Source of the DNA: a virus | Taxonomy: Duplodnaviria > Caudoviricetes | Strand: one strand, 5' to 3' | IMG/VR virus record: IMGVR_UViG_3300030406_002796 | Location: 1 to 52,397 of that record | DNA: 52,397 nt | Shown here: positions 1-52,397 of the stretch, piece after piece | Position numbering within the stretch: position 1 is the first letter of the stretch | Layout of the letters: each line of letters begins with the position of its first letter | Position numbers and translations under genes: made by a program | Notes under the pieces: generated by a model | The model's input: only the letters and a program-made list of their open reading frames with translations | Told to the model about the DNA's origin: nothing | The model's database searches: none

Positions 1-531
1 TTCGTAGCCTAGCTCTAAACTATGTTCATGGAACTGTTTAGCTTCTTTCTCGCTACTAACTAATTGTGTAAATACACCATTAATACAATCACGTATTGGC
101 AGATTTTGCACAATAAAGTTCCTACGCTGTTCATAGGTTTTAGTGGTATCTATTATATCATAACAATGAAAGTGTACATTCTGGGCTGATATATATCTGT
201 CCTCATCAGTCGGTTTTGTTTTTCTGACCATAGATATTATAGACTCAAAATCGTCTTTAAAATCATGATTATACAACTCACCGTCGAGTACAACATTTGG
301 GTGTTTGTGAAAAAAAGGTGTCAACTCTTCTAATATATGGTTGATATTTTTCCACTCTTTGTCGTTACGTGAATACGCAACAACTTTACCCTTATCCATA
401 AAATTAGGACCGGTCTTTTCGTACTGTATTAAGCAACGCACGCCGTCAAGCTTTGGTTGCATATACACTACACTTTTGTAGTCTATTGGTTTGTCACTTA
501 CTGGGTAAGCTAACATTGGTTTATATTTCAT
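1..531 (-). CDS. ATP-dependent DNA ligase (3' end runs off window)
   Basis: Manual translation MKYKPMLAYPV...MQPKLDGVRCL (motif I KxDG), VVLDGELYNH (motif III), FHCYDII (IIIa), LGYE at window edge (IV). Not in the ORF track because it is truncated. Alternative ATG at 537. Confidence 0.93.
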   Translation of the reverse strand, partial: MKYKPMLAYPVSDKPIDYKSVVYMQPKLDGVRCLIQYEKTGPNFMDKGKVVAYSRNDKEWKNINHILEELTPFFHKHPNVVLDGELYNHDFKDDFESIISMVRKTKPTDEDRYISAQNVHFHCYDIIDTTKTYEQRRNFIVQNLPIRDCINGVFTQLVSSEKEAKQFHEHSLELGYE

Positions 532-808
532 CTTCATCTTCAAAATTCATTAAGTTTGGGTCAATCGGTAGACCTAATCTATCGCTTAACTCCATAATTC
601 GTATTTTCATTATAGCACATTTTTCGTATTCTTCGCGATCTAAGTAAAGATTTTGAAGGGTGACACAGCGTGCTAACTCACCTATTTGATGGTCTTTTAT
701 GTTAGTGGTAGACCAGTCTGGACCACTTGTTTCTTTTGCTAAGTTTACTAACTCTTCAGCAATAAACTTAGCTAATCGTTTTAAATTTTCCTCAGGTATA
801 TTATCCAT
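521..808 (-). CDS. hypothetical protein with UVR (UvrB/UvrC-type) coiled-coil motif
   Basis: ORF track; LDREEYEKCAIMKIRIMEL resembles the UVR consensus E.YE.AA..RD.I. Confidence 0.6.
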   Translation of the reverse strand: MDNIPEENLKRLAKFIAEELVNLAKETSGPDWSTTNIKDHQIGELARCVTLQNLYLDREEYEKCAIMKIRIMELSDRLGLPIDPNLMNFEDEDEI

Positions 809-1221
809 TAGTCATCGTATTTTGTTTGCAATTGTTTTGGTTTACCTACAAAGATGCACTCATCACCATCAAATATGCTAATCCATATGTCTTTATGGTA
901 ATCGCCCCACACATAATACTCATAATCTATCCAACTATGAGGCCTTTCTGGGTCTTCTATATATACATTACCTGGTTCATCTTTTAGCTCTGCTATGATA
1001 GAAGCTGCCATACATGCGATACCATTAAAACAATTTTTATCGTCTCTATTTAGACCATTAGTTATTTTTTTATCTTCTAGATAATTAGCTAATGTCACAC
1101 CTAAATATTCAGGGTAACCATCATAGTGATGATAAATACTTACCAGTTTTTTATCTGGTTTTTCACTAAACGATACTCCTTCTTCACGCTTAGCTATGCT
1201 TATTGTTGCTCTTGTTCCCAT
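808..1221 (-). CDS. conserved phage hypothetical protein
   Basis: MGTRA...IYHHYDGYPEYLG...DYEYYV pattern typical of a widespread phage early-gene family; coupled to downstream gene. Confidence 0.7.
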   Translation of the reverse strand: MGTRATISIAKREEGVSFSEKPDKKLVSIYHHYDGYPEYLGVTLANYLEDKKITNGLNRDDKNCFNGIACMAASIIAELKDEPGNVYIEDPERPHSWIDYEYYVWGDYHKDIWISIFDGDECIFVGKPKQLQTKYDD

Positions 1222-1222
1222 A

Positions 1223-1324
1223 TTATTTAATTTTAGTTTGTATAGCTAGTATTGTAAATATAGCTAAGTAAAAAAATGCGACAGTAGTTATACTTAAACC
1301 ACCGTCTGTTATAAATTTTTCCAT
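1223..1324 (-). CDS. 33-aa single-TM hypothetical protein
   Basis: Manual translation MEKFITDGGLSITTVAFFYLAIFTILAIQTKIK; fills the gap between neighbours exactly. Confidence 0.55.
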   Translation of the reverse strand: MEKFITDGGLSITTVAFFYLAIFTILAIQTKIK

Positions 1325-1325
1325 A

Positions 1326-1589
1326 CTACCCTGTTATTGAAACTGTATAATCTTCATCATCAGAAATTAAAAATCTATCACCATACAGTAAATCCATATG
1401 ACTAATAGATAATAAATTAGTATGTGAAAAGTTAATAAGCTTACTAACATCATGTACTTTCAAGTCAGACCAAAAGCTTGCTGCTTTTAAGCTGTCAATT
1501 AAAGCCATGGTTGTAGTAGGATATTTTTTTAAGTCTTCCTGAATACCATCGCGTATTTCGGGTTTTAGTTTTTCGTATAAATTTTTCAT
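1326..1589 (-). CDS. hypothetical protein
   Basis: ORF track; directly downstream of an early promoter-motif copy. Confidence 0.7.
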   Translation of the reverse strand: MKNLYEKLKPEIRDGIQEDLKKYPTTTMALIDSLKAASFWSDLKVHDVSKLINFSHTNLLSISHMDLLYGDRFLISDDEDYTVSITG

Positions 1590-1594
1590 ATTAT

Positions 1595-1625
1595 TATTAT
1601 CTTACTTTATTTGTATTTAATTTGT
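1595..1625 (-). promoter_or_regulatory. putative phage early promoter, copy 1
   Basis: ACAAATTAAATAC-N10-AGATAATA, 6 nt upstream of ATG 1589. Confidence 0.7.
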
Positions 1626-1632
1626 ACAAAGA

Positions 1633-1791
1633 ACGAGGCCGGGCAGGTGTGGTTCGTATAAACATCTGTCAAGTGGTTTCGTTGACATCACTAATCGGCC
1701 CAATTCACCACTATCGTTTATATCTGCTTTATCCTGCCGTTTGCGTGGAGGACTCGAATACCTCATACACGCGTTACCACGCTCACCTCGT
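1633..1791 (-). ncRNA. putative multi-stem structured ncRNA
   Basis: Nested complementary stems ACGAGG/CCTCGT, GCGTG/CACGC, GAGG/CCTC, GGCAGG/CCTGCC, TATAAAC/GTTTATA, TGTCAA/TTGACA in a GC-rich intergenic stretch. Confidence 0.55.
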
Positions 1792-1799
1792 ATTTATAG

Positions 1800-1881
1800 T
1801 AGCACGGGTAGGAATCGAACCTACCAACTCGTCAGTTAACAACACTAGCAATTACTTGCATCATCATGCCCAGTCCGTGCT
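1800..1881 (-). ncRNA. tRNA-like RNA with non-canonical D and anticodon arms
   Basis: Acceptor AGCACGG/CCGTGCT, T-arm GTAGG-TTCGATT-CCTAC, variable-arm hairpin TAACT-GACG-AGTTG; weak anticodon stem. Confidence 0.6.
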
Positions 1882-1884
1882 ATT

Positions 1885-1956
1885 GCAGCAAGAAGGTTAG
1901 ATGGTCGTGTACTTAATCCGATTGTCGGCGTATTGACCTACACTCCCTTCGCCTGC
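1885..1956 (-). ncRNA. putative pseudoknotted ncRNA
   Basis: Outer GCAG/CTGC and GAAGG/CCTTC, inner GTGTA/TACAC, crossing GGTC/GACC, hairpin CCGA-CAA-TCGG. Confidence 0.45.
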
Positions 1957-1960
1957 GTTT

Positions 1961-2134
1961 TTAGTTTCCGTATCTATCTCTCAGCGCAGAATAGTTTTGC
2001 ATAATGCTAACTATTTTATCTTTACTTAATCCTGAATAGTCGGAAACTACAGAAGTATTAAACATGTTAGTTACTCCTGATTCTCTTACATCTTCGTAAG
2101 CTTGGAAATCATCTTGTGTTATTTCTACTGTCAT
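1961..2134 (-). CDS. 57-aa hypothetical protein (DUF5049-like)
   Basis: Manual translation MTVEITQDDFQAYEDVRESGVTNMFNT...; the RESGxTNMF motif recalls DUF5049. Confidence 0.65.
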   Translation of the reverse strand: MTVEITQDDFQAYEDVRESGVTNMFNTSVVSDYSGLSKDKIVSIMQNYSALRDRYGN

Positions 2135-2140
2135 ATTATA

Positions 2141-2356
2141 TTATTTTAACATAGTACCGTAGCCGCGTCTGCGAGTTTTTTTCAGTATGAACTCAGCATC
2201 TTCGCTAGACATGATTTGAATCTCGTTACCAGTCTTGTGATTTGTTATTGGTATACAACCATAACGCATTACTGACGAGCAGTTAACGCAAACCTTATAG
2301 CCAAGATCGAGGCGGCCTTGTGGTACATTATTATTACATTTTAAACATTGTTTCAT
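2141..2356 (-). CDS. C4 zinc-finger protein (DksA/TraR-like finger)
   Basis: CLKC...PQGRLDLGYKVCVNCS. Confidence 0.65.
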   Translation of the reverse strand: MKQCLKCNNNVPQGRLDLGYKVCVNCSSVMRYGCIPITNHKTGNEIQIMSSEDAEFILKKTRRRGYGTMLK

Positions 2357-2363
2357 ACGTATA

Positions 2364-2394
2364 TATTATCTTGTAGTGATTGTATTTTGTTTGT
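2364..2394 (-). promoter_or_regulatory. putative phage early promoter, copy 2
   Basis: ACAAACAAAATAC-N10-AGATAATA upstream of ATG 2356. Confidence 0.7.
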
Positions 2395-2395
2395 A

Positions 2396-2623
2396 TTAAA
2401 ATATATCATCTAAATCGATAGTATAGCTATGATCGCTACTATTTTCACTAGCGGCTACTATAGCGGCTTGCAAACCGTCTAAGTAACCTGCTTTGTAAAG
2501 AGCTGTTTCGTGAGGCGTAATTACTTTATTATTTATTAATAAAAATTCTTTAGCATCACTATAAGCTTCTGGACTCATCTCATCCATTGCTTCTTGTTCT
2601 AAATCTTTTAATTTTTCTATCAT
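2396..2623 (-). CDS. hypothetical protein
   Basis: ORF track, acidic, in tightly packed minus-strand operon. Confidence 0.65.
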   Translation of the reverse strand: MIEKLKDLEQEAMDEMSPEAYSDAKEFLLINNKVITPHETALYKAGYLDGLQAAIVAASENSSDHSYTIDLDDIF

Positions 2624-2718
2624 TATTTACTTAATTTATCAATATCATTACTTATTTGCGTAGTTACGTACATACCTGCACAAAAACCTACTACAAATAC
2701 TATTATTATTTCTATCAT
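2623..2718 (-). CDS. 31-aa single-TM hypothetical protein
   Basis: Manual translation MIEIIIVFVVGFCAGMYVTTQISNDIDKLSK; TAATG overlap with next gene. Confidence 0.6.
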   Translation of the reverse strand: MIEIIIVFVVGFCAGMYVTTQISNDIDKLSK

Positions 2719-2719
2719 T

Positions 2720-3289
2720 TTAACTTAAATTATAACGGTGACCGTTGATTACTACTTTAATATCATTATTATCTATAAAACTATCACGCTCTACTGTTTC
2801 TTCAAACGGTAAATCTTGCGGTTCTGGTTTTACATTTTGCATTAAACTTACTTGATAGTCATTAATTCTATAAAAACTAGCACCAGTTTGATTTCTGTAG
2901 TAGTTTTTAAGTATATAATTACAAAGGTAAACAAAGCGATCTTCATGATTAGGTATCATTATTCGCTCTTTACCAACATATCTATTATACTTACCTGTCC
3001 AGTTACCATCAAGGTCGTAGTCTTTATAGTATTTTGGTGCAATACGAGTTCTATTTAGTTGATAGCAACAGTAGCTAGCACCTTTACTATTAACTAACAT
3101 TTTACGCACATAGCCACTTTTGTAAATAGTAAATCTGTTTACTTCTTTGTAGCCGTTAGCGTACATAGTTTTAAATGGTAACTCAAAAACTTGAGTACCT
3201 TTTTTACTCTGCCAGTCTTTAGTGACATCTTTAATACCAAGCAAGTCAAATATAGCTCTTGCTTCGTGTATATTTTTTACTTTATTCAT
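2720..3289 (-). CDS. hypothetical protein
   Basis: 189-aa ORF in operon context. Confidence 0.75.
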   Translation of the reverse strand: MNKVKNIHEARAIFDLLGIKDVTKDWQSKKGTQVFELPFKTMYANGYKEVNRFTIYKSGYVRKMLVNSKGASYCCYQLNRTRIAPKYYKDYDLDGNWTGKYNRYVGKERIMIPNHEDRFVYLCNYILKNYYRNQTGASFYRINDYQVSLMQNVKPEPQDLPFEETVERDSFIDNNDIKVVINGHRYNLS

Positions 3290-3290
3290 A

Positions 3291-3476
3291 TTAATTATCT
3301 TTTATTATTCTATCGCTTTCATGGCACATCCACTGACAGCAACTTAAACTATGACCTTTGCCTGTTATAAAATCTTCAAAAGCTTCATTATCAGGTAACC
3401 ACGCGTTACCTATTTTGTATTGAAATACTTCACCGACTTCAAAATCTAGCACCGTTATATAGTTAACTCTTTTCAT
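3291..3476 (-). CDS. hypothetical protein
   Basis: ORF track; ITVLDF..G.V.QY...GH.L....WM pattern. Confidence 0.6.
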   Translation of the reverse strand: MKRVNYITVLDFEVGEVFQYKIGNAWLPDNEAFEDFITGKGHSLSCCQWMCHESDRIIKDN

Positions 3477-3478
3477 TT

Positions 3479-3682
3479 TTAATATTTTAATATTTGTGGT
3501 AAATATTTTTCATATAAAGCATTAGATTCATCACTTAAACCAGCGTCATCTAGCGCTTCCATTACTTTACTTATAGTTTTCCAAGCGTTTTGACCACGCT
3601 CGTATACACTATAATCATCACTATATTGGTAAAACCAGTCGTGATTTTGCAGTAATTCTTCTAATGTTTTTAATTTACTCAT
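3479..3682 (-). CDS. hypothetical protein (HDWxYxYSDD family)
   Basis: Start reassigned to ATG 3682 (MSKLKTLEELLQNHDWFYQYSDD) because the GTG extension overlaps the 3675-3812 ORF. Confidence 0.7.
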   Translation of the reverse strand: MSKLKTLEELLQNHDWFYQYSDDYSVYERGQNAWKTISKVMEALDDAGLSDESNALYEKYLPQILKY

Positions 3683-3812
3683 AATTTTTATGTTTTTTCT
3701 TACGACTATAAGTCTTTTTACTTTTATGAACACGCTTGAAACGAGAGAATTGCCAAAAAGGATTACCTTTTCGATACTCTTTTGACTCTATTTTAATAGT
3801 TATTCTCTTCAT
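3675..3812 (-). CDS. 45-aa basic protein, ArfA/BrfA-like ribosome rescue factor candidate
   Basis: Manual translation MKRITIKIESKEYRKGNPFWQFSRFKRVHKSKKTYSRKKKHKNYE; ATGA overlap with the upstream ORF. Confidence 0.55.
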   Translation of the reverse strand: MKRITIKIESKEYRKGNPFWQFSRFKRVHKSKKTYSRKKKHKNYE

Positions 3813-3934
3813 TTCTTGCGCTTTTTATCGCAACACTTGTAATCTAATACATCTTGTCTAGTTATCTTGCCTTCCATTTGCTTGATAATTAGACTAGTGT
3901 AGTTAGCTTTACAGTATTTGCATTCATATCTCAT
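3809..3934 (-). CDS. 41-aa Cys-containing hypothetical protein
   Basis: Manual translation MRYECKYCKANYTS...DYKCCDKKRKK; 6 nt downstream of promoter motif. Confidence 0.55.
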   Translation of the reverse strand: MRYECKYCKANYTSLIIKQMEGKITRQDVLDYKCCDKKRKK

Positions 3935-3939
3935 AATTA

Positions 3940-3970
3940 TATTATCTTATAGTGTTCGTATTTTATTTGT
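3940..3970 (-). promoter_or_regulatory. putative phage early promoter, copy 3
   Basis: ACAAATAAAATAC-N10-AGATAATA. Confidence 0.7.
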
Positions 3971-3974
3971 ATAG

Positions 3975-4048
3975 TGATCGAGGTAGGAATCGAACCTACA
4001 CTCTACAGCTTAGAAGGCTGTTGCTTTATCCAGTTAAGCTACTCGACC
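3975..4048 (-). tRNA. tRNA-Arg(TCT)
   Basis: Full cloverleaf: acceptor GGTCGAG/CTCGATC, D-arm GCTT..AAGC with TGG, anticodon arm ACAGC-CTTCTAA-GCTGT, T-arm GTAGG-TTCGATT-CCTAC; no encoded CCA (CTA follows). AGA is the dominant Arg codon in the phage genes. Confidence 0.95.
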
Positions 4049-4059
4049 GAAGTTTAATA

Positions 4060-4203
4060 TTATTTCTTTTCTTCTACTTCTTCATCTTCTTCAAGAAAAT
4101 CTAAGTGATTTTCCTTCTTTTCATAAAGTGTAGGACCATAGTAGTCTTGATACATTATGTAAATCCAGTGAAGAATTAGTAATGTTATTATTAAATCGCA
4201 CAT
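4060..4203 (-). CDS. 47-aa membrane protein with acidic tail
   Basis: Manual translation MCDLIITLLILHWIYIMYQDYYGP...EEDEEVEEKK. Confidence 0.55.
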   Translation of the reverse strand: MCDLIITLLILHWIYIMYQDYYGPTLYEKKENHLDFLEEDEEVEEKK

Positions 4204-4204
4204 A

Positions 4205-4492
4205 TTATTGTAGTGTTATACCGTTATTACTTGCTAATTTATCTAAAAACATGTCAATATCTGCTACATTTTTAGCGTCTATTAGCTCCTTTATTTCGCT
4301 GCAATACTCATATTCTTCAGTATTTTCAAAGTATTCTAACATTTCTTGTAGTTCTTCAGTGCGAAAGTCAAATGGATTACCATAAAACATTGCGCCTGCT
4401 CCGCTATATTGAGTTAAAACATCTTCAACACTCATCCTATTAGTGAGTACTCCAAACGAGTTTCTCATTAAATTATCTATATCTATTTCCAT
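4205..4492 (-). CDS. hypothetical protein with UVR-like motif
   Basis: YFENTEEYEYCSEIKELID. Confidence 0.6.
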   Translation of the reverse strand: MEIDIDNLMRNSFGVLTNRMSVEDVLTQYSGAGAMFYGNPFDFRTEELQEMLEYFENTEEYEYCSEIKELIDAKNVADIDMFLDKLASNNGITLQ

Positions 4493-4815
4493 AATTTACT
4501 TAATTTTTTAGTCATTTCTTCAGTAGTAAGAGTAGATTTAGCAGTACTAACTAAGTGTATTACTTTAGCCACTTCGTCTGTAGTAGTGTAACCACGAACT
4601 ACATCATACTCTAACATCACCATTTTACCATCGCGAGTACTCCAAACAGCTATTTCTGCATTATTAGAATCCCAGCAATCAGTGTTTTTAGGTGAATCAT
4701 AGTTATCTTCTCTTCGCTCACAGTAGTTACCTGGACCGAATTGTACACTCACTTGCCAACTATTGTTGAACTTTAAGTGAAAACCTTTATGATTTGTTAT
4801 ACTAAATCTACTCAT
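4483..4815 (-). CDS. conserved phage hypothetical protein
   Basis: KGFHLKFNNSWQVSVQFGPGNYCE...AEIAVW pattern of a common phage family. Confidence 0.7.
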   Translation of the reverse strand: MSRFSITNHKGFHLKFNNSWQVSVQFGPGNYCERREDNYDSPKNTDCWDSNNAEIAVWSTRDGKMVMLEYDVVRGYTTTDEVAKVIHLVSTAKSTLTTEEMTKKLSKLWK

Positions 4816-4924
4816 CTTTATACCAATATTCGTTTAAAATTTCTATTTGTTGCTCAAAATTGCAAGTGTCAAAGCCGAACTCGCCAAATCTTTCTTGCGC
4901 TAGTTTATTTATTTTTTCTATCAT
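4808..4924 (-). CDS. 38-aa hypothetical protein
   Basis: Manual translation MIEKIIKLAQERFGEFGFDTCNFEQQIEILNEYWYKDE. Confidence 0.55.
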   Translation of the reverse strand: MIEKINKLAQERFGEFGFDTCNFEQQIEILNEYWYKDE

Positions 4925-4938
4925 AACTTAATTTTTAG

Positions 4939-4979
4939 TGGTAGTGGTGAGAATCGAACTCACTTAAACCATTACTACC
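4939..4979 (-). ncRNA. tRNA minihelix-like element (acceptor stem + T-arm only)
   Basis: GGTAGT-AATGGTTTAA-GTGAG-TTCGATT-CTCAC-C-ACTACC-A followed by CTA. Confidence 0.55.
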
Positions 4980-5027
4980 TTTTACTCATTCGTATTATTT
5001 TTAGTTGCTAAACAAGTGGAACTACAA

Positions 5028-5159
5028 CTATATACTCATATTTACGCCACTAGTAGCGACGTTGTAAATTAGCATTCCGAGAACGTATACTATACTTGCA
5101 CACATACTTACAATTACTGAAGTAATTATAACTTCCTCGTGAGTGAATTTACGCTTCAT
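5028..5159 (-). CDS. 43-aa single-TM hypothetical protein
   Basis: Manual translation MKRKFTHEEVIITSVIVSMCASIVYVLGMLIYNVATSGVNMSI; TAATG overlap. Confidence 0.55.
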   Translation of the reverse strand: MKRKFTHEEVIITSVIVSMCASIVYVLGMLIYNVATSGVNMSI

Positions 5160-5392
5160 TAGGTAATATCTTCATTTCTTACCATCATTGGTATGTTATT
5201 ACTCGCAGTATAAGACTTGTACTTTAACCAACATGGCATTGCTTCAAGTTTATCTTTCATAATAGCAAACACTTTATCGTGATTGTAAGTGGCAGTTTTA
5301 CCATTTTTGAACTCTACGTTTATAGTCTTGTTCTGACCTACTAGTGACTGCCTCACTACAAATCTTTTAGACTTAATTACATTATTTTCCAT
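5159..5392 (-). CDS. hypothetical early protein, paralog of 5822-6043
   Basis: Shared KRFV.R.SL.G...YNHD.V...MPC..KYKSYT. Confidence 0.8.
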   Translation of the reverse strand: MENNVIKSKRFVVRQSLVGQNKTINVEFKNGKTATYNHDKVFAIMKDKLEAMPCWLKYKSYTASNNIPMMVRNEDIT

Positions 5393-5414
5393 AACTATTT
5401 AATTTATTTATTAT

Positions 5415-5445
5415 TATTATCTTTACTATTTTGTATTTAGTTTGC
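5415..5445 (-). promoter_or_regulatory. putative phage early promoter, copy 4
   Basis: GCAAACTAAATAC-N10-AGATAATA. Confidence 0.7.
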
Positions 5446-5447
5446 AA

Positions 5448-5615
5448 TTATATTACTGTACAAAAATCAGCATTCACTTCTATATCATCTCTTCGATGTA
5501 AATCATCTTTTATTCTTGATAATTCTATACATGTTTTAGTGTATAATTCTAACTTTGTATATTCATGATTAGTGAATCCAAGTATATAATTTACTAAGTA
5601 ATTTTTATAATCCAT
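5448..5615 (-). CDS. 55-aa hypothetical protein
   Basis: Manual translation MDYKNYLVNYILGFTNHEYTKLELY...; lies between two promoter copies and shares the ATAGTTATGG start context with 5392. Confidence 0.55.
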   Translation of the reverse strand: MDYKNYLVNYILGFTNHEYTKLELYTKTCIELSRIKDDLHRRDDIEVNADFCTVI

Positions 5616-5639
5616 AACTATTTATTTTATTTACATTAT

Positions 5640-5670
5640 TATTATCTTTGCTCTTTCGTATTTAGTTTGT
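5640..5670 (-). promoter_or_regulatory. putative phage early promoter, copy 5
   Basis: ACAAACTAAATAC-N10-AGATAATA. Confidence 0.7.
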
Positions 5671-5760
5671 AAAAGTATATTATTTGTTTATACATTTATT
5701 TTCGTTAGCGCATACTCCGCCACTTCTCTCATTGTATAAATGAAAGTTATAATTATAGTA

Positions 5761-5803
5761 TGACATTAGCAATATAAGTACTTAGAGTAACTAGCTATTG
5801 TCA
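5761..5803. repeat. intergenic inverted repeat
   Basis: TGACATTAGC-N23-GCTATTGTCA, 9/10 complementary. Confidence 0.45.
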
Positions 5804-5821
5804 CAGTATTTAGTAGAAATA

Positions 5822-6043
5822 TTACTCAGTAATTTTCATATTTCTACAAAATGCTGGCATACAATTAGTATTAGTATACGATTTATACTTTTGAAAACAA
5901 GGCATACTATCAAATCTTAGTTTGTGAAATTTATACACTTCATCGTGATTATACTTTACTACTTCACCTTTCTTGTTAGTGAACTCTACTACTACGTCTT
6001 TACCGATTAAAGACTTTCTTATTACAAATCTTTTTAATTTCAT
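5822..6043 (-). CDS. hypothetical early protein, paralog of 5159-5392
   Basis: See paralog; first gene of the minus-strand block. Confidence 0.8.
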   Translation of the reverse strand: MKLKRFVIRKSLIGKDVVVEFTNKKGEVVKYNHDEVYKFHKLRFDSMPCFQKYKSYTNTNCMPAFCRNMKITE

Positions 6044-6076
6044 ATTATTATATTTTATATTATTAAACTTCTATAT

Positions 6077-6107
6077 TATTATCTTTATTGTTTTGTATTT
6101 TGTTTGT
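6077..6107 (-). promoter_or_regulatory. putative phage early promoter, copy 6
   Basis: ACAAACAAAATAC-N10-AGATAATA. Confidence 0.7.
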
Positions 6108-6142
6108 TAGTAATTTAGTTTATTATTTAAATTAGTTATATA

Positions 6143-6173
6143 TATTATCTTATTATACTTGTAGTTACTATGT
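6143..6173 (-). promoter_or_regulatory. putative phage early promoter, copy 7 (degenerate)
   Basis: ACATAGTAACTAC-N10-AGATAATA. Confidence 0.5.
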
Positions 6174-6211
6174 ATATAGAATTATATAAATTCTAAACGC
6201 ATAAAATCGAT

Positions 6212-6268
6212 GGGGGCTGGGTGAAATAATGGGGTTCTGTGGAGGGGGTGGGGGTGAAGGGGAGGGGG
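6212..6268 (+). other. G-tract island (G-quadruplex potential) at strand switch
   Basis: Seven runs of 3-5 G within 57 nt in very AT-rich surroundings. Confidence 0.7.
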
Positions 6269-6326
6269 ATATACGCTATACTCCTATATTTATAATACGG
6301 AAGAAAAGTAAATATGCTAAACACTA

Positions 6327-6343
6327 TGTAATTATGTAAAGTA
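6327..6343 (+). promoter_or_regulatory. putative late promoter motif
   Basis: TGTAATTATGTAAAGTA; related motifs at 11958, 24315, 36116, 46511. Confidence 0.45.
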
Positions 6344-6383
6344 TGGAATAACGGAACTAACCGTATAAATAAACAATACAAAT

Positions 6384-7250
6384 ATGGCAACAGTAAAAAC
6401 TACATTATCAATATCTAGCTCGGATTTATTATCTGATTCGCTAAGCTTTTCAACCACGGCAACTGTAACTAGAGACAGTCACTCATCTGGTTTAGCTAGA
6501 GAAAATATAACTAGTACAACTAAAGTAATGAAAATATCTTGTTTAGACGGAGATGCTTCTACAGACGGTGCTACTTTACAAGGACAATATTTAGATATAA
6601 CAGATAACCACGGGTTAAAAAGAAGATACGTAGTTGTAGACGGTGCCGCTACATCAGTGGCTACTGGAGATGTTATTACTTCAAGTACAGATATTGGATC
6701 TGACACTCCAGCTAATTTAGGTTTACCAGAGTTAGTTGGTGGTATAGCAATAGACGTACCAGCTGCCCAAACACAACACGCTGTACTTACACTACTGAAA
6801 GCAGCTATTGAACATGCTAATGGTCATAACGGATCTATTACTGTTGCTGCTGTATCTGGTACAGGTACTGGTCCACAAAATATTACATTAACAAACGCTA
6901 TTACTACAGAGAGTGGTATGTTCTTAGTTGATGCTGCAGGATCTAACTTGTCTATATTAGATAACACGGGAGATGCTGACGCTACACATAGTCAACAAAA
7001 CCACGCTAAATTAGTAGAAAAAGGTAAATATACTTCTCCCGCACAAGTTTATGTTAAGAACACTGCTACATATCATGCAACAAACAATGTTATATTTTTA
7101 TACTATGACAATCATGCTGCTGAAAATATTATGGAGATAAGAGGTGGTGAACACGCATTTATGCCAGTAACTGGTACAAACAATTTATGGGCCTATGCTT
7201 CAACAACTGGAACGGTTGCTGAATTTATGATAATAGGTACCGAAGCATAA
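6384..7250 (+). CDS. putative virion structural protein
   Basis: 288 aa, Thr/Ala/Gly/Ser-rich beta-type composition; first gene of late block. Confidence 0.6.
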   Translation: MATVKTTLSISSSDLLSDSLSFSTTATVTRDSHSSGLARENITSTTKVMKISCLDGDASTDGATLQGQYLDITDNHGLKRRYVVVDGAATSVATGDVITSSTDIGSDTPANLGLPELVGGIAIDVPAAQTQHAVLTLLKAAIEHANGHNGSITVAAVSGTGTGPQNITLTNAITTESGMFLVDAAGSNLSILDNTGDADATHSQQNHAKLVEKGKYTSPAQVYVKNTATYHATNNVIFLYYDNHAAENIMEIRGGEHAFMPVTGTNNLWAYASTTGTVAEFMIIGTEA

Positions 7251-7292
7251 TAAGGAAAATCCTTATACCTAATTAATTAAAACCAAAATAAC

Positions 7293-7586
7293 ATGACATA
7301 CATATACTATAAAAGTAGTTCATATACTACAGAACCTAAAATTTCAGAAAAACAATTAGATGAGTGGAGACACTTAGCTAATAAAAAGAACTGGAGAATA
7401 ACCCAGTTACCTAATGGTTATTATCAAACAGAGGTTAATAAACCTGAAGATAAAGATCAGTGGGTAGATATAACAAGAAGAGAAACGATGGAAGGCGCCG
7501 AAGCCGCTATAGATGGTAGCGTTGATCATTTCTCAAAAAAACTAGAGTACGTTAAAGGACCTAAAGTAGTAAAAACTTTTAAATAA
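7293..7586 (+). CDS. conserved hypothetical protein
   Basis: ORF track; WRITQLPNGYYQTE...W.D.TRRET. Confidence 0.75.
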   Translation: MTYIYYKSSSYTTEPKISEKQLDEWRHLANKKNWRITQLPNGYYQTEVNKPEDKDQWVDITRRETMEGAEAAIDGSVDHFSKKLEYVKGPKVVKTFK

Positions 7587-7592
7587 AACAAT

Positions 7593-7952
7593 ATGGCATT
7601 TAAACTAGGTAGCAGAAAAAATACACCAACACATATGGGAGGAGTAAGAGTTGTTACCACGCCATTAGATAAAGGTGCTATAGCGGAAGCTAGAAATGAT
7701 GGTAGTATAGCCATCAGCCCTGATGTAGATCAGTCCAATAAAAAACAAATGAATCGCATCATTAAGCATGAAATGAAACACATGCGAGATATGAAAGAAG
7801 GTAGAGCCGATTACGGTGATAACTGGATGATGTGGGACGGTAATATATACATCAGAAAAAATGGAGTGATAGATGGTCCTAACGGTAGTTGGCCAGAAGG
7901 CCATCCAAATCACCCATGGGAACAAGAGGCAATGCAAGCCGAAAATGAATAA
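7593..7952 (+). CDS. zincin-like metalloprotease (HExxH)
   Basis: IIKHEMKHM with downstream PWEQEA third-ligand-type motif; N-terminal MAFKL. Confidence 0.7.
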   Translation: MAFKLGSRKNTPTHMGGVRVVTTPLDKGAIAEARNDGSIAISPDVDQSNKKQMNRIIKHEMKHMRDMKEGRADYGDNWMMWDGNIYIRKNGVIDGPNGSWPEGHPNHPWEQEAMQAENE

Positions 7953-7976
7953 ATTAATCGATTAAATATTTAAAAA

Positions 7977-9503
7977 ATGGCATTTAAAATGGGACGCCCA
8001 GATATGGGTAAAGGAACTGGAATGAGTTCACAAAAAATGATGAGGCCAGGTTCTTCACAAAAGATGAAGCCTAGCCCACAAAGATTAGTAAGTAAGGCTG
8101 GAAAAGCAGCTGGTAGAGTAAGTAAAAGAATGACAAGAGCTGCTAGAGAAGCGGCAATGAACGCTGCTAGATCAGCAACGGGCGCAAGCGCTGGTAAAGT
8201 AATGGGTAGAGCAATGGGTGCAGGTGCTGGTAACACACTAAGCAAAGGTGTATCACCGCAAAAGCTTAGTGCAGTTGGAAAAGTTGTAAGAAAAGGAACT
8301 AGCAATATTATAAAAAAAGTAGGCACAAAAGGGAGAGTTTCTAAGGCTGTAAGAGCAGCGGGCAAAGCAATGAAATCAGGAGAAGCAAGAGCAATTGGTG
8401 GAGTAAAAATGGGTGGTAGAAGTTTTGGAGAAACAAAGTCACCACAAAAGATGGTTGGGGTTGCAAAAGCCGCAATGAGAGGAACTGGCAAGGTCGTAAG
8501 AAAAACAGTAGGAACATCTGTACGAAAATCTGTTCAAGCAGATCCAACAAAACTTAGAGCATCACGTGCTGCCGAGAAAGCAAGAAGAATGTCAGGTAAA
8601 GGAAAGGCAGTTGGTAAAAGCGCTGATTCACCACAAAAAATTGCGGGAGTCGTAGCTAGAGTTGGAAGTAGAGCATTGCCAGCTATTGCAAAAGGTGGTA
8701 AAAATCTTATTAAAAAAGGTAAAAATTTAATCAAGGGCAATAAAGGTAAAGCCGCTGGAACAGCAGCATTTACACCGGACATGTTTAAAAAAGCAGGTGG
8801 ATCTAAAGCTGGAAATATATTAAAGAATGTAATTAAGTATGGAACTCCTGCTGGAATAGCTTATAGTGCTATAAGTTCTCTCATGGGTGGTGGTAAAGGA
8901 AAAGGTTCGGAAGATGCTAGCAAAGGAGCTGGAGATGCTGCTAAAAAAGCTGCTGATAACGCAAAATACAGAGCAGCTAAGAAAAACAATCCTAAATTAG
9001 ATGCACTTATTAAAGAGCGAAAGAATCATAAAAAAGGATCTGACAAGTATAATGCTATACAAAATCAGATTAATAAAGCTTATGGATCTGGTAAAAGACA
9101 TGGTGTTACTGAAACTAAAGGAACAAAAGGTAGAGATACTGTAAAAAGAAAAAGAGTTCCTGGTTTATCAGATGAAGCTACGCTTATAAGAAGAAGAAAA
9201 GTAGGTGGAAACAAAATGATAAAGAGAGAAAAGAATTTAGAAACTGGAACTTCTAGAGAGGTTAAACTTAAACCAGGTTCTAAGAAAATGAAGATGAGAG
9301 ACTATGATGCTGCTGGAAACTTAACTAAGAAAACGAAAGTTAAAGGAGGAGGAGATAAAGTTAAGGTTACTAAAAGAGGCGCTGACACTGTAACTAAAAT
9401 TAAAATAAACAAAAGAACTGGACAGACTAGAACTAGAACTAGAAAGAAAAGATTTGAAGGTTTAGGTAATTTGATAACAGGTAAAAGAGGAGGTAGAAAG
9501 TAA
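7977..9503 (+). CDS. very basic Lys/Arg/Gly/Ala-rich protein with SPQK repeats (putative internal virion protein)
   Basis: 508 aa; MAFKM start; S[SP]Q[KR] x6. Confidence 0.7.
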   Translation: MAFKMGRPDMGKGTGMSSQKMMRPGSSQKMKPSPQRLVSKAGKAAGRVSKRMTRAAREAAMNAARSATGASAGKVMGRAMGAGAGNTLSKGVSPQKLSAVGKVVRKGTSNIIKKVGTKGRVSKAVRAAGKAMKSGEARAIGGVKMGGRSFGETKSPQKMVGVAKAAMRGTGKVVRKTVGTSVRKSVQADPTKLRASRAAEKARRMSGKGKAVGKSADSPQKIAGVVARVGSRALPAIAKGGKNLIKKGKNLIKGNKGKAAGTAAFTPDMFKKAGGSKAGNILKNVIKYGTPAGIAYSAISSLMGGGKGKGSEDASKGAGDAAKKAADNAKYRAAKKNNPKLDALIKERKNHKKGSDKYNAIQNQINKAYGSGKRHGVTETKGTKGRDTVKRKRVPGLSDEATLIRRRKVGGNKMIKREKNLETGTSREVKLKPGSKKMKMRDYDAAGNLTKKTKVKGGGDKVKVTKRGADTVTKIKINKRTGQTRTRTRKKRFEGLGNLITGKRGGRK

Positions 9504-10081
9504 TGGGTTTTAAATTAGCAGGAATGACATTTGGTGAGGGTACTGGTTCTGAGAATCAAGTACCCATTACCAATGCAAATCAAAGAAGAATAGATCGTAA
9601 AAGAAGAAAGGCTGAAAAGCTTAGAGAAAGAGCTGAAGAGCTTAGACAAAAAGGTGGTAGCGATAGAAGACTACAAAGATTAGAAAGAAGAGCATCGTCT
9701 AAAGAAATAAGAGCTGGTGTAAAAGAAGATATGGCTGATAACTTAGAAGCTGGTAAAGACAAGAAAGCTGATCTAGTAGATCCAAGAGGAGGTCAAACAC
9801 CAGGTTTAGAACATAGAGTTGAAAGACCTAAAATGTACGATGAAACAGGTGACTATATAGAAGGAACAGGTAAAAAAGATTCTGAACCAGTAGAGCCTAA
9901 AAAAGAAGAGCCGATAAACTACGACAACATGAGTTTTAGTGAAGCATACAGAGCTGCAAGAAACAAAAATAAAGAAGCTGGTATAGCTCACTACGGAGAT
10001 GAAAGAGGTTATTTTACTTATAAAGGTAAAAAATATAATACTGAATCTAGAGAAGAAAAAGCTAAGAGAACAGGAAAGTAG
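9503..10081 (+). CDS. charged hypothetical protein (MGFK start)
   Basis: C-terminal SFSEAYRAAR...FTYKGKKYNT module; TAATG overlap. Confidence 0.7.
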   Translation: MGFKLAGMTFGEGTGSENQVPITNANQRRIDRKRRKAEKLRERAEELRQKGGSDRRLQRLERRASSKEIRAGVKEDMADNLEAGKDKKADLVDPRGGQTPGLEHRVERPKMYDETGDYIEGTGKKDSEPVEPKKEEPINYDNMSFSEAYRAARNKNKEAGIAHYGDERGYFTYKGKKYNTESREEKAKRTGK

Positions 10082-10128
10082 TAGAGCTTTAAATCTACAA
10101 AATTAAATTAAATTAAATTAAATACATT

Positions 10129-11694
10129 ATGGAATATAACTTACCAAGCGATTTGGTTAAAAATCTAGACTTTGGTAGTGACGCTAAAAAAAGAGTTATT
10201 ACTGGAGTTAATAAATTAGCCCAAGCCGTTAAATCAACATTAGGTGCATCAGGAAAATGCGTTATATATGAAGATGGTAGAGGCAAACCGGTCATAACAA
10301 AAGATGGGGTAACCGTTGCAGAAAGCGTAGTCTTATATGACCCGGTAGAAAACATGGGTGCTACTTTAATCAAAGAAGCTGCCAGAAATACAGTTAAGGA
10401 TGCTGGTGATGGCACAACAACTGCTACAGTATTAGCTGAAGCAATAATCAAACAAATAGATACTGCGGTCGCAGAAGGTCTAACAATCAGAGAAATTAAA
10501 GACGGGGTTAACAGTACATTAAAAGATGTTATTGATTACTTAGATAGTGTAGCTATTGAAGTAAAAGATGATATGCTAAAAGCTGTTAGTGCTATATCAT
10601 GTAACAACGATAAGAAGCTAGGAGCTATTATAGCTGAAGCTTATGATAAGGTTGGTAAAAATGGTGTAGTGCTAATGGAAGAAAGCGAATCAGAAGATAC
10701 ATACGTTGATATTGTAGACGGTGTTAAAATAGATTGTGCTATAACTTCTCCACATTTTGTTACTAATACAGAAAAACAAACTTGTGAATTAGATAATCCT
10801 TTAGTACTTATATGTTCTTCTGAAATACCTAATGTGCGTAAGATACAAAATATACTAGAGTATGTTATTAAAAACAATAGAGCTTTATTAATAGTAGCGC
10901 CAGTGGCACAACAAGTTAAAGCCGCTTTACTTATGAATAAAGTAAAAGGTACTATTAAAGTTAATGTTATAGACTTACCAGGCTTTGGTCCTACTAAAAA
11001 AGACGCTACAGAAGATTTAGCTATATTAACTGGAGCTACAGTAATGAATGAAGAACTTGGTGATGATTTAGATTTAATGAAGCCAGAGCATTTAGGTGAA
11101 GCTGACTTCGCTGTAACTGATGATAAAAATACTGTGCTAACACTAGAAGGTATGAATCAAGATATTGAAGATAGGATAGATGAGTTAAATAAACATTTAG
11201 CTGAAGAGCAAAATAGTTTTATTAAAAAGAAACTAGAAGACAGGTTAGTTATGTTATCTGGTAGTGTAGGTATAATAAGGGTAGGCGCTAACTCTAAGGT
11301 TGAGTTAAAAGAAAAGAAAGACAGAGTTGAAGATGCTATATACGCTACTAAAGCAGCATTGCAAGAAGGTATTGTACCAGGAGGTGGCGTAGCATTATTA
11401 AACGCTAGCCAAAAAATTTCGACCAGCAGAGCTGGTAAGGTATTGCTTAATGCTTTATCCTCACCGTTTAATACTATATTAGATAATGCTGGTTTAGAAC
11501 AAGTAGCACCAAGACCTATTAAAGGTATAGGTGTAGATGTAGTAACCAGCAAAGAAGTTAACATGGTTGAGTCTGGTATTATTGATCCAGTGCTTGTAAC
11601 TAAGTCTGCACTTAAAAATGCTGTAAGTGTAGCTTTAACTATTATGTCAGCAGACTGTGTAATATCAAATATAAGAGTAAATGAAAGCAGTTAA
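10129..11694 (+). CDS. groEL: chaperonin GroEL (phage-encoded)
   Basis: ITKDGVTVA, AGDGTTTATVLA, KEKKDRVEDA, GIVPGGG, GIIDP..VTKSAL.NAVSVA. Confidence 0.98.
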   Translation: MEYNLPSDLVKNLDFGSDAKKRVITGVNKLAQAVKSTLGASGKCVIYEDGRGKPVITKDGVTVAESVVLYDPVENMGATLIKEAARNTVKDAGDGTTTATVLAEAIIKQIDTAVAEGLTIREIKDGVNSTLKDVIDYLDSVAIEVKDDMLKAVSAISCNNDKKLGAIIAEAYDKVGKNGVVLMEESESEDTYVDIVDGVKIDCAITSPHFVTNTEKQTCELDNPLVLICSSEIPNVRKIQNILEYVIKNNRALLIVAPVAQQVKAALLMNKVKGTIKVNVIDLPGFGPTKKDATEDLAILTGATVMNEELGDDLDLMKPEHLGEADFAVTDDKNTVLTLEGMNQDIEDRIDELNKHLAEEQNSFIKKKLEDRLVMLSGSVGIIRVGANSKVELKEKKDRVEDAIYATKAALQEGIVPGGGVALLNASQKISTSRAGKVLLNALSSPFNTILDNAGLEQVAPRPIKGIGVDVVTSKEVNMVESGIIDPVLVTKSALKNAVSVALTIMSADCVISNIRVNESS

Positions 11695-11938
11695 CGATTA
11701 TGTAATAGTTGATATAATAAAAGAAGGGCCAAAGAAAGTCGGAGGCTTTATATTAACAGATGAAACAGATGAAACAAATAGATATAAAAAAGCTAATATC
11801 ATATCTGTTGGGAATATGGTGGAAGTGGTTAAAGCTGGGGATAGTATATACTATGATGCTATTGCTGGTCATGATATTAGTTATAATGATAGTATGTACA
11901 GGGTAATACGTGCTAGGGATATAGTTATAGTAGAATAA
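11681..11938 (+). CDS. groES: co-chaperonin GroES
   Basis: MKAVNDYVIV...GGFIL...IISVG...VKAGDSIYY...VIRARDI; overlaps groEL end. Confidence 0.9.
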   Translation: MKAVNDYVIVDIIKEGPKKVGGFILTDETDETNRYKKANIISVGNMVEVVKAGDSIYYDAIAGHDISYNDSMYRVIRARDIVIVE

Positions 11939-11957
11939 TTACTATTTAGTAAAAACG

Positions 11958-11976
11958 TGTAATTACTATTAAAGTA
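11958..11976 (+). promoter_or_regulatory. putative late promoter motif
   Basis: TGTAATTACTATTAAAGTA in intergenic gap. Confidence 0.45.
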
Positions 11977-12054
11977 GATTATACATAAACTATAAACCAT
12001 AAACAACAAACATAAAATCAAAAATTAATTATTAATCTTTAAAAAATTTAAAAA

Positions 12055-12822
12055 ATGGATAGATTCGTTTATATTAGAAACGGTGAAGATGATGCTTATA
12101 TGAATAAGGTGTCAAACTTCAAAGGCATGGAGCAATCAGGTTCTGCCGAAGTATTACTTCGTTTTGAAGCTGCTGCAGGTGCTGCTGGTAATAATGCTGG
12201 CTTTGATTTAATAACTTTATCTGTAACAGATACAAAAGAAAAAGAAGCTATGTTCGCTATTGGTGGGGCTTTAGCTGGTGGAAAATCAGGATCAACAGCT
12301 GTTATAGCTGATGACCACGGAAATGTTTATTGCGATGACAACGTAACTGGAGTTACTAGTATTACTAAAAATACTTTAGGTAATAATACTGTTGATATAG
12401 AGCTTGTAACTGTAAATGATACACTTACTTCAGCTGACTCAGGAAAAACATTTGTATTTAACGATGCTGATGGTGCTGTTTTAACATTACCAGATTCAGG
12501 CGCTGGAGATATTGTAGGTTGGTTTGCTGATTTTTACATCAATGTAACTGCTACTTCAAACGCTCATAAAGTTGTTAATGCAGATACTAGTAATGAAAAA
12601 ATGTACGGTGTATTACACAATACAGATACTGATTCATCTGACGCAGATGTAACTTTTGCGGCTGTAGATGGCGATGGGTTTTCTGCCGTTAGTTGCGATG
12701 GTAGTACAACTGGTATTCAAGGTACTAGTTTTAGAGTTACTAATGTAGCAGCAGACAAATGGCACGTTACAGGAGATATACTTGCTACAGGCTCTCCTGC
12801 TACTTCATTCGCTGCTTCATAA
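12055..12822 (+). CDS. putative virion structural/decoration protein
   Basis: LTSADSGKTFVF...LTLP motif common in phage fibre/decoration domains. Confidence 0.55.
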   Translation: MDRFVYIRNGEDDAYMNKVSNFKGMEQSGSAEVLLRFEAAAGAAGNNAGFDLITLSVTDTKEKEAMFAIGGALAGGKSGSTAVIADDHGNVYCDDNVTGVTSITKNTLGNNTVDIELVTVNDTLTSADSGKTFVFNDADGAVLTLPDSGAGDIVGWFADFYINVTATSNAHKVVNADTSNEKMYGVLHNTDTDSSDADVTFAAVDGDGFSAVSCDGSTTGIQGTSFRVTNVAADKWHVTGDILATGSPATSFAAS

Positions 12823-12828
12823 TAGCAA

Positions 12829-13269
12829 ATGCGATTAACTAGTCACGATTTACGTGATTTACAAATCCTTAAGTATTACAGGCTCGTTAGAAAATGGGCC
12901 TGTAAGACTTACGGGTTAACAGATGCTGATCTTGAATTACTAATTTATTTAGATTGTAAAGGAAGATTTACGCGTCAAGAATTTATCGACGGTACTTACA
13001 CAATGAGTTGGGATAAGAACCGTTGGGAAAAATTAAGGAGGAATGGTTGGATAGAAACGTGGAGACACAGAAATAGAACAACCATCAAATACTCTGTATT
13101 CAAAACCTCCTTTAAGTGTTCACACTTAATAAGTAGAATATATCGTATACTTTTAGGGGAAGAAGATATACCTACTTCAGAAAAGAGTGTGTTTTTTACT
13201 AACCAATCATACACCGATAAGGTCATGAATAAGTCTATCGATGATATGATAAAAGATAATAAACGATGA
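12829..13269 (+). CDS. winged-helix (MarR-like) DNA-binding protein
   Basis: YGLTDADLELLIYLDCKGRFTRQEF...LRRNGWIE resembles MarR/wHTH. Confidence 0.55.
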   Translation: MRLTSHDLRDLQILKYYRLVRKWACKTYGLTDADLELLIYLDCKGRFTRQEFIDGTYTMSWDKNRWEKLRRNGWIETWRHRNRTTIKYSVFKTSFKCSHLISRIYRILLGEEDIPTSEKSVFFTNQSYTDKVMNKSIDDMIKDNKR

Positions 13270-13691
13270 TAGGAAAAATTGCAAATGGCTTATTCGGCAA
13301 GATAGTAGACAATGCGGAAGGAATACTTGACAAGGTTATTACGACAGACAAAGAAAGAGATGAGGCTAAGCTCGCTCTTAGAAGAGTTTTACTCGAAGCC
13401 GAAGCTGAAGCTTTCGCCAAAGAAGTTGAAGACAGAAAGAGCGCTAGGGATATGTATAAAGACGATGCGTTCATTCAAAAAGTACTTGCGACGTTATTTA
13501 CGGCAGCGTACTTTGGATTAAGCTTTATGATGTTTAGATACTTCGTAGTGGGTGATATACAAATGGGTGAGTTTGAAATTAGTTTCATCTCAACTATATT
13601 TGGTGCTATGAGTGCTAAAGTTAATACGGTAGTCGATTTCTTTTTCGGCGGATCGTCTAAAAAGAATCAAGAACAAAATAAAAATAAATAA
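13266..13691 (+). CDS. holin-like membrane protein (3TM holin type)
   Basis: LDKVITTDKER..AKL, DRKSARDM, two hydrophobic helices, DFFFGGS. Confidence 0.65.
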   Translation: MIGKIANGLFGKIVDNAEGILDKVITTDKERDEAKLALRRVLLEAEAEAFAKEVEDRKSARDMYKDDAFIQKVLATLFTAAYFGLSFMMFRYFVVGDIQMGEFEISFISTIFGAMSAKVNTVVDFFFGGSSKKNQEQNKNK

Positions 13692-13693
13692 TT

Positions 13694-14047
13694 ATGGGAA
13701 TAAATTCAACACAAGTTTCTTATGGCTTTGGCCAAATGGGTAGCGCTTATTGCGACACTGCAACAGCAGTTACTCCACCAGCTGGTAAAGTTATTGTGGC
13801 TATATACTTTATACAAGATAATACCCCAACAGCTTTAGTAGCTGAAGATCCATTAATGTATTTTAATACCGTATCTGCGGCACACGAGCAAGATACAACT
13901 GGAACAAACGCAACTGATCACGGTGATGGTGGTTTAGTTTTATCTGGCGCTAAGTTTAGAGGTGGATCTGTTATATATGGAAGGTGGACTAGTGTTACAC
14001 CTCAGGCTGATACTGATGGTGGTATAATCTGTTATTTCGGAGATTAA
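13694..14047 (+). CDS. putative structural protein
   Basis: GSVIYGRWTSV...ICYFG pattern; late operon. Confidence 0.55.
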   Translation: MGINSTQVSYGFGQMGSAYCDTATAVTPPAGKVIVAIYFIQDNTPTALVAEDPLMYFNTVSAAHEQDTTGTNATDHGDGGLVLSGAKFRGGSVIYGRWTSVTPQADTDGGIICYFGD

Positions 14048-14655
14048 TGTTAGGATTAGGAAATTCGTTAACACAAGGCGGGATTCAAATTGGTTTGTTA
14101 CATACGTATACTAGTGATTTTTCTGGAGGTGCTGGTGACGACTCAAGTGACTGGGAGGCTTTTAGTGTACAAAACTCAGCTAGTGATTTAACTTTAGCAA
14201 CGAATCAAACGGCACCAGGGTCTGGCGAAGCTGGTTGGCTAAAAGGTACGTTCGCTGTAACTCAAACAGATAGTAATGGGGCAGGTATAAAAAACACAAA
14301 TTTTTTTGCACCAGCTTCAGGCTTAGCTTTAAGTTCAGGTGGTTATCATGAGATTACTTTTAAATTATATCTAGATAATCCTGGTGGTAGTATAGGAGAC
14401 TATTGGGGCGGCACTGACGAAGTTAGAACGTATTGCGTTTTGAATAACATAGGTATAAACGACGATGGAGCTGGAGATGACCCAGGTGTACCACAGCATC
14501 AAGTTGCTACATTTGGACCTTCTATTTCTAATCAGTTTTCAGTATCTCAAACCACTGATACAGCAAAAATATATTGGGCTCAACTTGGCGATAGGCCCGC
14601 TGCCAATGCTGTATTTTATATAAAAGATATAGTGTGGAAAGTATACGGTTATTAA
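14047..14655 (+). CDS. putative structural protein with beta-sandwich/carbohydrate-binding-like domain
   Basis: MLGLGNSL N-terminus; C-terminal FYIKDI typical of CBM-like jelly rolls. Confidence 0.5.
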   Translation: MLGLGNSLTQGGIQIGLLHTYTSDFSGGAGDDSSDWEAFSVQNSASDLTLATNQTAPGSGEAGWLKGTFAVTQTDSNGAGIKNTNFFAPASGLALSSGGYHEITFKLYLDNPGGSIGDYWGGTDEVRTYCVLNNIGINDDGAGDDPGVPQHQVATFGPSISNQFSVSQTTDTAKIYWAQLGDRPAANAVFYIKDIVWKVYGY

Positions 14656-14680
14656 ATTATAAATTAAATTAAATTAAATT

Positions 14681-14962
14681 ATGGGAAAAAAAGAAAAAGT
14701 GATTGACCTTAAACCTAAGGTTGATAAGATATCAGACAAACATTTATCTGATTTACAAAAAGTAGTTAATACTATAAATGCTATACAATTTAATGTTGGC
14801 AAGATAGAGGCTCAAAAGCATATGTTACTACACAATTTAGATGAAGCACAAAAGGGTGTTAAGAAAATGCAAGACGTGCTAGTTAAAGAATATGGTACTT
14901 TTGACGTTAATTTAGACGATGGAACTATCAACTGGCCTAAAGAAAAGAAAGATGAAAAATAA
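14681..14962 (+). CDS. coiled-coil hypothetical protein
   Basis: ORF track; KEYG..DVNL.DGTI. Confidence 0.7.
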   Translation: MGKKEKVIDLKPKVDKISDKHLSDLQKVVNTINAIQFNVGKIEAQKHMLLHNLDEAQKGVKKMQDVLVKEYGTFDVNLDDGTINWPKEKKDEK

Positions 14963-15176
14963 TATCATCAGGAAAATTACCATAGGTAAAGACTATAAAA
15001 ATGATGCCATGCATTATGCTGTTGGTCAAGAAGTCTATGGTGGTCATAAAATTTGTGATATAATAGAAGAAGAAGATAAGTACTCTATTTATATTAGAAA
15101 AGACGATATAGTTATACCTTGGAAAGATTTTAACAAGAATATGGCTATATCAGTTGAGTATAACTTAGAATATTAA
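14952..15176 (+). CDS. conserved hypothetical protein
   Basis: IRKITIGKDYKNDAMHYAVGQEVYGGH; start moved to ATG 14952. Confidence 0.7.
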   Translation: MKNNIIRKITIGKDYKNDAMHYAVGQEVYGGHKICDIIEEEDKYSIYIRKDDIVIPWKDFNKNMAISVEYNLEY

Positions 15177-15745
15177 TGAATGCTTATAAAGATTTTATTG
15201 TCTCTCCTATTGGTGAGCGCTATGATAATACTAAGCAAGTTGATGACAAAAGATTAATACTTAATACAGAAGTATCAAATCATCAATTTGTAAATAGATT
15301 AGCAAAAGTTATCGCTACTCCATTATTATTTCAATCACCCATTAACGTGGGTGATGAGGTAATAGTTCATCATAATGTTTTTAGAAGATGGTATGATGTT
15401 AAAGGTAGAGAAAAAAATAGTAGATCATATTGGAAAGAAGATAAATATATAATATCAGAAGATCAAATATATTTATACAATAATAAAGCTATGCCTGGCT
15501 ATAGTTTTATTAAACCACTAAAATCTAATGATAAATTTACTAATGACAAAGAAAGACCTTTAATAGGTGTAGTTAAATACTCTGATGGTAGTTTTAATAT
15601 AAATGATTTAGTAGGATTTGCGCCTAGTATGGAGTATGAGTTTATTATAAACGGAGAGAGATTATATAGAGTTATGAATAAATTTATTACAATTAAATAT
15701 GAATATAAAGGAAACGAAGAAGAATATAATCCAAGCTGGGCATAA
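15176..15745 (+). CDS. tandem GroES-like protein
   Basis: Two GroES-like halves: FIVSP...LILNT...AKVIATP...INVGDEVIV and FIKP...GVVKY...NDLVGF...EFIINGERLYRV. Confidence 0.6.
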   Translation: MNAYKDFIVSPIGERYDNTKQVDDKRLILNTEVSNHQFVNRLAKVIATPLLFQSPINVGDEVIVHHNVFRRWYDVKGREKNSRSYWKEDKYIISEDQIYLYNNKAMPGYSFIKPLKSNDKFTNDKERPLIGVVKYSDGSFNINDLVGFAPSMEYEFIINGERLYRVMNKFITIKYEYKGNEEEYNPSWA

Positions 15746-15974
15746 AGCGGTTGAAGAATTAATCAAGGTAGCTAAAGAAGCTATTGTTGATTCTGGAGAT
15801 GATGTTTCCGCTGATAGATTAAAAAATGCAGCTGCTACAAAAAAGTTAGCTATATTTGATGCATTTGAAATATTAAACAGAATCCATGAAGAAGAGGGTT
15901 TATTAGAAGGTAAACCTATAGAAGAAAAGAAAGAGAATAAATTCAAAGGGTTTGCAGAAGGTAGGTCTAAATAA
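15699..15974 (+). CDS. putative terminase small subunit
   Basis: Helical 91-aa protein immediately upstream of terL, TAATG overlap. Confidence 0.45.
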   Translation: MNIKETKKNIIQAGHKAVEELIKVAKEAIVDSGDDVSADRLKNAAATKKLAIFDAFEILNRIHEEEGLLEGKPIEEKKENKFKGFAEGRSK

Positions 15975-16402
15975 TGTATAACCAAAACTTATTTAAGGTT
16001 GTAGAACCTATAAAAATAAATACCATTAAAAGACTTAACAAGTCTAAAAAATGGAAGTATGGTTATGATAAAGAAAATGATATAGTTATTATATCTAAAA
16101 CCGGTATGATCGGCGATATCATAGAAATACAAGGTTTACAAATAGCTTTACCTAAACAACCTAAAGAAATATATAGTTGTAGTAAAATAAAGTCAGAGCA
16201 AAAGTGGAAACAATTTCCAGCTAACTCAGCTTTTAAAAGAATTAAAACTGTATTTGATTGGCAAACATATCCAGATGATTTTAAACAAAGTCATTATGAA
16301 TATATAGACGAAGAGTTTAAAAGAAGAGAAGAAGGTTTTTGGTTTATGAATAATGGCAAGCCAACCTACAGGCACACACTATATGTATTTACAATGGAGT
16401 AA
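15974..16402 (+). CDS. terL: terminase large subunit, N-terminal fragment (frameshifted)
   Basis: ...YIDEEFKRREEGFWFMNNGKPTY continues logically into TGTHYMYLQW in another frame. Confidence 0.7.
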   Translation: MYNQNLFKVVEPIKINTIKRLNKSKKWKYGYDKENDIVIISKTGMIGDIIEIQGLQIALPKQPKEIYSCSKIKSEQKWKQFPANSAFKRIKTVFDWQTYPDDFKQSHYEYIDEEFKRREEGFWFMNNGKPTYRHTLYVFTME

Positions 16403-18203
16403 AATAGATGTAGGCGCGCCAGATTATAGAGAAGCAAATAGATTATTCTATATATTTTGGGAAGCTTGTAAAGCAGATAAAAGAAGTTACGGAATGTGTT
16501 ATTTAAAAAATAGACGTTCTGGTTTTTCATTTATGAGTTCAGCTGAAACTGTTAATTTAGCTACATTAGCTAGTGATAGTAGATTTGGTATATTATCTAA
16601 AACAGGTGCCGATGCAAAGAAAATGTTTACAGACAAAGTAGTACCGATTAGTATTAATTATCCTTTCTTCTTCAAGCCAATACAGGACGGTATGGACCGA
16701 CCAAAGTCCGAGCTCGCTTATAGGGTACCTGCTAAAAAGTTTACTCGTAAAAAAATACGTGAACGTGAAGAGATGGACGACGTTGAAGGTCTTGACACAA
16801 CTATAGACTGGAAAAATACAGGTGACAATAGTTATGATGGTGAAAAACTAAATCTATTAGTTCATGATGAAAGTGGTAAATGGGAAAGACCTGACAATAT
16901 AAAAAATAACTGGAGAGTTACAAAAACTTGTTTGCGATTAGGTAGTAGGATAGTAGGTAAATGTATGATGGGAAGTACATCTAATGCTTTAGATAAAGGA
17001 GGGGATAATTTTAAAAACTTATATTATAATTCAGATGTCACAAAACGAAACAGAAATGGACAAACTAAATCAGGACTTTATTCTTTGTTTATACCCATGG
17101 AGTGGAATTATGAAGGTTTCATTGATGGATATGGACAGCCTGTATTTAACGATCCTAGTGAACCAGCATTTGATCCCCACGGCATAGAGATAGATCAAGG
17201 TGTAATCGATCATTGGGAAAATGAAGCTGATGGTTTAAAAGAAGATCAAGATGCTTTAAATGAATTTTACCGTCAGTTTCCTAGAACAGAAGAACACGCG
17301 TTTAGAGATGAAACAAAAAATAGTTTATTTAATCTTATAAAGATATACGAACAAATAGATTATAACGAAGGTAATAGAAACTCTTCAGTAACTACGGTTG
17401 GTAACTTTCAATGGCTTAATGGGAAAAAAGATACGATGGTTGTTTTTAACCCAAATCCTAACGGTAGATTTAAGGTTAGTTGGGTGCCAAGTTCTAGATT
17501 ACAAAATAACGTTATTATTAAAAATGGCGTACGATATCCAGGTAATGAACACATGGGAGCTTTTGGCTGTGACTCATACGATATATCTGGAACAGTAGAT
17601 AAACGAGGTTCAAAAGGTGCTTTGCATGGCTTAACAAAGTTTTCAATGGAAGATGCGCCAGCAAATACTTTTTTCCTTGAATATATAGCAAAACCTCAAA
17701 CTGCTGAAATATTTTTTGAAGACGTTTTAATGGCATTAGTATTTTATGGAATGCCAATACTTGCTGAAAATAATAAACCAAGATTATTATACTATTTAAG
17801 AAGAAGAGGTTATAGAGGATTTAGTATGAACAGACCTGATAAAGTTTGGAATAAGTTATCAGTTGCAGAAAAGGAAGTAGGTGGTATACCAAACTCTAGT
17901 GAAGATATAAAGCAAGCTCATGCTGCTGCTATTGAAATGTATATCAATGACCATGTTGGATTATTACAAGACGGTACTTATGGTACTATGTATTTTAATG
18001 AAACTTTAAATGACTGGTCTAGGTTTGATATAAATAAAAGAACTAGGCACGATGCTTCAATAAGTTCTGGTTTAGCAATTATGGCTTGTAATAGACATTT
18101 ATATAGACCAAACCCTATTAAACAAAAACAACCATTAAATTTAACTATATCAAAATATAATAATTCTGGATTTTCATCTACGATAATTAAAAATAAAATA
18201 TGA
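16353..18203 (+). CDS. terL: terminase large subunit, ATPase + nuclease part
   Basis: LKNRRSGFS (Walker A-type), LLVHDESGKW (Walker B), GSTSN, FGCDSYD nuclease motif, HDASISSGLA; precedes portal. Confidence 0.9.
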   Translation: MASQPTGTHYMYLQWSKIDVGAPDYREANRLFYIFWEACKADKRSYGMCYLKNRRSGFSFMSSAETVNLATLASDSRFGILSKTGADAKKMFTDKVVPISINYPFFFKPIQDGMDRPKSELAYRVPAKKFTRKKIREREEMDDVEGLDTTIDWKNTGDNSYDGEKLNLLVHDESGKWERPDNIKNNWRVTKTCLRLGSRIVGKCMMGSTSNALDKGGDNFKNLYYNSDVTKRNRNGQTKSGLYSLFIPMEWNYEGFIDGYGQPVFNDPSEPAFDPHGIEIDQGVIDHWENEADGLKEDQDALNEFYRQFPRTEEHAFRDETKNSLFNLIKIYEQIDYNEGNRNSSVTTVGNFQWLNGKKDTMVVFNPNPNGRFKVSWVPSSRLQNNVIIKNGVRYPGNEHMGAFGCDSYDISGTVDKRGSKGALHGLTKFSMEDAPANTFFLEYIAKPQTAEIFFEDVLMALVFYGMPILAENNKPRLLYYLRRRGYRGFSMNRPDKVWNKLSVAEKEVGGIPNSSEDIKQAHAAAIEMYINDHVGLLQDGTYGTMYFNETLNDWSRFDINKRTRHDASISSGLAIMACNRHLYRPNPIKQKQPLNLTISKYNNSGFSSTIIKNKI

Positions 18204-20578
18204 ACTCACAACACTCAATACATTTTCCATCACAAGCTGTTAGCGATTTAGAAAAACTAAGCGAAGATTATGGATTAAAGGTTGCAAGAGCAATACGACA
18301 TGAATGGTTTTCTGGTGCTACATCTAAGTACAATAGTTTTAAAAATAACTTTCACACACTAAGACTTTACGCAAGAGGGGAACAACCTATACAAAAGTAT
18401 AAAAATGAGTTGTCTATAAATGGTGATTTATCTTATTTAAATCTTGATTGGAAGCCAGTACCTATTGTACCTAAGTTTGTTGATATAGTTGTTAATGGTA
18501 TGGCTCAAAGAAATTATCAAATAAACTGTTATTCTCAAGATGAATATGGTGTAAGCAAAAGAACTGAATATATGGAGTCTTTGCTTAGAGATATGAGAGC
18601 TAAAAAGTTTGACAACATAATTCAACAGCAGTATGATATTGATATGAAAGAAAATGAGCCTGAAAAATTACCAGACTCAGAGGAAGAATTAAAGCTTCAT
18701 ATGCAGTTAGATTACAAGCAAGCTGTTGAGTTAGCTGAAGAACAGGCATTAAATGTTTTACTAGAAGGTAGTGATTATGATTTAGTAAGGCGTAGAGTTC
18801 TTTATGACTTAACTGTACTAGGTATCGGTGCTACTAAAACTACATTTGATTTTAGCAGCGGTGCTAAAGCGGAATATGTTGATCCAGCAAATTTAATATA
18901 TTCACACACAGACTCTCCTTATTTTGATGATGTATACTATGTTGGTGAGGTAAAAGAAATACCAATAAACGAACTAGTAAAACAATTTCCTAATTTATCT
19001 GAAAAAGAAATAAAAGAAGTAGCAGATAAACAATATAGACCTTTAGATCATACATCTAACTACGATAAAAATAAAGTAAACGTTCTTTACTTTAATTACA
19101 AAACACACATGAATAATGTTTATAAGTTAAAAAAGTTAGGAACTGGAGCTGAAAGAGTTATTGAAAAAGATGATACGTTTGATCCACCTGTTGAAAGCAT
19201 GGATGGTGAATTTAAAAAACTAGAAAGAGTTGTTGAGACTTTATACGAAGGTGTTTACTTAATAGGCTCAGATAAAATACTTAGTTGGAAAATGTGCGAT
19301 AACATGATGCGTACAGACTCTGATTTTAGTAGAGTAAAAATGAATTACCAAATTGTAGCGCCTAGGTTATATGAAGGTAGAATAGAAAGCTTAGTAAGTA
19401 GAATAACTAGCTTTGCAGATATGATACAGTTAACACATTTAAAGTTACAGCAAGTTATGGCGCGTATGGTTCCAGATGGTGTATACTTAGATGCTGATGG
19501 TTTAGCTGAAATAGATTTAGGTAACGGAACAAACTATAATCCGCAAGAAGCTTTAAATATGTTTTTTCAAACTGGTTCTGTTATTGGTAGAAGTTTTACA
19601 TCAGAGGGCGATCCTAATCCTGGTAAAGTTCCAATACAACAAATAAGCAATGGTGTTAATAGTGGTAAGTTACAAAGTTTAATTTCAACTTACAATTATT
19701 ACTTACAAATGATACGTGACGTAACCGGATTAAATGAAGCAAGAGATGCTAGCACACCTGATCGTAACGCATTAGTTGGTGTACAAAAAATGGCAGCTGC
19801 TAATTCTAATACAGCTACCAGACATATTTTACAATCAATGCTATTTATAACTGCTCAAGTTGCAGAGTGCTTATCATTACGTATAGCTGATATCATAGAG
19901 TACTCACCAACTAAAGATGCTTTTGTTAGAGCATTAGGCGCTCATAACGTCGCTACGTTAGATGAAATGAAAAACTTACATTTATATGACTTTGGTATAT
20001 TTATAGAGTTAATGCCAGATGATGAGGAAAAACAAATGTTAGAAAACAATATACAAGTTTCTTTACAGCAAGGTAGTATAGATTTAGATGATGCTATTGA
20101 TTTGCGTAATATAAGAAACGTAAAGTTAGCTAATCAAATGCTTAAAGTAAAAAGAAAAAAGAAACAAGAAAGAGATCAGCAAATGCAACAACAAAATATG
20201 CAAGCACAAGCTCAAGCTAACGCACAAGCACAACAAGCTGCAGCACAAGCTGAAATACAAAAAAATCAAGCAAAGATGCAGGCTGAAATGCAATTAGAAC
20301 AAACTAGAGGTCAATTAAAATCTCAGTACTTACAAGCTGAAGTTTTAGCTAAAAAACAACTAATGGCTTACGAGTTTGAATTAAACTCTAAAATGGAAGC
20401 TATGAAACAAAGAGTTTCTAATGAAAGAGAAGATGAAAGAGAAAACAGAAGAGATAATAGAGTAGATATGCAAGCTCAACATCAAATGAATATGATTCAA
20501 AGAAGAACTGAGGGTAATCCACTTAAAAGCTTTGAGTCATCAGGTAATGATACTATAACGGGGAGCGCTAATATGTAA
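18200..20578 (+). CDS. portal protein
   Basis: 792 aa after terL; LDWKPVPIVPKFVDIVVNG, IRDVTGLNEARD, Q-rich C-terminal coiled coil. Confidence 0.85.
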   Translation: MNSQHSIHFPSQAVSDLEKLSEDYGLKVARAIRHEWFSGATSKYNSFKNNFHTLRLYARGEQPIQKYKNELSINGDLSYLNLDWKPVPIVPKFVDIVVNGMAQRNYQINCYSQDEYGVSKRTEYMESLLRDMRAKKFDNIIQQQYDIDMKENEPEKLPDSEEELKLHMQLDYKQAVELAEEQALNVLLEGSDYDLVRRRVLYDLTVLGIGATKTTFDFSSGAKAEYVDPANLIYSHTDSPYFDDVYYVGEVKEIPINELVKQFPNLSEKEIKEVADKQYRPLDHTSNYDKNKVNVLYFNYKTHMNNVYKLKKLGTGAERVIEKDDTFDPPVESMDGEFKKLERVVETLYEGVYLIGSDKILSWKMCDNMMRTDSDFSRVKMNYQIVAPRLYEGRIESLVSRITSFADMIQLTHLKLQQVMARMVPDGVYLDADGLAEIDLGNGTNYNPQEALNMFFQTGSVIGRSFTSEGDPNPGKVPIQQISNGVNSGKLQSLISTYNYYLQMIRDVTGLNEARDASTPDRNALVGVQKMAAANSNTATRHILQSMLFITAQVAECLSLRIADIIEYSPTKDAFVRALGAHNVATLDEMKNLHLYDFGIFIELMPDDEEKQMLENNIQVSLQQGSIDLDDAIDLRNIRNVKLANQMLKVKRKKKQERDQQMQQQNMQAQAQANAQAQQAAAQAEIQKNQAKMQAEMQLEQTRGQLKSQYLQAEVLAKKQLMAYEFELNSKMEAMKQRVSNEREDERENRRDNRVDMQAQHQMNMIQRRTEGNPLKSFESSGNDTITGSANM

Positions 20579-20612
20579 TCTCTTAATTTTTAATATTTTA
20601 TAAAATTTTATT

Positions 20613-21791
20613 ATGGAAGAACTAAATGAAGAAGTTGTTGAAGAGACAACTGAATCTGTCGATCAGACAGAAGAAAATAACGAACAACCTTTAGAAGAAG
20701 AGGTTGAACAAGTAATAGATAACACTAAGTTTGACAGTGCTGATGATGAAAGTGTATTTAAAGTAGACTTAGACATGCCACCAAAAGCTGAAGATATCGT
20801 AGACGAGCAAGATAACGTAGAACAAGAGGTAGTTGAAGAAGTTTCAGAGCAACCTATAATGGAAGAGGTTACAGAAGAAGAGCCTCAAACGGTTGAACAA
20901 GCTGAAGAAATAATTGAAGAAGCGGTTGAAGAAATGCAAGAGACTGGTCAACCATTACCAGAAAATGTAGAGAAGTTAATAAACTTTATGCAAGAAACTG
21001 GTGGTGATTTAAACGACTATGTACAATTAAACAGAGATGTTTCTAAAATGGATGATTCTGATATACTAGATGAATACTATAGATCAACCAAATCTCATTT
21101 GTCAGCTGAAGAAAGAAACTTTTTATTAGAAGACACCTTTGGTGTTGATGAAGAAATTGACGACGAGAAAACAATACGTAAAAAGAAAATAGCCCTTAAA
21201 GAGCAAGTTGCCGAGGCTAAAGCCTACTTAGACGGGCAAAAGTCTAAATACTATGATGAAATTAAATTAGGGTCAAAGTTGACACCTGAACAGCAAGAAG
21301 CTATTAATTTTTATCATCAATATAATGAAGATCTGAAAAATCAACAGGAAGTATCTGACGCAAGTCAAAGTGCTTTTATTAAACAAACCAATAATGTTTT
21401 TAATAATAACTTCAAAGGTTTTGAATATAATGTTGGAGACAAAGTTTATAGGTTTAATGTTAAAGATGTAGATAAAGTAAAAGAAACTCAAAGTGATCTT
21501 AATAATTTCGTAAACAAGTTTGTTGGCGAAGATGAAACAACTATTAAAGATGCTATAGGTTATCACAAATCTTTATATACAGCTATGAATCCAGATGCTA
21601 TTGCTAAGCATTTTTATGAGCAAGGTAAAGCGGATGCTATAAAAGAAAGAGTTGCTAAAGATAAAAATATTAATTTAGAACCTAGAAAAACACACGGTGA
21701 ATTTAATGCAGGTGGTGTTAAATATAAGGTTGTAGGTCAAAATGCTTCTGACATGAGAAACAGATCTTTTAAGATTAGAAAAAGAAAATAA
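20613..21791 (+). CDS. capsid scaffolding protein (putative)
   Basis: Very acidic N-terminus, position between portal and capsid. Confidence 0.7.
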   Translation: MEELNEEVVEETTESVDQTEENNEQPLEEEVEQVIDNTKFDSADDESVFKVDLDMPPKAEDIVDEQDNVEQEVVEEVSEQPIMEEVTEEEPQTVEQAEEIIEEAVEEMQETGQPLPENVEKLINFMQETGGDLNDYVQLNRDVSKMDDSDILDEYYRSTKSHLSAEERNFLLEDTFGVDEEIDDEKTIRKKKIALKEQVAEAKAYLDGQKSKYYDEIKLGSKLTPEQQEAINFYHQYNEDLKNQQEVSDASQSAFIKQTNNVFNNNFKGFEYNVGDKVYRFNVKDVDKVKETQSDLNNFVNKFVGEDETTIKDAIGYHKSLYTAMNPDAIAKHFYEQGKADAIKERVAKDKNINLEPRKTHGEFNAGGVKYKVVGQNASDMRNRSFKIRKRK

Positions 21792-21812
21792 CAATTTTAA
21801 AATAAATTAATT

Positions 21813-23345
21813 ATGGCAATTACAAATGGAAATAATTTGAATAGTGTTCCTTCGCATCAGCAAATGACACTATCTACAAATTACTTAGATTTTACATCGG
21901 GCTCTAACGACTGGGCTCAACAATACTTGCCTGAACTTATGGAAAAAGAAGCTGAGGTTTTCGGACCGAGAACTATCTCAGGTTTCTTAGACAAAGTTGG
22001 GGCAGAAGAATCTATGTCTTCAGACCAAGTAGTTTGGTCGGAGCAAGGTAGATTACACTTATCTTATAAAGGTAAGGTAACTTCAGCAGCTGGCGGTACT
22101 GATTCATGTGCGCAAATACTAATTCAATTTGATATTGATGAAGCAGAAGGTAACAACTCTGGTATTAGTACTGGCGCTCTTGGAGCTTCAGCTTCACCAG
22201 CGTTTTTAAATCACGGTATTAGAGTTAACGACACTATTATAGTAGCTGATGCTACAAACGGTGTTGTTAAAATGATAGTTACTAAAGCTGACGCTGATAC
22301 AATTGAAGCTGCTACTTATAACACTGCGGCTGCGCTTTCTGGTACTACTACTGATAAACAAACAACTATATTAGTTTATGGTTCTGAATTTACAAAAGGT
22401 TCTAGATATAACAACGCTGACGGTTCATCTGGAGGTTCAGATTCTAGACCTTCTAACGAACCAGCTTTCAAAACTTTTACTAACAAGCCAATTATTATGA
22501 AAGACTACTTTGAAGTATCAGGATCTGATACAGGTAGAATCGGTTGGGTAGAAGTTGCTTCTGAAAGTGGACAATCAGGATATCTTTGGTATCTAAAAGC
22601 TGAGTCTGATACAAGAGCTAGATTCAATGACTACATTGAGATGGCAATGTTAGAAGCAGAAAAATTAGATGGTAGTGGTATAGCTGATACTGCTGGTAAT
22701 GTTTTAGATAGAGATCCTGTTGGTACTGAAGGTTTGTTTGCTGCTATTGAAGATAGAGGTAATTTAACTTCTGGTGTAACAGGTGTTAACGCTGCTACTG
22801 ATTTAGCAGAGTTTGACGCTATCTTAGCTGAGTTCGATAAGCAAGGTGCTATTGAAGAATACATGATGTTTATTAACAGAGCTACTAGTTTAGCTGTTGA
22901 TGATATGTTAGCTTCAATGAATTCTTACGGAGCTGGTGGTACTTCTTACGGAGTATTTGACAACGACGAAGATATGGCATTAAACTTAGGTTTCTCAGGA
23001 TTTAGAAGAGGTTCTTATGACTTCTACAAATCTGACTTTAGATACTTAAATGACAAAGCTACAAGAGGTGGAATTAACGATGCTGCTGGTTCTGAAGCAA
23101 TCAGAGGTGTTATGATTCCAGCTGGTGTTTCTACAGTTTATGACCAAACTATGGGTAAAAACTTGAAGAGACCTTTCTTACACGTTAGATATAGAGCTTC
23201 ACAAACAGACAATAGAAAAATGAAAACTTGGACTACTGGTTCTGTTGGTGCTGCTACATCAGCGTTAGATGCAATGCAACTACACTTCTTAACTGAAAGA
23301 TGTTTAGTTGTTCAAGGCGCTAACAACTTTATGTTAATGAAGTAA
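21813..23345 (+). CDS. major capsid protein
   Basis: 510 aa after scaffold; WAQQYLPEL, WSEQGRLH, GTEGLFAAIEDRGN, LGFSGFRRGSYDFYK; followed by terminator. Confidence 0.85.
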   Translation: MAITNGNNLNSVPSHQQMTLSTNYLDFTSGSNDWAQQYLPELMEKEAEVFGPRTISGFLDKVGAEESMSSDQVVWSEQGRLHLSYKGKVTSAAGGTDSCAQILIQFDIDEAEGNNSGISTGALGASASPAFLNHGIRVNDTIIVADATNGVVKMIVTKADADTIEAATYNTAAALSGTTTDKQTTILVYGSEFTKGSRYNNADGSSGGSDSRPSNEPAFKTFTNKPIIMKDYFEVSGSDTGRIGWVEVASESGQSGYLWYLKAESDTRARFNDYIEMAMLEAEKLDGSGIADTAGNVLDRDPVGTEGLFAAIEDRGNLTSGVTGVNAATDLAEFDAILAEFDKQGAIEEYMMFINRATSLAVDDMLASMNSYGAGGTSYGVFDNDEDMALNLGFSGFRRGSYDFYKSDFRYLNDKATRGGINDAAGSEAIRGVMIPAGVSTVYDQTMGKNLKRPFLHVRYRASQTDNRKMKTWTTGSVGAATSALDAMQLHFLTERCLVVQGANNFMLMK

Positions 23346-23356
23346 GACTATTTATT

Positions 23357-23390
23357 TATAAGGGCGGTCTAGTATCGCCCTTATATTTTT
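23357..23390 (+). terminator. intrinsic terminator
   Basis: ATAAGGGCGGT-CTAGT-ATCGCCCTTAT followed by T-run. Confidence 0.8.
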
Positions 23391-23414
23391 ATTAATTATA
23401 TTATATATTATATT

Positions 23415-24239
23415 ATGGCAAAGAAAAAACAAGTGACTAAGGTTGTAGAACCTGTTGCTGAAGAAACAATGGTTGTTGAACAACCTAAGGTTGAAGCTCC
23501 TAAAATAAAAGCTAAACCAAAGTGGGAAATAAAAGATAGGATGTATTATTTAAAAGGTAGAAAATCACCTTTATCTAGATCTATAAAATCTGCTAACTTA
23601 TTTTGGTTTGATGAAGAAAAAGGTTACGAAAGGGAAATAAAGTATTGTCAAAATCAAAGAACAGTTTTTGTTGACGAAATGAAAGGTGATCAAAGATTAG
23701 AACACGTTGTATTTAGAAGTGGTTCATTGTTTGTACCAAAAGAAAAAACAACTTTACAAAAGTTTTTATCTTTATACCACCCTGATAATAATAAAATATT
23801 TTATGAATATAAACCTGTTGAGGTAGCCGAAGCTGAAATAGATAGACTTGAAATGGAAGCTGATGCAATATTAATGGCTAGACAAATGGATATTGATATG
23901 GTAGAAGCTATTATGAGAGTAGAGAAAGGATCTGAGGTATCTAAGATGAGTTCTAAGGAACTTAAAAGAGATTTGCTACTATTTGCTAGGAATAATCCTA
24001 AACTGTTAATAGAGCTAGCTACAGATGATAATGTTCAGCTTAGAAACTTTGGTATTAAAGCTGTTGAAGAAGGAATATTAAAACTATCAAATGACCAACG
24101 ATATTTTTCATGGGCGTCTACTGGTAGAAAATTAATGACAATTCCTTTTGATGAGCATCCATATACAGCATTAGCACATTGGTTTAAAACTGATGAAGGT
24201 ATGGAGATATATCAAAACATAGAAAAAAGATTTAACTAA
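23415..24239 (+). CDS. conserved hypothetical protein
   Basis: 274-aa ORF after capsid. Confidence 0.75.
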   Translation: MAKKKQVTKVVEPVAEETMVVEQPKVEAPKIKAKPKWEIKDRMYYLKGRKSPLSRSIKSANLFWFDEEKGYEREIKYCQNQRTVFVDEMKGDQRLEHVVFRSGSLFVPKEKTTLQKFLSLYHPDNNKIFYEYKPVEVAEAEIDRLEMEADAILMARQMDIDMVEAIMRVEKGSEVSKMSSKELKRDLLLFARNNPKLLIELATDDNVQLRNFGIKAVEEGILKLSNDQRYFSWASTGRKLMTIPFDEHPYTALAHWFKTDEGMEIYQNIEKRFN

Positions 24240-24258
24240 TAATCTTTTAACTAATATT

Positions 24259-24292
24259 AATAGCCACTCATTACGGGTGGCTATTTTTATTT
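24259..24292 (+). terminator. intrinsic terminator
   Basis: AATAGCCACTC-ATTAC-GGGTGGCTATT followed by T-run. Confidence 0.8.
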
Positions 24293-24314
24293 AGGCTAAC
24301 CTTTCACTTTATTA

Positions 24315-24332
24315 TGTAACTATAATATAGTA
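24315..24332 (+). promoter_or_regulatory. putative late promoter motif
   Basis: TGTAACTATAATATAGTA right after terminator. Confidence 0.55.
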
Positions 24333-24346
24333 TAAAATGCACTAAT

Positions 24347-24514
24347 ATGAATAAATCAAAAGGACTTGGCGATACTGTAGAAAAATTTACTAGAGCTACT
24401 GGAATAAAATCTTTAACTGAGCTTGCTGTAAGAGCAGCTGGTTACAAAGATTGTGGTTGTGATAAAAGAAAAAAATGGCTTAATCAACAATTTCCTTATT
24501 ATAAACAAAAATAA
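24347..24514 (+). CDS. 55-aa hypothetical protein with CGC motif
   Basis: Manual translation MNKSKGLGDTVEKFTRATGIK...KDCGCDKRKKWLNQQFPYYKQK. Confidence 0.7.
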   Translation: MNKSKGLGDTVEKFTRATGIKSLTELAVRAAGYKDCGCDKRKKWLNQQFPYYKQK

Positions 24515-24516
24515 TT

Positions 24517-25248
24517 ATGGCTGTAGACATAGATAACGTATATCAAAAAGTATTAGCGCTAGCTAATAAAGAACAAAGAGGCTATATAACTCCGCAAGAA
24601 TTTAATCTATTTGCTGACAAAGCACAAAACGAAATATTCGATAATTACTTTCATGGATTTAAAACTGCACAAAGAAAACCTAGCGATCAAATGCTATATG
24701 CTGATGAGGTTGAAATGCTAGAAGAAAAGCTACACCCTTTCCATGTTGACACAACTGTTAATGTTACAGCTTCTACTTTAACTCTTCCAGAGATTCATAA
24801 AATAATTAGTATTACTAGAGCAAATGGAACTCAACTATCTCAAGTTAATAAAACTCAAATAACATTTACCGAAGGCAATCCTTTAACTAAAGCTGTTTTA
24901 AAAAGATCTGTATTTGTAAGAGAAGATTCAAGCACTGTAACGGTTTATCCACCAGCTTCTTCTGCTACTTATAATGTAGATACAGATGGTAATGGCTCAA
25001 ATGATGCAGAGGGTTTTGAAGTTAGTTATTATAGAGCACCTTCAACTCCTAACTGGTCATATGTAGTTGCCGCAGAAAAAGCTTTATATAATGCTAATGG
25101 TTCAACTAACTTTGAATTACACGTTGGTGAAGAAGAAAATTTAGTATCAAGAATACTTATGTTAGCTGGTGTTACTATACAAAAACCAGAAATACAGCAA
25201 GCTGGTATTCAAGATATACAACTAATGAAACAACAACAAAATAGTTAA
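24517..25248 (+). CDS. head-tail adaptor / tail tubular protein (putative)
   Basis: VYQKVLALANKEQRGYITPQEFNLFA; position in tail module. Confidence 0.6.
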   Translation: MAVDIDNVYQKVLALANKEQRGYITPQEFNLFADKAQNEIFDNYFHGFKTAQRKPSDQMLYADEVEMLEEKLHPFHVDTTVNVTASTLTLPEIHKIISITRANGTQLSQVNKTQITFTEGNPLTKAVLKRSVFVREDSSTVTVYPPASSATYNVDTDGNGSNDAEGFEVSYYRAPSTPNWSYVVAAEKALYNANGSTNFELHVGEEENLVSRILMLAGVTIQKPEIQQAGIQDIQLMKQQQNS

Positions 25249-25250
25249 TT

Positions 25251-26156
25251 ATGGGATTACTAGACGGAACAACACAAGCTCAATATTATAACTCAAGTAA
25301 CTCTGCTAATTATGGTAATTATCAATTTACTACACTAGAAAACATTATAAATGCTTTTATGTTTATTTATGTAGGTGAAGGTAAGATAATATCAAAGATT
25401 AGTAGAACCGACGTGCAGTTTCACGCAATGAGAGCTATACAAGAATTATCATATGATGTGTTAAGATCTTTTAAATCTCAAGAAATAGAAGTTCCAAACA
25501 CCTTGTCTATGGTATTACCTCAAGACTACGTTAACTATATTAGATTAGTTAGAATAGGTAGTGATGGTTTAGAAAGACCTTTATATCCAGCACAAAGAAC
25601 ATCAGACCCATTTGCCATAACTCAAGACGCAAATGGTAACTATCAATTTACAGACACAGACTCTGATGGGGTTGAAGATACTCTAACAGAGCAAACACCT
25701 AGTGACACTTCAAATAACTTTGAAAGCCAAACTCCTGTAAACTACCAACTATACGATATCAATTACAGCAATGATGTAGAGATATCACCACAAGGTAGAA
25801 GATATGGTTTAGATCCGCAGCATACACAAATAAACGGTAGTTATTTTATAGATAACTCTAGAGGTTTAATTAAGTTTGGTTCTGCTTTAGCTGGGGTTAC
25901 TGTAACGTTACATTATGTTAGTGATGGTTTAGGTACTGACTCTGAAATGGTAGTGCACAAGTTTTGTGAAGAAGCTTGTTATAAATGGATAGCATATGGA
26001 ATATTATCTACAAGATCTAATATACCACCGTTTATTGTTCAAAGATTTAAAAGAGAAAAGTTTGCTGAAACTAGAAAAGCAAAAATTAGATTATCAAATA
26101 TTAAGATAGAAGAATTTACGCAAGTACTTAGAGGTATGGGTAAACAAATAAAATAA
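25251..26156 (+). CDS. tail tubular/ring protein (putative)
   Basis: DVQFHAMRAIQELSYD, LPQDYVNY; position. Confidence 0.6.
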   Translation: MGLLDGTTQAQYYNSSNSANYGNYQFTTLENIINAFMFIYVGEGKIISKISRTDVQFHAMRAIQELSYDVLRSFKSQEIEVPNTLSMVLPQDYVNYIRLVRIGSDGLERPLYPAQRTSDPFAITQDANGNYQFTDTDSDGVEDTLTEQTPSDTSNNFESQTPVNYQLYDINYSNDVEISPQGRRYGLDPQHTQINGSYFIDNSRGLIKFGSALAGVTVTLHYVSDGLGTDSEMVVHKFCEEACYKWIAYGILSTRSNIPPFIVQRFKREKFAETRKAKIRLSNIKIEEFTQVLRGMGKQIK

Positions 26157-26160
26157 AATT

Positions 26161-29100
26161 ATGGGAGAAATTAAACATGGTTTTACGGCTGGCAAGATGA
26201 ATAAAGATCTTGATGAGCGATTAGTTCAGCAAGGTGAATATAGAGATGCCATGAATATTCAGGTAAGAACCACATCTGGTGATGGTGATGGTACAGGCAT
26301 TGGTGACTCTGGTGTAGTACAAAACTTACAAGGTAATATTGAAGTTGGCTCTGCTACTGGTGATGTGTTATCTTCGGCTTTTGCAGACTCTGAATTTACT
26401 TGTATAGGTTCTATTGCTAATGAAAAATCAGACTGTGCTTACTTTCTTTTTACTACAGATGTTTTACCTTTAATAACTACAGCAGAAGAATTAGTTAGAA
26501 TTGATACTATAATAGAACATAATGTTTCAAGTGGTGCTAACACACCAGTAGTTGTAGACAGATGGGCGTTAAGAACTTTAACGTCTAATGTATGGAGCTC
26601 AGCACCAACTGGTACTATTACTACATTTGAAGCTATATCTACTCTTCCAGCGAAAATAAGGGAAAACATGACTATCACTTTCTACGATAATGCTAATCCT
26701 ACTGATATTATAACTGTTAAAATAAAAAAGATAGACGGTAACACTATTCACTTATACGAACAAGCTACTGCTACTTGGAGTAACTTTACCCACGCAAGAT
26801 TTCAACACCCAAGAGTTTTAAACTTTTCTAAGAAAACTTTAATAAACGGTATTAATATAATTGATGATTTATTATTTTTTACCGATGGTAAGCATGAACC
26901 TAAAAAAATAAATATTACTAAATGTAAATCAGGCACTGACGCCAGTGGCGTTTTACATACTAAATTACTTATACAAGATCCTACTGTAGATCAATTAACA
27001 AATGCTGGTGATGCAGAACTAGTAGGATTAAATGCTGATTTGCTAGAAGAGCACGTTACCGTATTAAGACCTGCTCCTAAAACACCACCAACTATAGAGA
27101 CTGAAACTAGAGATGACGCTGAGTTACAGTTTAATTTAGATGATTTTTTCGTAGCCAACGGTGATGCAGAAATAAACGCTTGGGGTGAAGATCCATCTGC
27201 TGGCGATATGGTTTTAATAGGGACAAATTTTGATAACGACGGTAACGAAATTACTTACGGCTCTGTCACTCCTAATTTAAGTCAAGTACCTTTTCAAACA
27301 GGTGATATATTTACTGTTACACAAGAAGATGTAGAGGAAGGTTATCCTGAAGTAAATTTTAAAGTTAAATTTTTAGGATATTTTGCTGGATATCCAACCG
27401 CTGAACCTCAAGACGTACCAACAGATTTAATAAAAGTTCAAATATTAACAGAGCCAAACTACAATATAAGTAGTAGCATGCAATCTTGGTCGTTTAAACT
27501 TTCAAGCAAACAAGATTCTAAATTTGAATTAAAGTTTCCAAGGTTTGGTTACAGATATAAATACGATGACGGTGAATACTCTGCGTTTTCACCTTGGTCT
27601 GAATTAGCTTTTGACCCTGGTTTATTTGATTACGATACAGTTAAAGGTTATAACTTAGGTATGGTTAATACCATAAAGAAGATAATAGTAAAAGACTTTA
27701 TACCTTACTATACTGAAAGACCTTTAAATGTTGTAGAGGTTGACTTGTTATATAAGACTACTGAGTCACCAAATATATACACAGTCAAAACAATTAAAAA
27801 AATAAAAGATGGCGAGTGGGAATTATTTACTCCTGATGGTAATTTAGATAGTAATGACTCTACACAAAACTCTTTAGCTACCGGCGCGTTAGAAATAACT
27901 ACAGAGGCTATATACAAAACATTACCTTCAACTCAATTATTAAGAACTTTTGATAATGTACCTAGACGCGCTCTTGCTCAAGAAATAACAGGTAGTAGAA
28001 TATTGTATGGTAATTACACACAAGGGTTTGATATAAAATATCCAGTAGGTTTAGAACAAAATGTTACTAGTGAAACGGTTGAAGGGCAACCTAAAAAATC
28101 TCTTAAGTCTATAAGAGATTACAAAGTAGGTATGGTGTTTGGGGATATATATGGAAGAGAAACTCCAGTTATAGCATCTAATAAGATATCTGAAGTTGCT
28201 AACAATTTAGGTGGAACAGATTACTTAGCGCAAACAGATGATTTAACCGTACCAAAAGAGCTATGTGCAAAGTCTAATAGATTATCAGTAAAGCAAATAT
28301 GGGACAAACCTGGCTTACCTGCTGGAGACCCAACTGAGATGACATGGATGGAATACGTAAAATACTACGTGAAAGAAACATCTAATGAATATTATAATTT
28401 AGTTTTAGATAGATGGTATAAAGCTAAAGAAGAAAATAACATTTGGCTTTCTTTTCCTTCGGCCGATAGAAACAAAGTAGATCTTGAAACCTATTTGTAT
28501 TTAAAAAAGACACATGGTAACGACGAGGCTGTATTAGAAAAAGCTAGATATAAAATAATAGATATAAAAAACGAAGCTCCTGATTTTATAAAAACAGATA
28601 CAAGGAACTTTGGTTTAATAAATATAACAGGTGATCCAACCGCAGATGATTATGAATCCCCAATAGGCGCTGCTGATCCTCAAATAAACGAACCTTCTTT
28701 GCTAACTTCGCCTAGTAATACTAGAATAGCTGTTCCAGGTAATTCATGGAATGGTTTTTTAAATTTATATGGTGAAAATAAAAGAGGGCAATTGTTTGTA
28801 AGAGTAGTTGGTAGAACAGAAAACCCAGCTTCTGGCGCTGTGTTTAAACAATTAAATAGTGGAGACTTTAAAAAAGTTACACACCATTACGTTGATGGTG
28901 CTGGCGACGGTGTTGTTATATACAATGAGTCATTTTTACAATCAGCAGATATGGTTGAAAGATTTGCGCAAGCAAACTTTGATATAGATGGTAACTGTGC
29001 ATCTCAATGTTTACAGTATTTTTTTGAGTTCAAAGAAGAGGTTGTAGAAAACAAACCTGAGTTTGATGGTAGATTCTTTGTGTTAATAGAAAAAGACGAA

Positions 29101-32100
29101 ACCACTCAAGATCAAATAGAAATAACTTCTGATAATGAAGTACAATTTACTGAAATAGATTTAATAACTTTAAATTACGTAGATTCTCAACAATACAACC
29201 CAGCTCAGCAAGGTCCTTATTCTAGACTAGCTACTCCAACAGCTGGTGAACCTTCGGTATATAATGCTACCACTGGTTTGTTTAGAGAAGAAGATGTCGG
29301 TGGTGAGGTGCTAACTGATTTTACTCAACCTCATGAATGGTGGGGATTTGGTAGGTTTTCAAATAATCCTCAGCCATACCCTGGATATTGGAGCGCTTCA
29401 ACTACTAATGCTGTTACATCAAACTATCCTAGTGGAACTCTTGGCGACGCTGGAAATTGGCAATATGATTCTAAACAAGTTCATTTTTTTGCATTAGGTT
29501 GTAGAGCTGCTTCAGAAGGAATGAACGTAGATCTCGATGGTGATGATTACAGTGAGACGACTTATCATTTTGGTTATCAAAATATAACAGCTGGAGATGA
29601 CGGCCAAGCTACAGTTAAATACCCTGGCACAGCTAACTACGGTGGTATCACTTTAGACTACTGGGCCACTTATAAAAGATTTCATAGATCATCAGGTAAT
29701 TACAGCGAAACTGATGACAAGGGTTATGCTAATCCGCATTTAGTATTTTTAGATGGCGCTAGAGCTAATCAATATCAGCTAATGGAATTTGGAACTAACG
29801 AGACTGAAACTAACGAACAAGGTGTTCAGTCTATAAATGATTCAAATATAATATTAAGTAACGATAGTATAGCTGAAGGTGGTATATACCCTACTGATGG
29901 TAGTTACCCGTATGCTCCTTCTATATACAACTATAAGCCAACAGCGTTAGATCAAGGGCATGCCGACGAAGGTACTTTAGGTAGAATGGCTTTAAGTAAA
30001 ATAGGTGATTGGGGAGTTGGCGCAGGTGGTAGTGGCGCGCCCGCTATATATAATTATTTTGCTGGAGCTTCTGCAGCTGGTACTTACTTTTCTTTTAAAG
30101 ATGATAAATCTGATATGTCTGATCCAGACTTTCCAGATGGCAAACCTTATGTTTATAAAGTAATTACAGTTCACCCTGATGACGATGAAATTAGTTTACC
30201 GGTTCAAAAATCAAAACCACTAGCTAATAGAAACTTTGGTTATCAATTCAACCATGGTCAGTACGATGATAGCGACTCTGGTTGTGATAATAACGGTGGC
30301 GTTAACTTTGTAAGAAGTAGACAGTGGGCGCCAACTACTAGCGTTCCTAATGATGATGGCGCTTACTTTTTAAACTTTGGTGGAGAAAATGCTAATTGCG
30401 TAGATGAAGAAGGTAATGAAGTTAACTGTTTTGAAGGACTGTATAGTAACTTTGCTTTATCAGAAATATTCGACTTTGAAACGCTTGATAGTACTACACA
30501 TATTAGAACTGGTATGTATAGGAATACAGGGGGATTTTGCAATAATAGATTTCATAGAATATGCGGTCAATGTGACTCATCTGTTTCAACTGGTCCTTAT
30601 GAAAGTGGAACTGTATGTAGAAGAGAGTCTATAAGATTTGAATTTAGAAGAATAAACCCAGTAACTGGAGGTGTAACAAATGAAGGTATAGTACCAGATG
30701 AGTTTGATCCAAGAGGTTGGGCTAAGCACGATGGAACACATGGTGGTATAAGAATATCAATATTACAACCTGGTGTAGTAGCTGGTGGTAAAGAAGTTAA
30801 AATCGAAGAAGATAGAGCTGTTTGGGAAACAGAACCAAAAGAAGATGTTGGCTTAGATTTATATTATGAGGCTACGCACGCTATACCAATGAAATTAAAA
30901 AAAGGTAATGTATTATCTTACGCTCCTTTAAAATCTAAAGTTTTAGTAGAAAGAGTTGATCCAGCTACAGGCGTTACGGTTATAGATAATCTTAATGTAG
31001 CTAATTATAATGGTCAGCAGTATGTAGATGTTAGTGTAGGCGGGGCAGAGTATTTACAAGACGATGTTATAATAAAAGTTGTATCAAGAAGCGTCACGCT
31101 TATAGACTTGAATGGTAATGCGGACTTTGGGTTACACCAATACAATATAGGTATAGGTGATATACTTATATTCCAGCATAGCAGTGGCATGCAAACAAGA
31201 ACTGTAGTCGAAGACTATTATGTAGCACCAACTGGTGGTGAGAACTGTACATATGTTCCACAAACTACTTACACTACTACGTTTACTTACGACGCTGATG
31301 CTGATACTATATCACTAGCAAATGCTACAAATATTGTAACAGGTATGAACATTAGTGGTGAAGGTTTACCTGATGGTTTATTTGTATCAGGTAATCCTAA
31401 TGGAACTGAAATTCAAGTTGTTGGGTGGCCAACGTCAGCATTCTCTTGGTTTGGAGGTAATAGTAGCACACTTAGTAATATAGAATTTAAAAGCCCTACG
31501 GGCTATTATAAAGTAAATAAAGATGTTTACAAATACAAAGTTGATCTTGGCTGGCATAATTGTTATTCATTTGGTAATGGAGTTGAGTCTGATAGAATAA
31601 GAGATGATTTTAACGCACCAACAATCGATAATGGTGTTAAAGTTTCTACTACTATAGATGAGTATGGAGAAGAAAACAGAACAAGTGGTTTGATATTTTC
31701 AGGTTTATATAATACTACATCTGGAGTAAATGATTTAAATGAGTTTAATATGGGTGAAAAAATAATTAAGGATTTAAACCCGGACTATGGTACTATACAA
31801 GCTTTAAAAACTAGAGATACTAATGTTGTTGTTTTTTGTGAAGATAAAATATTAAAAGTAATTGCTAATAAAGAAGCTGTGTTTTTAGCAGATGGTAACC
31901 CTCAATTAACCGCTACTGATAGAGTGTTAGGTCAAGTGTCTACATTCTTAGGTGATTACGGTATATCAAGAAATCCAGAATCATTAGCTAAAGATAATTA
32001 TAGATTATATTGCACTGACTCACAAAGAGGCGCGGTACTTAGAATATCAATGGACGGTATAACACCTATATCAAATGTTGGTATGAGAACTTGGTTTAGA

Positions 32101-32814
32101 GAAAATATAGTAGGTTCTAGTGGGTATGGCACTCAAATGATAGGAACTTTTGATATGGTAAAAGGTGAATATAACTTAGGTATTAGTAACCAAACAATGG
32201 TAGCATTTAACGAAGGTTCTAAAGGTTGGGTTAGTTTTAGATCTTTTATACCAGATCAAGGAGTATCAGTTTCTGGAAAATACTTAACAACTAAAAGAGG
32301 TAAAATTTATAAACACCACGTGGACACTTTTGATCCAGATACTGGAGAAATAAATAATAGAAATTTATTTTATGGCGCTACTACTTTAGAGCCTGAAGCT
32401 GAATCTACAATTACCGTAATGTTTAATGATGTACCTGGCCAGGTTAAGTCTTTTAAAGCTATGAACTATGAAGGCACACAGGCTAGAGTAGATCAATTTA
32501 TATCTGAAACAATAGATGGTTTATCTTATACAGATGGCGAGTATTATAACTTAATTAATAAAAAAGGCTGGTGGGTAAGTGATGTCAATACAGATTTACA
32601 AGAAGGTAAAATAACTTGGTTTATTGATAAAGAAAACAAATGGTTTAATAATATTAGCGGTGTCGCTACTTCGCTTGAAAATTTAGATACTAGTGAGTTT
32701 ACAGTGCAAGGTATCGGTAGCCCTACATTAGTAACACTACCTCCTCCTACTGATGGGGATCCTACTAACACGTTTACTCTAACTATAAAGAATAAAACAA
32801 ATAATGATTTATAA
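26161..32814 (+). CDS. large tail protein (stabilization/nozzle-like)
   Basis: 2217 aa; GKMNKDLDERL...GEYRDAMNI N-terminus, CYSFGNGVESDRIRDDFN, YGISRNPES, KGWVSF. Confidence 0.7.
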   Translation: MGEIKHGFTAGKMNKDLDERLVQQGEYRDAMNIQVRTTSGDGDGTGIGDSGVVQNLQGNIEVGSATGDVLSSAFADSEFTCIGSIANEKSDCAYFLFTTDVLPLITTAEELVRIDTIIEHNVSSGANTPVVVDRWALRTLTSNVWSSAPTGTITTFEAISTLPAKIRENMTITFYDNANPTDIITVKIKKIDGNTIHLYEQATATWSNFTHARFQHPRVLNFSKKTLINGINIIDDLLFFTDGKHEPKKINITKCKSGTDASGVLHTKLLIQDPTVDQLTNAGDAELVGLNADLLEEHVTVLRPAPKTPPTIETETRDDAELQFNLDDFFVANGDAEINAWGEDPSAGDMVLIGTNFDNDGNEITYGSVTPNLSQVPFQTGDIFTVTQEDVEEGYPEVNFKVKFLGYFAGYPTAEPQDVPTDLIKVQILTEPNYNISSSMQSWSFKLSSKQDSKFELKFPRFGYRYKYDDGEYSAFSPWSELAFDPGLFDYDTVKGYNLGMVNTIKKIIVKDFIPYYTERPLNVVEVDLLYKTTESPNIYTVKTIKKIKDGEWELFTPDGNLDSNDSTQNSLATGALEITTEAIYKTLPSTQLLRTFDNVPRRALAQEITGSRILYGNYTQGFDIKYPVGLEQNVTSETVEGQPKKSLKSIRDYKVGMVFGDIYGRETPVIASNKISEVANNLGGTDYLAQTDDLTVPKELCAKSNRLSVKQIWDKPGLPAGDPTEMTWMEYVKYYVKETSNEYYNLVLDRWYKAKEENNIWLSFPSADRNKVDLETYLYLKKTHGNDEAVLEKARYKIIDIKNEAPDFIKTDTRNFGLINITGDPTADDYESPIGAADPQINEPSLLTSPSNTRIAVPGNSWNGFLNLYGENKRGQLFVRVVGRTENPASGAVFKQLNSGDFKKVTHHYVDGAGDGVVIYNESFLQSADMVERFAQANFDIDGNCASQCLQYFFEFKEEVVENKPEFDGRFFVLIEKDETTQDQIEITSDNEVQFTEIDLITLNYVDSQQYNPAQQGPYSRLATPTAGEPSVYNATTGLFREEDVGGEVLTDFTQPHEWWGFGRFSNNPQPYPGYWSASTTNAVTSNYPSGTLGDAGNWQYDSKQVHFFALGCRAASEGMNVDLDGDDYSETTYHFGYQNITAGDDGQATVKYPGTANYGGITLDYWATYKRFHRSSGNYSETDDKGYANPHLVFLDGARANQYQLMEFGTNETETNEQGVQSINDSNIILSNDSIAEGGIYPTDGSYPYAPSIYNYKPTALDQGHADEGTLGRMALSKIGDWGVGAGGSGAPAIYNYFAGASAAGTYFSFKDDKSDMSDPDFPDGKPYVYKVITVHPDDDEISLPVQKSKPLANRNFGYQFNHGQYDDSDSGCDNNGGVNFVRSRQWAPTTSVPNDDGAYFLNFGGENANCVDEEGNEVNCFEGLYSNFALSEIFDFETLDSTTHIRTGMYRNTGGFCNNRFHRICGQCDSSVSTGPYESGTVCRRESIRFEFRRINPVTGGVTNEGIVPDEFDPRGWAKHDGTHGGIRISILQPGVVAGGKEVKIEEDRAVWETEPKEDVGLDLYYEATHAIPMKLKKGNVLSYAPLKSKVLVERVDPATGVTVIDNLNVANYNGQQYVDVSVGGAEYLQDDVIIKVVSRSVTLIDLNGNADFGLHQYNIGIGDILIFQHSSGMQTRTVVEDYYVAPTGGENCTYVPQTTYTTTFTYDADADTISLANATNIVTGMNISGEGLPDGLFVSGNPNGTEIQVVGWPTSAFSWFGGNSSTLSNIEFKSPTGYYKVNKDVYKYKVDLGWHNCYSFGNGVESDRIRDDFNAPTIDNGVKVSTTIDEYGEENRTSGLIFSGLYNTTSGVNDLNEFNMGEKIIKDLNPDYGTIQALKTRDTNVVVFCEDKILKVIANKEAVFLADGNPQLTATDRVLGQVSTFLGDYGISRNPESLAKDNYRLYCTDSQRGAVLRISMDGITPISNVGMRTWFRENIVGSSGYGTQMIGTFDMVKGEYNLGISNQTMVAFNEGSKGWVSFRSFIPDQGVSVSGKYLTTKRGKIYKHHVDTFDPDTGEINNRNLFYGATTLEPEAESTITVMFNDVPGQVKSFKAMNYEGTQARVDQFISETIDGLSYTDGEYYNLINKKGWWVSDVNTDLQEGKITWFIDKENKWFNNISGVATSLENLDTSEFTVQGIGSPTLVTLPPPTDGDPTNTFTLTIKNKTNNDL

Positions 32815-32816
32815 TT

Positions 32817-34307
32817 ATGGCTCAATTATATAACTGTCAACCCGTAGAGCCTTTTGTGGCTGAGGAATTTTATGGTGATAACTTTGCTGATAGCACTTTG
32901 CAAAATCAAGCGCCTCCAACAGGGGCTCTTATATCTTCTACGCCTATAAATACTTGGTACTTTTTAAAAATAAAAGCTTCACCAGGTTATCGTATAGACG
33001 CTGGTATGATAAATATATACGGAGATAATGATGTTTTAATAAACCCTAACACTGAAGCACAAGCTGCAGATACTGGTCAAGGGTACCCTAATGGTATATA
33101 TGTGTATAATTTGTTTGGAGAAAATGCTAGCTTGCCTTATGTTTATACTATTAGGATGTTTGATTCGTTAGCTGGTGATTATGGTCAATGCGATAATGAA
33201 GTTATTGTAGAAGTGCAACTAGATCCGGCTTTTGAAATGCCACAAGTCGATACTACTATAGCTATAGATTTTGGTGGGCAAGCAATAGAGTGTGATCCTA
33301 GCACTGTTACTAATCCAGACAATACTGTGGTTAACCCGCCTAGCGAAACTAATAACGTAGCAAGTTCTGAAATATATTCTTCAGAATTATTTATTTCAAA
33401 TTACGACCCTGGCGATAGCTTGGATTATTATATAGCTTTATATTATCAAAGCGAAACCTACGCTTCATCTAATTTTAATTTAGAAAACGAAAGTTACTCT
33501 GGTATTAACCCTTACGCTAGTATACCTTTTGCTAGTTACTTACCAACCTATGATTACAATGGTAATTACGCTTTAGCATTTCCTGAGGTTTATACAGACT
33601 GTATAGACTCTTATCAACCTACTTGTTACATTAGATATGAAAATGCTTTTGAGGCAAATGAATTTTATGAAGCTCCCACTGATCTAGCTCCTAATGTTAT
33701 AACAACTGTTTGCGGACAAGTATCGGCATTAAATAACAGTATTAGTCAATATCAACCAAATGACCCAAACCATCCTAATATTAATAACCCAATGTTAGTT
33801 CAGCAAGGTGGTGTAACTAGAAATAAATTCATTGCTAAATGCAGTGCTAATTCTAATAACGAAAGATATTTACCTATAGGTGAATATCCAACCATAACAC
33901 CTGGCGATGAAGTTCTTCAAAGCTCAGTTTGCTATTACGTTAATGTTAGCGAAAATTCTGGAAAAGATTTAATTGCTAATTCAGCATTTATAGATGTTTG
34001 GAAAATAGTAACTATAGACGATAGAACTGAAACGCCTGCATATTCTGGAACACCACCAAGTAATACATGCGATCTTAATACTGAGAACTTTAATTATTTT
34101 GTTTCTGATAATGGAACTAATGAAAGTGATTTAGATATTAACAATATAACATTAACTCAAATAAATGCTCAAACTGTTAAAATAGAAATACCTTATAAAA
34201 ATGGTTTATCTATTGATAGGTATGGGCCTGAAGGAAATATAGACTACAAAAGAATAAATAAAATATTTGTAAATATATATCCAACGGATAGTGATCAACC
34301 ACTGTAA
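32817..34307 (+). CDS. hypothetical tail-associated protein
   Basis: 496 aa, acidic, Asn/Tyr/Pro-rich, in tail module. Confidence 0.6.
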   Translation: MAQLYNCQPVEPFVAEEFYGDNFADSTLQNQAPPTGALISSTPINTWYFLKIKASPGYRIDAGMINIYGDNDVLINPNTEAQAADTGQGYPNGIYVYNLFGENASLPYVYTIRMFDSLAGDYGQCDNEVIVEVQLDPAFEMPQVDTTIAIDFGGQAIECDPSTVTNPDNTVVNPPSETNNVASSEIYSSELFISNYDPGDSLDYYIALYYQSETYASSNFNLENESYSGINPYASIPFASYLPTYDYNGNYALAFPEVYTDCIDSYQPTCYIRYENAFEANEFYEAPTDLAPNVITTVCGQVSALNNSISQYQPNDPNHPNINNPMLVQQGGVTRNKFIAKCSANSNNERYLPIGEYPTITPGDEVLQSSVCYYVNVSENSGKDLIANSAFIDVWKIVTIDDRTETPAYSGTPPSNTCDLNTENFNYFVSDNGTNESDLDINNITLTQINAQTVKIEIPYKNGLSIDRYGPEGNIDYKRINKIFVNIYPTDSDQPL

Positions 34308-34323
34308 ATAACAAAATATAATT

Positions 34324-35733
34324 ATGGCATTAAATAATACAACTAATTTAATATTAAAAGTTGCTGCTAAAACTAAAGTAGGCTTAACTGCGTATAGTAT
34401 TAGTGGTGTAGCTGTTTCTCAAAATATTAAAGTTAAAGCCAAACAATTATCATATGGTAATTCTACTATATCAAATGGTTTTATAACAGTAAATAATACA
34501 ACGACAGTAGGCACAGGCGTGGTGACTGACAGTGGAACTATAAATCAAGTAGAGACTATTCCAGTTTCCGCTATAATGCCATTAAATGAATCCGTTAAAA
34601 TAGCATCGATAACTTTATCGCCAGCCGCTGGATATGAAATATCTAAAAAACCTAACGTGTCTTTTAGAAAAATTATACCTGGATTAAAAGTTTTTATAAA
34701 ACAAACTACAACGGCTAACGTGTATGACTTGATATGTAATATAGAAAGAGATATAACTGAAGTTGACGAAGCTATTATTGATTTAAATTACTCTTCAATA
34801 AAGCAACCTACAATTCTAACTAACACTATAAGTAAATTATATGTTGGCTCTTTAAATATACCTACAGCTGGAGTAACTAGAGAAATAAAAATATATGGCG
34901 CGCCTAAAACTCCATTTGAGTTAAGCGTGTTAGATGCTAGTGATAACTCTTTAATACGCAACTCTGAAGATACGGTAGTTCTACCTTCTGGTACTAAAAA
35001 CGCAATATCAAGTAAGCTTAACTCAAGAGGTTATTATTCTTACTTTCAAAAATTTCCTAGACTACCAATTATTTTAACAACAAAAGTTAACGTAGGTGGT
35101 GGGGTTAGTAACGCAAGGCAAATTACTTTTGATAGCTTAACAGGCGTTCAAGTTGGTGATGAGATAATAACGTCAGATACTAGAGGCGCTAGATTAAATG
35201 AAGGTGAAACAATAAAAGTTTCATCAATTGATAGTACATATGTTTGCACATTATCAAAACCTGTTACGCTTGCAGACAATAAAGTAGTTCAGTTTAGAAG
35301 ATCAACTAGTTATAAAATTAATTTAGAAACAACTGGCACTAAAGGTAGTTCATTGAGTTCTATTTATCCAACCTATACAATGACTCAAAACATAGGTACT
35401 ATATTAACTATAAATGCTACCACTGCTAATGGCGCTGTCCAAATAAACGGTGGCTCTGGTGGAGCAACTTATACTACTAGTTTTGGTAAAACAAAAACCG
35501 CGTCAAGAAGAGTGCAGCTTGTATATACGTACACAGGTAAAACTTTTAATGTTAGAGCCGGTAGGCCTACGCTAGATCAAATAGCTATTACTAGTGGCGA
35601 TGCTGCGATTAGTGGTAATATTAGTTTTTCTGGTAGCGGAACAAGTACATTCAAATTGTTTTTAGATTTATTAATAGACTATGGAACTGAAGACACAGTA
35701 GCTAATTTAAACATTGACAACATAACAACATAA
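34324..35733 (+). CDS. hypothetical tail-associated protein
   Basis: 469 aa, Thr/Ser/Ile-rich beta-type. Confidence 0.6.
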   Translation: MALNNTTNLILKVAAKTKVGLTAYSISGVAVSQNIKVKAKQLSYGNSTISNGFITVNNTTTVGTGVVTDSGTINQVETIPVSAIMPLNESVKIASITLSPAAGYEISKKPNVSFRKIIPGLKVFIKQTTTANVYDLICNIERDITEVDEAIIDLNYSSIKQPTILTNTISKLYVGSLNIPTAGVTREIKIYGAPKTPFELSVLDASDNSLIRNSEDTVVLPSGTKNAISSKLNSRGYYSYFQKFPRLPIILTTKVNVGGGVSNARQITFDSLTGVQVGDEIITSDTRGARLNEGETIKVSSIDSTYVCTLSKPVTLADNKVVQFRRSTSYKINLETTGTKGSSLSSIYPTYTMTQNIGTILTINATTANGAVQINGGSGGATYTTSFGKTKTASRRVQLVYTYTGKTFNVRAGRPTLDQIAITSGDAAISGNISFSGSGTSTFKLFLDLLIDYGTEDTVANLNIDNITT

Positions 35734-35735
35734 TT

Positions 35736-36095
35736 ATGCCAGCATTAGATTTAACATTTAACTCTCCAATAAATATTTCGTGTAAAGTAGGTGACACCGC
35801 TTATTACGTAAACACTACTACAATGGGTGGACATAGCGTGGCTGGTGAAACTTATTTAATAGGAACTATAAATTCAATAACAACATCTGGTTCTAGTATT
35901 ATTTTAAATGTAGAAATGGAAAGTGATTACGCGGAGTTTGTGACTGAAAGTAGTTTTATATTTTTTAGTAAAAATAATTTAGTAGAAACAGGTTCTATAT
36001 TAGGGTATTTTGCTAAAGCTAAATTTAGAAACAACTCTACAAATAAAGCAGAGCTTCATGCTACCGCATTTGAGATCGAGCAAAGCAGCGATTAA
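35736..36095 (+). CDS. conserved hypothetical structural protein
   Basis: INISCKVGDTAYY...FIFFSKN...GYFAKAKFRNNST.KAEL. Confidence 0.65.
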   Translation: MPALDLTFNSPINISCKVGDTAYYVNTTTMGGHSVAGETYLIGTINSITTSGSSIILNVEMESDYAEFVTESSFIFFSKNNLVETGSILGYFAKAKFRNNSTNKAELHATAFEIEQSSD

Positions 36096-36115
36096 TGTAA
36101 ATAAATAGCAATAAA

Positions 36116-36133
36116 TGTAATTATAATATAGTA
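36116..36133 (+). promoter_or_regulatory. putative late promoter motif
   Basis: TGTAATTATAATATAGTA before the ejected-protein genes. Confidence 0.55.
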
Positions 36134-36144
36134 AATTATTTAAT

Positions 36145-37077
36145 ATGAGCGAAACAAATTATATGTATAACATACCTAACATACCTGCTGATCAAACTGG
36201 AGGGCAAGCTGGAGGTAATGTAAACTATCAATATCAAATACCTTTTCTTCCTGGTGGTGGTGGTGATGCTAGCTATGGCCCAACAAATCAAACAGCTGGT
36301 AATGTACTTGGTAATGTAGCTACTAATGTAGTTAGCAATGTAGCGACAGATGCTTTAAGCAATGTAGCTACTAACGTTATGGGCGATGTTGTAAAAAAGG
36401 GTTTAGGCTCTGGTATTGCTGGTGCTCTAGGTAGTGTAGCAACCCCACTTGGCATTGGGTTATCTTTAGCTAGTAGTGTGATAGGATTTAGAAAAGCTAG
36501 AAAAGCAGAAAGGGCAGCTAAACGAAGAGCTAAAAAAGCTGAAGCTGAAAGAAAAAGACAAGAAGAAGCTTATAGAAATTTAGATACAAGTAATCCGTAT
36601 TTAAATATGGAAAATACAATGGAAGATTTAACTATAAATCAAAAGCAATCTCAGTTTGAAAAAGAGCAGTTTCAACAAGGTCAAGCTAATATACTAGATA
36701 GTTTACGAGGATCGGCTGGCGGTGGTGGTGTAGCAGCATTAGCACAAACGCTAGCTAGAGAAAATCAGTTAGCTTCTCAAAGAGCTGCCGCTGATATAGG
36801 TAGACAAGAAGCTGCTAATCAGCAAGCTGAAAGAGCAATGGCTGGTAACATACAAAGCGCAGAACGAGAAGGTGAAGTTTATTCAAGAAATTTAGAAAGA
36901 TCAAAAACAGAAACTTTATTTGGTATGGCGCAGCAAAGAGCTGCTGCTAGTAAAAAAGCTGTAGCAGATGCTAAGGCGGCTAAGATGCAGGCTATAACCG
37001 GTGGTTTAATGGGAGCTGCTAATATGTTTGCTGGATTTGGCGCACAGCCTGGAACTAGTGATGAAGATACAGAGTAA
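36145..37077 (+). CDS. putative ejected (pilot/DNA-transfer) protein
   Basis: Gly/Ala hydrophobic segment followed by basic and Q/A-rich coiled coil; NVAT repeats. Confidence 0.6.
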   Translation: MSETNYMYNIPNIPADQTGGQAGGNVNYQYQIPFLPGGGGDASYGPTNQTAGNVLGNVATNVVSNVATDALSNVATNVMGDVVKKGLGSGIAGALGSVATPLGIGLSLASSVIGFRKARKAERAAKRRAKKAEAERKRQEEAYRNLDTSNPYLNMENTMEDLTINQKQSQFEKEQFQQGQANILDSLRGSAGGGGVAALAQTLARENQLASQRAAADIGRQEAANQQAERAMAGNIQSAEREGEVYSRNLERSKTETLFGMAQQRAAASKKAVADAKAAKMQAITGGLMGAANMFAGFGAQPGTSDEDTE

Positions 37078-37095
37078 TAATAATAAATAATCAAT

Positions 37096-38439
37096 ATGAA
37101 TAGAGCATTAGTAGAAGGCGCTGCACAAGTAGCGGAGGCAAAAGAGCAAGCAAGGTCAGGGGACCTAATGGCTTCACAGGCGGCTACTAGCGTAGGTGCT
37201 TACTTAGCTGAAGGTATAGGTGCGGTTGTACAAAAAAGAAATAACGAGTTCAACGATATAATGAAAAAACAGTTAGGTAAAGAAGGCTTGACTAACGAAG
37301 AGTACCAAAGACTGTATAAAAAATTTAAACGAAGAAGAGGTGCTTTTGTTTATTTAGACAAAAAAGAGCAGATGGATTTTGAAAGAGACTTAATGGAGGA
37401 AGCAGAAGACTTTAAAAAAAATGAAGCTGATAGGGAAGAGATAGCAGAGATATTAACAGATGAAAGTAATGAAATAAATATAGAAGAAATAGATGATGGC
37501 GCTTTACAAGATATAGTAACAGGGGAAATAGAGCCTACTAAAGATGATAAAGGTAGAGTTGGTTACGCTTTAAATAGCGACGCTTTGAAAGAATTTGTTG
37601 TGCAAGACGAAAAAGGTAACAACGTATTAAAGAGTTACAAAGGAGCTTGGGAAGACAAAAGATTTACTATTTCTGAAGATGGTAAATATAAGACAGATAA
37701 GTTTGGTAATAAGTACACAAATGATAAAGCTGGTTTTCAAAAGTTTCAAAGAGATGCTAAACTGTACTGGATAAGAAAAGCTAGAGAAACAGGAGATAAA
37801 ATGTTAATGTATAATTCTACTACAGGCAAAAGAGAATATTTAACTCCAGATGAAGCAGAGGCTTTATTGAAAGATGAAAAGCAATTTGTCACAGTAGATG
37901 AGATAAAAGAACACGTAAACAGTAGAGCTAAGGATGTAAACTTAGCTAATCAGTTAGAAACAAATATGGTTAATGGATCACAGCAGGCCTCTAACTTAAA
38001 ACAAGGTGATAGCTTAGTTTTTCCTATAGAGCAAGCTAGAAGTAGGGTTGACAAGATGTTACAGGGAAAAGATTTGTATAAAGCTGCTACAAAAAATATG
38101 ATAGGTGATACTTCTTTTAAAGATGATTTAATGGAAAAGTTAACCACAATGGATTACACTTCTTTAGGTATAGATGAGAAAACTGTAAAAAGTTTAGACC
38201 CAACTAATGATGGTAAGATATCTAAAGACGATGCTAGAGTTATAACAAACAAAGTACTAGAAAACCAAAAGCTGTTAAAAGGAATGTTAACAGAATATTT
38301 TACTGCATATGCAGAAAGAGAATTTAACGCCAACATACCGCAGGAATTAAAAACACAAAAAGAAATGGCATTTGACGGTGACATTGCTGGAGCATTTGCT
38401 GGAGGGCAAATTAAAGATGGTGAGTGGATTCCTAATTAA
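37096..38439 (+). CDS. putative ejected internal virion protein with EF-hand-like loop
   Basis: Helical, charged; DPTNDGKISKDD. Confidence 0.55.
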   Translation: MNRALVEGAAQVAEAKEQARSGDLMASQAATSVGAYLAEGIGAVVQKRNNEFNDIMKKQLGKEGLTNEEYQRLYKKFKRRRGAFVYLDKKEQMDFERDLMEEAEDFKKNEADREEIAEILTDESNEINIEEIDDGALQDIVTGEIEPTKDDKGRVGYALNSDALKEFVVQDEKGNNVLKSYKGAWEDKRFTISEDGKYKTDKFGNKYTNDKAGFQKFQRDAKLYWIRKARETGDKMLMYNSTTGKREYLTPDEAEALLKDEKQFVTVDEIKEHVNSRAKDVNLANQLETNMVNGSQQASNLKQGDSLVFPIEQARSRVDKMLQGKDLYKAATKNMIGDTSFKDDLMEKLTTMDYTSLGIDEKTVKSLDPTNDGKISKDDARVITNKVLENQKLLKGMLTEYFTAYAEREFNANIPQELKTQKEMAFDGDIAGAFAGGQIKDGEWIPN

Positions 38440-38473
38440 TAAAATTAATAACACGGGTAACTAACGAAACAGT

Positions 38474-41400
38474 ATGAAAGAATATATATTAAATGGAAAG
38501 ACTGTAAAAGTCTCTTCAGAAAACGAACAAGCATTTATTAAAGCAAATCCTAATGCTAAAATAAAGGAAACAAGCTGGTGGCGAGGAGAAGAAGGTTGGA
38601 TTCCAGATGAACTAGAGTTCTGGAAAAGAAAAGAGGAGTCGCCGGGAAAGTCAATAGGGGCAAGTCAGCCCCAAGAAAATCAAACAGAAAATACGGATTC
38701 ATCTTCGGCAACTGGTTTGTTGGGGTTTGTAAAATATAAACTTGGTGAAAAGTTTGTTAAGGTAGCTCCTGCTAATACTAAAGCATTTGAAAAGGAAAAT
38801 CCAGAAGCTACGCAAGCAACCTTTCAAAAAGGAACTATATTAGATAAAATAACAGATGATAAAGATACTATACCACAAGATAAAGGTTATCTTTCAGAAT
38901 TAGTATTATCATTAAAGCAAGGTAAAAGAGGTTTAACTACTGATGGCGCCTTTGATTTAATGCGTCATGGTAAAAATATAACTGACGAAAAGTTACAAGA
39001 GTGGGTTAGAGATGTAGAAAAATATGGTGGCGTGCCACAAACTCAAGCTCAAATAGAATATAATAGAAAACTAGAAGAGAATGGTGGTGGAATATGGGGT
39101 CACATAAAAGTAATGAGTGATCCTAGAAATACGATGTTAAGTTTAGAGTGGGTACCTCAACAAATACTAGGTTCTCTATCTACTATGGCTACGTCTCTTT
39201 ATGGATCTGATGAAGTAAGAGTTTCTGCGGCTGGTGGTGCAGGAGCGGGTGCTGTGGCTACAAGAAGTCCTTATGGCGGTGTAGCTGGTGCTTATAGTGC
39301 TGGTATAGGTGCTATGGAAGCAGGTCTAGAATTTACTGAGTTATTAAAAGAAGAGTTAGCTGAAAAGGGTGTAGATCCAAATGATTATGATAATGGTTTT
39401 ACAGCTGACAATATTAGATCTTTGATATTAGAAGATCCAGCTTCTTTAGAAAAAATTAGAAAAAAAGCTCTAGCAAGAGGTATGTCTATGGCGGTAGTAG
39501 AAGCTATGACGTTTGGCGTAGCGAGAGGTACTGGTAAATTAGTGTTAGATAAAACAATGTCTAAAAGTAAAACAGCGCTTGCTGTTACTGGAACAGAGAT
39601 GGTTGGTGGTGCTGCTAGTGAAGCCGCTGGACAATTTGCGTCTGGAGGTACAGCAGAGCCTGGCGGGTTTAGTGTTCAAAAAGGTATTGAAAACTTAGAT
39701 AGTGGAGATATTTTTATTGAAGGTATATTAGAAGGGCCAACAGCTGTTTTAAATACTGACATATTATTTTCTGGATCAAGAGGTGAAAAGTATACTATTA
39801 ATGGAAGTGAGGTAACTAAAAAAAGAGTTGTTAGCATACTTCAAGATAATGATCTTACAACTCAAGAAAAAGCAAAAATTCTTTCTAATATAGAAATAAC
39901 TAACGATAAAACTCTACAGTCTTATTTAGATAAAGCTTTAAGTGATATAAATATAGAAATGAATATAGACGCTAGAGTTGTTGATAGAGCTGATAGAAAA
40001 CGTTTGGTTGAGCTAGAAAATCAAAGAAGAAAAGCAGAAGCTGATACTAAAAAAACTGGAGTGTTTTCTGTTTCAGATGCAGATAAAAAACTAAATGATA
40101 TAAATTTAGCTATAGAAGAAATACTAGCTCCATATCAAAATCAAATAGATAAAAATCTTTCAGATGTACAAATACAAAGAGATCAAGCAGCTGAGTTTAA
40201 TCAGAACATGTCCGAAAGAATTTTTAAAAGTAATTTAGAGTTTGCTAAAAAACATAGTGCCTTGTATGGTTTAAATGTAAATGATACTTTAACTAGAGAG
40301 GAAATACGTAAAGCCTATGGAGATGAGGCTGCTGATGCAGATGGATTTATTGATGGTGATCAAATAATTATAAATAGCGAGGTAGCTCAGTTTACAGATG
40401 CTGTTAATGTTGGTAACCACGAGTTGTTGCATGGTATACTTAGAAAAGAAATGAAGAACAACCCAAACCAATTTGCCAATATAAGGCAAGAGTTGTCTCA
40501 ACAAATAGGTAATCAATGGCAGTATGTAGAAAACAGAGTTAAAGAAGCTGGATATACAGAGCAGTATATGATAGAAAATCCTGATGAGTGGATTACGTTA
40601 ACTTCAGATGCTATAGCTAACGGTCAGATAACCTATAGTGAAAGTGTGTTCCAACCATTAATGGATTTTATTTTACCTATACTTAGGGCTGCTGGATTTA
40701 AGAAAATAAAGTTTGATAGTGGTAAAGATGTATTTGAGTTCTTAAAAGAATACAATAGAAGTATACACAAGGGCTCGCTGAGTAGTGGTATAGTTAGTGC
40801 TACACAAGGAGTAACGCAAGTTGAAGGAGGACCTAAGTTTGCTAAGTCTAATTTAGCTGGTATGTTAGATCGATTTGATGGTAACACTAGACGTATGATA
40901 AATCAAACTGTTGCTAGACAAGCTAATGGCGAACCAGTTGCGTTTAGAGAAGATAAATTTGGTAATTATATATCTAGTGTAGATTCAGAATTTGGACAAG
41001 AAGTAATGCCTATAGTTGAAAGTATAACAAAAAGATTATTTGATCCTATACCTACTAACATAGCAGATCAAGCCTCTGTATCAAGAGGTAGTTATCAATC
41101 AGATTTAGTAAATGAAGCTGCTACGTTAGTTAACAACGAGTATAATGGTAGACAACCACTTGATCAATTTGTTAGTAACAGATTAAATTTAAGAGCTCAA
41201 AGTTTAGCTCGTAGATTAGGTATAAAATCTGTAGAAGAAAGTTCTAAAGAAACAAGAATAAATCAAGGAGACTCTCAGCTACAAGTACAAGATAGAGACC
41301 AAACAGATACAGCGTTTGAAGAAAAAGATCTTTCACCACAACAGCAACGTAAAGATTTAAAAGAAGATACTAGACAAATAAACTCAGGTGAGTTTGTTAA

Positions 41401-44400
41401 AGATATATATATGTTTGACAACGAAACAACCATTGAGCCTTTGCGACAAACATTAAACGAAATTAATTACGACGCTAGCGGTTCTTACGAGCAGTTAGCT
41501 GCTGATATGGTTAGTCAACAAAACCCAGCAGAAAGTTCTAAAAACAAAGTTAAACCTACTGGTGTTTTATATCCCGCTCATAAATTACTATCAGAGTCTT
41601 ATTGGCAAGTTAATCCTAATTCTATAATAGCTAAACCTCAAACTCTAACGGTTCCAGAGTCTAATAATATTAGAACAAAAATAATAGAAGCTATAAAAAA
41701 TACTAGAACAAAAAAAGGTTTATCACCGGTAAAAAGAGTTGTAAGCGCTATATTACCAAAAACTAATTTAAATCCTAACACATTAACTTCTATAGGGCTA
41801 AGCACTAAAACATTAGAAGTATTTTATTTAGACAGAAATATAGAAACTGGTGAAACAACTAGACCTAAAAATTTAAAAGCTCAAGCGCTTAATATAAATA
41901 ACATGGCTGACTCTGATATACTAATGAACATTGGTATTACAAATGAGTTAACATTAATGCCTCATGATAGAAAATTTAATCCTATATTAAAAAGTTTTGT
42001 AAAGCAAGGTAATGCTTTAGTTATAAATCAAGAGATAAGAAGCTTAATAAAAGATCAAGCCGCTAACATTGGTGTTGGTAGACCAGATATATTATTTAGT
42101 AAGAGTGTTAAAAATTCTTATAGAAAAAGTCCTGCTGATTTAGCTAATGATTATAATATAAAATTAGTACCTGGTTCTTCTAAAACAAGAGCCAAAAACA
42201 GTATGTACAACGAAACCGAAACTTGGGCGCAGGCTAGAGACAGAGTGCTTAGAGAGTATTTAACCGAGTACCCTCAGTACAGAGTATTAATGCAAAAAGG
42301 TCTATGTGCTAGTAGTAAAAGAACTATGTATACTAGCGTTAAAGAGTTTAATGAAGCTGCTGGCCCTATGCCACCAGGTGTTGATATTATTAACGCTCTT
42401 AAAACTGAATATAATGTTAAAAGAAGGTTTACTCCAAAAGCTTTTAAAAAATTTAAAACAGAAAAATTTAAACAAGGTGAGGCAAAAAAATTAGAAACTT
42501 TGAAAGATTTTTTTGTGTCAATACAAGAATTTTCAGAGTCTAAAAAAATTGATGGAAAAGTAAGCCCTGATATGTTTTTGTTTTTAGAAATGTTAAGAGA
42601 TAGTTCGACTGGTGGCCAGGCTCATATTATTAGAATATTAGCTCCAGTTAAATTCTATACAGTTGACCAAAGAACTAGAAAACCAATATACGATAAAGAG
42701 GTTGTAGAAGAACATACTGATCCTCAAAATCAAATAGGTACAGCTTTAATGGACGCTGCTATAAACGGAAATGTAAACGAAGTGTTTGATGTTATAGGTG
42801 GTTCTTATATGCAAGGTTCTTTATTAGAAACGTCTGACAACTTGATAGCTAACAAAGAGAAAAACCCTAACAAAAGAGATTTAACTAGAGATATGCCAGA
42901 TTTTTATTTTGATGAGGTAATACCTAGAATAAAAAGTGGTGAACTAAAGTTACCAGATGGTATGGCATCTGTAGTTAGGATGGCGATACAAGGTGTAAAC
43001 TTAAATGAGCTAATGCTTATTGATTCTAATCAAACTATAGCAGAGTTTTTTAATGTTGGTATTGATACTAAAAATATGACTGATGCTCAAATAGAATATT
43101 TAATACCTTATCAAAATGACTTAATAATAAAACAGTTGACTACTAAAACGATGACCAAAACAAAGGCTCGTAATTCTATAAATAAAATATCTAAAACAGT
43201 TTACAAAAAAAATGCTAAACAACTACAATCTAGTTTAGATTCAAGTAAAGCTATTATTAATACATATAAATATAGTAAGTCTGGTAAAACAAGAGGTATG
43301 TCAACATTTGATTTTGATGATACATTAGGTTTTACTAAGTCTGGTGTTAGAGCTAATATACCTAACAACGATGGTCTACCTAAACCAGAGCGTAAAGTTA
43401 TATTCTTAGCTGGTGGTGCTGGTAGTGGTAAAGGTAACGTAATAAGAAAACTTAATTTAGAAAAAGACGGTTTTAAAATTGTAAACTCAGATATATCTTT
43501 AGAGTGGTTAAAGAAAAACTCAGGACTACCTGCTGATATGCGAGACTTAACTAAAGAACAAAGAAGCACATTAGGTAAGCTAGGAGCTCAAGCTAGAAAA
43601 ATAGCTAGAGGTAAAATGATGAAGTACCAGGGTAACGCAAATGGAGTTGTTGTCGATGGTACTGGTGGATCTGTTAGAACAATGCAGAAGTTAGTAGATG
43701 AATTTAAATCTAAGGGATATGATGTTAGCATGATATTTGTAGATACATCATTAGATGTAGCCTTACAACGTAACAGGGCTAGACAAGAAAGATCGTTGTT
43801 AGATAAAATAGTTATACGTAATCATGAAGCTGTTCAAGGAAATAAATCTTCTTTTAAAGAAATGTTTGGCGATAGATTTATGGAAGTTAATACAGATAAC
43901 TTAACGCAACAAAGCCCCATGCCGACTGATTTAGTTAACAATGTTACTGACTTTGTTTCTGGTTATGAAAGACGTAGATTAGATGCTGAAGAGTTTGCCG
44001 CAGAAGGAGATGCTATATTAGAACAAGGTGGTGAGTTTGATTTTTCAGAGTTTAATGATGTTGTTGACGGAACGCCAGGTCCTTTACTAGAAAAAGCTAG
44101 ACAAAGGGCAGCTAAGTATGGAACGAAAGACATGTTTGTTTTAACTGCTAGACCTCAAGCTGCCGCACCAGCGATAAAACAATTTTTAAAATCACAAGGT
44201 CTAGATATACCATTAAAAAATATAACTGGCTTAGCTAACAGCTCTGGTAATGCTAAGGCTCAATGGATGTTAGGTAAATTTGCAGAAGGCTATAACGATA
44301 TGTACTTTGTAGATGATGCTTTACAAAATGTTGAAGCCGTTAAACAGGTGTTAGATCAATTAGATATTAAGTCAGATGTTGTGCAAGCTAAAAGAAAGTT

Positions 44401-46507
44401 TAGTAAATCAGCTAGTCAAAACTTTAATACAATACTAGAAGAGTCTCAAGGGACTAACAGGAACAGAACGTTCTCTTATCAAGAAGCTAAACGTTTAGGT
44501 AAAAACAAAGGTTGGTGGAGAATATTTGTACCACCTTCGGCTGAAGACTATAAAGGTTTATTGTATAGATTTTTAGGTACAGGTCGTCAAGGTGAGTTAC
44601 ACATGAAGTATTTAAAAATTAAACTGCTAGACCCGTTTGCTAAAGGTATAAGATCGTGGAATATATATAAGCAAGAGATGGTAAATGAATATGCTCAATT
44701 AAAAAAGAATCTACCTAACGTTGCTAAAGGTTTAACCGCTAAAGTAGGTGAGACTGGTTTTACTACAGATGACGCAATAAGAGTTTACTTGTGGGATAAA
44801 AACGGATTTAATATTCCAGGTATTGATGATGCTACAAAACAAGAGCTAATTGATTTTGTAAACAGATACGGTAACGTTAAAGCTTTTGCTGATACTTTAA
44901 GTAGAATAACTAAGACACAAGAAGGTTATGTTGCACCAACTGAAAACTGGTCACTTGGTAGTATATCAACTGATTTAAATAATGTCGTTAACAAAGTTGG
45001 TAGAAAACAATTTTTAGCAGAGTACTTAGCTAATTCAGAAGCTATATTTACTCCTGAAAATATGAATAAGATAGAGGCTTTATATGGTACTACATTTAGA
45101 GAAGCTTTAGAGAATATAATGTATCGTATGGAAAACGGTGGTAACAGAAGAGTTAGTACTGATAGAAATGTAAATAGAATGCTTAATTGGATTAACGGTT
45201 CTATTGGCGCTATTATGTTTTTTAACATGAGATCTGCATTACTACAAACTATATCTACGGTTAACTTTATAAACTGGAGTGATAATAATATATTTAAAGC
45301 ATCAGCCGCATTTGCTAATCAACCTCAATTTTGGACGGACTTTGCTACACTATTTAACTCACCACAATTAAAACAAAGAAGAAAAGGTATACAAATAGAT
45401 GTATCTGCTTCAGAATTATCTAGAGCTTTTTCTGATGGTAAAGGCACACCTCAATCTGTTATTAGCTGGTTATTAGAAAAAGGTTTCACCCCAACACAAG
45501 TTGCGGATAGCTTTGCTATTTCTTTTGGTGGCGCTAGTTTTTATAGAAACAGACTTAACAAATATAAAAAACAAGGATTTTCAGAGCAACAAGCTAATGA
45601 AAAGGCTATGTTAGATTTTCAAGAGATAGCTGAAGAAACACAACAGTCTTCAAGAGAAGATTTAATATCACAGCAACAGGCTAGTGTATTAGGTAGATTA
45701 ATACTAGCGTTTCAAAACGTTACAATGCAATACACTCGTTTAACAAAGAAAGCTTTATCTGATTTAATAAATGGTAGGGGGGATATGAAAACAAATATAT
45801 CTAAGATACTATATTATGGTATGGTACAAAATTTAATATTTGCTAGCTTACAATCGGCCTTGGCATTTGTTATTTGGGGAGACGATCAAGAAGACATAGA
45901 AGATAAAACTCTTAGAACAGCTAATAGCGCTTTAGATTCTTTTTTACGTGGTACTGGTATATACGGAGCAATAGTATCTACTGTAAAAAATACTATTATA
46001 CAGGCTGAAAAACAAAAGAAGAAAAGCTGGGGTAGAGAAGATGGTAGAACTTTATTAGAGTTAACTAATATATCTCCACCTATAGGTAGTAAGTTAAGAA
46101 AAATATACAACGCTATTAAAACAGAGCAGTATAACAAAGGTGTATCTGAAGAATTAGGACTTAGAATAGAAAACCCAACATTACATAAATGGGCTAGTAT
46201 AATTGAAGCAACTACAAATATACCAACACAAAGATTAATTAAGAAAGCTAATAACTTAGAAGAAGCTATAACAGGCAATCACTTAACATGGCAACGAATA
46301 GCCTTAGGTCTTGGCTGGAATAGATGGGATATTGGTGTTAAGGACGAAGAGCTTGAAGCTGCTAAAAGTGCCGCTAAGTCTAAAAATAAAAGTAATAAGA
46401 AAAGCAATAAGTCTAGTAGTAAAAGATGCTCTGCTATAAAGAAAAGTGGTGGAAGATGTAAGAACAATACTAGAAATAAAAGCGGTAGATGTTATGCTCA
46501 CCAATAA
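38474..46507 (+). CDS. giant polyvalent virion protein (zincin, sigma-like, HAD phosphatase with nested P-loop kinase, C-terminal Zn finger)
   Basis: HELLH (aa 649), FDFDDTL (aa ~1613), GGAGSGKG (aa ~1647), LTAR, FVDD, terminal C-x9-C-x10-C-x2-H. Confidence 0.75.
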   Translation: MKEYILNGKTVKVSSENEQAFIKANPNAKIKETSWWRGEEGWIPDELEFWKRKEESPGKSIGASQPQENQTENTDSSSATGLLGFVKYKLGEKFVKVAPANTKAFEKENPEATQATFQKGTILDKITDDKDTIPQDKGYLSELVLSLKQGKRGLTTDGAFDLMRHGKNITDEKLQEWVRDVEKYGGVPQTQAQIEYNRKLEENGGGIWGHIKVMSDPRNTMLSLEWVPQQILGSLSTMATSLYGSDEVRVSAAGGAGAGAVATRSPYGGVAGAYSAGIGAMEAGLEFTELLKEELAEKGVDPNDYDNGFTADNIRSLILEDPASLEKIRKKALARGMSMAVVEAMTFGVARGTGKLVLDKTMSKSKTALAVTGTEMVGGAASEAAGQFASGGTAEPGGFSVQKGIENLDSGDIFIEGILEGPTAVLNTDILFSGSRGEKYTINGSEVTKKRVVSILQDNDLTTQEKAKILSNIEITNDKTLQSYLDKALSDINIEMNIDARVVDRADRKRLVELENQRRKAEADTKKTGVFSVSDADKKLNDINLAIEEILAPYQNQIDKNLSDVQIQRDQAAEFNQNMSERIFKSNLEFAKKHSALYGLNVNDTLTREEIRKAYGDEAADADGFIDGDQIIINSEVAQFTDAVNVGNHELLHGILRKEMKNNPNQFANIRQELSQQIGNQWQYVENRVKEAGYTEQYMIENPDEWITLTSDAIANGQITYSESVFQPLMDFILPILRAAGFKKIKFDSGKDVFEFLKEYNRSIHKGSLSSGIVSATQGVTQVEGGPKFAKSNLAGMLDRFDGNTRRMINQTVARQANGEPVAFREDKFGNYISSVDSEFGQEVMPIVESITKRLFDPIPTNIADQASVSRGSYQSDLVNEAATLVNNEYNGRQPLDQFVSNRLNLRAQSLARRLGIKSVEESSKETRINQGDSQLQVQDRDQTDTAFEEKDLSPQQQRKDLKEDTRQINSGEFVKDIYMFDNETTIEPLRQTLNEINYDASGSYEQLAADMVSQQNPAESSKNKVKPTGVLYPAHKLLSESYWQVNPNSIIAKPQTLTVPESNNIRTKIIEAIKNTRTKKGLSPVKRVVSAILPKTNLNPNTLTSIGLSTKTLEVFYLDRNIETGETTRPKNLKAQALNINNMADSDILMNIGITNELTLMPHDRKFNPILKSFVKQGNALVINQEIRSLIKDQAANIGVGRPDILFSKSVKNSYRKSPADLANDYNIKLVPGSSKTRAKNSMYNETETWAQARDRVLREYLTEYPQYRVLMQKGLCASSKRTMYTSVKEFNEAAGPMPPGVDIINALKTEYNVKRRFTPKAFKKFKTEKFKQGEAKKLETLKDFFVSIQEFSESKKIDGKVSPDMFLFLEMLRDSSTGGQAHIIRILAPVKFYTVDQRTRKPIYDKEVVEEHTDPQNQIGTALMDAAINGNVNEVFDVIGGSYMQGSLLETSDNLIANKEKNPNKRDLTRDMPDFYFDEVIPRIKSGELKLPDGMASVVRMAIQGVNLNELMLIDSNQTIAEFFNVGIDTKNMTDAQIEYLIPYQNDLIIKQLTTKTMTKTKARNSINKISKTVYKKNAKQLQSSLDSSKAIINTYKYSKSGKTRGMSTFDFDDTLGFTKSGVRANIPNNDGLPKPERKVIFLAGGAGSGKGNVIRKLNLEKDGFKIVNSDISLEWLKKNSGLPADMRDLTKEQRSTLGKLGAQARKIARGKMMKYQGNANGVVVDGTGGSVRTMQKLVDEFKSKGYDVSMIFVDTSLDVALQRNRARQERSLLDKIVIRNHEAVQGNKSSFKEMFGDRFMEVNTDNLTQQSPMPTDLVNNVTDFVSGYERRRLDAEEFAAEGDAILEQGGEFDFSEFNDVVDGTPGPLLEKARQRAAKYGTKDMFVLTARPQAAAPAIKQFLKSQGLDIPLKNITGLANSSGNAKAQWMLGKFAEGYNDMYFVDDALQNVEAVKQVLDQLDIKSDVVQAKRKFSKSASQNFNTILEESQGTNRNRTFSYQEAKRLGKNKGWWRIFVPPSAEDYKGLLYRFLGTGRQGELHMKYLKIKLLDPFAKGIRSWNIYKQEMVNEYAQLKKNLPNVAKGLTAKVGETGFTTDDAIRVYLWDKNGFNIPGIDDATKQELIDFVNRYGNVKAFADTLSRITKTQEGYVAPTENWSLGSISTDLNNVVNKVGRKQFLAEYLANSEAIFTPENMNKIEALYGTTFREALENIMYRMENGGNRRVSTDRNVNRMLNWINGSIGAIMFFNMRSALLQTISTVNFINWSDNNIFKASAAFANQPQFWTDFATLFNSPQLKQRRKGIQIDVSASELSRAFSDGKGTPQSVISWLLEKGFTPTQVADSFAISFGGASFYRNRLNKYKKQGFSEQQANEKAMLDFQEIAEETQQSSREDLISQQQASVLGRLILAFQNVTMQYTRLTKKALSDLINGRGDMKTNISKILYYGMVQNLIFASLQSALAFVIWGDDQEDIEDKTLRTANSALDSFLRGTGIYGAIVSTVKNTIIQAEKQKKKSWGREDGRTLLELTNISPPIGSKLRKIYNAIKTEQYNKGVSEELGLRIENPTLHKWASIIEATTNIPTQRLIKKANNLEEAITGNHLTWQRIALGLGWNRWDIGVKDEELEAAKSAAKSKNKSNKKSNKSSSKRCSAIKKSGGRCKNNTRNKSGRCYAHQ

Positions 46508-46510
46508 ATG

Positions 46511-46528
46511 TGTGATTATATTATAGAA
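46511..46528 (+). promoter_or_regulatory. putative late promoter motif
   Basis: TGTGATTATATTATAGAA. Confidence 0.45.
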
Positions 46529-46543
46529 TCAAAACTTTAAAAT

Positions 46544-46723
46544 ATGATAAACTGGATTAATTCTTGGAAATCAGGAAACAAAAAAGAAATATACGAATTA
46601 ACTTTTAGATTAGGAACATGGACAATGTTTGAAGTAATGTTTTGTCCTTGTGCTAAGTGTAAAAACAAAGGCACATGTCCTAGATTTAGATTTATGATTT
46701 TAAACTTTGGGTTTGAAATATAG
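46544..46723 (+). CDS. 59-aa hypothetical protein with Cys cluster
   Basis: Manual translation MINWINSWKSGNKKEIYELTFRLG...FCPCAKCKNKGTCPRFRFMILNFGFEI; abuts next gene. Confidence 0.65.
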   Translation: MINWINSWKSGNKKEIYELTFRLGTWTMFEVMFCPCAKCKNKGTCPRFRFMILNFGFEI

Positions 46724-48412
46724 ATGATGAAATGGATAGGTCAACACATATGGGATTATATATCTAGATTTCGTAATGATGTCTACCTAGAAGATGTAGA
46801 CTCTGGTACCATCGTTAGCGGTGGTAACCTGGGTCTAGATTCAAATAATAAAATAGTAAAAAATACTGTAAGCAGCACGACAGATTTAACCAGTGATGTA
46901 ACTGGTGTATTACCCGTGGCAAATGGAGGCACTGGAGCTAGTAGTCTTACTAGTAATAGGGTACTAACAGGTAATGGATCTAGCGCTATACAAGCTGAAG
47001 ATAATTTATACTTCCAACACCCATCGTTAATAATAGGTGCTGATGACGACTCAATGTCAATAATAGAAAAAGCAGAGCATAGTGATGGTCATGGAGGCGT
47101 ATTTAAAATACAAGGTGCTCCAGCTAACGCTGGTCAAACTGATAAAAACGGTGGTGATATATATATTTCTGCTGGAAGACCTACCGGTGCAGGAACATTT
47201 GGTGAAATACAATTTTATGGAGGAGATGTTGAAGGAACTGGTACTTCATTAAGAACTAATAGTTTAATTTCAAAATTAGCTGGTAATGCTGCTACCTCAA
47301 CTGATTTTTATTTATACGAAAGAGCTGGAGCTAGTAGTGATGATTATTTTAAAGCCTCTGTTGCAGCTAATGGAGCAACAACGCTTTCTACTACGGATGG
47401 GGCGGGTACATCAGCGGGAACGTTAACTTTAGACGCTGATGGTTTAATTAACATAGACGCTGATAGAAATGGTGATGTAAATTTTCAAGACAATAGTGTA
47501 ACATTTGCAAGGCTTAATAATGTTGGTAGCACTTCTAATTTATTTTTATATGAAGCCGCTGGAGCAAGCTTTAGCGATTATTTTAAAATAGCTACAAACA
47601 CTAATGGTGATACAACGATAAGTACTGTAGATACTGCTGGCACGGACGCTAATTTAACATTAGATATCGATGGAACAATAACAATAGATTCAACTGACGG
47701 TATAGTAAATTTTGATGAGGATACAGCCTCTATGGCAAGAATACAAAGTGGGTTAGGCAATATATTAGAAGTGTTTGGAAACTCGAATGGATCTGGTAAA
47801 ATATCATTAAGTGAAGATACAGACAATGGTACAAATGATATTACAATACAAGCACCTATTGACATAAGTGGTAACCGAATTCAACAATTAGCTGATGCTA
47901 GTGGTTATATTGCTTTAACAAACGATACTTCCGGCAGACAGTTTTGGATGCAAACTATAGGTGGTTATAAAACAAATAACAACTCTAGTACGTTTTATTA
48001 TTTTCCATTTAGAGGAGCAACTGGCGATAATTGGGGTAATTCTGATAGCTCTATAAGTTCTATAAACCAATATGATGCTGCTGCGCATTTCATGATAGCG
48101 CCAGCAAGTGGTGTGATAACAAATATAAAAGTTCACGGATATGTAACTGGAACAACAGACCCGTTTAAATTTTACATTAAACATAGTGCTATGACGAATA
48201 ACGCAACTAGTATATCATTAACAGACATGTTTAATACCTCTACTATAACTCCTTCAACTACCGCAAGAACCTGGAGCCATACTGAGGATTTTAGTTCTAA
48301 TAACACTTTTGATGAAGATGATATGTTATTTTGTTTTATAAAAAAAGATTCAACATCTGGAAACTCTTCTCACTATTTTCAAATGACAATAAGTGGATAT
48401 ATAAACGTATAA
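46724..48412 (+). CDS. tail fibre / receptor-binding protein
   Basis: VTGVLPVANGGTGASS motif, Gly/Thr/Asp-rich; two ~55-aa internal repeats (LYE.AGAS..DYFK.....NG.TT.ST.D.AGT). Confidence 0.75.
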   Translation: MMKWIGQHIWDYISRFRNDVYLEDVDSGTIVSGGNLGLDSNNKIVKNTVSSTTDLTSDVTGVLPVANGGTGASSLTSNRVLTGNGSSAIQAEDNLYFQHPSLIIGADDDSMSIIEKAEHSDGHGGVFKIQGAPANAGQTDKNGGDIYISAGRPTGAGTFGEIQFYGGDVEGTGTSLRTNSLISKLAGNAATSTDFYLYERAGASSDDYFKASVAANGATTLSTTDGAGTSAGTLTLDADGLINIDADRNGDVNFQDNSVTFARLNNVGSTSNLFLYEAAGASFSDYFKIATNTNGDTTISTVDTAGTDANLTLDIDGTITIDSTDGIVNFDEDTASMARIQSGLGNILEVFGNSNGSGKISLSEDTDNGTNDITIQAPIDISGNRIQQLADASGYIALTNDTSGRQFWMQTIGGYKTNNNSSTFYYFPFRGATGDNWGNSDSSISSINQYDAAAHFMIAPASGVITNIKVHGYVTGTTDPFKFYIKHSAMTNNATSISLTDMFNTSTITPSTTARTWSHTEDFSSNNTFDEDDMLFCFIKKDSTSGNSSHYFQMTISGYINV

Positions 48413-48425
48413 TTAAATTAACAAA

Positions 48426-48743
48426 ATGGCTATAACTAAATTTACAGACGATAAAAGTAATAATAAATACGACGAAGTAATACCTACTAATGAAGAGGAA
48501 ATGGACACAATGCAACATTTTTTAAAAAAGCTAGTTGACAAAACTGATGAAGGGGTAGATAAAACAAACGAGCATATAAATAAAATTATAACAGTAGGAT
48601 CCAACACAACGCTATCATTTGGTGATATGGTTTTTACTACAGTAAAAGGTAAGACAACTTATAGTATAGTAATGACTGTAGCGTACACTGATCCTTCTAG
48701 TAGCAAGGTAACAACAAAATCAACAACGTTAACACTAACATAA
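48426..48743 (+). CDS. hypothetical protein (tail-fibre associated)
   Basis: ORF track; context. Confidence 0.55.
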   Translation: MAITKFTDDKSNNKYDEVIPTNEEEMDTMQHFLKKLVDKTDEGVDKTNEHINKIITVGSNTTLSFGDMVFTTVKGKTTYSIVMTVAYTDPSSSKVTTKSTTLTLT

Positions 48744-49045
48744 TGGCAAAATATATAAATCAAAGTGGAGATACCGGTGGTGGTGATTTAACGTTATTAC
48801 AAAAGCACGTTAATAAAATTATAGTTAAGTCTATAACTATAACGTGTACTCACGCGTCTAATGATTTGGTAATTGATAGACTTTATTTAGATAATGGTAC
48901 TAATGAGTTCGATATACTACATGCTGTTACGGTTCCTTTGGGTGCCACACTTTTATTAGACGAAGGTTTTAACTATGACTTTAAGAATTTTGATTTAAAA
49001 ATAGAAACATCAGGTTCTTCAAGTTGTTCAATAATAATTATATAA
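48743..49045 (+). CDS. hypothetical structural protein
   Basis: ORF track; VTVPLGATLLL beta-sandwich pattern. Confidence 0.55.
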   Translation: MAKYINQSGDTGGGDLTLLQKHVNKIIVKSITITCTHASNDLVIDRLYLDNGTNEFDILHAVTVPLGATLLLDEGFNYDFKNFDLKIETSGSSSCSIIII

Positions 49046-49653
49046 TGAAACTAACAAAAGAAATAATAGAGAAAGCCGTAAAAGAAAAAGGCTATAAATG
49101 GTTTGAAACAGGTGACTATAATATTAATATAGTTGGCGTAAGAAACTCTGATACAGGAAATGAAGTCACAAATAAGTTTGATGATAAAATTACTTTATCA
49201 TTTAAATGTGATGGGCAATGGGAGTTTTACGAGTACGATTGCACTACAGATCCCGGTAAATATTGGGTGGAGAATATAATGAGAAAGGAAGGTGTTGCTG
49301 TATTGAAAGAAGGGCAGTATCGTGGTTCTCATAAAATTAGATTACATCAAGGTAGATACGAAGCGTTAGGACAAAACGGTCCTGTTACAGTTTACCGTGA
49401 TGCTAATAAAGATAATAAGTTTGATTTAAGTAATGAAAATACTCAAACAGGTTTGTTCGGTATTAATATACATAGAGCAACTAAATGGGGTGGTAAAAAA
49501 TCTAAGCAAGTAGACAAATGGTCTGCTGGCTGCCAAGTTATAGCAGCTAATGATGATTGGCACGAGTTTATGGATATATGCAGAGTTGCTAGAGATAAAT
49601 GGGGTAATAGCTTCACATACACATTAATAGAAAGTAAAGATTTAAAATTATAA
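49045..49653 (+). CDS. putative endolysin, L,D-transpeptidase (YkuD)-like fold
   Basis: GINIH...WSAGCQV His/Cys catalytic motif; start moved to ATG 49045 (TAATG overlap). Confidence 0.7.
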   Translation: MKLTKEIIEKAVKEKGYKWFETGDYNINIVGVRNSDTGNEVTNKFDDKITLSFKCDGQWEFYEYDCTTDPGKYWVENIMRKEGVAVLKEGQYRGSHKIRLHQGRYEALGQNGPVTVYRDANKDNKFDLSNENTQTGLFGINIHRATKWGGKKSKQVDKWSAGCQVIAANDDWHEFMDICRVARDKWGNSFTYTLIESKDLKL

Positions 49654-49655
49654 AT

Positions 49656-50297
49656 ATGGCACGTACAAATAAAAAAGGTGGTAACACAGCAGGATTAAAA
49701 GGTTGGTCTGCATTTACTCCTCAAGAAAAATCAATGAACAGATCTTCTCAACCTGATGGAAGAGCTAAAAGTAGTTCTATGCAAATGAAGTCTCCTAAAG
49801 ACTTTAATCCTGGTTTAAGGGCAGCATCGAAAGCTGGTAAGTTAGATAATAACCCTAAGTTTAAAGCCGCTGTTGACAATAGCTCTCCACAGAAAGTAGT
49901 TCCAGCTATAATGGCCGGCCTTACAGCTGCTGACTTATTATATCAAGGTTATAAATATGTTAAAAAAAGAAGTGGTAAAGCTGCTAGAACAGTAAAGAAC
50001 GAGATAAACAAAAGAAAAAGAGCAGATCTAATGAAAAGGTATAATGCTTTACCTCCTGAGATGAAGAAAAAAATAGGACCGCCTCCAACAATGCCTAAAG
50101 CCGGTGGTACTAAAACAGATAAACCTAAGTCTACAATTGGAAATGCAGGAAAGAAAACTAAGAAATTAACTTACGCCGAGGCTAAGAAAAATGATCCTAA
50201 TTTAGGGGCGTATGTTGCTGAAAGAAAGAAGCATAAAAAAGGATCTCCTGAATATAAAGCCGTGCAGGCTAAAATAAATGCTGCATATAGAATATAA
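49656..50297 (+). CDS. basic protein related to 7977-9503
   Basis: SSPQK motif; C-terminal AKKNDPNL...ERKKHKKGS.EY...Q.KIN.AY shared with the 508-aa protein. Confidence 0.7.
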   Translation: MARTNKKGGNTAGLKGWSAFTPQEKSMNRSSQPDGRAKSSSMQMKSPKDFNPGLRAASKAGKLDNNPKFKAAVDNSSPQKVVPAIMAGLTAADLLYQGYKYVKKRSGKAARTVKNEINKRKRADLMKRYNALPPEMKKKIGPPPTMPKAGGTKTDKPKSTIGNAGKKTKKLTYAEAKKNDPNLGAYVAERKKHKKGSPEYKAVQAKINAAYRI

Positions 50298-50307
50298 CAA
50301 TTGTAAT

Positions 50308-51351
50308 ATGAAAAATTTATTATTATTATTTCTGTTGGTTAGTACTATAAGTACGGCACAGATAAAAGATTTTTTTCAGTACTCAACCTTTTACTCATCG
50401 ATGTCTATGAATACGTCGTTTGTTGAGAGAGAGGACTATAGAGCTGTAAACAAGGGTTATGAAGACATAACTGAAATTAATGCGTACGATTACAATTTAA
50501 CGTTAGGATTACGCAAAATAGCTAGATTTGATTATGAGACAAAAAGACAAACATGGTACACTGGAACCGAAAGAAATACTGCAGACAATGTTACTATTGG
50601 TAATGCTAATGGCTGGGAGTATTTGTTTAATTATTCTTTTATACGTAATCGTGGTGAAAAGTTTACTGAGCAAAATTTTTGGTTACGTTACTTGGGTGAT
50701 TGGTTTGTGGTTAAAGCACAGTACGCGGATAATGAAAGGGTAAACTTAAGGTATTCATCGTTAGATTATAGAATAAGATTTAACAAAGGTAACTGGGATT
50801 TTACTATTGGAACTATATTTAGAGTACATCCAGTATATGGAGTAAATCCTATTGAAGATTTTTGGATACCAGGTGAAAGTACGTTTCAAGATTTAGCAGG
50901 AGACTTTGGTTACGTACCACAACCTTGGAATCAAGGTTTTTATATAGACCAAAATTGGTACGACGTTAGTGGTGGAGACTCAGTGCTAGTAGCTACTTCT
51001 AACGATGAGTTCTTTAATCATTACTTTGGCGACGCGGTTGCTAGATACAACGAGCGTGAACTTGAAAAATTAGGTATGCAAAAAGAATTAAGTGCTGTTA
51101 TTGGTGTTGCTTATTATAAGTATACACCTAACTTTTGGCTACATACATGGTATAATTTTTTACCATACCATAAAGGATTAGATGATTACTCGTATGAATA
51201 CGAAGACAGTATGGCAGAGTGGGATGCTGGTATTATATTTGGAACTAAGATAACTAGAAGTTTAGGTCTATTTGTAGAAGGTACTCACATGAGATACTGG
51301 GGTAAAGAAATATACGAAGTAAAATTTGGGTTTAACTATTTAATATTTTAA
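50308..51351 (+). CDS. outer-membrane beta-barrel protein (putative)
   Basis: Signal peptide MKNLLLLFLLVSTISTA|Q, alternating aromatic strands, C-terminal YEVKFGFNYLIF beta-signal; start moved to ATG 50308. Confidence 0.7.
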   Translation: MKNLLLLFLLVSTISTAQIKDFFQYSTFYSSMSMNTSFVEREDYRAVNKGYEDITEINAYDYNLTLGLRKIARFDYETKRQTWYTGTERNTADNVTIGNANGWEYLFNYSFIRNRGEKFTEQNFWLRYLGDWFVVKAQYADNERVNLRYSSLDYRIRFNKGNWDFTIGTIFRVHPVYGVNPIEDFWIPGESTFQDLAGDFGYVPQPWNQGFYIDQNWYDVSGGDSVLVATSNDEFFNHYFGDAVARYNERELEKLGMQKELSAVIGVAYYKYTPNFWLHTWYNFLPYHKGLDDYSYEYEDSMAEWDAGIIFGTKITRSLGLFVEGTHMRYWGKEIYEVKFGFNYLIF

Positions 51352-51353
51352 TT

Positions 51354-52043
51354 ATGAAAAAATACATTATAATTTTATTTGCGTTTATAAGCTCGTTCGC
51401 TTATACGCAAGAACTAGACTTTCAAGAATTATGCATTGCATGTGCAGAGCAAAATGGTTTTTATTGTGGTGATGACCCAGCAAACTGGACACAATATTCT
51501 CCTAACGGTTGTGTACCTAATGGCCCAAATTTATTTTACTTAAACGACGGGTGGGAAGATTGTGTAGATGGTAGCGATGAAGCAAATGCTGTACCAACTT
51601 TAATAGAAGACTGCGGACCTATTGGACCTCCACCTTGTGATACAGTTTATGTAGACGTTATACAATATGAAACTATATTTGATACTATACCAGAGTATAT
51701 ATATGAAATTATAATTGATACTGTAGAAGTTGAGGTGTTTGTGCCTGAATATATTTATATTACTGATACGGTAACGGTATATGAAGATATATTAGATACT
51801 TTATTTGTTGATGTTATAGAATACGTAGATGTTTTTGTTTACGATACTATAGTACAAATAGAATACGTAGAGTTTATAGAATATGTTGACTGTGATACTG
51901 GTATGCCTTGTAGCTCTAATATACAAGAGATAATAAATAACTCTAAAAAAAATAATACAATATATAATATTAACGGGCAGGCAATAAAAGAACCAGAAGG
52001 ATTATATATTGAAGATGGTAAAATAAAACTTAAAATAAAATAG
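51354..52043 (+). CDS. secreted protein with LDLa-like domain and T9SS-type C-terminal domain
   Basis: Signal peptide; CVP...NDGWEDCVDGSDE; repeated DT[VIL]; IYNINGQ...EGLYIEDGK. Confidence 0.65.
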   Translation: MKKYIIILFAFISSFAYTQELDFQELCIACAEQNGFYCGDDPANWTQYSPNGCVPNGPNLFYLNDGWEDCVDGSDEANAVPTLIEDCGPIGPPPCDTVYVDVIQYETIFDTIPEYIYEIIIDTVEVEVFVPEYIYITDTVTVYEDILDTLFVDVIEYVDVFVYDTIVQIEYVEFIEYVDCDTGMPCSSNIQEIINNSKKNNTIYNINGQAIKEPEGLYIEDGKIKLKIK

Positions 52044-52045
52044 TT

Positions 52046-52327
52046 ATGGCATTTAAAATGAAAGGTTTTTCAGGTTTTAAACTTGAAGAAGATAAAAAGT
52101 TTAAATCACGTTCATCAGACGTTATGGCTAAAGAAGGTGAATACAAAGGACAAATGGTTGATCCTAGAACAGGCATGCCTAAAGGCGTTTCTAAACCACC
52201 AAGTGACATGGAGGCAACAAACAAAGATAAAATAGATGCGTTAAGAATTAAGATGAAAAACGCTGAGCCTTTTAGTGATGAAGCAGAAAATATTAGACAA
52301 CAAATATTAAAACTAAGAGGAAAATAA
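52046..52327 (+). CDS. MAFK-family hypothetical protein
   Basis: MAFKMKGFSGF start. Confidence 0.7.
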   Translation: MAFKMKGFSGFKLEEDKKFKSRSSDVMAKEGEYKGQMVDPRTGMPKGVSKPPSDMEATNKDKIDALRIKMKNAEPFSDEAENIRQQILKLRGK

Positions 52328-52397
52328 TGGCAAAAGAACTTTCAGAAGAAAGCAAGTTTCAAATTAGCGTTAAAACATTAATCAGTATAGTAGTAGC
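52327..52397 (+). CDS. hypothetical (likely membrane) protein, truncated by window end
   Basis: MAKELSEESKFQISVKTLISIVV; TAATG overlap. Confidence 0.55.
   Translation, partial: MAKELSEESKFQISVKTLISIVV

Follow-up and report, generated by a model that had tools for sequence, protein, structure and literature searches.

A segment of a viral genome (positions 1633–1791, minus strand) encodes a structured RNA that belongs to a large covarying family, of which at least 115 distinct copies were collected from marine viral and metagenome contigs. The family fold is a three-way junction in which a closing helix (P1), an optional hairpin (P2), and a variable hairpin (P3) are arranged around ~45 invariant nucleotides. 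An original prediction, made from the letters alone, had proposed an unclassified multi-junction RNA at these positions. The structured RNA was confirmed and assigned to the minus strand, and its multi-junction character held, although the two domains envisaged are better described as one three-way junction with an invariant core.

The window (i.e., the whole stretch of DNA that was analyzed) is a 52,397-base IMG/VR virus record, estimated to be 93% complete, that encodes a DNA ligase, GroEL, large terminase, portal, and virion proteins. Its terminase is matched by 87 GenBank phage records, the closest being one uncultured phage record at 67% identity; all others fall below 60% and are, by name, phages of Flavobacterium (68), Cellulophaga (15), Tenacibaculum (2), and Maribacter (1), with the Flavobacterium rows at 47% identity among the matches listed. 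The carriers are uncultured marine podophages with a terminase like those of Flavobacterium and Cellulophaga phages. In the AT-rich left arm of the window (GC about 0.28–0.35), the minus strand holds every gene from position 1 to ~6390, and a 370-nt gap with a GC content of 0.43–0.465 separates the ORF at 1961–2134 from the ORF at 1326–1589, in keeping with the earlier description of the segment as GC-rich. Following the minus strand, the gap contains a hairpin (1956–1885), a tRNA-like element (1881–1800), 8 nt, and the RNA element (1791–1633); the adjoining tRNA-like element had been anticipated, with a spacing of 9 nt instead of the 8 nt found. Every complementary segment named in the original prediction is present when the window is read on the minus strand, including the closure by ACGAGG/CCTCGT, which is P1. 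The parts of the window copy and its neighbors are as follows.

1633–1791, minus strand: whole element, a P1-closed three-way-junction RNA, its limits set by the outer P1 pairs
1785–1791, minus strand: P1 5′ strand ACGAGGU, partner of 1633–1639, covarying in the family
1633–1639, minus strand: P1 3′ strand GCCUCGU, partner of 1785–1791, then UCUUUGU
1776–1782, minus strand: invariant G-N-GUGGU, which supplies the 5′ side of either the proposed pseudoknot or the competing nested helix
1776–1780 with 1649–1653, minus strand: complementary segments GUGGU/ACCAC
1743–1772, minus strand: optional stem P2, GCGUG/CACGC, whose tip carries a T-loop-like hairpin
1748–1764, minus strand: T-loop-like hairpin GAGG-UAUUCGAGU-CCUC at the tip of P2
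1723–1741, minus strand: invariant AAC-GGCAGG-AUAAAGCAGA, in which GGCAGG (1733–1738) is the 5′ strand of helix S2
1723–1732, minus strand: A-rich joiner, the 3′ part of the preceding segment
1657–1722, minus strand: P3, UAUAAAC/GUUUAUA (1716–1722 with 1657–1663), covarying
1657–1722, minus strand: within P3, the distal stem AGUGGU/ACCACU, bearing the recurrent insert 1676–1708
1641–1655, minus strand: invariant GA-ACCAC-A-CCUGCC-C, with ACCAC (1649–1653) as the 3′ strand of the proposed pseudoknot and CCUGCC (1642–1647) as the 3′ strand of S2
1733–1738 with 1642–1647, minus strand: complementary segments GGCAGG/CCUGCC, helix S2
1800–1881, minus strand: tRNA-like element with a 7-bp acceptor AGCACGG/CCGUGCU and a T arm GGUAGG-UUCGAUU-CCUACC
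1885–1956, minus strand: conserved hairpin GCAGGCGAAGG ... CCUUCUUGCUGC on the upstream side, starting 5 nt past the stop codon of the ORF at 1961–2134
1590–1625, minus strand: AT-rich leader or promoter-like repeat of ~35 nt, between the RNA and the ORF at 1326–1589

A model built from homologues (R1) produced a single match in the window, at 1631–1757 on the minus strand (39.6 bits, E 1.3e-8). The 1633–1791 region is contained in DNA sequencing runs, and metatranscriptome contigs from four runs covered only the ORF at 1946–2122 and, through one 31-nt match, part of the insert (1678–1708).

Homologues were collected by several routes. Searches with the flanking small proteins identified 13 related viral loci; the element was recognized by eye, with differing inserts, in L013, L015, L009, and L017, and is missing from the closest relatives L010, L011, and L012. 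When viral contigs were scanned for exact motifs, 19 real and distinct copies, that of the window among them, remained after filtering of chance matches, which make up most matches of such short patterns: 7 of 68 stretches were real in the first scans, and 15 stretches passed the filter in the next, one of which (L194) was dropped as GC-rich coding sequence. A gapped pattern applied to marine metagenome contigs listed at least 120 rows. The 5′ motif was found in 110 of the 123 matches listed, and the other 13 comprised five chance matches, six copies cut by contig ends, a copy with a 5′ deletion (L264), and a variant (L262). In L264, the 3′ half is intact and the P1 5′ strand, GGGUGGU, and the 5′ half of P2 are missing; this copy is decayed or recombined. 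The resulting 115-member set underlies the P1, P2, and core-motif counts given below; a later scan with a 17-mer, in which the 3′ half was left free, added more. The smallest natural members are L093 (66 nt) and L186 (85 nt).

Outside these contigs, the gapped pattern found no real copy in the genomes of 185,579 bacterial species, where its three matches were GC-rich, without 5′ motif or P1, and were rejected as chance, and blastn with the intergenic region and a minimal member found no match in 50,697 GenBank phage records. Across 240 kb of related loci, model R1 revealed no diverged copies beyond those found by pattern, except a second copy in L233, and the family was searched only in sequence fetched by exact patterns. 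Rfam 15 (4,227 models) returned one threshold match in the window, a tRNA-Arg at 3975–4048, and nothing overlapping 1633–1791 at E ≤ 10, which agrees with the earlier failure to recognize a class; for the minimal members L093, L186, L255, and L222, nothing fell on the element at E ≤ 5. Full-text literature searches found no description of the RNA family. PMC10690425 reports 8,495 unnamed candidate structured RNAs from IMG/VR intergenic regions, the same data source and kind of object as here, and the family may be among them; the core motifs and six contig numbers had no match in the searchable supplementary files of that study (i.e., those other than the alignment archives). Because there is no Rfam match, no literature description, and a possible listing in PMC10690425, we rate the family as an uncatalogued, orphan structured phage RNA linked to tRNA genes, with a real chance of being categorically new.

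From 5′ to 3′, the consensus runs from the P1 5′ strand through three variable nucleotides to GG-GUGGU, followed either by UUAAC or by A, the P2 hairpin, and AAAC. It continues with GGCAGG-AUAAAGCA-RA, the P3 hairpin, GA-ACCAC-R-CCUGCC-C, and the P1 3′ strand. The ~45 practically invariant nucleotides are those of GG-GUGGU, AAC-GGCAGG-AUAAAGCA, and GA-ACCAC-R-CCUGCC-C. GUGGU itself is invariant, with a G two positions earlier in 115/115 members and a G directly before it in 112/115; the window copy has a C at this usually-G middle position of G-N-GUGGU. AAC stands ahead of GGCAGG in about 110/115 members. The invariance of the AAC-GGCAGG segment and others was partly forced by the search patterns, and a scan with no constraint on the 3′ strand kept ACCAC and CCUGCC in 35/35 real matches. 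The linker between ACCAC and CCUGCC is A in 128, G in 6, and T in 1 of 135 parsed copies, the single T being a chance match (L221).

Pairing was assessed in an alignment (A1) of 28 homologues, all of them P2-less. Both sides changed in 7/8 P1 pairs and in 5/5 P3 pairs, the share of paired cells was 91.2% compared to 37–49% with slid partners, and the observed pairing measures were reached by 0 of 500 shuffles. Over the 115 members, P1 cells comprised 785 Watson-Crick, 25 G-U, 5 A-C, and 33 other combinations, and the prevalence of G-U over A-C therefore identifies the minus strand of the window as the RNA strand. Contiguous P1 measured 7–8 pairs in 76/99 members. The P2 insert is present in 77/115 members and absent in 38/115, and its closing stem varies by member (GUAG/CUAC, GUGUU/AACAC, GCGUG/CACGC, and others). 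Homologues of the predicted RNA thus exist in marine viromes, their P1, P2, and P3 covary, and these three helices are established. Insert lengths in P2 and P3 vary freely and not in threes, which excludes coding. Together, the invariant core and the covarying P1, P2, and P3 form a conserved aptamer-like plan of the kind by which riboswitches are recognized.

Folded as a single sequence, the window element did not surpass shuffled controls, a result that on its own would have counted against the original prediction by that prediction's own test: the minus strand reached −47.9 kcal/mol (z −1.16, with 29/200 shuffles as good) and the plus strand a z of −1.55 (13/200 shuffles as good). Single-sequence folding significance is uninformative here, and it is the comparative evidence that lifts the element above chance. 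Two pairings of the original prediction were not borne out by the family. UGUCAA/UUGACA competes with AGUGGU/ACCACU, which is the minimum-energy choice, and is absent from the closest homologues, as L013 and L302 retain UUGACAGAUG without UGUCAA; AGUGGU/ACCACU flanks the recurrent insert, and this flanking stem covaries in L009, L101, and L134. The GGCCG/CGGCC alternative is not conserved, most members having CGACCUCG at that place.

Within the core, every member has full complementarity, without any variation, in GGCAGG/CCUGCC and in the crossing GUGGU(U)/(A)ACCAC. In A1, 6/6 S2 pairs and 4/6 pseudoknot pairs are invariant, the other two departing only by unpaired cells, and the lone possible compensatory event is a change of the sixth pair from U-A to A-U in L350/L355. 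A GUGGU/ACCAC pseudoknot beside GGCAGG/CCUGCC is plausible; since both strands are invariant, covariation provides no test between the pseudoknot fold and a nested helix.

The periphery of the fold is modular. The GAGG/CCTC T-loop-like hairpin of the original prediction is present in the window but is not a family feature: a hairpin akin to it occurs at the tip of P3 in L280 and L287, and the 33-nt insert at 1676–1708 (GUGAAUUGG...CGAAAC) appears again at the tip of P2 or P3 in L009, L101, and L134, and also inside another hairpin on an unrelated metatranscriptome contig. From this recurrence at differing tips, both the T-loop-like hairpin and the 33-nt insert are swappable peripheral modules. 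The 33-nt module, GUGAAUUGG(G/C)YCGAYUAGUGAU..CAACGAAAC, was always found with a covarying flanking stem, in different RNAs, and looks like a mobile tertiary-contact or protein-binding module. Further recurrent modules are CCGAAACUCGG repeats and AAAGAUAAACGG..GGAAUCCAUUG.

The genomic setting is consistent in direction and position. The element points the same way as the flanking ORFs in 10/10 loci checked, and the stop codon of an upstream same-strand ORF falls 0–22 nt before P1 in 86/98 loci, with the upstream ORFs belonging to at least five unrelated families. The commonest gene directly upstream is a very basic ORF of ~45 aa (KKRKLNSKNPKYWDKS...KVYGVWYE/K), which precedes the element in roughly 45 of ~85 loci (e.g., L207, L209, L224, L232) and is absent from the window. 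A same-strand element bearing a T arm (tRNA or tRNA-like) lies within about 440 nt in 60/118 loci, downstream in all but two of them (L285 and L302); a tRNA-like element is also found upstream of the RNA in the window and L013. ARAGORN called 17 tRNAs in 13/118 loci, all on the same strand and all downstream, and in 7/118 loci a tRNA-Asp or tRNA-Gly begins 11–14 nt after CCUGCC, which is 3–5 nt after P1. At other loci, hairpin cassettes with an ACGARG/CYUCGU foot and a U tail can intervene before the tRNA. UUU follows P1 directly in 50/99 members, and at least five U occur within 8 nt in 23/99. A simple terminator consensus scan did not call the element and called a plain terminator at 1306–1280.

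The element occurs in one copy in 5/5 carrier genomes tested and in the window, and tandem copies were found in L357. It is absent from 5/5 close relatives, four of which are 90–100% complete, and is therefore accessory and dispensable. Where it is present, the core is invariant though flanking proteins are only 64–96% identical.

The tRNA-like element at 1800–1881 has a T arm of canonical appearance and no recognizable D or anticodon arm, encodes no CCA, and was not called by ARAGORN or Rfam; an exact 26-nt T-arm/acceptor pattern found nothing in viral contigs. Similar elements occur in L010, L012, L013, L015, and L009 and in about 58 metagenome loci. Their acceptor and T stems covary (AGCACGG/CCGUGCU, AGUAUGA/UCAUACU, AGCUUG/CAAGCU), and a conserved UGACGRR stands directly before the T arm. 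They are commoner than the RNA element and persist in relatives from which the latter is absent. For the RNA element itself, a tmRNA with a GCA resume codon was considered and rejected, since the frames that follow GCA share neither length nor sequence and this part shows the covariation of a stem; ARAGORN found no tRNA or tmRNA at 1590–1960, and the Rfam tmRNA model scored 8.7 bits, only on the T arm of the neighboring tRNA-like element. The upstream hairpin is a second uncatalogued structured element, with ends GCRGGCGAAGR...YCUUCUUGCYGC and a variable tip; by eye, compensatory changes were seen among L009, L010, L012, L013, and L015 (GCGG/CCGC vs GCAG/CUGC; GAAGG/CCUUC vs GAAGA/UCUUC). The AT-rich repeat on the other side recurs at 5410–5444, 5635–5674, and 6074–6107 (minus strand), directly upstream of early ORFs, precedes the homologous gene in all relatives, and is likely a phage promoter or translation leader.

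Our preferred reading, held tentatively, is that the family forms a stable RNA domain, with ends determined by processing of the tRNA type and with the invariant core serving as a binding surface. The location after stop codons, ahead of tRNA-type elements and in one direction, suggests release or bounding by tRNA-processing enzymes. The RNA would be transcribed within an early polycistronic transcript, immediately following a stop codon, with tRNA-like or tRNA genes downstream; in the window, the copy sits behind a tRNA-like element instead of a stop codon. Host tRNA processing would set the ends: RNase P would cut where the following tRNA or tRNA-like element begins, and a tRNA-type element that precedes the RNA would be trimmed on its 3′ side. 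The product would be a compact, P1-clamped, probably pseudoknotted domain that resists exonucleases, either terminating the upstream message on its 3′ side or existing as a separate small RNA, and the invariant core would be the working surface that binds a conserved host or phage factor. One copy per carrier genome (5/5) and in the window marks a dedicated gene rather than a repeated signal, and core invariance that outlasts the divergence of flanking proteins argues for a specific function; a gene that is dispensable, present once, and invariant in its core is no generic terminator. Counting against this reading, a tRNA abuts P1 in only 7/118 loci, close relatives do without the RNA, and the single-sequence fold does not exceed shuffled controls.

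A broader proposal, which we consider unlikely, is that the core represents a new class of catalytic or sensing RNA that punctuates early transcripts at tRNA-type arrays, where the RNA would be cut or gated independently of, or together with, host RNase P.

Its sensing form, an improbable one, is a switch or attenuator in which GGCAGG/CCUGCC with GUGGU/ACCAC alternates with a rod of GGGUGGU/ACC(U)GCCC stacked on P1, so that a ligand or factor would pick the fold and set transcription or processing into the downstream tRNA-like and tRNA genes. RNAalifold, which considers nested structures only, builds this alternative from invariant bases by pairing GGGUGGU with ACC(U)GCCC atop P1, and in constrained folds the two nested states lie 1.3–2.7 kcal/mol apart in L210, L093, and L186 and are about equal in L013; the pseudoknot duplex would contribute about −7.8 kcal/mol to the GGCAGG/CCUGCC state. 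On these computed energies, core pairing may be dynamic. The window copy, however, disfavors the alternative helix, at −36.9 vs −45.8 kcal/mol, so that GGCAGG/CCUGCC is favored by 9 kcal/mol. The restriction of the linker after ACCAC to A or G is what a partner of U in GGGUGGU requires, and the UUU that follows P1 in half of the members, together with 16 loci in which a second hairpin with the ACGARG/CYUCGU foot and U tail follows, and whose 5′ strand could pair with the P1 3′ strand, would suit an attenuator; some riboswitches also occur in tandem, as the element does in L357. Against this, five or more U follow P1 within 8 nt in fewer than a quarter of the members, and termination cannot be efficient at the seven loci where a tRNA starts 3–5 nt after P1. 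The element also lies behind ORFs of unrelated families and not in the 5′ leader of a consistent gene, the next ORF is separated from it by the repeated leader- or promoter-like sequence, possible expression platforms occur in a subset only, and the neighboring genes give no clue to a ligand (the small ORFs among them have no PHROGs or Pfam family).

The catalytic form, that of a new small self-cleaving ribozyme class cutting the early transcript beside tRNA-type genes, appears decidedly improbable. Small ribozymes typically have a compact invariant core, a pseudoknot, optional peripheral stems, and a sporadic presence in phages, a description that fits the family with its possible pseudoknot. 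Placement is tight by tRNA or tRNA-like elements, and in the window, L013, L285, and L302 the RNA lies just 3′ of a tRNA-like element. A precedent is provided by theta ribozymes, HDV-like RNAs that, according to PMC10879173, lie on the 3′ side of phage tRNAs in phages thought to infect Bacteroidota and Bacillota, with a proposed role in processing of tRNA flanks. Both are small RNAs directly beside tRNA genes, pseudoknotted in theta ribozymes and proposed to be so here; in contrast to that 3′ placement, our family is mostly found 5′ of tRNAs. By inspection of L093 and the consensus, the HDV-like order (P1, P2, P3 hairpin, P1′, P4, P2′) differs from that of the family, which runs GUGGU, [P2], GGCAGG, [P3], ACCAC, CCUGCC inside P1, with the hairpin between the crossing strands variable or absent. 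The HDV-like catalytic cytosine is the first position of J4/2 (PMC10879173), and its equivalent here is a single A or G. No known ribozyme model matched at E ≤ 10 on the window or E ≤ 5 on minimal members, those of HDV type included; HDV-like, hammerhead, and twister assignments were rejected for lack of a model match and of a fitting strand order.

Highly improbable is an ornate intrinsic terminator or 3′ stabilizer hairpin, in which P1 and a U tail would act and the core would have no specific function. Elements starting directly after stop codons, the frequent UUU after P1, and the ACGARG...CYUCGUUUUAUAA foot shared by unrelated cassettes in the same arrays are in line with such a role. It would nonetheless make ~45 invariant nucleotides superfluous, and it sits poorly with one copy per genome and not per operon end, with tRNA genes 3–5 nt away in seven loci, and with a terminator scan that misses the element while calling 1306–1280. 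It is extremely improbable that what is conserved is a small protein or a DNA feature (an origin, a recombination site, or a site bound by protein): the core is invariant without covariation and, in the window, the element overlaps one ORF of 49 aa on the minus strand and another of 92 aa on the plus strand, but P1, P2, and P3 covary, G-U exceeds A-C 25 to 5 on one strand, and inserts of any length break both reading frames.

The RNA family has several further partial parallels. The tRNA cluster of phage T4 reportedly encodes two small, stable RNAs, species 1 and 2, whose function is unknown. These RNAs share transcripts with the phage tRNAs and are presumably released by tRNA-processing enzymes; by analogy, the likeness would be that of non-tRNA structured RNAs accompanying phage tRNAs, in a different phage group and host. 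In the eukaryotic MALAT1-mascRNA system, a neighboring triple helix that includes an A-rich tract shields a 3′ end made by RNase P. The resemblance lies in a tRNA or tRNA-like element directly 3′ of a compact structure, so that RNase P cleavage where the tRNA starts would make that structure the new 3′ terminus. GOLLD and ROOL RNAs are phage-borne, located near tRNAs, and not known to have a function. They are described in 10.1101/2024.12.08.627333 as large, ornate, modular RNAs, and their inserts are reminiscent of the peripheral modules that recur in our family, although they span several hundred nucleotides vs a ~60-nt core in our family and their Rfam models do not match it.

Families this invariant and covarying, with more than 100 variants, have often proved to be ribozymes, riboswitches, or RNAs with specific protein partners. 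The present one has no Rfam entry and no representative in cultured phages, it is abundant in marine metagenomes, and its 66-nt natural member (L093) makes it directly testable in vitro. If it were merely a stable 3′ domain, it would show phages shaping their messages by tRNA-type processing. The arrays of tRNA-like elements, tRNAs, and swappable modules in which it lies suggest that phages related to those of marine Flavobacteriia have an RNA biology that is rich and unexplored.

A candidate partner protein is a 61-aa ORF at 3291–3476 (minus strand) with an ITVLDFE...GH...C.WM motif and no Pfam or PHROGs family. It occurs in 5/5 other carriers and 1/4 non-carriers, always 0.6–2.2 kb upstream on the same strand. 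No other gene was found to track the RNA element, and this one does so only loosely, as a weak lead that is confounded by relatedness. The arrays themselves hold further structured elements. In L223, L227, L234, L239, L255, L268, L271, and others, unrelated hairpin cassettes with the foot ACGARG...CYUCGUUUUAUAA lie 3′ of the element and are followed by a tRNA-like element and then by real tRNAs; the entire cassette and tRNA array may constitute a single long, ornate precursor. L010 and L013 have, between their upstream hairpin and tRNA-like element, a second motif of the same interleaved topology as the RNA element, GGUAGA..GUAGA-AUAAAACGGUAUAA-CUACCUCUAC, whose joiner also starts with AUAAA.

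Follow-up and report, generated by a model that had tools for sequence, protein, structure and literature searches.

In phage T4, the cargo carried inside the capsid is described as diverse, with only its tag conserved (PMC3012670). That tag, the capsid targeting sequence (CTS), is borne by the internal proteins IPI-III and Alt, and is removed by the prohead protease gp21. In adenovirus, the core precursors pVII and pre-Mu are cut by the virion protease adenain. The podophage phiKT encodes a disruptin, gp28, a cationic amphipathic peptide of 56 aa that is reported to replace spanins (10.1101/515445).

Here we describe a 508-aa lysine-rich protein (7977-9503, plus strand) encoded in a window of 52,397 nucleotides, the whole stretch of DNA analyzed (IMG/VR record IMGVR_UViG_3300030406_002796), together with the tag-bearing 119-aa HExxH protein, a putative small zincin, encoded directly upstream of it (7593-7952, plus strand). 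As with the T4 CTS, a short N-terminal peptide is the sole trait common to unrelated, mostly small basic proteins, and a protease gene is linked. Unlike in T4, the candidate protease itself bears the tag, whose sequence is unrelated to the CTS, and is a putative zincin of 119 aa, where T4 uses a prohead protease of the serine type. It belongs to no known type of prohead protease, and its gene, at 7593, stands apart from the portal, scaffold and capsid genes, the portal gene at 18200 being ~10 kb further downstream. As in adenovirus, a highly basic precursor would be cut at a short consensus by a virus protease to yield DNA-associated peptides, although adenovirus belongs to a eukaryotic virus lineage and uses a cysteine protease and another motif, making the analogy one of mechanism only. 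Like gp28, the 508-aa protein is cationic and predicted to form amphipathic helices, and a paralog of it (49656-50297, plus strand) sits in a lysis cassette. Unlike gp28, which is a single unprocessed peptide of 56 aa, it is 508 aa long and includes both an N-terminal tag and a domain predicted to fold; the likeness is one of described properties.

From the features described below, we tentatively suggest that the 508-aa protein may be a basic protein addressed by its tag and processed by the zincin at SPxK, most likely as cargo inside the virion. We regard this as a real possibility, though one that could well prove wrong.

A lysine-rich family with a predicted folded C-terminal domain

The 508-aa protein contains 17% K and 8.5% R (26% K+R), 15% G and 12% A, and is predicted to be disordered over residues 1-310. 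Residues ~320-495 are modeled by AF2 as a confident fold of three helices and a ten-strand basic β-sheet. This region includes a core module at aa 328-380 (8958-9116, plus strand; alignment A4), YxxAKKxxPxLxxxIxERxxHKKGSxxYNxxQNxINKAYG, modeled as helices with pLDDT 88-97, and the sheet itself, K/R/T-rich and antiparallel, at aa 378-490 (9108-9446, plus strand; pLDDT 92-97). The fold search took in residues 376-499 alone, the disordered half being unsearchable by fold. Its matches to part of Tom40 (Z 10.0), OspA (Z 9.8) and the CPAP G-box (Z 9.3) are generic β-meanders and single-layer sheets that name no family, and the ESM Atlas returned nothing informative for the full protein (best score 0.75, its own model having pLDDT 0.51). 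We conclude from the models that the protein is more than a string of peptides, with a disordered half and a folded C-terminal domain. A preliminary description of the locus had overlooked both this conserved folded half and the shared N-terminal tag, and had ended the feature at 8900, an arbitrary point because the ORF runs to 9503.

By sequence, the protein belongs to an unnamed lysine-rich family of uncultured marine phages (homologs P0002-P0021; alignments A1 and A3). The family consensus comprises the tag and a core, YxxAKKxDPxLxxYIxxRxxxxKGSxEYNxxQNKINxAYG, both of which are present in the 508-aa protein (core profile 2.3e-18). The core module is matched by 531 cluster representatives at E<=1e-3, and 1 of 147 core-module representatives has a Pfam match (DUF5824). 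Many members are low-complexity proteins with 25-38% K+R and no hydrophobic stretch, the maximum of 38% being reached in L031 (151 K+R in 401 aa). For the 508-aa protein, neither Pfam nor PHROGs gave a family, and the profile of A1 had 0 matches to PDB sequences at E<=10. Searches of 50,697 phage records by tblastn and megablast, with the 508-aa protein, its C-terminal 190 aa, P0009, the window zincin, the zincin of L018, a 192-aa tagged protein and 6 kb of DNA as queries, gave no match, so that no cultured phage with the family came to light.

The 508-aa protein has no signal peptide, membrane anchor or hydrophobic N-terminus, its maximum 19-residue Kyte-Doolittle mean being 0.94. We also rejected an integral-membrane reading for the family, as this mean stays below 1.6 in every core-family protein examined (paralog maximum 1.09).

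SPQK sites in the predicted disordered half

The predicted disordered half carries SSQK at aa 17 and 26, SPQR at 33 and SPQK at 93, 155 and 218, the first three forming a cluster (8025-8084, plus strand; motif scan). The SPQ[KR] spacings are 60, 62 and 63 aa, bearing out the period of about 60-63 aa in the preliminary description. All SPQ[KR] sites lie where pLDDT is below 50 and the folded domain has none; given their place in a region predicted to be disordered, the sites should therefore be accessible. At least four SPQ[KR] were reached by 0 of 20,000 composition-preserving shuffles of the protein. A six-frame scan of the window found S[SP]Q[KR] six times in the 508-aa ORF, once in the paralog and once antisense at 31844. 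These 508 aa hold 4 SP.[KR], as many as the 36 further plus-strand ORFs hold together in 14,318 aa (4). In L002 (aa 105, 163 and 226) and P0002, [SA]P[TQ]K recurs at comparable spacing at 37-42% overall identity. The shuffles, together with conservation of the sites in relatives, exclude chance as the origin of the motif.

Each SPQ[KR] is followed directly by L, L, M or I, and the segments between sites hold 12-17 K+R and 1-3 D+E, in keeping with the hydrophobic residue and nearly acid-free amphipathic stretch noted earlier. Over the 18 residues that follow each of the four sites, the helical hydrophobic moment averages 0.60, versus 0.36 for the first 300 positions; of 10,000 random sets of four positions, 31 attain 0.60.

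An earlier view of the protein as a polyprotein of equal peptides fared less well. Homology can be demonstrated only between the units at 87-148 and 149-211 (z 6.6, a score attained by 0 of 500 shuffles), with z of just 0.1-1.9 for the five remaining unit pairs, and the conserved folded domain takes up the C-terminal 190 aa. We looked for a tandem duplication of ~186 nt at the DNA level and rejected it, finding just short rows of period 6-21. The unit at 87-148 contains SPQK at aa 93-96 (8253-8264, plus strand), followed by LSAVGKVVRKG... Ahead of the site at aa 155 stands an internal tag-like copy, GGVKMGGRSFGETK-SPQK (aa 141-158; 8397-8450, plus strand), kept in L002, P0002 and P0003-P0009 as GVKMGGK.F...SPQK or APTK. 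At SPQK aa 218-221 the motif adjoins a conserved helix, IAGVVARVGSRALPAIAKGG (8628-8696, plus strand), and S218, P219, Q220, K221, G224, R228, V229, G230, S231, L234 and P235 do not vary across 4 of 4 close relatives. This motif-plus-helix element recurs in most family members and in the 213-aa paralog, which has, at aa 76-80, the SSPQK already reported for it, followed by VVPAIMAGL... (motif plus hydrophobic helix, aa 76-99), and a C-terminal core module, with no MAFK tag. The multi-SPxK layout is confined to the closest relatives, with 3 of 147 family representatives having at least three SP.[KR] sites.

SPKK and SPXX are minor-groove DNA-binding motifs of histone H1 and sperm histones, SPKK being defined as S/T-P-basic-basic. 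As in SPKK proteins, an S-P-x-K tetrapeptide is repeated here in a lysine-rich disordered protein. Unlike SPKK, the motif has Q in third position, is followed by a hydrophobic amphipathic helix and closes a tag on many unrelated proteins. The histone-H1 SPKK alternative once raised for these sites falls outside the motif definition, since they read SPQK and SPQR.

An N-terminal tag shared with a small zincin-like protein

Residues 1-20 of the 508-aa protein, MAFKMG...GKGTGM-SSQK (7977-8036, plus strand), form a tag that emerged from a scan of ORF starts. Exactly 4 ORFs in the 52-kb genome start with M[AG]FK[LM], and the DNA pattern of the tag has 4 matches versus 0.05 expected. Apart from the tag, the four proteins are unrelated: the 508-aa protein, the zincin, a 192-aa protein (MGFKLAGMTFGEGTGS...; 9503-10081, plus strand; ORF-start scan) with no Pfam or PHROGs family match, and a 93-aa protein (MAFKMKGFSGFK...; 52046-52327, plus strand; ORF-start scan and DNA pattern) encoded by the final gene of the plus-strand block. 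Among 182 sources scanned, we found 233 distinct tagged ORFs, of which 171 are other than HExxH proteins of <200 aa and mostly unrelated to one another; each of 5 other complete or near-complete genomes has 1-5 tagged genes. Of 119 tagged proteins belonging neither to the zincin nor to the core family, 4 had Pfam matches, three to DUF6321 above cut-off and one, weak, to Eco57I.

Because codons 2, 5 and 6 vary synonymously or conservatively in 52 tagged ORFs, selection acts on the tag peptide. Given the variation among Ala/Gly, Leu/Met/Ile and Lys/Gly codons, we rejected a conserved nucleotide box, which would explain the tag at the level of translation. The tag and leader strings had no relevant match in the full-text literature searched, and we therefore take the motif as not in print within that library.

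The 119-aa tagged protein starts MAFKLG and has HEMKH at aa 59-63. In 19 homologs M1, F3, K4, G37, H59, E60, H63, Y74, R88, G103 and E110 are invariant. The AF2 model (pLDDT 78.5) places HExxH on helix 50-68 and E110 on helix 108-118, and its best fold matches are weak and nearly all zincins: PprI (Z 5.2), ERAP1 (4.7), abylysin (4.7), selecase (4.2) and Spartan (4.0), with abylysin also matched by Foldseek (E 0.13). Matches to Pfam were all below cut-off (Peptidase_M91, 19.6/25 bits; SprT-like, 14.6/25.6; M90, 13.6/26.2). On these weak matches, we take the model to be zincin-like. Like the minigluzincins (proabylysin, 4jiu; selecase, 4qhf) and M78-type ImmA/IrrE/PprI proteins (8sln), it is ~100-120 aa long and is modeled as a β-sheet leading into the HExxH helix, with a helix bearing an invariant Glu further on. 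It is set apart from these minimal zincins by the low match scores (Z 4.2-5.2; E 0.13 in Foldseek), by the failure of every Pfam model to pass its cut-off, and by the invariant tag-like N-terminus, Y74 and R88, which are specific to the phage family. That family comprises at least 1540 clusters, none of them named. For the window zincin the ESM Atlas gave unnamed viral clusters only, and the zincin of L038 had just weak matches among phage records (E 0.007-0.5), all in unrelated phages and to genes either hypothetical or of ImmA/IrrE type.

The tag and the zincin occur together. The tag begins 116 of the 120 zincin homologs listed, and a zincin is encoded in 9 of the 10 largest tag-bearing viral records picked and in 7 of the 7 with a completeness of at least 90%. 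In 2 of 2 related complete phages, tag and zincin are both missing. In the complete genome G002 the tag is on the zincin alone, so that a zincin is not always accompanied by tagged partners. The neighboring HExxH protein that had been proposed as a protease for the SPQK sites is present, and its pairing with the core-family gene recurs: of 44 loci, 28 encode both, and in 20 the zincin gene is immediately upstream of the core-family gene, indicating a conserved arrangement rather than coincidence. In the window, a 24-nt spacer separates the zincin gene from the 508-aa gene and contains a palindrome, TTAATCGATTAA (7954-7965), that is single-copy in the window; the identical spacer sequence stands ahead of the homologous gene in L002, L003, L008 and L011.

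SPxK as a possible boundary motif

Across tagged proteins, SPxK is distributed as one would expect of a boundary motif. Enrichment is seen at tag residues 8-22, and the first [SD]P.[KRNQ] lies at or before residue 22 in 58 of the 86 tagged proteins having one. The density of SP.[KR] per 1000 residues is 7.3 in the first 35 aa and 1.36 later, with 0.57 expected; SP.[KRQN] falls at residues 7-35 in only 51 of 160 dereplicated tags. Among the zincins, KSP[NT]K stands 5-9 residues past the zincin domain in 5 of 7 long forms, which carry C-terminal extensions, versus 0 of 113 short forms. The context of the motif is SP-hydrophobic-K-[KQ] in tags versus SP-Q-K-hydrophobic in the 508-aa protein.

This difference in context fits a reading in which the 508-aa protein stays uncut and binds a polyanion, DNA or RNA, through its lysine-rich half and basic β-sheet. 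SPQK would then be a helix N-cap or a short linear binding motif, and the zincin would have another substrate or just trim tags. S-P is a common helix N-cap, which would explain the motif without any cutting. The K/R/G/A-rich composition, the confidently folded and strongly basic C-terminal domain and the K+R content of up to 38% in the family (L031) agree with such binding, and the conserved G, RVGS and LP after SPQK aa 218 suggest a structured binding helix. We nevertheless consider this reading somewhat unlikely, as the tag-like copy ahead of SPQK aa 155 is conserved, SPxK marks the junctions between domains in long zincin forms, a protease-like gene is closely linked to that of the 508-aa protein, and SPQK and SPQR are without the two basic residues of the classical SPKK motif.

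Gene neighborhoods

The gene neighborhoods point as much to lysis as to the capsid. The paralog follows directly on an endolysin-like gene (49024-49653; phrog_3000, phrog_33083) and precedes two genes for signal-peptide proteins, an order of four genes that is identical in L026. A 141-aa holin-like protein with two C-terminal hydrophobic helices (13266-13691, plus strand; match to phrog_1544) is encoded 3.7 kb downstream of the 508-aa gene, within a gene block conserved in relatives, and its architecture resembles that of the phrog_3427 'holin' proteins whose genes directly follow the zincin/core/tagged cluster in L006, L018, L022, L028, L038 and L010 (6 of 7 loci) and in L036. Core-module genes also stand beside an endolysin gene in L031 and L013 (phrog_465) and in L021 (phrog_894), where the terminase and endolysin families are different, and a PHROG 'lysis' gene lies within the examined stretch in 11 of 16 annotated loci.

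These neighborhoods raise the prospect that the cationic stretches of the 508-aa protein and its paralog act on the host envelope late in infection, with the endolysin and holin-like protein as partners and the zincin maturing the core-module proteins or timing their action. The high amphipathic moment after SPQK would suit such a role, and phiKT gp28, likewise cationic and amphipathic, is described as disrupting the outer membrane (10.1101/515445). However, a single broad group of phages, with GroEL and a common terminase family, accounts for most of the loci, and their shared synteny is therefore not independent evidence for lysis. No lysis gene is nearby in 5 of the 16 loci (L004, L016, L023, L033 and L039), L016 and L039 being instead near virion or head genes, and the PHROG 'holin' labels are themselves predictions. 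The many low-complexity members described above are more typical of polyanion binders, and a role in lysis leaves unexplained why one tag is common to many unrelated small proteins and a protease. We judge this reading unlikely.

Discussion

Our observations cover the motifs, the protein family, the tag, the zincin-like model, the linkage of the genes and the joint occurrence of tag and zincin, and from them we infer targeting, cutting, a place of action and DNA binding along the following lines. The 508-aa protein would have three parts: a short address tag at the N-terminus, MAFKM(K)G...G.GTG, with SPxK at its end in many proteins; a disordered basic half in which each [SA]P[QT]K would cap a cationic amphipathic helix, with an internal copy of the tag preceding one of them; and the folded C-terminal domain. 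The tag would bring the 508-aa protein, the two other tagged proteins and the tag-bearing zincin to one place, most likely the inside of the assembling capsid, by analogy with the T4 CTS. There the zincin would cleave off the tag, at S[SP]QK or close by, and exposed internal SPQK sites may be further targets; the products, cationic peptides of ~60 residues and a basic folded domain, would stay with the packaged DNA. In weighing this virion-cargo reading, we counted against it the distance of the zincin gene from the portal gene, a protease unlike known prohead types, the commonness of S-P as a helix N-cap, the differing SPxK context, the 51 of 160 tags with the motif, the restriction of the layout to 3 of 147 representatives, the genome G002 and the lysis neighborhoods.

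A bolder form of the proposal, which we think unlikely, would have the MAFKMKG...SPxK leader and the tag-bearing minimal zincin jointly make up an 'address and cut' system that is complete in itself, has no relation to known prohead proteases and is used by marine Flavobacteriia-type phages. The 508-aa protein would then be a true polyprotein, cut after each [SA]P[QT]K into the leader, three cationic amphipathic peptides of ~60 residues and the basic β-sheet domain, with the products acting on packaged DNA or on the host envelope.

Two further readings fare worse. The N-terminal ClpX recognition motifs include a small-hydrophobic-K-hydrophobic pattern that the residues after the initiating Met resemble, and the shared N-terminus might thus be a turnover signal, a degron for a host AAA+ protease, or another host-directed signal; this is very unlikely in our view, as it leaves unexplained both the strict co-occurrence of the tag with a tag-bearing zincin and the enrichment of SPxK downstream of the tag. 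Lastly, we saw no sign of an antimicrobial function, and despite the cationic, amphipathic stretches we give almost no credence to a secreted antimicrobial-peptide polyprotein directed at competing bacteria, or to chance in low-complexity sequence. Antimicrobial precursors of that kind have an export signal and tandem, nearly identical peptides set apart by processing sites, whereas the 508-aa protein has no export signal or membrane anchor (maximum Kyte-Doolittle mean 0.94), 1 of 6 unit pairs is significantly similar, and half of the protein is a conserved folded domain. Chance is excluded by the shuffles (0 of 20,000) and by the conservation of the sites in relatives.

The pairing of tag and zincin is widespread and unstudied, and it may be a novel means by which phages direct their own proteins to a place and cleave them. 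The zincin clusters (at least 1540), the core-module representatives (531) and the tagged, almost entirely 'dark' proteins have neither been named nor placed in Pfam, and no cultured pair of host and phage represents them. If the lysis reading were true, the locus would hint at how Flavobacteriia phages, which have no recognizable spanins, breach the outer membrane. If instead the tag is an address and SPxK a cutting site, a large unannotated gene block of abundant marine phages would be explained, a metalloprotease-based maturation would be added to the serine and cysteine protease systems of T4, HK97, phiKZ and adenovirus, and the tag would offer a portable means of loading proteins into such particles.

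A peptide tag shared by otherwise unrelated proteins

In the window, which is a whole virus record of 52,397 bp, exactly four ORFs begin with M[AG]FK[LM], those starting at 7593, 7977, 9503 and 52046. The corresponding DNA pattern has four matches against 0.05 expected, a number reached in none of 100 shuffles. Among 52 ORFs of related loci that carry this N-terminal tag, codon 2 (GCA, GCT, GCG, GGA or GGT), codon 5 (ATG, TTA, CTA, ATT or CTT) and codon 6 all vary, and the conserved object is therefore the peptide. Scanning IMG/VR with one tag variant returned at least 138 stretches, and we collected at least 233 distinct tagged ORFs from 182 sources, a sample biased to MAFKMKG, the variant used as the search pattern. 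Sixty-two of the 233 encode HExxH proteins of less than 200 aa; the other 171 are mostly unrelated to one another. Outside the HExxH family and the core-module family described below, 115 of 119 complete tagged ORFs had no Pfam hit, and the only Pfam family above cut-off among these 119 proteins was DUF6321, on three of them (L046:1501-1809, L092:1065-1520 and L104:1002-1520). Five further complete or near-complete genomes have one to five tagged genes each, always on one strand. A full-text literature search with the tag strings gave nothing relevant. The tagged 192-aa protein of the window (9503-10081) had no family match in Pfam or PHROG; at aa about 140-192 it carries a C-terminal motif, NMSFSEAYRAARNK...GYFTYKGKKYNTE, of a kind that we take to occur in other phage proteins.

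SPxK behaves as part of the tag. The pattern [SD]P.[KRNQ] is present in 86 of the 171 non-HExxH tagged ORFs, its first copy beginning at residue 8-22 in 58 of the 86, and after dereplication SP.[KRQN] begins at residues 7-35 in 51 of 160 tags. Within the first 35 aa of tagged proteins SP.[KR] reaches a density of 7.3 per 1000 (41 in 5,597 residues), falling to 1.36 per 1000 beyond (27 in 19,810; composition expectation 0.57). A typical tag reads MAFKMKG, 5-12 residues, then G/N-SP-[FALMIV]-K-[KQ]. Few internal copies in the ORF set are genuine: N-terminal motif matches number 53 and "internal" ones 12, and most of the 12 stand within a few residues of a start that was probably called wrongly. 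The 508-aa protein (7977-9503) fits this plan, with SSQK at aa 17-20, and has an internal tag-like copy, GGVKMGGRSFGETK-SPQK, at aa 141-158 that is kept in L002 and in the homologues P0002 and P0003-P0009.

Repeated SPQK sites in the 508-aa protein

The preliminary description had read this protein as a precursor punctuated by SPQK and cut by the adjacent HExxH protease into cationic, amphipathic peptides. Its motif positions were confirmed (SSQK at aa 17 and 26; SPQR at aa 33; SPQK at aa 93, 155 and 218), as were a hydrophobic residue (L, L, M or I) after each SPQ[KR] site and nearly acid-free segments between sites (12-17 K+R, 1-3 D+E). The amphipathic character also held: over the 18 residues that follow each site, the helical hydrophobic moment averages 0.60 versus 0.36 for the region, a value reached by 31 of 10,000 random position sets. 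Four SPQ[KR] were reached in none of 20,000 shuffles of the protein. A search of all six reading frames of the window found S[SP]Q[KR] only in this ORF, in ORF 49656-50297 and at one antisense position. SP.[KR] occurs four times in these 508 aa; the other 36 plus-strand ORFs, which together make up 14,318 aa, also have four. The proposed period of about 60 aa stood in part: homology holds between units 87-148 and 149-211 (z 6.6), but the other five unit pairs lack significant similarity, and no long DNA tandem repeat behind this spacing was found in the gene. Three [SA]P[TQ]K-hydrophobic sites are kept at similar spacing in the closest relatives (aa 105, 163 and 226 in L002), with flanks diverged to 37-42% identity.

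An AlphaFold2 model built with a 16-sequence alignment divides the protein into two unlike halves. The pLDDT is below 50 for 272 residues, nearly all within aa 1-311, and 88-97 for aa about 320-495, where helices (315-368) precede ten K/R/T-rich beta-strands (378-490). In fold comparison the strands resemble only generic antiparallel meanders and single-layer sheets, and the matches point to no family: part of Tom40 (Z 10.0, rmsd 4.1, 109 residues aligned), OspA (Z 9.8, rmsd 3.9, 111 aligned), a phi812 baseplate protein (Z 9.4) and the CPAP G-box (Z 9.3).

Twenty-one relatives were found at E<=1e-3, the best beyond the protein's own cluster at 7.7e-46. They have in common the N-terminal sequence MAFKMKG..GKGTGM, repeats of low complexity (SAMDMK or SPxK), in most cases a single SPQK with a hydrophobic helix, and a strongly conserved core module, YAEAKKxDPNLDKYIAERxKHKKGSxEYNAAQNKINKAYG, followed by a basic tail. 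The SSPQK stretch that had also been noted in ORF 49656-50297 is indeed there, as the SSPQK helix of a shorter paralogue with the core module and no tag. With a profile of the core module alone, 531 cluster representatives passed E<=1e-3 and 300 of these also passed E<=1e-10; the lengths listed run from 84 to 618 aa. Among the 147 representatives examined, the tag opens 46, three or more SP.[KR] were counted in 3, a Pfam hit was obtained for 1, and median K+R is 25%. As a multi-site precursor, the protein would be a local elaboration confined to the window phage and its closest relatives.

A small zincin-like protein carries the same tag

The adjacent HExxH protein (7593-7952) has 119 aa, with M1, F3, K4, G37, H59, E60, H63, Y74, R88, G103 and E110 invariant in 19 homologues. 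Its model (pLDDT 78.5) comprises a small sheet, the HExxH helix (50-68), further strands and a C-terminal helix with E110. No Pfam model matched above its cut-off, and fold matches are weak, nearly all to zincins: proabylysin (E 0.13) and selecase (E 0.31) by Foldseek, and PprI (Z 5.2), the ERAP1 catalytic domain and abylysin (both 4.7), VgrG2b effector (4.4), selecase (4.2), BepA and Spartan (both 4.0) by VIA-align. On sequence and model we call the protein zincin-like, a putative metalloprotease. The family numbers at least 1540 proteins at E<=1e-3, many from marine surveys, with no Pfam domain or informative name among these matches, and 116 of the 120 homologues listed start with the tag. 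Seven zincins are extended at the C-terminus, and in five of them KSP[NT]K comes 5-9 residues past the last catalytic-domain motif, versus none of 113 short forms; the five are not independent, because they form two or three related groups.

Linkage was assessed in 44 sources (43 loci from the family-profile search plus the window), many of which end at contig ends. A core-module ORF is present in 42, with a zincin too in 28, and in 20 the zincin starts 195-430 nt upstream of the core gene start, so the two genes are adjacent. Among the ten largest contigs chosen from loci found by tag alone, nine encode a zincin, including all seven with >=90% completeness. In the complete genome G002 the zincin is the sole tagged gene, and in two related complete phages, Panino and MW202828, zincin and tag starts are both absent. 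The data show a conserved three-part system of a peptide tag, a small zincin bearing it and tagged, mostly basic proteins, with the core-module family as the most constant partner.

Genome context

Counterparts of the capsid protein (21813-23345) in Maribacter phage Panino, Flavobacterium "elemo" phages, Cellulophaga phages and an uncultured podovirus share 39-45% identity with it, and in PHROG scans the terminase, portal and several virion proteins fall in the same families as those phages. By sequence, this makes the window a podophage of the type that infects Flavobacteriia. The minus strand carries the genes at 1-6043, and the plus strand all those from 6384 on. The 508-aa gene cluster heads the plus-strand block, in the order 288-aa ORF, 97-aa ORF, HExxH gene, 508-aa gene, 192-aa gene, GroEL (10129-11694; phrog_5725, 1.2e-135) and GroES (11681-11938; phrog_3188). 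A palindrome, TTAATCGATTAA, lies at 7954-7965 in the short spacer preceding the 508-aa gene, and the spacer sequence containing it is kept before the homologous gene in L002, L003, L008 and L011 despite diverged flanking genes.

Elsewhere, a second, 189-aa protein (15176-15745) is GroES-like in its N-terminal half (phrog_13932). The large terminase subunit (phrog_6681) lies in two pieces that overlap by 50 nt in different frames, profile positions 12-119 in a 142-aa ORF (15974-16402) and 120-753 in a 616-aa ORF (16353-18203). In L022 the large terminase ORF likewise begins at profile position 125; the split may be real or may reflect a frameshift or a sequencing error. There are also two giant ORFs: one (38474-46507, 2677 aa) has an ATPase-like stretch at aa about 1640-1828 (phrog_2071, phrog_12810), and the other (26161-32814, 2217 aa) matches a virion structural protein (phrog_14478).

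PHROG scans covered 16 related loci, a first group of seven and a more distant second of nine. All seven loci of the first group have GroEL and GroES alongside the zincin/core cluster, and a phrog_3427 "holin" directly follows the zincin/core/tagged cluster in six (L006, L018, L022, L028, L038 and L010). L004 instead has a phrog_1544 protein resembling window ORF 13266-13691, which has the same architecture, with two C-terminal hydrophobic helices. In the second group, L036 has this holin, and the core gene is next to or close to an endolysin in L031 and L013 (phrog_465 in both) and in L021 (phrog_894). In L026 it follows an endolysin-like gene, with the phrog_3000/33083 match and the four-gene order of window 49024-52043. 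That cassette encodes an endolysin-like protein, the core-module paralogue, a 357-aa protein that has a signal peptide and ends in ...FGFNYLIF, in the manner of outer-membrane beta-barrels, and a 229-aa secreted protein, Cys-rich then very acidic; it may serve an unusual outer-membrane step of lysis.

The same scans gave no lysis hit in L016, L023, L033 and L039; the core gene adjoins a virion structural protein in L016 and a major head protein in L039. In two core proteins (L010:3794-4888 and L012:391-1650) a terminal domain containing SDARLKENI matches the virion structural protein family phrog_6121 (3.6e-14), and it resembles a tail-fibre intramolecular chaperone domain.

Discussion

The closest known logic to the tag system is the T4 capsid targeting sequence, a tag that the prohead protease afterwards removes. 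In T4, diverse internal proteins share only this tag, which loads them into the scaffolding core (PMC3012670). Because of this likeness, we favour reading the tag as a putative address and SPxK as a candidate processing site; on that view the 508-aa protein would be a precursor open to cutting at several points. The preliminary description is borne out in part by this reading; its antimicrobial-peptide label found no support in our analysis.

One main rival is a role in lysis or at the envelope, on the model of the phiKT disruptin gp28, a cationic protein of 56 aa (10.1101/515445). Lysis genes and virion genes both occur in the neighbourhood, so the gene context points in two directions, and it is largely shared synteny inside one phage group. 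The other main rival is an uncut polyanion-binding protein in which S-P would merely cap a helix. The earlier alternative of SPKK DNA-binding motifs is ruled out by the motif itself.

If the reading as address and processing site holds, the phage would have a new, metalloprotease-based form of a known scheme in which a tag directs loading and proteolysis brings maturation.

Follow-up and report, generated by a model that had tools for sequence, protein, structure and literature searches.

The giant open reading frame (ORF) described here raises the question of whether a single phage polypeptide may cut itself into separate enzymes. The window is the whole 52,397-nucleotide stretch that was analysed, a virus record (IMGVR_UViG_3300030406_002796), for which the best explanation of origin is an uncultured marine podophage related to Flavobacteriia phages. 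The giant ORF (P0001, 38474..46507; on the + strand, as are all its parts given below) encodes a polyvalent protein of 2677 amino acids (aa) 3' of the structural genes, in the gene order terminase, portal, capsid-type, adaptor, 2217-aa virion protein, giant ORF and endolysin-like gene. From gene order only, we infer that the giant protein is carried in the virion and enters the host together with the DNA. The nearest GenBank phage is MW202828.1, whose terminase is 67% identical and whose syntenic giant is unrelated in sequence to that of the window. The modules, a motif repeated between them, and an adjoining metal-protease domain suggest self-cutting. A sequence-only reading had proposed that a peptidase in the protein cuts at such motifs after ejection and releases three effector cassettes, and this overall interpretation is partly supported by the analysis.

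The modules appear to follow one another as a conserved N-terminal region, a zincin-like metallopeptidase, two cassettes, a Pnkp-like kinase/HAD-phosphatase cassette, and a conserved 700-aa C-terminal domain. A zincin-like module, a P-loop kinase, an HAD phosphatase and at least two further folded modules are thus combined, which is the mark of polyvalent proteins, large phage proteins with several unrelated enzymatic domains. The N-terminal region (aa 1-436, 38474..39781) is overlapped by a match to PHROG 32588 that spans aa 143-561, and the protein has a short xYxLNGxxV motif at aa 3, 87, and 439. The C-terminal domain (aa 1980-2677, 44411..46504) is conserved and all-helical, with a CCCH motif at its end (nt 46427-46501). 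A metagenomic search gave 2,138 relatives of the giant among 8,000 candidates scored; 198 metagenomic proteins served as relatives, and 199 giants entered the all-vs-all BLAST. The whole protein, compared by tblastn with 50,697 phage records, matched 9 records in the kinase part only, and PDB sequence and profile searches with the whole protein, the zincin alignment and the C-terminal alignment gave no useful match.

Four copies of the pattern [FY][AS]KS lie along the protein: J1 (FAKS, aa 789-792, 40838..40849), J2 (FSKS, aa 1208-1211, 42095..42106), J3 (YSKS, aa 1600-1603, 43271..43282), and J4 (FSKS, aa 1976-1979, 44399..44410). These sites and the HELLH at aa 649, all named in the sequence-only reading, are present in the 2677-aa ORF; the spacing, put there at about 380-420 aa, measures 419, 392, and 376 aa, and the HAD motif DFDDT (aa 1613-1617) and the P-loop GGAGSGKG (aa 1647-1654) do lie between the last two sites, which had been said to bracket an HAD/kinase unit. 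The composition of the giant protein predicts 0.16 such sites against the 4 observed, and none of 5000 residue shuffles gives at least 4, a post hoc test, since the pattern itself had been derived from these data. The enrichment is backed by two independent checks, namely absence from the other ORFs of the window and recurrence in relatives. Even the looser pattern [FYWLM][AS]KS is found 0 times in the other 46 window ORFs (about 13,350 aa). The flanks of the four sites have nothing in common outside the motif. Two further candidate sites, MSKS at aa 362 and FSGS at aa 432, were dropped, being unconserved as motifs in relatives.

Had the motifs fallen inside folded domains, a role as cut sites would have been difficult to maintain; in the AlphaFold models all four occupy low- or moderate-confidence segments between domains. 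J1 stands in the low-confidence linker aa 760-839, within blocks of pLDDT 55-62. The F of J2 ends a segment of pLDDT<50 (aa 1198-1209, model residues 759-770), and J4 comes directly past a hinge of pLDDT<50 (aa 1972-1976, model residues 413-417). J3, 9 residues ahead of the first HAD strand, falls below pLDDT 50 in one model; in the other it has 66-72 and lies where a predicted helix ends. At J2 and J4 a helix starts at or adjoining the motif in the models. Short conserved sites in exposed linkers between domains are the arrangement expected of a self-cleaving polyprotein, conservation being partial in distant relatives. Autoproteolysis of the Nup98/PIDD HFS type, which we took to be a candidate for the motif sites, was set aside, as the sites lack a His at -1 and are not surrounded by a conserved fold.

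The sites delimit three cassettes. Cassette A (aa 793-1207, 40850..42094) had been labelled sigma-like, a label that found no HMM support: PF04542 (Sigma70_r2) and PF08281 (Sigma70_r4_2) match no part of the window at E<=10, and what is left are weak leads, one ESM Atlas row at rank 22 (score 0.92) among otherwise unnamed viral clusters and two BFVD rows with probabilities of 0.38 and 0.35. Searched alone, this cassette returned only TnpV from Pfam (E 0.082) and no match among phage records at E<=5. Cassette B (aa 1212-1599, 42107..43270) is confidently folded with a conserved EHxxP motif (EEHTDP, aa 1412-1417); ESM Atlas gave nothing for it, and a Pfam search with 57 modules upstream of the HAD showed no common family.

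The last cassette (aa 1604-1975, 43283..44398) is, by its predicted fold, a Pnkp-like kinase/HAD phosphatase, in which a P-loop kinase (1647-1654) is inserted into an HAD phosphatase (DFDDT, 1613-1617). Pfam matches are AAA_33 (7.4e-10) and Zeta_toxin (2.4e-8), and Foldseek matches are 4xrp_A (E 1.8e-4), 4gp6_B (TMt 0.74) and 1ltq, with zeta-toxin-type kinases also matching (3q8x_B). The predicted fold and the DFDDT sequence supply the P-loop polynucleotide kinase fold and the DxDxT HAD phosphatase of the T4 type. T4 polynucleotide kinase/phosphatase and bacterial Pnkp likewise combine the two domains; their kinase is N-terminal and their phosphatase C-terminal, whereas here the kinase sits between HAD motif I (1613) and the remainder of the HAD (about 1835-1971), and the whole unit forms part of a giant protein. 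In distant relatives the HAD is present but the kinase is missing. When stand-alone HAD/kinase proteins were searched for, most of the matches were short-contig fragments, and no free-standing cassettes were demonstrated. No break interrupts the giant reading frame in 77 of the 79 loci. A split-gene test was of little help: an in-frame TGA in L052 lies distant from any junction motif, and L076 has a frameshift six residues past a QFSKN motif, a single case that may be an assembly error.

Comparison of homologs shows where modules have been exchanged. In the relatives the motif extends to [IV][KQM][FY][SA][KR][STN], and in the window protein every module boundary downstream of the peptidase has it in a flexible linker. 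In 79 loci, giants totalling 233,202 aa contain exact FSKS 28 times, whereas 254,689 aa of the other + strand ORFs at the same loci contain it 2 times. In the query, the high-scoring segment pairs (HSPs) end at aa 1211-1213 (10), 792 (4) and 773-778 (10), and start at aa 1975-1976 (6). All-vs-all BLAST of the 199 giants gave HSP ends that cluster most densely at +1, +2, and +3 from the motif F (73, 129, and 179, compared with about 18 per upstream position); 731 ends fall within 0..+8 of that residue, whereas 100 trials of random placement averaged 96 and never exceeded 135. Through the motif, the zincin flank cluster is joined to at least 10 different downstream clusters and at least 7 different clusters precede the HAD cluster; altogether the motif stands between 101 different pairs of unrelated flank clusters. 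Finally, 86% of 405 motif instances fall at a homology breakpoint as against 17-47% for six control patterns. The check on domain swaps at FSKS motifs that had been proposed with the sequence-only reading is therefore clearly positive, by HSP ends, cluster pairs and breakpoint coincidence alike.

For the Ser that follows F/Y, AGY codons were counted 58 times and TCN codons 38 times; the 96 instances comprise 60 distinct 12-mers. Both Ser codon families are in use, and therefore selection acts on the protein; this codon diversity led us to reject a DNA-level recombination signal at the motifs. The objection that the motifs might be unconserved is not borne out, as they are kept at the amino-acid level in closer relatives, though only partially in distant ones. 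At the aligned position, [FY][SA][KR] is found in 36 of 110 relatives for J1, 41 of 76 for J2, 71 of 142 for J3, and 146 of 196 for J4, and the strict motif lies within -25..+90 residues after the zincin module in only 43 of 148 modules. The motif itself is real, selected at the protein level, and placed exactly at the module-exchange points of about 200 relatives. That its recurrence might be chance or plain shared ancestry, devoid of function, is hardly credible. The pattern was set after the sequence had been seen and many relatives are close kin, but the shuffles never reach the count, the flanks come in 101 combinations, and the coincidence with breakpoints is far above the controls.

The candidate enzyme for cutting at these sites is the metallopeptidase module (aa 437-788, 39782..40837), which is confidently folded over aa 440-759 (AF2). 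Across 45 peptidase modules at 22% mean identity, the only invariant columns are H649, E650 and H653 of the HELLH (aa 649-653, 40418..40432) and E705 (40586..40588), which is likely the third zinc ligand of an HExxH...E arrangement. The HExxH is carried on a helix (model residues 207-223) and, together with the invariant downstream Glu, agrees with what is expected of a zincin; in the model three strands (model residues 162-164, 185-188, and 191-194) come before this helix. As judged from the alignment, the module keeps exactly the HExxH...E residues that serve zincins in catalysis and zinc binding. The MPTase region of N4 vRNAP is the closest characterised relative found, with an hhalign probability of 89.9% (E 1.7e-6) over 71 columns that cover the strands and the HExxH helix. 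Foldseek with the 1181-residue model of aa 440-1620 gave no PDB match at E<=0.001 and, in BFVD, family members and weak rows only. PF18818 (MPTase-PolyVal) had no match in the window at E<=10, and Pfam searches with the 45 zincin modules named M78 (7), M4 (3), and M90 (3), all below threshold with a best E of 0.0026.

We put at about even the chances that the motifs are processing sites cut in cis by this peptidase, freeing the cassettes. A zincin domain is detected in 171 of 181 full-size giants, and prohead-protease families were not found in the 93%-complete record; the near-universal zincin without such a family was counted in favour of in-cis cleavage. Zincins of the thermolysin type accommodate an aromatic residue in the S1' pocket, and the putative cut would probably fall just ahead of the aromatic residue of the motif, which would fill that pocket. 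About five products would result (aa 1-788, 789-1207, 1208-1599, 1600-1975, and 1976-2677), and cutting, either in the capsid or after ejection, would let each cassette act alone. A complex prediction that paired the zincin module (325 residues) with a 43-residue J4 peptide scored 0.00 (mark 0.32), which weighs neither way on binding.

A more specific link between enzyme and site comes from the motif variants. The M-x-S-K form occurs in 16 of 19 proteins with HEF[IV]H zincins compared with 0 of 139 with other HExxH types, and proteins in which J4 is M-x-S-K-[IV] have an M/L-x-S-K-like J3 too; the link between zincin type and motif type is inseparable from shared ancestry, with only 4 independent pairs (p about 0.25). 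We tentatively propose, as an idea with somewhat less than even prospects, that the zincin and a junction code of six residues evolve together, HEF[IV]H being matched to M-x-S-K and other HExxH types to [FY]-S-K. Such a system would amount to plug-and-play delivery, in which any cassette placed between two motifs would be released as a free enzyme in the infected cell.

Another reading, which we regard as rather improbable, is that the motifs are cleaved by some other protease: one of the host, a capsid maturation protease that went unrecognised, or the small protein with HEMKH at 7593-7952. The HEMKH ORF is the second HExxH in the window, with sub-threshold matches to Peptidase_M91 (E 0.0012) and SprT-like (0.031), and ORFs adjoining the portal, among them 20613-21791, have no assigned function. 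Ten of the 181 full-size giants have no detectable zincin, and 5 of these 10 still have a canonical J4. Against an outside protease, the prohead-protease families S78, S77, and ClpP have no match in the window, and a Pfam scan of 36 other ORFs gave no peptidase match that reached the family cut-off. Capsid, portal and other proteins are usually cut as well by a maturation protease; the motif is missing from capsid, portal and the other ORFs. Almost all giants, moreover, have the zincin, and zincin type goes along with motif type.

A stronger, if still unlikely, competitor is that the motif is never cut. It would then be a docking or structural element (for packaging, a chaperone or as a helix cap) or the remnant N-termini of once-separate genes, kept since recombined modules stay functional with it, and the zincin would be an effector aimed at host proteins or an aid to encapsidation as in N4. 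Passages of PMC5512222 lend this reading two precedents: N4 vRNAP is packaged unprocessed, with the MPTase-containing region required for encapsidation, and plasmid ArdC and TraC1 are transferred full length. It is also favoured by the helix that begins at or adjoining the motif at J2 and J4, by the resemblance of the M-x-S-K variant to a protein start, and by the unbroken giant frame in 77/79 loci. However, a helix cap or fusion scar leaves unexplained the six positions selected at the amino-acid level, the use of both Ser codon families amid otherwise unrelated flanks, and the joint change of J3 and J4 type in the same proteins, and the flanks of the four window sites are alike in the motif only.

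Autoprocessing by the zincin-like peptidases of polyvalent proteins was proposed in passages of Iyer et al. (2017, PMC5512222). It has been a prediction since 2017 without a known site as far as our literature search shows: the available text of PMC5512222 describes no conserved junction motif ('cleavage site' appears only in a reference title and 'linker' is absent), and no paper was found with 'FSKS' and 'phage'. A conserved and precisely placed junction motif makes the prediction directly testable. If cleavage in cis is true, the motif would give a rule to delimit effector cassettes in thousands of metagenomic phage proteins and would supply a naturally paired protease and site for releasing proteins in modular fashion. 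If it is false, the motif remains a marker of how modules recombine in this very abundant marine phage protein family.

MARTX toxins, with their internal cysteine protease domain, and the polyproteins of RNA viruses each unite in one polypeptide an internal protease, sites in linkers and effectors that vary between strains. By analogy, the giant protein would follow the same logic, with putative cleavage by a protease of another class (a zincin), at a different site and in a different host system, that of a phage. Nearer at hand are the polyvalent proteins with an MPTase treated in PMC5512222, such as N4 vRNAP (gp50), which are likewise giant with conserved termini and enzymatic cargo between. 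The N4 region that is similar in profile to the HExxH...E domain of the giant protein is aa 2130-2448; N4 vRNAP has an RNA polymerase, whereas the window giant has none and its cargo is the Pnkp-like unit with cassettes A and B. N4 gp50 is reported in the same source to be packaged uncut, which speaks against cleavage in cis. DdrB of phage P1 (darA operon), likened here by description, is virion-associated with a C-terminal MPTase and, as that paper states, was found by experiment to be processed before packaging, a precedent for the proposed cutting; it differs in giving one product of ~76 kDa, without a cassette series and with no site motif given there. The giant protein is a variant of this known polyvalent-protein theme with a candidate site that can be tested.

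The giant protein, the 2,677-aa product of an ORF at 38474-46507 (+), lies 3' of the tail and structural genes. The sequence-only reading had placed an HELLH motif at aa 649 and four [FY][AS]KS motifs, J1 to J4, at aa 789 (FAKS), 1208 (FSKS), 1600 (YSKS) and 1976 (FSKS), and all were found at exactly the nucleotides claimed. From composition, 0.16 [FY][AS]KS sites are expected versus the four seen, and none of 5000 shuffles reached four or more in a post hoc test. A looser form of the pattern has no occurrence in the 46 other ORFs of the window (~13,350 aa).

Relatives were collected by a word-indexed search with aa 560-2050, in which 2,138 of 8,000 scored candidates passed E ≤ 0.001. The family is modular, since the 120 relatives listed align to between 14% and 100% of the query. 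In IMG/VR, 79 loci turned up in a scan; for 77 of these, the frame that matches is a single uninterrupted ORF (949-3,874 aa, with some truncated by the contig end). The giant frame of locus L076 has a frameshift six residues past a QFSKN junction motif (about 13100-13123), and that of locus L052 has one in-frame TGA at 12992-12994, away from any motif; both could be assembly errors. Among cultured phages (a collection of 50,697 records), the kinase part alone is matched, in nine records. The nearest GenBank phage (locus L081; MW202828.1, 741-12320) encodes a syntenic protein of 3,859 aa, unrelated in sequence to the giant, which contains the HEFGH motif twice and bears the annotation 'reticulocyte binding/rhoptry protein'.

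The expectation that homologs swap modules at the motifs was borne out, as both alignment boundaries and flank combinations change there. Against 119 relatives, query HSPs end at aa 1211-1213 (10), 792 (4) and 773-778 (10), and start at aa 1975-1976 (6). When 199 giants (giant proteins of this family) were compared all against all by BLAST, with positions counted from the aromatic residue of the motif, HSP ends were most frequent at +1, +2 and +3 (73, 129 and 179, with ~18 at each upstream position). Within 0 to +8 there are 731 ends versus a mean of 96 and a maximum of 135 in 100 random placements, and within -8 to +4 there are 907 starts versus 269 (maximum 342). A breakpoint is touched by 86% of 405 motif instances; for six control patterns, made by permutation or alteration, the figure is 17-47%. 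The 145-residue motif flanks cluster into 62 upstream and 78 downstream groups in 101 combinations; in the 60 of these 101 cluster pairs from which neighbors were counted, the zincin flank cluster has at least 10 different modules after it and the HAD flank cluster at least seven before it.

The consensus of 137 dereplicated contexts is [IV] at -2 and [KQM] at -1, then [FY][SA][KR][STN], with a Gly/Thr/Pro-rich upstream side and nothing conserved downstream. Conserved serine codons are mixed (AGY 58, TCN 38) and the four sites of the window are four different 12-mers, so selection acts on the protein; a DNA recombination signal as the basis of the motif is rejected on the same observations. 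Conservation among relatives is partial, [FY][SA][KR] standing at the aligned position in 36/110 for J1, 41/76 for J2, 71/142 for J3 and 146/196 for J4. The strict motif follows only 43 of 148 zincin modules, and many of the remaining modules have near variants (e.g., FSKP, FSQ, MSKS, KSVSV).

A location inside folded domains had been named as a point against cleavage. Two AlphaFold2 models, built on alignments of the loci, cover aa 440-1620 (mean pLDDT 82.2) and aa 1560-2677 (74.2), and in them all four motifs are predicted to lie outside confidently folded domains. J1 (model residues 350-353) falls in blocks of pLDDT 44-68 beyond the zincin module, whose fold is confident (residues 1-320), and the phenylalanine of J2 (residue 769) is within a <50 segment (759-770) at the onset of a helix (767-777). 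J3 is below 50 at the tail of the first model and at a helix end of 66-72 in the second, while J4 (residues 417-420) follows a <50 hinge (413-417) and opens a helix (417-433). The main rival to self-processing, in which the motif would be an uncut junction or docking element and the zincin would have its role elsewhere, we consider rather unlikely.

For self-processing, the candidate peptidase is the zincin module (aa 437-788), present after iteration in 175 of 199 giants and 171 of 181 full-size ones. The only invariant columns in 45 such modules (22% mean identity) are H649, E650, H653 and E705, which are the HExxH...E signature described in PMC5512222 for zincin-like metallopeptidase-type (MPTase) domains of polyvalent proteins. 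The HExxH helix is preceded by three strands in the AlphaFold2 model. Pfam matches of the 45 modules are all sub-threshold and mostly to zincin families (M78 7/45, M4 3/45, M90 3/45), PF18818 gives no match, and the module profile matches that of N4 vRNAP aa 2130-2448 (nine sequences) at 89.9% probability. A short motif, xYxLNGxxV(K/T), has three copies in the N-terminal part (38480-38500, 38732-38752 and 39788-39805), the third of which (KYTING) is kept in relatives directly before the zincin module.

Cleavage of the junction motifs by a protease other than the zincin seems to us distinctly improbable. No S78, S77 or ClpP-type protease was found in the record, and a Pfam scan of 36 other ORFs gave no peptidase match at or above the family cut-off. 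The sole other HExxH in an ORF of at least 80 aa is HEMKH, in a 119-aa ORF at 7593-7952 (+) with sub-threshold zincin-type matches (Peptidase_M91, 0.0012; SprT-like, 0.031). In a subset of giants, J3 and J4 are both changed to an M-x-S-K type, seen in 16 of 19 proteins with a HEF[IV]H zincin versus none of the 139 whose HExxH is of another type (11/11 versus 3/132 when dereplicated). Motif-type labels need four changes on the C-terminal-domain tree and three on the zincin tree. Zincin type may thus go with motif type, a link that is suggestive and no test because there are just four independent pairs (p about 0.25).

As had been read from the sequence, J3 and J4 bracket a HAD phosphatase with an inserted P-loop kinase (43283-44398; the Pnkp-like cassette, aa 1604-1975), for which Foldseek matches are Pnkp1, T4 PNK, the Pnkp kinase of C. 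thermocellum (TMt 0.74) and, besides these, zeta toxins. In distant relatives (loci L029-L040) this HAD carries a small cap and lacks the kinase, so the conserved C-terminal unit begins at ~aa 1835, not at J4. No family could be assigned to cassettes A (aa 793-1207) and B (aa 1212-1599), and a sigma-like segment proposed after J1 was not upheld, Sigma-70 HMMs giving no match. Across 57 diverse giants, the modules that stand before the HAD (mean identity 12%) have no Pfam family in common and show EHxxP as majority consensus, found in the window at 42707-42724 (aa 1412-1417); an EHxxP-like pattern occurs in 38 of 56 locus modules (loci L001-L078). These modules may, as a guess, be His-Me-finger-type nucleases. 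A C-terminal motif, C-x9-RC-x10-C-x2-H (46427-46501), which the consensus of 78 sequences retains, may be a zinc knuckle.

The record is linear, 52,397 bases from a single IMG/VR virus, with 93% completeness estimated by CheckV. It encodes GroEL (10129-11694, +; PHROG 5725, E 1.2e-135) and GroES (11681-11938, +; Cpn10, E 3.8e-11), a pair also present in the nearest GenBank relative, as well as a large terminase (16353-18203), a portal (18200-20578) and an endolysin-like gene. The terminase matches phage records of Flavobacterium (68), Cellulophaga (15), Tenacibaculum (2) and Maribacter (1) and one unclassified record, 87 in all, with 67% identity to the best. Among the virion structural proteins is one of 2,217 aa (26161-32814, +; PHROG 14478, E 8e-113) that weakly matches the C-terminal domain of the crassvirus muzzle (E 0.0069). 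Together with a protein resembling the SU10 adaptor (24517-25248, +; E 2.3e-5), it hints at a podovirus tail of the crass or SU10 kind. A 3'-open ORF at 1-543 (-) has an ATP-dependent DNA ligase domain (E 9.6e-15; RNA ligase match weak) and, with the Pnkp-like cassette, would make an end-healing and sealing pair as in T4.

In the main full texts available without subscription, no paper pairs 'FSKS' with 'phage', and none describes a motif at the junctions or cleavage sites of polyvalent proteins. The best-supported reading is a self-processing polyvalent protein with the junction motifs as candidate cut sites. We regard it as about evenly balanced because all the steps that lead from a junction motif to its cleavage are ones that we infer, and also because the known systems differ: PMC5512222 reports N4 vRNAP as packaged without being cut, and P1 DdrB as cut.

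What the first reader, a model, noticed from the sequence alone, without database searches (positions are those of the whole stretch)
40990..41225. Sigma-70 region-2-like segment inside the injected polyprotein: a virion-delivered sigma factor?
Seen: just after the first FAKS site, EVMPIVESITKRLF...SDLVNEAATLVNNEYNGRQPLDQFVSNRLNLRAQSLARRLG. Known: sigma region 2 consensus runs LVVSIAKKY...DLIQEG...L..AVEKFDP.RG..FSTYA...IR. The by-eye match is weak but colinear. Inference: the aa 790-1207 cassette is a packaged sigma-like factor that redirects host RNAP to the seven non-host early promoters, an alternative to the virion RNA polymerase used by crAss-like or N4 phages.
Basis: inference. Interest (0 to 1): 0.8.

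Follow-up and report, generated by a model that had tools for sequence, protein, structure and literature searches.

The report
Sigma-like module in giant phage protein
A stretch of about 135 residues inside a 2,677-residue protein of a marine flavobacterial phage is predicted to fold like the RNA-polymerase-binding domain of bacterial sigma factors, so the phage may carry an RNA-polymerase-docking module into the cell, but what the module does is untested.

Summary
The peptide is real: aa 843-916 of a 2,677-aa ORF (38474-46507), window 41000-41221. It is the most conserved part of a 135-aa helical domain (aa ~794-930).

Sequence methods see no sigma factor. These were Pfam, PHROGs, hhalign, PDB sequence searches and a profile search of 1.84 billion proteins.

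Other methods do see one:
- The top Foldseek rows were also sigma factors, but none was significant.
- All 30 nearest named ESM-Atlas clusters were small phage sigma proteins.
- A predicted complex puts the region-2.2-like helix on the beta' clamp helices (ipSAE 0.63, best control 0.00).

The mechanism it proposed is not shown:
- The domain has no detected sigma-4 partner and is tied to an upstream HExxH peptidase-like domain.
- It is missing from complete relatives that use the same early-promoter motif.
- It often coexists with a free-standing phage sigma gene. In this phage that gene probably lies just beyond the record's end.

I favour an RNA-polymerase-docking effector over a true early sigma factor.

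The parts
38474..46507 (+). Giant ORF, 2,677 aa (P0001). Multidomain, polyvalent-type protein at the end of the structural gene module.
   Evidence: ORF list and translation. 18 large homologues of 1,770-3,500 aa from marine metagenomes. Modular pattern of similarity.
40271..40771 (+). HExxH metallopeptidase-like helical domain, aa ~600-766. HELLH is at aa 649-653 (40418-40432).
   Evidence: pLDDT about 64-86 in AlphaFold model 1. HExLH appears in the family consensus. HExxH lies within 330 aa upstream of the sigma-like domain in 115 of 129 family proteins. No Pfam hit, and the fold was not tested on its own.
40772..40852 (+). Low-confidence linker, aa 767-793, holding the KFAKS site (aa 788-792, 40835-40849).
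   Evidence: pLDDT below 50 for model residues 168-191. The site is conserved in 5 close homologues. F[AS]K[STK] occurs near the domain start in only 17 of 143 family proteins, against a 2% background.
40853..41263 (+). Sigma-factor domain-2-like module, aa ~794-930.
41000..41221 (+). It covers the helices equivalent to sigma regions 2.1, 2.2 and 2.3/2.4.
   Evidence: 1sig residues 377-446 align with aa 838-915.
41084..41140 (+). Region-2.2-like helix, aa 871-889, predicted to contact the beta' clamp helices through D877, N880, E881, A883, T884, N887 and N888.
   Evidence: complex prediction interface list. Position 881 is D or E in 109 family sequences, but the contact residues are on average less conserved than the rest of the domain.
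41159..41221 (+). Region-2.3/2.4-like helix, aa 896-916, with the family's most conserved polar residues, R903 and R907. E889 and Q894 lie in the preceding loop.
799..6166 (-). Leftward cluster of small ORFs with 8 copies of the promoter-like motif AAATAC-N10-AGATAATA. Their 5' ends on the minus strand are at 822, 1618, 2387, 3963, 5438, 5663, 6100 and 6166.
   Evidence: 14 matches at <=2 mismatches against 2.75 +/- 1.56 in shuffles, and 0 of 100 shuffles reached 14. The ATG lies 5-7 nt after the motif at three sites. The motif is conserved across the phage group. Whether it belongs functionally to the domain is doubtful.

Best explanation
Residues ~794-930 of the giant protein form a highly diverged sigma-factor domain-2 (sigma-2) module with no sigma-4 partner. 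It sits directly after an HExxH metallopeptidase-like domain in a polyvalent-type giant protein. That protein is encoded at the end of the structural module of a podovirus of marine Flavobacteriia.

My reading of how it works:
- The giant protein is packaged and enters the cell with the DNA. This is inferred from gene position and architecture only.
- The sigma-2-like module docks on the beta' clamp helices of host RNA polymerase through its region-2.2-like helix. This is predicted, not shown.
- There it acts as an accessory take-over module. It may compete with host sigma, tether the incoming protein or DNA to RNA polymerase, or aim the neighbouring peptidase at the polymerase.
- It is probably not the obligatory specificity factor for the conserved early promoters.

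Shown here: the fold similarity and the conservation. Predicted: the beta' contact. Inferred: delivery in the virion, release by cleavage, and the effect on transcription.
For: FOLD
- Two template-free AlphaFold2 models built only on family alignments gave the same helical domain. Model 1 had pLDDT blocks of 75-92 over aa 790-919. Model 2 had pLDDT 83.5 and pTM 0.77.
- For model 2 the first 26 rows contain no clearly unrelated protein. Of the 50 rows, 21 titles name a sigma factor, 4 are ECF or WhiG sigmas known to me by name, 6 are probable sigma chains of initiation complexes, 3 are uncertain and 16 are unrelated.
- Foldseek against PDB ranked the WhiG complex first and sigma ShbA second (E 0.81 and 0.91).
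- Foldseek against BFVD ranked 'RNA polymerase sigma-like factor' of Klebsiella phage KPV15 first. Ranks 4 and 9 were also phage sigma factors (E 0.28-0.67).

LANGUAGE MODEL
- Of the 30 nearest named ESM-Atlas clusters, 23 carry PF04542 and 7 are named 'sigma factor'. All listed are small and mostly viral, with scores of 0.94-0.95.

COMPLEX
- With F. johnsoniae RpoC residues 230-420 the ipSAE was 0.63 (runs 0.62, 0.66, 0.63) and the best of 3 controls was 0.00. That mark was reached by 58 of 80 solved complexes and 2 of 110 mismatched pairs.
- The runs agree in at least 96% of their contacts, and the partner's pLDDT is at least 84.
- The interface is beta' residues 291-319 against domain residues 92, 95-96, 98-99 and 102-103 (aa 877-888), plus the N-terminal helices.
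- T4 gp55, a sigma-2-only factor, binds the clamp helices through acidic residues of the equivalent helix (passages of PMC7892883).

ARCHITECTURE
- HExxH lies within 330 aa upstream in 115 of 129 family proteins. A peptidase-like HMM hit ends less than 150 aa upstream in 92 of 129.
- The family is almost only giant proteins: 114 of 161 are >=1,500 aa.
- One relative has a near-threshold LPD14 'large polyvalent protein' domain.
- The gene follows terminase, portal and virion structural genes. A giant gene sits at the same position in Maribacter phage Panino and in Cellulophaga phage phi38:1, where it is annotated 'structural protein'.

ACCESSORY STATUS
- The domain is absent from complete relatives G006, G014 and G002, which share the early-promoter motif.
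- 7 of 12 near-complete domain-bearing records also encode a free-standing sigma.
Against: - No sequence method links the domain to sigma factors: Pfam, PHROGs and a six-frame PF04542 search of the record.
- hhalign against six E. coli sigmas gave probability 0.1-0.4%, while the control (ECF sigmas against groups 1-3) gave 86%.
- PDB sequence searches found nothing.
- A profile search of 1.84 billion representatives returned only 146 proteins, none recognisably a sigma factor.
- Against the phage group's own sigma family, hhalign gives a colinear 65-column alignment that is only marginal: 4 of 150 column shuffles scored as high.
- The Atlas hits share only 112-124 of 256 features, and a third of shuffled proteins also get ten same-family neighbours.
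- The complex may pass from the model's memory of solved sigma/beta' complexes. It used a stand-in host and my own alignment. I did not check by alignment that residues 291-319 of RPOC_FLAJ1 are the clamp helices.
- The predicted contact residues are less conserved than the rest of the domain (information x occupancy 1.51 against 2.35 within aa 839-916). This is the opposite of sigma region 2.2.
- The canonical aromatic cluster of region 2.3 is not evident in the sequence.
- Packaging is inferred from position only. The positional analogues in phi38:1 and Panino share no detectable sequence with this protein.
Confidence: 0.45

Rival explanations
1. The module is a true virion-delivered sigma factor. 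It is released by cleavage at the F[AS]KS sites and directs host core RNA polymerase to the phage's non-host early promoters before any phage protein is made, much as T4 gp55 reads an 8-bp element with a sigma-2 domain alone.
For: - The sigma-2 fold and the predicted clamp-helix docking.
- A precedent exists for a sigma-2-only specificity factor, gp55.
- Eight copies of a conserved, roughly 35-nt promoter-like motif sit in front of the leftward small-gene cluster.
- That 6.3-kb region has only 2 matches to the Bacteroidota -7 element TAnnTTTG on its coding strand, and none with a -33 TTTG. The host consensus is recalled, not taken from a call.
- In relatives the free-standing sigma gene lies at the far end of the same cluster. 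That gene therefore cannot be what first reads these promoters.
- The family's most conserved polar residues (E889, Q894, R903, R907) lie where sigma region 2.3/2.4 meets DNA. This mapping is an inference from aligned ranges.
Against: - The same promoter motif is present in complete or near-complete relatives with no detectable copy of the domain: G006 (7+1 sites), G002 (5+1) and G014 (3+1).
- The domain is an accessory module of a mosaic protein.
- It is tied to the peptidase-like domain rather than to the rest of the proposed cassette.
- No sigma-4 or other upstream-element reader was found for the AAATAC element.
- The F[AS]K[STK] site is present near the domain in only 17 of 143 family proteins.
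- There is no aromatic melting motif.
Confidence: 0.15
2. The module has a sigma-2-like fold, perhaps descended from a phage sigma gene, but no longer touches RNA polymerase. It could serve the adjacent HExxH domain as substrate-like pro-domain, inhibitor or regulator, or it could bind nucleic acid or capsid components during packaging.
For: - Tight linkage to the HExxH domain.
- The most conserved surface is not the predicted beta' contact.
- No sequence conservation of the region 2.2 motif across the family.
- The second-best structural match is pro-sigma-K, taken from its complex with the metalloprotease SpoIVFB. This shows that a protease paired with a sigma-2 domain is a known theme.
Against: - The predicted complex with the beta' clamp helices passed with controls at 0.00.
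- An acidic residue is kept at position 881 in 109 family sequences.
- AlphaFold model 1 did not give a confident arrangement of the two domains (pTM 0.44, disordered linker).
Confidence: 0.27
3. The resemblance is a generic helical-bundle similarity, and the domain is unrelated to sigma factors in both origin and function.
For: - Foldseek E-values are above 0.2.
- Sequence methods are negative.
Against: - Sigma factors fill the top of two VIA lists, and no unrelated fold is mixed in before rank 23 (model 1) or rank 27 (model 2).
- Sigma factors also head both Foldseek lists.
- An independent method gives only sigma neighbours.
- The alignments cover 75-105 of about 133 ordered residues.
- The weak sequence alignment to the phage group's own sigma is in the structurally correct register.
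Confidence: 0.13

Closest known systems
Domain 2 (regions 1.2-2.4) of sigma-70-family factors, Pfam PF04542
   Same: - Predicted fold: helices in the same order and of similar length.
- Best matches are SigB, pro-sigma-K, AlgU, SigE, RpoS and sigma-70.
- Predicted to dock on the beta' clamp helices through the region-2.2-equivalent helix.
   Different: - No profile-level sequence similarity.
- A 10-residue extra loop or mini-helix between the 2.1- and 2.2-like helices.
- No conserved DLIQEG-type motif and no aromatic 2.3 cluster in the family consensus.
- No sigma-3 or sigma-4.
- Embedded in a 2,677-aa protein rather than free-standing.
T4 gp55, the late sigma factor that has only a sigma-R2 homology domain
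   Same: - A phage protein with sigma-2 only.
- gp55 binds the clamp helices through acidic residues of the equivalent helix and reads a -10-like element alone (passages of PMC7892883).
   Different: - gp55 is a free 185-aa protein (length recalled) made after infection, with a helix-loop-helix and a sliding-clamp-binding tail.
- It works on late promoters together with gp33 and gp45.
- None of these partners or motifs was looked for or found here.
Polyvalent proteins of phages and conjugative elements (Iyer et al. 2017, PMC5512222)
   Same: - A giant multidomain protein of a phage with a portal-terminase system.
- An HExxH peptidase-like domain next to effector modules.
- A kinase (AAA_33/Zeta_toxin Pfam hits, aa 1639-1774).
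- A relative carries a near-threshold LPD14 domain.
- The paper proposes packaging, delivery and self-processing by such peptidases (passages read).
   Different: - The word 'sigma' does not occur in that paper's main text. A sigma-like module would be a new kind of cargo.
- No Pfam polyvalent-protein model matches the window's own protein.
Virion RNA polymerases of N4-like and crAss-like phages
   Same: - The same logic: transcription machinery delivered as protein inside a giant virion protein.
- N4 vRNAP also carries a metallopeptidase domain, according to Iyer et al..
- The 2,217-aa neighbour gene has a weak crAss muzzle-protein C-terminal match (E 0.0069, below cut-off).
   Different: No polymerase catalytic domain was detected in this protein. 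At most a polymerase-binding module is delivered, so host RNA polymerase would still do the synthesis.
Free-standing sigma factors (about 250 aa, sigma-2 plus sigma-4) of the same phage group
   Same: - They occur in relatives of this phage.
- The best, marginal, sequence alignment of the domain is to their region 2, in the correct register (DP.K..L..F.S.R).
   Different: - They match PF04542 above its cut-off and E. coli sigmas at 95.8% hhalign probability. The giant-protein domain does neither.
- They carry a C-terminal HTH.
- They coexist with the domain in 7 of 12 near-complete genomes, so the two are not interchangeable.

Membership tests
Sigma-70 family (sigma domain 2, PF04542) | Significant match to the Sigma70_r2 sequence profile | tested here: not met
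   - No hit at E<=1 for the whole protein.
- 0 of 14 family members matched at E<=10.
- No six-frame match in the record at E<=0.01.
- hhalign probability 0.1-0.4% against E. coli sigmas, with a positive control at 86%.
Sigma-70 family (sigma domain 2, PF04542) | Sigma-2 three-dimensional fold | tested here: met
- Foldseek top ranks are sigma factors but not significant.
- Z stays below the tool's caution line of 8, so the support lies in the consistency of the list rather than in any single score.
Sigma-70 family (sigma domain 2, PF04542) | Binding of the region 2.2 helix to the beta' clamp helices of core RNA polymerase | tested here: inconclusive
   Predicted complex with RPOC_FLAJ1 230-420: ipSAE 0.63, best control 0.00. 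That mark was reached by 58 of 80 solved complexes and 2 of 110 mismatched pairs. The interface is aa 877-888 against beta' 291-319. This is a prediction that may come from memory of solved complexes, and the contact residues are less conserved than the rest of the domain.
Sigma-70 family (sigma domain 2, PF04542) | Region 2.3/2.4 determinants for melting and reading the -10 element (aromatic and basic residues) | tested here: inconclusive
   The equivalent helix keeps F899, R903 and R907 but has no aromatic cluster. No residue-level superposition was available.
Sigma-70 family (sigma domain 2, PF04542) | A sigma-4 (or sigma-3/4) domain that reads the -35 element and binds the beta flap | tested here: not met
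   - No Sigma70_r4 or r3 Pfam hit.
- The family profile found nothing in the PDB at E<=1 except two irrelevant rows.
- hhalign of aa 956-1212 against phage and E. coli sigmas gave probability <=0.3%.
gp55-type factors also lack sigma-4.
Sigma-70 family (sigma domain 2, PF04542) | Promoter-specific initiation with core RNA polymerase | not testable with these tools
   Needs in vitro transcription.
Polyvalent proteins (Iyer et al. 2017) | Giant multidomain protein of a phage or conjugative element that combines unrelated enzymatic or effector domains | tested here: met
   - 2,677 aa holding an HExxH domain, the sigma-2-like domain and a kinase (Pfam AAA_33 at E 7.4e-10).
- HAD-like motifs lie around the kinase.
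- Similarity among homologues is mosaic.
Polyvalent proteins (Iyer et al. 2017) | Signature domains of the class (polyvalent-type metallopeptidase, LPD domains) | tested here: inconclusive
   The HExxH motif is conserved, but no Pfam peptidase or LPD model matches the window's protein. Relative P0021 has LPD14 at 25.3 bits against a cut-off of 27.
Polyvalent proteins (Iyer et al. 2017) | Packaged in the virion and delivered with the DNA | not testable with these tools
   Only positional evidence. The gene follows the structural genes, and the positional analogue in phi38:1 is annotated 'structural protein' but shares no detectable sequence.
Virion RNA polymerases (N4-like, crAss-like) | RNA polymerase catalytic domain inside the giant virion protein | tested here: not met
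   No polymerase family in the Pfam, PHROGs or NCBIfam hits of P0001 and none in the PDB profile search. Structure-level tests of the other regions were not done.

The most novel reading that the evidence does not exclude
A widespread family of giant, probably virion-borne, proteins of marine phages delivers a cryptic sigma-2 module, released by its own neighbouring metallopeptidase. The module takes hold of host core RNA polymerase at the moment of DNA entry and acts as a true injected initiation factor for the phage's conserved non-host early promoters. This would be a third way to start early transcription, beside host holoenzyme and packaged RNA polymerase.
Probability: 0.15. Interest if true: 0.85.

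Novelty: new variant of a known kind. Interest (0 to 1): 0.62.

Why it matters
- Sigma-2 is the universal handle on bacterial RNA polymerase. A copy hidden inside giant phage proteins, invisible to sequence searches and found in at least 146 clusters (at 50% identity) of marine metagenome proteins, would add a new kind of cargo to the 'polyvalent protein' idea.
- It would also give a testable route by which a phage could seize or silence host transcription before any phage gene is expressed.
- The case shows that fold-level and language-model searches can recover a sigma-like domain that Pfam, hhalign and a 1.84-billion-protein HMM search all miss.
- If the domain only mimics sigma in order to block it or to aim a peptidase, it is a new type of RNA polymerase-directed phage effector. 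If it truly initiates transcription, it changes how early transcription strategies are classified.

Tried and rejected
SEQUENCE ROUTES THAT FOUND NO SIGMA
- Pfam on the whole protein and on 14 family members.
- PHROGs. NCBIfam.
- PDB by phmmer and by family profile.
- hhalign against six E. coli sigmas.
- A 1.84-billion-protein profile search. Pfam on its 10 smallest hits found no sigma.
- tblastn of the giant protein against 50,697 phage records found only the kinase part, in 9 records. Megablast found nothing. tblastn of aa 143-561 found nothing.

FOLD SEARCH ON THE TWO-DOMAIN MODEL
- Foldseek against PDB gave nothing useful (best E 1.0). The signal appeared only with VIA-align and with the single-domain model.

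HYPOTHESIS OF COMPLEMENTARITY, REJECTED
- The idea was that the giant-protein domain replaces a free-standing sigma gene.
- It looked right in the first 5 near-complete genomes: the domain was in 1 and the sigma gene in the other 4.
- It failed on a wider set. 7 of 12 near-complete domain-bearing records have both. For that call I passed 46 of the 79 further domain-bearing contigs, those of 33 kb or more.
- The window's apparent lack of a sigma gene is probably an artefact. The record ends inside a DNA ligase gene, and in G024, G022 and G006 the sigma gene lies 1.6-2.2 kb beyond the ligase. G036 ends the same way.
- G030 has that region but no detectable sigma.
- tblastn of nine phage sigmas against the window gave nothing below E 0.19.

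HYPOTHESIS THAT THE PROMOTER MOTIF TRACKS THE DOMAIN, REJECTED

HYPOTHESIS THAT DOMAIN-LESS RELATIVES CARRY THE DIVERGED P0007-TYPE VERSION, REJECTED
- That version was found only in G005 and G020, 2 of the 10 records searched.

NO HOMOLOGY TO THE POSITIONAL ANALOGUES
- phi38:1 gp101 and the Panino 1,829-aa protein share no detectable sequence with this protein.

- No similarity to sigma region 3/4.

LITERATURE
- Two full-text searches for a virion-delivered sigma factor returned no paper whose listed title or abstract start describes one; I read passages of only one of the five listed, PMC7824862.
- 'sigma' has 0 occurrences in the main text of PMC5512222.
- PMC7824862 mentions only free-standing phage sigmas (passages).
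The supplements of the polyvalent-protein paper list domain architectures that I could not check.
Full report
WHAT IS THERE

The window is a whole IMG/VR virus record of 52,397 bp, 33.7% G+C, estimated 93% complete. It has three parts:
- A leftward cluster of about 23 small ORFs (1-6,300, minus strand).
- A rightward array with GroEL/GroES-like genes, terminase large subunit (16353-18203), portal (18200-20578) and several 'virion structural protein' PHROGs. One of these is a 2,217-aa protein.
- The 2,677-aa ORF at 38474-46507, followed by an endolysin-like gene.

Portal and capsid-like proteins are 35-50% identical to those of podoviruses of Flavobacteriia. These include Flavobacterium phage elemo, Cellulophaga phage phi38:1 and Maribacter phage Panino. 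The host is therefore most likely a marine flavobacterium; this is an inference.

THE OBSERVATION

The quoted peptide is aa 843-916 (window 41000-41221). The FAKS site is aa 789-792.

Homologues are giant proteins (1,770-3,500 aa) from marine metagenomes. In distant ones, similarity to this part of the protein runs from about aa 610 to 960, across the FAKS site.

SEQUENCE TESTS FOR SIGMA: ALL NEGATIVE

- Pfam finds only a P-loop kinase (AAA_33/Zeta_toxin, aa 1639-1774) in the whole protein.
- None of 14 family members hits Sigma70_r2 even at E<=10. PHROGs gives no sigma family.
- A six-frame PF04542 search of the record is empty.
- PDB sequence searches are empty.
- hhalign against an alignment of six E. 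coli sigmas gives 0.1-0.4% probability. A two-sequence ECF alignment finds the other four at 86%.
- A profile search of 1.84 billion representative proteins returns 146 proteins (127 at E<=1e-10). Nearly all are giant proteins with the domain in the middle, and there is no flood of sigma factors. Ten small hits carry no sigma Pfam domain.

STRUCTURE AND LANGUAGE-MODEL TESTS: CONSISTENTLY SIGMA

AlphaFold2, run without templates and with family-only alignments, gave two results:
- aa 600-975 folded as two confident domains joined by a disordered linker that contains KFAKS.
- aa 786-940 folded as one domain with pLDDT 83.5 and pTM 0.77.

VIA-align against 48,161 PDB representatives gave these results:
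- The single-domain model reproduced this. Rows 1-26 hold no clearly unrelated protein. Of 50 rows, 21 titles name a sigma factor, 4 are sigmas I know by name (AlgU, WhiG, BldN, CnrH), 6 are probable sigma chains of polymerase complexes, 3 are uncertain and 16 are unrelated.

Foldseek was not significant, but sigma factors came first:
- In the PDB, ranks 1 and 2 (E 0.81 and 0.91).
- In BFVD, rank 1 was 'RNA polymerase sigma-like factor' of Klebsiella phage KPV15 (E 0.28), and ranks 4 and 9 were also sigma factors.

ESM Atlas gave the same answer by another route. Of the 30 nearest named clusters, 23 carry PF04542 and 7 are called 'sigma factor'. They are small, mostly viral proteins scoring 0.94-0.95 but sharing only 112-124 of 256 features.

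The only sequence hint is marginal. hhalign of a 161-sequence domain alignment against nine free-standing sigmas of related phages gives a colinear 65-column alignment (score 17.9). 4 of 150 column shuffles matched or beat that score.

PREDICTED COMPLEX

With residues 230-420 of Flavobacterium johnsoniae RpoC, the domain scored ipSAE 0.63 (0.62, 0.66, 0.63). The best of three controls scored 0.00. That mark was reached by 58 of 80 solved complexes and 2 of 110 mismatched pairs. The runs agree in at least 96% of contacts, and the partner's pLDDT is at least 84.

The contacts are beta' 291-319, in a pattern that fits a helical hairpin, against aa 877, 880-881, 883-884 and 887-888 plus the N-terminal helices. 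This is where region 2.2 of sigma and helix H3 of gp55 meet the clamp helices (passages of PMC7892883).

Caveats:
- Sigma/beta' complexes are abundantly solved, so the pass may show likeness only.
- The host protein is a stand-in.
- I did not verify the clamp-helix numbering.
- The contact residues are less conserved than the rest of the domain.

CONTEXT THAT BEARS ON THE MECHANISM

1. The domain travels with the upstream HExxH domain. HExxH lies within 330 aa upstream in 115 of 129 family proteins, and a peptidase-like HMM hit lies adjacent in 92 of 129. The F[AS]K[STK] site is in 17 of 143.

2. The promoter-like motif is real. There are 6 exact and 2 one-mismatch copies, all on the minus strand between 799 and 6166. 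The conserved consensus extends further, and the ATG lies 5-7 nt downstream at three sites.

3. The motif is shared by the whole phage group, including genomes without the domain. G006 (100% complete) has 7+1 sites, G002 has 5+1 and G014 has 3+1. No domain was found in these genomes or in their giant proteins.

4. Relatives encode a free-standing sigma of about 250 aa, with sigma-2 plus an HTH. It matches E. coli sigmas at 95.8% hhalign probability. It coexists with the domain in 7 of 12 near-complete records.

5. The window record ends inside a DNA ligase gene. In G024, G022 and G006 the sigma gene lies 1.6-2.2 kb beyond the ligase. This phage probably has that gene just outside the record.

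6. Packaging is supported only by position. Giant genes occupy the same place in Panino and in phi38:1, where the gene is annotated 'structural protein'. They show no sequence homology to this protein.

VERDICT

About 85% of my odds lie with a genuine sigma-2 fold.

The functional model is not supported as stated. The domain is an accessory module linked to a peptidase-like domain. It is absent from relatives that use the same promoters, and it often accompanies a normal phage sigma.

I therefore favour an RNA-polymerase-docking take-over module (0.45) over three rivals:
- a true injected sigma (0.15);
- a sigma-like fold with a role unrelated to the polymerase (0.27);
- a chance resemblance (0.13).

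The polyvalent-protein paper does not mention sigma in its main text, and two full-text searches listed no paper whose title or abstract start describes a virion-delivered sigma; I read passages of only one of those listed.

Noticed in passing
window 43307-44320 (aa 1612-1949 of the giant ORF): HAD-phosphatase-like motifs (FDFDDTL, VLTARPQ, YFVDDA) flank the P-loop kinase (aa 1639-1774). The layout resembles a polynucleotide kinase-phosphatase with the kinase inserted in the HAD domain. Homologues P0003 and P0004 keep the HAD part but lack the kinase (gap at query 1598-1832). PHROGs gives a weak 'polynucleotide kinase' hit.
   Followed up: partly
window 6212-6268: Six runs of G4-G5 within 57 nt (54% G) in the divergent intergenic region between the leftward small-gene cluster and the rightward genes. 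Four of the window's six G>=5 runs lie here, in a 34% G+C genome. This could be a G-quadruplex, origin or packaging signal.
   Followed up: no
window 1-543 (minus strand): The record ends inside an ATP-dependent DNA ligase gene (KLDGVR motif; NCBIfam DNA ligase E 1.2e-8). In three relatives a sigma gene of about 250 aa lies 1.6-2.2 kb beyond the ligase, so this phage's sigma gene may lie just outside the record.
   Followed up: yes
window 799-6166 (minus); relatives G002, G006, G014, G021, G022, G024, G026, G036, G042, G052: The promoter-like motif (T[AG]CAAA..AAATAC[GA]A-N8-..GATAATA) is conserved across a large group of uncultured marine phages. It is always clustered on one strand in one region. 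At three sites in the window it ends 5-7 nt before the ATG, which suggests leaderless or near-leaderless early mRNAs.
   Followed up: partly
This is an abundant, uncultured marine phage group.
   Followed up: no
window 26161-32814: The 2,217-aa virion structural protein (phrog_14478, E 8e-113) has a weak, sub-threshold match to the crAss-virus muzzle protein C-terminal domain (E 0.0069). This hints at a crAss-like tail element in this podovirus group.
   Followed up: no
window 46427-46504 (aa 2652-2677): The extreme C-terminus carries a Cys-x9-Cys-x10-Cys-x2-His motif that is conserved in the family consensus. It could be a zinc knuckle at the end of the strongly conserved C-terminal 700 aa, whose function is unknown.
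   Followed up: no
window 40835-40849, 42092-42106, 44396-44410: Three K/L-F-[AS]-K-S sites (aa 788-792, 1207-1211, 1975-1979) lie at domain borders and are conserved in the five closest homologues. The first lies in a linker that AlphaFold predicts to be disordered. They are candidate processing sites, but the motif is not general in the wider family (17 of 143).
   Followed up: partly
L013 (G002:C1:8607-8837): In G002 the phage sigma ORF is only 113 aa (sigma-2 only, ending right after region 2.4), against about 250 aa in eight relatives. It may be a split or truncated gene, or a natural sigma-2-only factor.
   Followed up: no
L012 35399-40888 (Maribacter phage Panino) and L193 4801-16170 (G006): The giant gene at this position is highly mosaic between related phages. 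It is 1,829 aa and annotated 'tRNA methyltransferase' in Panino. In G006 it is 3,789 aa, and only its last 1,570 aa or so resemble the window's protein.
   Followed up: partly

Follow-up and report, generated by a model that had tools for sequence, protein, structure and literature searches.

A P-loop kinase nested within a HAD phosphatase in a giant protein of an uncultured marine phage

The window, a stretch of 52,397 nucleotides (positions 1 to 52,397 of IMG/VR record IMGVR_UViG_3300030406_002796), derives from a 93%-complete contig of an uncultured marine flavobacterial-type phage. The ORF list and translation reveal a giant ORF (P0001) of 2677 aa on the plus strand (38474–46507), within which the module described here occupies positions 43271–44400. 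On the basis of PHROG matches of its neighbours, this ORF sits in the late/structural block of the phage, downstream of a portal gene (18200–20578) and a gene for a 2217-aa 'virion structural protein' (26161–32814). The portal protein shares 40–50% identity with portals of Flavobacterium, Cellulophaga and Maribacter podophages, and synteny of the neighbours of the giant ORF was found in 35–46 of 80 related viral loci. Nothing in these neighbours hints at a function, as Pfam recognised only a chaperonin among the 20 other ORFs of the window, and a scan of the neighbours brought up no antitoxin-like gene. Elsewhere in the giant protein an HExxH motif occurs at aa 649.

Eight motifs that an earlier note had picked out of this region were all located in one frame on the plus strand, within the single ORF. 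These are, in order, FDFDDTL (HAD motif I; aa 1612, nt 43307), GAGSGKG (the P-loop; aa 1648), VNSD (aa 1670), VVVDGT (aa 1725), ALQRNRARQER (the lid; aa 1763), FVLTAR (aa 1888, nt 44135, a few bases from the position of 44141 given before), KAQW (aa 1928, nt 44255) and YFVDD (aa 1944, nt 44303, the former value of 44312 being the first Asp of the DD pair). With residues numbered according to the module query (P0002, in which D14 corresponds to nt 43310), three pieces can be delimited on the plus strand. The N-terminal HAD piece (residues 9–31; 43295..43363) comprises strand S1, motif I with D14 and D16 (nt 43316), and the first strand of the flap hairpin, the two strands being E9–14 and E26–31 by DSSP of the model. 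It is followed by the inserted P-loop kinase (residues ~32–231; 43364..43963), delimited by Pfam, structural matches and invariant residues, with the P-loop K54 (nt 43430), D74 after strand 2 (nt 43490), DGTG at 129–132 and the lid residues R167, N168, R171, E173 and R174 as its landmarks. The C-terminal HAD piece (residues 232–372; 43964..44386), assigned by DSSP, invariant residues and superposition on 5uj0_B, begins with the second flap strand, continues with a small conserved helical/beta element (FDFSEF...GP) and carries motifs II (T292-A293-R294, nt 44144), III (K329, nt 44255) and IV (D348-D349, nt 44312).

The module is thus a HAD phosphatase interrupted by a complete P-loop kinase of about 200 residues belonging to the PNK/AAA_33/zeta clade. 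The order is HAD (S1 and flap strand 1), kinase, HAD (the rest), and the tandem order of the T4 type is absent. Taken alone, this nested anatomy is considered close to certain. An alignment of relatives showed that the kinase falls between the two flap strands, and in the model it replaces a two-residue turn of the flap beta-hairpin after motif I, in agreement with the earlier placing of the kinase at the HAD cap position. In the models the insertion falls at the hairpin tip of the HAD flap, corresponding to the C1-cap site. Literature searches found no published description of a kinase nested in a HAD flap.

Conservation of the catalytic residues was examined in 61 nested modules. The HAD residues D14, D16, T292, A293, R294, K329, D348 and D349 are invariant in all 61, as are the kinase residues G48, G51, G53, K54, N72, D74, D129–G132, R167, N168, R171, E173 and R174. 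T18 of HAD motif I is a threonine in 58 modules and a valine in three. All four HAD motifs are therefore present, namely DxDx(T/V), the Ser/Thr after S2, the Lys before S4 and the acidic DD after S4, and judging from the aligned sequences both active sites are fully conserved. In T4 Pnk, an Arg three residues past the catalytic Asp holds the 3'-phosphate of the substrate. The residue three positions after D74 in the module, L77, is not basic (Leu in 56 and Ile in five of the 61), the equivalence of L77 with this Arg being one of spacing, as the hhalign alignment of the kinase with T4 Pnkp ends before L77.

The earlier note had also proposed a comparison of homologues with and without the kinase insert. 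Metagenomic searches yielded 2614 relatives, and an architecture census was made of the best 150. Within these, 60 were nested and 58 had an uninterrupted HAD with the gap exactly at the kinase site, query residues ~1–33 and ~234–375 being contiguous. Kinase and HAD occurred in other arrangements in five (four dispersed and one tandem); in one further relative, P0082, the kinase comes after the C-terminal half of the HAD. A different or degenerate insert was found in five, and 21 were fragments. The nested order was likewise found in 62 of 80 retained IMG/VR loci, from a family of 229 IMG/VR stretches, and the family extends to 806 cluster representatives at E ≤ 1e-30 in marine viral metagenomes. 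As 58 of the best 150 relatives do without the kinase, the HAD must serve some purpose by itself. These contiguous forms, like the AlphaFold model described below, also confirm that the split pieces make up a HAD. In a quick tree of the HADs the uninterrupted forms were interleaved with the nested ones, while in the kinase tree the tandem and dispersed kinases, some of which lie about 1000 residues away from the HAD, fell inside the nested-kinase clade, separated from stand-alone myophage kinases with 100% SH-aLRT. By these sequence comparisons the kinase is a movable cassette and the HAD is the part that stays constant in a large and nearly exclusively viral protein family. The idea of a permuted T4-like Pnkp was rejected on these grounds: uninterrupted HADs are as frequent as nested ones and interleaved with them on the HAD tree, and the kinase moves about as a cassette.

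The constant backbone of the family, with the kinase present or absent, consists on the same evidence of the HAD C-piece together with a conserved C-terminal block of the giant protein (44399..46504, plus strand) identified by BLASTP. In the search with P0001, the C-terminal end from about aa 1832 onward showed 38–63% identity in 15 of 15 long homologues. Atlas neighbours were all viral hypothetical proteins, with DUF5763 in 11–27% of cluster members. When 50,697 isolate phage records were searched by tblastn with the module and the whole protein, kinase-domain matches only were obtained (nine records), with no relatives of the HAD or the backbone, and megablast of the isolate phages returned nothing. 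Virion proteomics is therefore not transferable to P0001. Upstream of the stand-alone kinase in phage HTVC008M, a gene considered as a possible HAD was rejected, as it is not a HAD.

At the sequence level, the likeness of the kinase to zeta toxin and AAA_33, which had been noted earlier, was borne out by both Pfam models scoring above their gathering cut-offs. AAA_33 scored 42.1 bits (cut-off 27, E 1.3e-10) and Zeta_toxin (PF06414) slightly lower at 38.4 bits (cut-off 22.3, E 1.1e-9), the latter matching 21 of 33 family members. The 83%-identical relative in UniProt carries the automatic name 'UDP-N-acetylglucosamine kinase', others being named 'predicted kinase'. Pfam did not recognise the split HAD, for which the only match in P0002 was a sub-threshold one to DUF2608 (17.0 bits against 22.6, E 0.0045), presumably a HAD-clan family; such sub-threshold matches occurred in 12 of 33 members, with a best E of 7.7e-5. 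Similarly, no precomputed HAD-family Pfam domain was present among the 120 relatives listed. NCBIfam gave kinase matches only, far below threshold, and a PDB sequence search with the module returned weak adenylate-kinase matches (best E 0.0015) and Pnkp1 at E 0.27. PDB profile searches from two alignments gave noise or nothing, flanking columns having probably diluted the profiles. An hhalign comparison of the kinase with T4 Pnkp covered only 35 columns at a probability of 79%, with K54 paired with T4 position 15 and D74 with position 35, the essential Lys and the general-base Asp of that enzyme. The HAD profile against T4 Pnkp was not significant (probability 4.8%, E 0.0084).

Structural comparison was more informative. 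The AlphaFold model of the nested module had a mean pLDDT of 88.5 and a pTM of 0.69, the relative orientation of the two domains being poorly defined, and the model of a kinase-less homologue had a mean pLDDT of 82.3. The split HAD motifs, which the earlier note had allowed might fail to assemble, build one Rossmannoid domain in the model. Using VIA-align, residues 6..375 of the nested model superposed on the T4 Pnkp 3'-phosphatase 5uj0_B with Z 12.8 and an rmsd of 2.5 Å over 127 of 142 residues. The kinase-less HAD model matched 5uj0_B (Z 12.7, rmsd 2.7, 128 aligned), Pnkp1 4xrp_A (Z 12.3) and 1ltq_A (Z 11.8), with the next entry at 11.4. The lead of the Pnkp phosphatase fold over generic HADs is only 1.3–1.8 Z units. 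From the 112 PDB chains matching this model at Z ≥ 8, almost all of the 50 listed had the HAD fold, with Rossmannoid core and flap both found. Fold matches of the HAD included P-type ATPase P domains (6lcp_A, Z 10.0; 2voy_I, Z 9.4) and the protein phosphatases MDP-1 (1u7p/1u7o) and CTDNEP1 (8ujl). The best VIA-align matches of the kinase were polynucleotide kinases (4gp6_A, Z 16.3; T4 Pnk 1ly1_A, Z 14.3), alongside PSTK (Z 15.8), UMP kinase (Z 13.6), zeta toxin (1gvn_B, Z 13.4), PezT (2p5t_B, Z 12.7) and AvrRxo1 (4z8q_A, Z 12.4). These models point to a modest structural preference for PNK. Foldseek placed Pnkp1 and T4 Pnkp on top for the whole module (353–374 aligned columns) and class C/B acid phosphatases (2i33, e(P4) and AphA; E 6e-5 to 1e-3) first for the kinase-less HAD. 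The description of the module as PNKP-like in the earlier note thus holds at the level of fold, where both domains find their best structural matches in T4 Pnkp and Pnkp1, and does not extend to the level of sequence.

T4 Pnkp (PseT; 1ltq, 2ia5, 5uj0) and Capnocytophaga Pnkp1 (4xrp) likewise unite a P-loop kinase and a DxDxT HAD in one polypeptide, and the P-loop Lys and the Asp after strand 2 of T4 Pnkp align with K54 and D74. However, T4 Pnkp is an enzyme of about 300 aa with kinase then HAD in tandem, whereas the phage module is embedded in a protein of 2677 aa and has its kinase inside the HAD flap hairpin. Of known enzymes the pair is most like the end-repair enzyme of phage T4, with a new, nested layout. 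Pnkp-like 5'-kinase/3'-phosphatase end healing appears to be the likeliest role of the module. The kinase would phosphorylate 5'-OH ends with ATP, using the P-loop K54 and D74 as general base, and the HAD would remove 3'-phosphates via a phospho-Asp14 intermediate, so that broken RNA or DNA ends would be converted to 5'-P/3'-OH ends sealable by a ligase. While T4 pseT is close to rnlA, no RNA ligase gene is near the phage module; RNA_ligase (PF09414) had no match in the 93%-complete contig and RtcB reached only 11.9 bits, below its cut-off. A search of the contig with PF09511 carries no weight, as its control was silent. In relatives at least 90% complete, PF09414 was found in four of 12 nested-type records as against three of five kinase-less ones, with no association between ligase and kinase insert.

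Delivery of the protein into the host is suggested by gene context and by analogy with the polyvalent proteins of phages and conjugative elements, which are similarly giant and multi-domain and, as argued by Iyer, Burroughs, Anand, de Souza and Aravind (Iyer et al., 2017; PMC5512222), are injected along with the DNA. Their known components include zeta-like kinases and ART domains, and kinase, HAD and HExxH region are here combined in one 2677-aa ORF within a portal/structural block. Unlike the polyvalent proteins as described there, with domains strung in series, the phage module has domains nested into one another; the word 'phosphatase' does not occur in the main text of that paper. By this analogy the protein would be packed in the capsid and enter the host with the DNA, so that healing activity would be available ahead of all phage gene expression. 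The whole statement, that of a nested two-enzyme module with Pnkp-like end healing that is packed in the capsid and injected, is put forward tentatively, with its chances judged to be somewhat under even.

Other readings of the same data were considered. It is conceivable, though unlikely, that the module is an effector acting on small molecules, with the kinase working as zeta toxin or AvrRxo1 do on UDP-GlcNAc or NAD and the HAD as a class B/C acid phosphatase or e(P4) on mononucleotides, which would disturb host pools of wall precursors, NAD or signalling nucleotides at entry. Zeta-like kinases of polyvalent proteins have been proposed to weaken the wall (Iyer et al., 2017; PMC5512222). The Zeta_toxin score, the automatic UniProt name, the fold matches to zeta toxin, PezT and AvrRxo1 and the Foldseek ranking of the kinase-less HAD, which includes NMN/AMP complexes of e(P4), are all consistent with it. 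In addition, the closest stand-alone relative of the kinase, in the Melnitz phages (40% identity), is followed by a gene for an NT5C-type HAD nucleotidase. However, the latter protein has no specific similarity to the module HAD (hhalign probability 0.07%), polynucleotide and tRNA kinases score about 3 Z units above zeta toxin, and in the search independent of Foldseek the Pnkp phosphatases come first for the HAD. The kinase-less HAD moreover has a minimal cap only, which is typical of enzymes acting on macromolecules, and the module kinase, although matched by the models and fold of the zeta toxin/PezT and AAA_33 clade and named accordingly in relatives, differs from zeta toxin in lacking an antitoxin context, in being embedded in a phosphatase and in being closer in fold to polynucleotide kinases. 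A target in phage DNA, with the kinase acting on bases of the 5-hmdU type, or in host or phage proteins, with kinase and phosphatase acting on them as a pair, perhaps late or in the capsid rather than after injection, is considered improbable. HMUDK_HMUD1 (5-hmdU DNA kinase) gave weak matches in five of 33 family members (best E 0.01), MDP-1 and CTDNEP1 are capless protein phosphatases, and none of the isolate phages searched has a backbone homologue that would lend support to packaging in the virion. Against this, the HMUDK scores are far below any threshold, the better-scoring fold matches are end-processing enzymes, and no other hypermodification genes were recognised by Pfam in the 20 window ORFs scanned.

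A phospho-relay or coupled-site enzyme, in which the kinase delivers phosphate to the HAD site or to a substrate bound in it, as in a phosphotransferase or mutase-like machine, seems slightly more improbable still. The kinase sits at the C1-cap position, which in P-type ATPases is taken by the ATP-binding N domain, a named case of an alpha+beta C1 cap in a review on HADs, and the P domains of these enzymes are among the HAD fold matches. In both, the flap hairpin of the HAD core is interrupted midway by a separate nucleotide-binding domain, but the phage insert is a P-loop kinase that brings its own catalytic Asp rather than an N domain, and a membrane domain is absent. In one relative, P0086, the site holds a remnant of the kinase that lacks the P-loop, which would fit such a relay. 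However, the invariant D74 is the typical general base of hydroxyl kinases, as would suit an ordinary kinase acting on an acceptor of its own, the kinase need not be near the HAD site, since relatives have the same cassette in tandem or at a distance of about 1000 residues, and the domain orientation is ill-defined in the model. As the HAD is invisible to Pfam, the nesting was also considered as an artefact (an assembly chimera or a frame error), or one of the enzymes as dead, but no observation in favour of this was found. Given the nested order in 60 of 150 independent cluster representatives and in 62 of 80 IMG/VR loci, and the invariance of the catalytic residues of both domains in the 61 modules, this is held to be extremely improbable.

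The flap site appears to accept more than the kinase. An ART-PolyVal-like insert was found in the flap slot of three relatives, by weak matches when the inserts were scanned alone, and other relatives have unrelated inserts in the same slot, while Pfam found nothing at E ≤ 0.01 in three long relatives with alternative inserts. The P-loop-less remnant in P0086 suggests that the insert serves structurally as a kind of cap as well. A broader proposal, doubtful at present, is that the flap hairpin is a swappable slot which takes whole catalytic domains (a PNK-like kinase, an ART-PolyVal-like domain and at least two unrelated inserts) as the cap, with the HAD core as a common scaffold on which composite effectors are docked. 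With the kinase as cap, both sites would then act on one bound substrate, whether by coupled end healing or by a P-type-ATPase-like phosphate relay from kinase to HAD. If so, HADs with an enzyme as cap would represent a new design principle for delivered phage enzymes.

Current annotation of the family gives only 'predicted kinase' or 'UDP-N-acetylglucosamine kinase', so that the phosphatase is left unannotated across it. An enzyme predicted from its sequence to be catalytically intact in the place of a HAD C1 cap, with other enzymes in the same slot, would widen the known repertoire of caps, and the variants with and without the kinase form a natural set for studying how caps set HAD specificity. 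Should the module heal ends and enter with the DNA, as in the reading preferred here, it would equip the phage with a repair system prepared in advance against host nucleases attacking tRNA, mRNA or the entering DNA, able to act before phage gene expression, unlike the expressed Pnkp/Rnl system of T4.

The module at 43271-44400 was found to lie within a single ORF of 2677 aa on the plus strand (38474-46507), in a linear virus record of 52,397 bases which is 93% complete according to CheckV. The portal protein of this virus (gene at 18200-20578) is 40-50% identical to the portals of Flavobacterium, Cellulophaga, Maribacter and Tenacibaculum podophages. The giant ORF is part of the late block, downstream of the portal gene and of two virion structural protein genes, one capsid-type (21813-23345) and one itself giant (26161-32814, plus strand; 2217 aa; PHROG 14478, E 8e-113). 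The phage also encodes a GroEL-type chaperonin (10129-11694, plus strand; almost full-length Cpn60_TCP1 match, E 3e-55), and the contig has a single tRNA gene, a tRNA-Arg with anticodon TCT (3974-4048, minus strand).

All motifs listed in the earlier note for a HAD phosphatase interrupted by a P-loop kinase are present and in frame, although two of the stated positions are slightly shifted (FVLTAR begins at 44135 and YFVDD at 44303, placing its DD at 44312). The kinase exceeds the curated Pfam cut-offs for AAA_33 (E 1.3e-10) and Zeta_toxin (E 1.1e-9) over residues 39-175 of P0002, the 376-aa excerpt to which residue numbers refer. The phosphatase is not recognised by Pfam, giving only a sub-threshold match to DUF2608. 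An alignment of 33 short members places the break point between the strands TKSGVRxxIPN and RRLxAEEF, which are joined by a short turn in kinase-less members and separated by the kinase in nested ones. In the structural model of the nested module (mean pLDDT 88.5, pTM 0.69), strand S1 (residues 9-14) and flap strand 1 (26-31) are followed by the kinase (42-231), flap strand 2 (232-237) and the rest of the HAD core. The flap of the kinase-less relative P0104 was modelled (mean pLDDT 82.3) as a plain hairpin with strands at 36-41 and 44-49, and so the kinase stands in place of a two-residue hairpin turn. The HAD of the nested model superposes on the T4 Pnkp phosphatase (5uj0_B) with Z 12.8 and an rmsd of 2.5 Å over 127 residues using an aligner independent of Foldseek. 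Since this superposition spans model residues 6 to 375, the two halves form one domain in the model, the opposite of the failure to assemble that the earlier note had named as counting against nesting.

The nesting is genuine, and the module is both well conserved and abundant. Across 61 nested modules no variation was found in the HAD residues D14, D16, T292-A293-R294, K329 and D348-D349, nor in the kinase residues G48, G51, G53, K54, N72, D74, D129-G130-T131-G132, R167, N168, R171, E173 and R174, and this invariance argues that both predicted active sites are under selection. P-loop kinases acting on a hydroxyl group (PNK, zeta, CPT and gluconate kinase) have as their hallmark an invariant Asp after strand 2. 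With P0002 as the query, an exhaustive HMMER search gave 2614 cluster representatives at E<=1e-3 (806 at E<=1e-30). Among the best 150 of these 2614 relatives, re-mapped locally, 60 have the full nested module and 58 the same HAD without a kinase (query residues ~1-33 and then ~234-375, at most a few residues apart); five combine an intact HAD with a kinase elsewhere, one (P0082) has the HAD C-half and then the kinase, five hold other content in the same gap and 21 are fragments. Where the kinase lies outside the HAD, it follows in tandem (P0045) or is found ~800-1000 residues upstream (P0065, P0067, P0070 and P0072).

A quick maximum-likelihood tree, computed from 133 rows and 144 columns of the HAD C-half, interleaves nested and kinase-less forms; the nested label requires seven changes on it, at least two of them forced by well-supported branches. 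A clade of 31 rows (99% support) has no nested form, its members being kinase-less save two with a downstream kinase. In the kinase tree (71 rows), tandem and dispersed kinases fall inside the nested-kinase clade, and a split with 100% support sets this clade apart from the kinases that stand alone in Pelagibacter phage HTVC008M and in the Methylophilales Melnitz phages; one row, P0083, labelled 'elsewhere', is a truncated nested form. The two trees mark the kinase as a cassette that has both entered and left the flap slot. The constant backbone comprises the HAD and ~700 residues after it, over which each of the 15 long relatives compared is 38-63% identical. A common domain of ~130 residues (28-38% mutual identity) occupies the kinase slot in P0135 (aa ~1675-1807), P0143 (~1919-2055) and P0145 (~2307-2439). 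Scanned alone, these inserts each gave one Pfam match, to ART-PolyVal, the ADP-ribosyltransferase of polyvalent proteins (PF18760; E 0.007, 0.027 and 0.032, all below the cut-off). Two more inserts, unrelated and of no recognisable family, were found in P0142 (aa ~2593-2679, 87 residues) and in P0070 (~2134-2274, 141 residues), where a kinase is also present ~1000 residues upstream. The slot of P0086 (aa ~1902-2017) holds a shortened kinase remnant without a P-loop beside an intact HAD C-half, a hint that the insert may serve structurally as a kind of cap.

Almost the whole family comes from marine viruses. Relatives are encoded in 229 IMG/VR stretches (contigs of 11.8-72 kb), and the 80 loci kept cover the kinase in 62 cases and the HAD C-half only in 18; among 185,579 prokaryotic species (one genome each) just three loci were detected, all on MAG contigs. 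The source names of 120 listed relatives include 'predicted kinase', 'ATP-binding protein', 'shikimate kinase', 'chloramphenicol 3-O-phosphotransferase' and 'hypothetical', and no precomputed HAD family is assigned to any of the 120. Among viral entries in UniProt, the nearest bears the automatic name 'UDP-N-acetylglucosamine kinase'.

The best-supported prediction for the module is a Pnkp-like 5'-kinase/3'-phosphatase, because both folds point to Pnkp first, both chemistries are intact and the domains occur together in three arrangements. When the kinase-less HAD model was ranked against 48,161 chains, the T4 Pnkp phosphatase came first (Z 12.7), followed by Pnkp1 of the Capnocytophaga Pnkp1/Rnl/Hen1 RNA-repair complex (Z 12.3) and full-length T4 Pnkp (Z 11.8), a small lead given that generic HADs start at Z 11.4. 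The kinase best matches Clostridium thermocellum polynucleotide kinase (4gp6_A, Z 16.3), then 2rhm, an uncharacterised kinase, and O-phosphoseryl-tRNA kinase (both Z 15.8), T4 Pnk (Z 14.3-14.5), Kti12 (Z 13.7), UMP kinase (Z 13.6), zeta toxin (Z 13.4) and chloramphenicol phosphotransferase (Z 13.1). Foldseek on the whole module lists Pnkp1 and T4 Pnkp first (E ~2e-7; 353-374 columns, covering both domains); the different arrangement of the domains accounts for the very high rmsd of 19-24 Å. At the sequence level the tie to T4 Pnkp is thin: hhalign matched the kinase over 35 columns with a probability of 79% (K54 at T4 position 15, D74 at position 35), and a profile of 61 kinase-less HAD domains reached 4.8%, with motifs I and IV still in register.

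A zeta-type or nucleotidase-type activity trails the Pnkp-like one by just a few Z units or orders of magnitude in E-value. Foldseek on the kinase-less HAD puts class C and class B acid phosphatases, which act on mononucleotides, first (2i33, e(P4) and AphA; E 6e-5 to 1e-3). A role in the nucleotide pool would also fit the Melnitz phages: in Melnitz-3 the closest stand-alone kinase relative (1450-2118, 40% identity) is followed by a gene for an NT5C-type HAD 5'-nucleotidase (2222-2749; 25.7 bits against a cut-off of 24.8), although this HAD has no specific kinship to that of the nested module. The Melnitz genes represent an independent kinase/HAD pairing in a myophage. As regards a partner for Pnkp-like end healing, no RNA ligase was found in the 93%-complete contig. 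A 102-aa frame at 3524-3700 (minus strand) weakly resembles the C-terminal part of RtcB, below threshold (11.9 bits, E 0.0027) and probably by chance. Of the relatives with a completeness of 90% or more, 4 of 12 nested-type and 3 of 5 kinase-less genomes encode a small ligase of the PF09414 type, with no association between ligase and kinase.

Delivery of the giant protein into the host is inferred from its late-module position with syntenic neighbours (35-46 of 80 related loci), its polyvalent-protein character and the argument of Iyer et al. (2017; PMC5512222) that polyvalent proteins are injected with the DNA. No backbone homologue was found among 50,697 isolate phage records. An HExxH motif (HELLH) is encoded at 40418-40432 (plus strand), at aa 649-653 of the giant protein. 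The region around it, aa ~618-780, shows conservation across several long homologues and has no Pfam match; it may represent a peptidase of the zincin type, as known from polyvalent proteins. The C-terminal tail of the ORF (46420-46504, plus strand) is Lys/Ser-rich with a Cys/His-containing motif at its end, and DUF5763 (PF19067) occurs in related clusters and some relatives of the giant protein.

The literature searched gave no account of a HAD flap with a kinase nested in it, nor of polyvalent proteins that contain a HAD; in Iyer et al. (2017) the word 'phosphatase' is absent from the main text, but the supplementary architecture files might list a HAD. The module is a new topological variant of the Pnkp-like kinase/phosphatase pair in a phage polyvalent-type protein, with a putative substrate and putative delivery into the host, and the flap slot of its HAD takes a kinase, an ART-PolyVal-like domain or unrelated inserts in different relatives.
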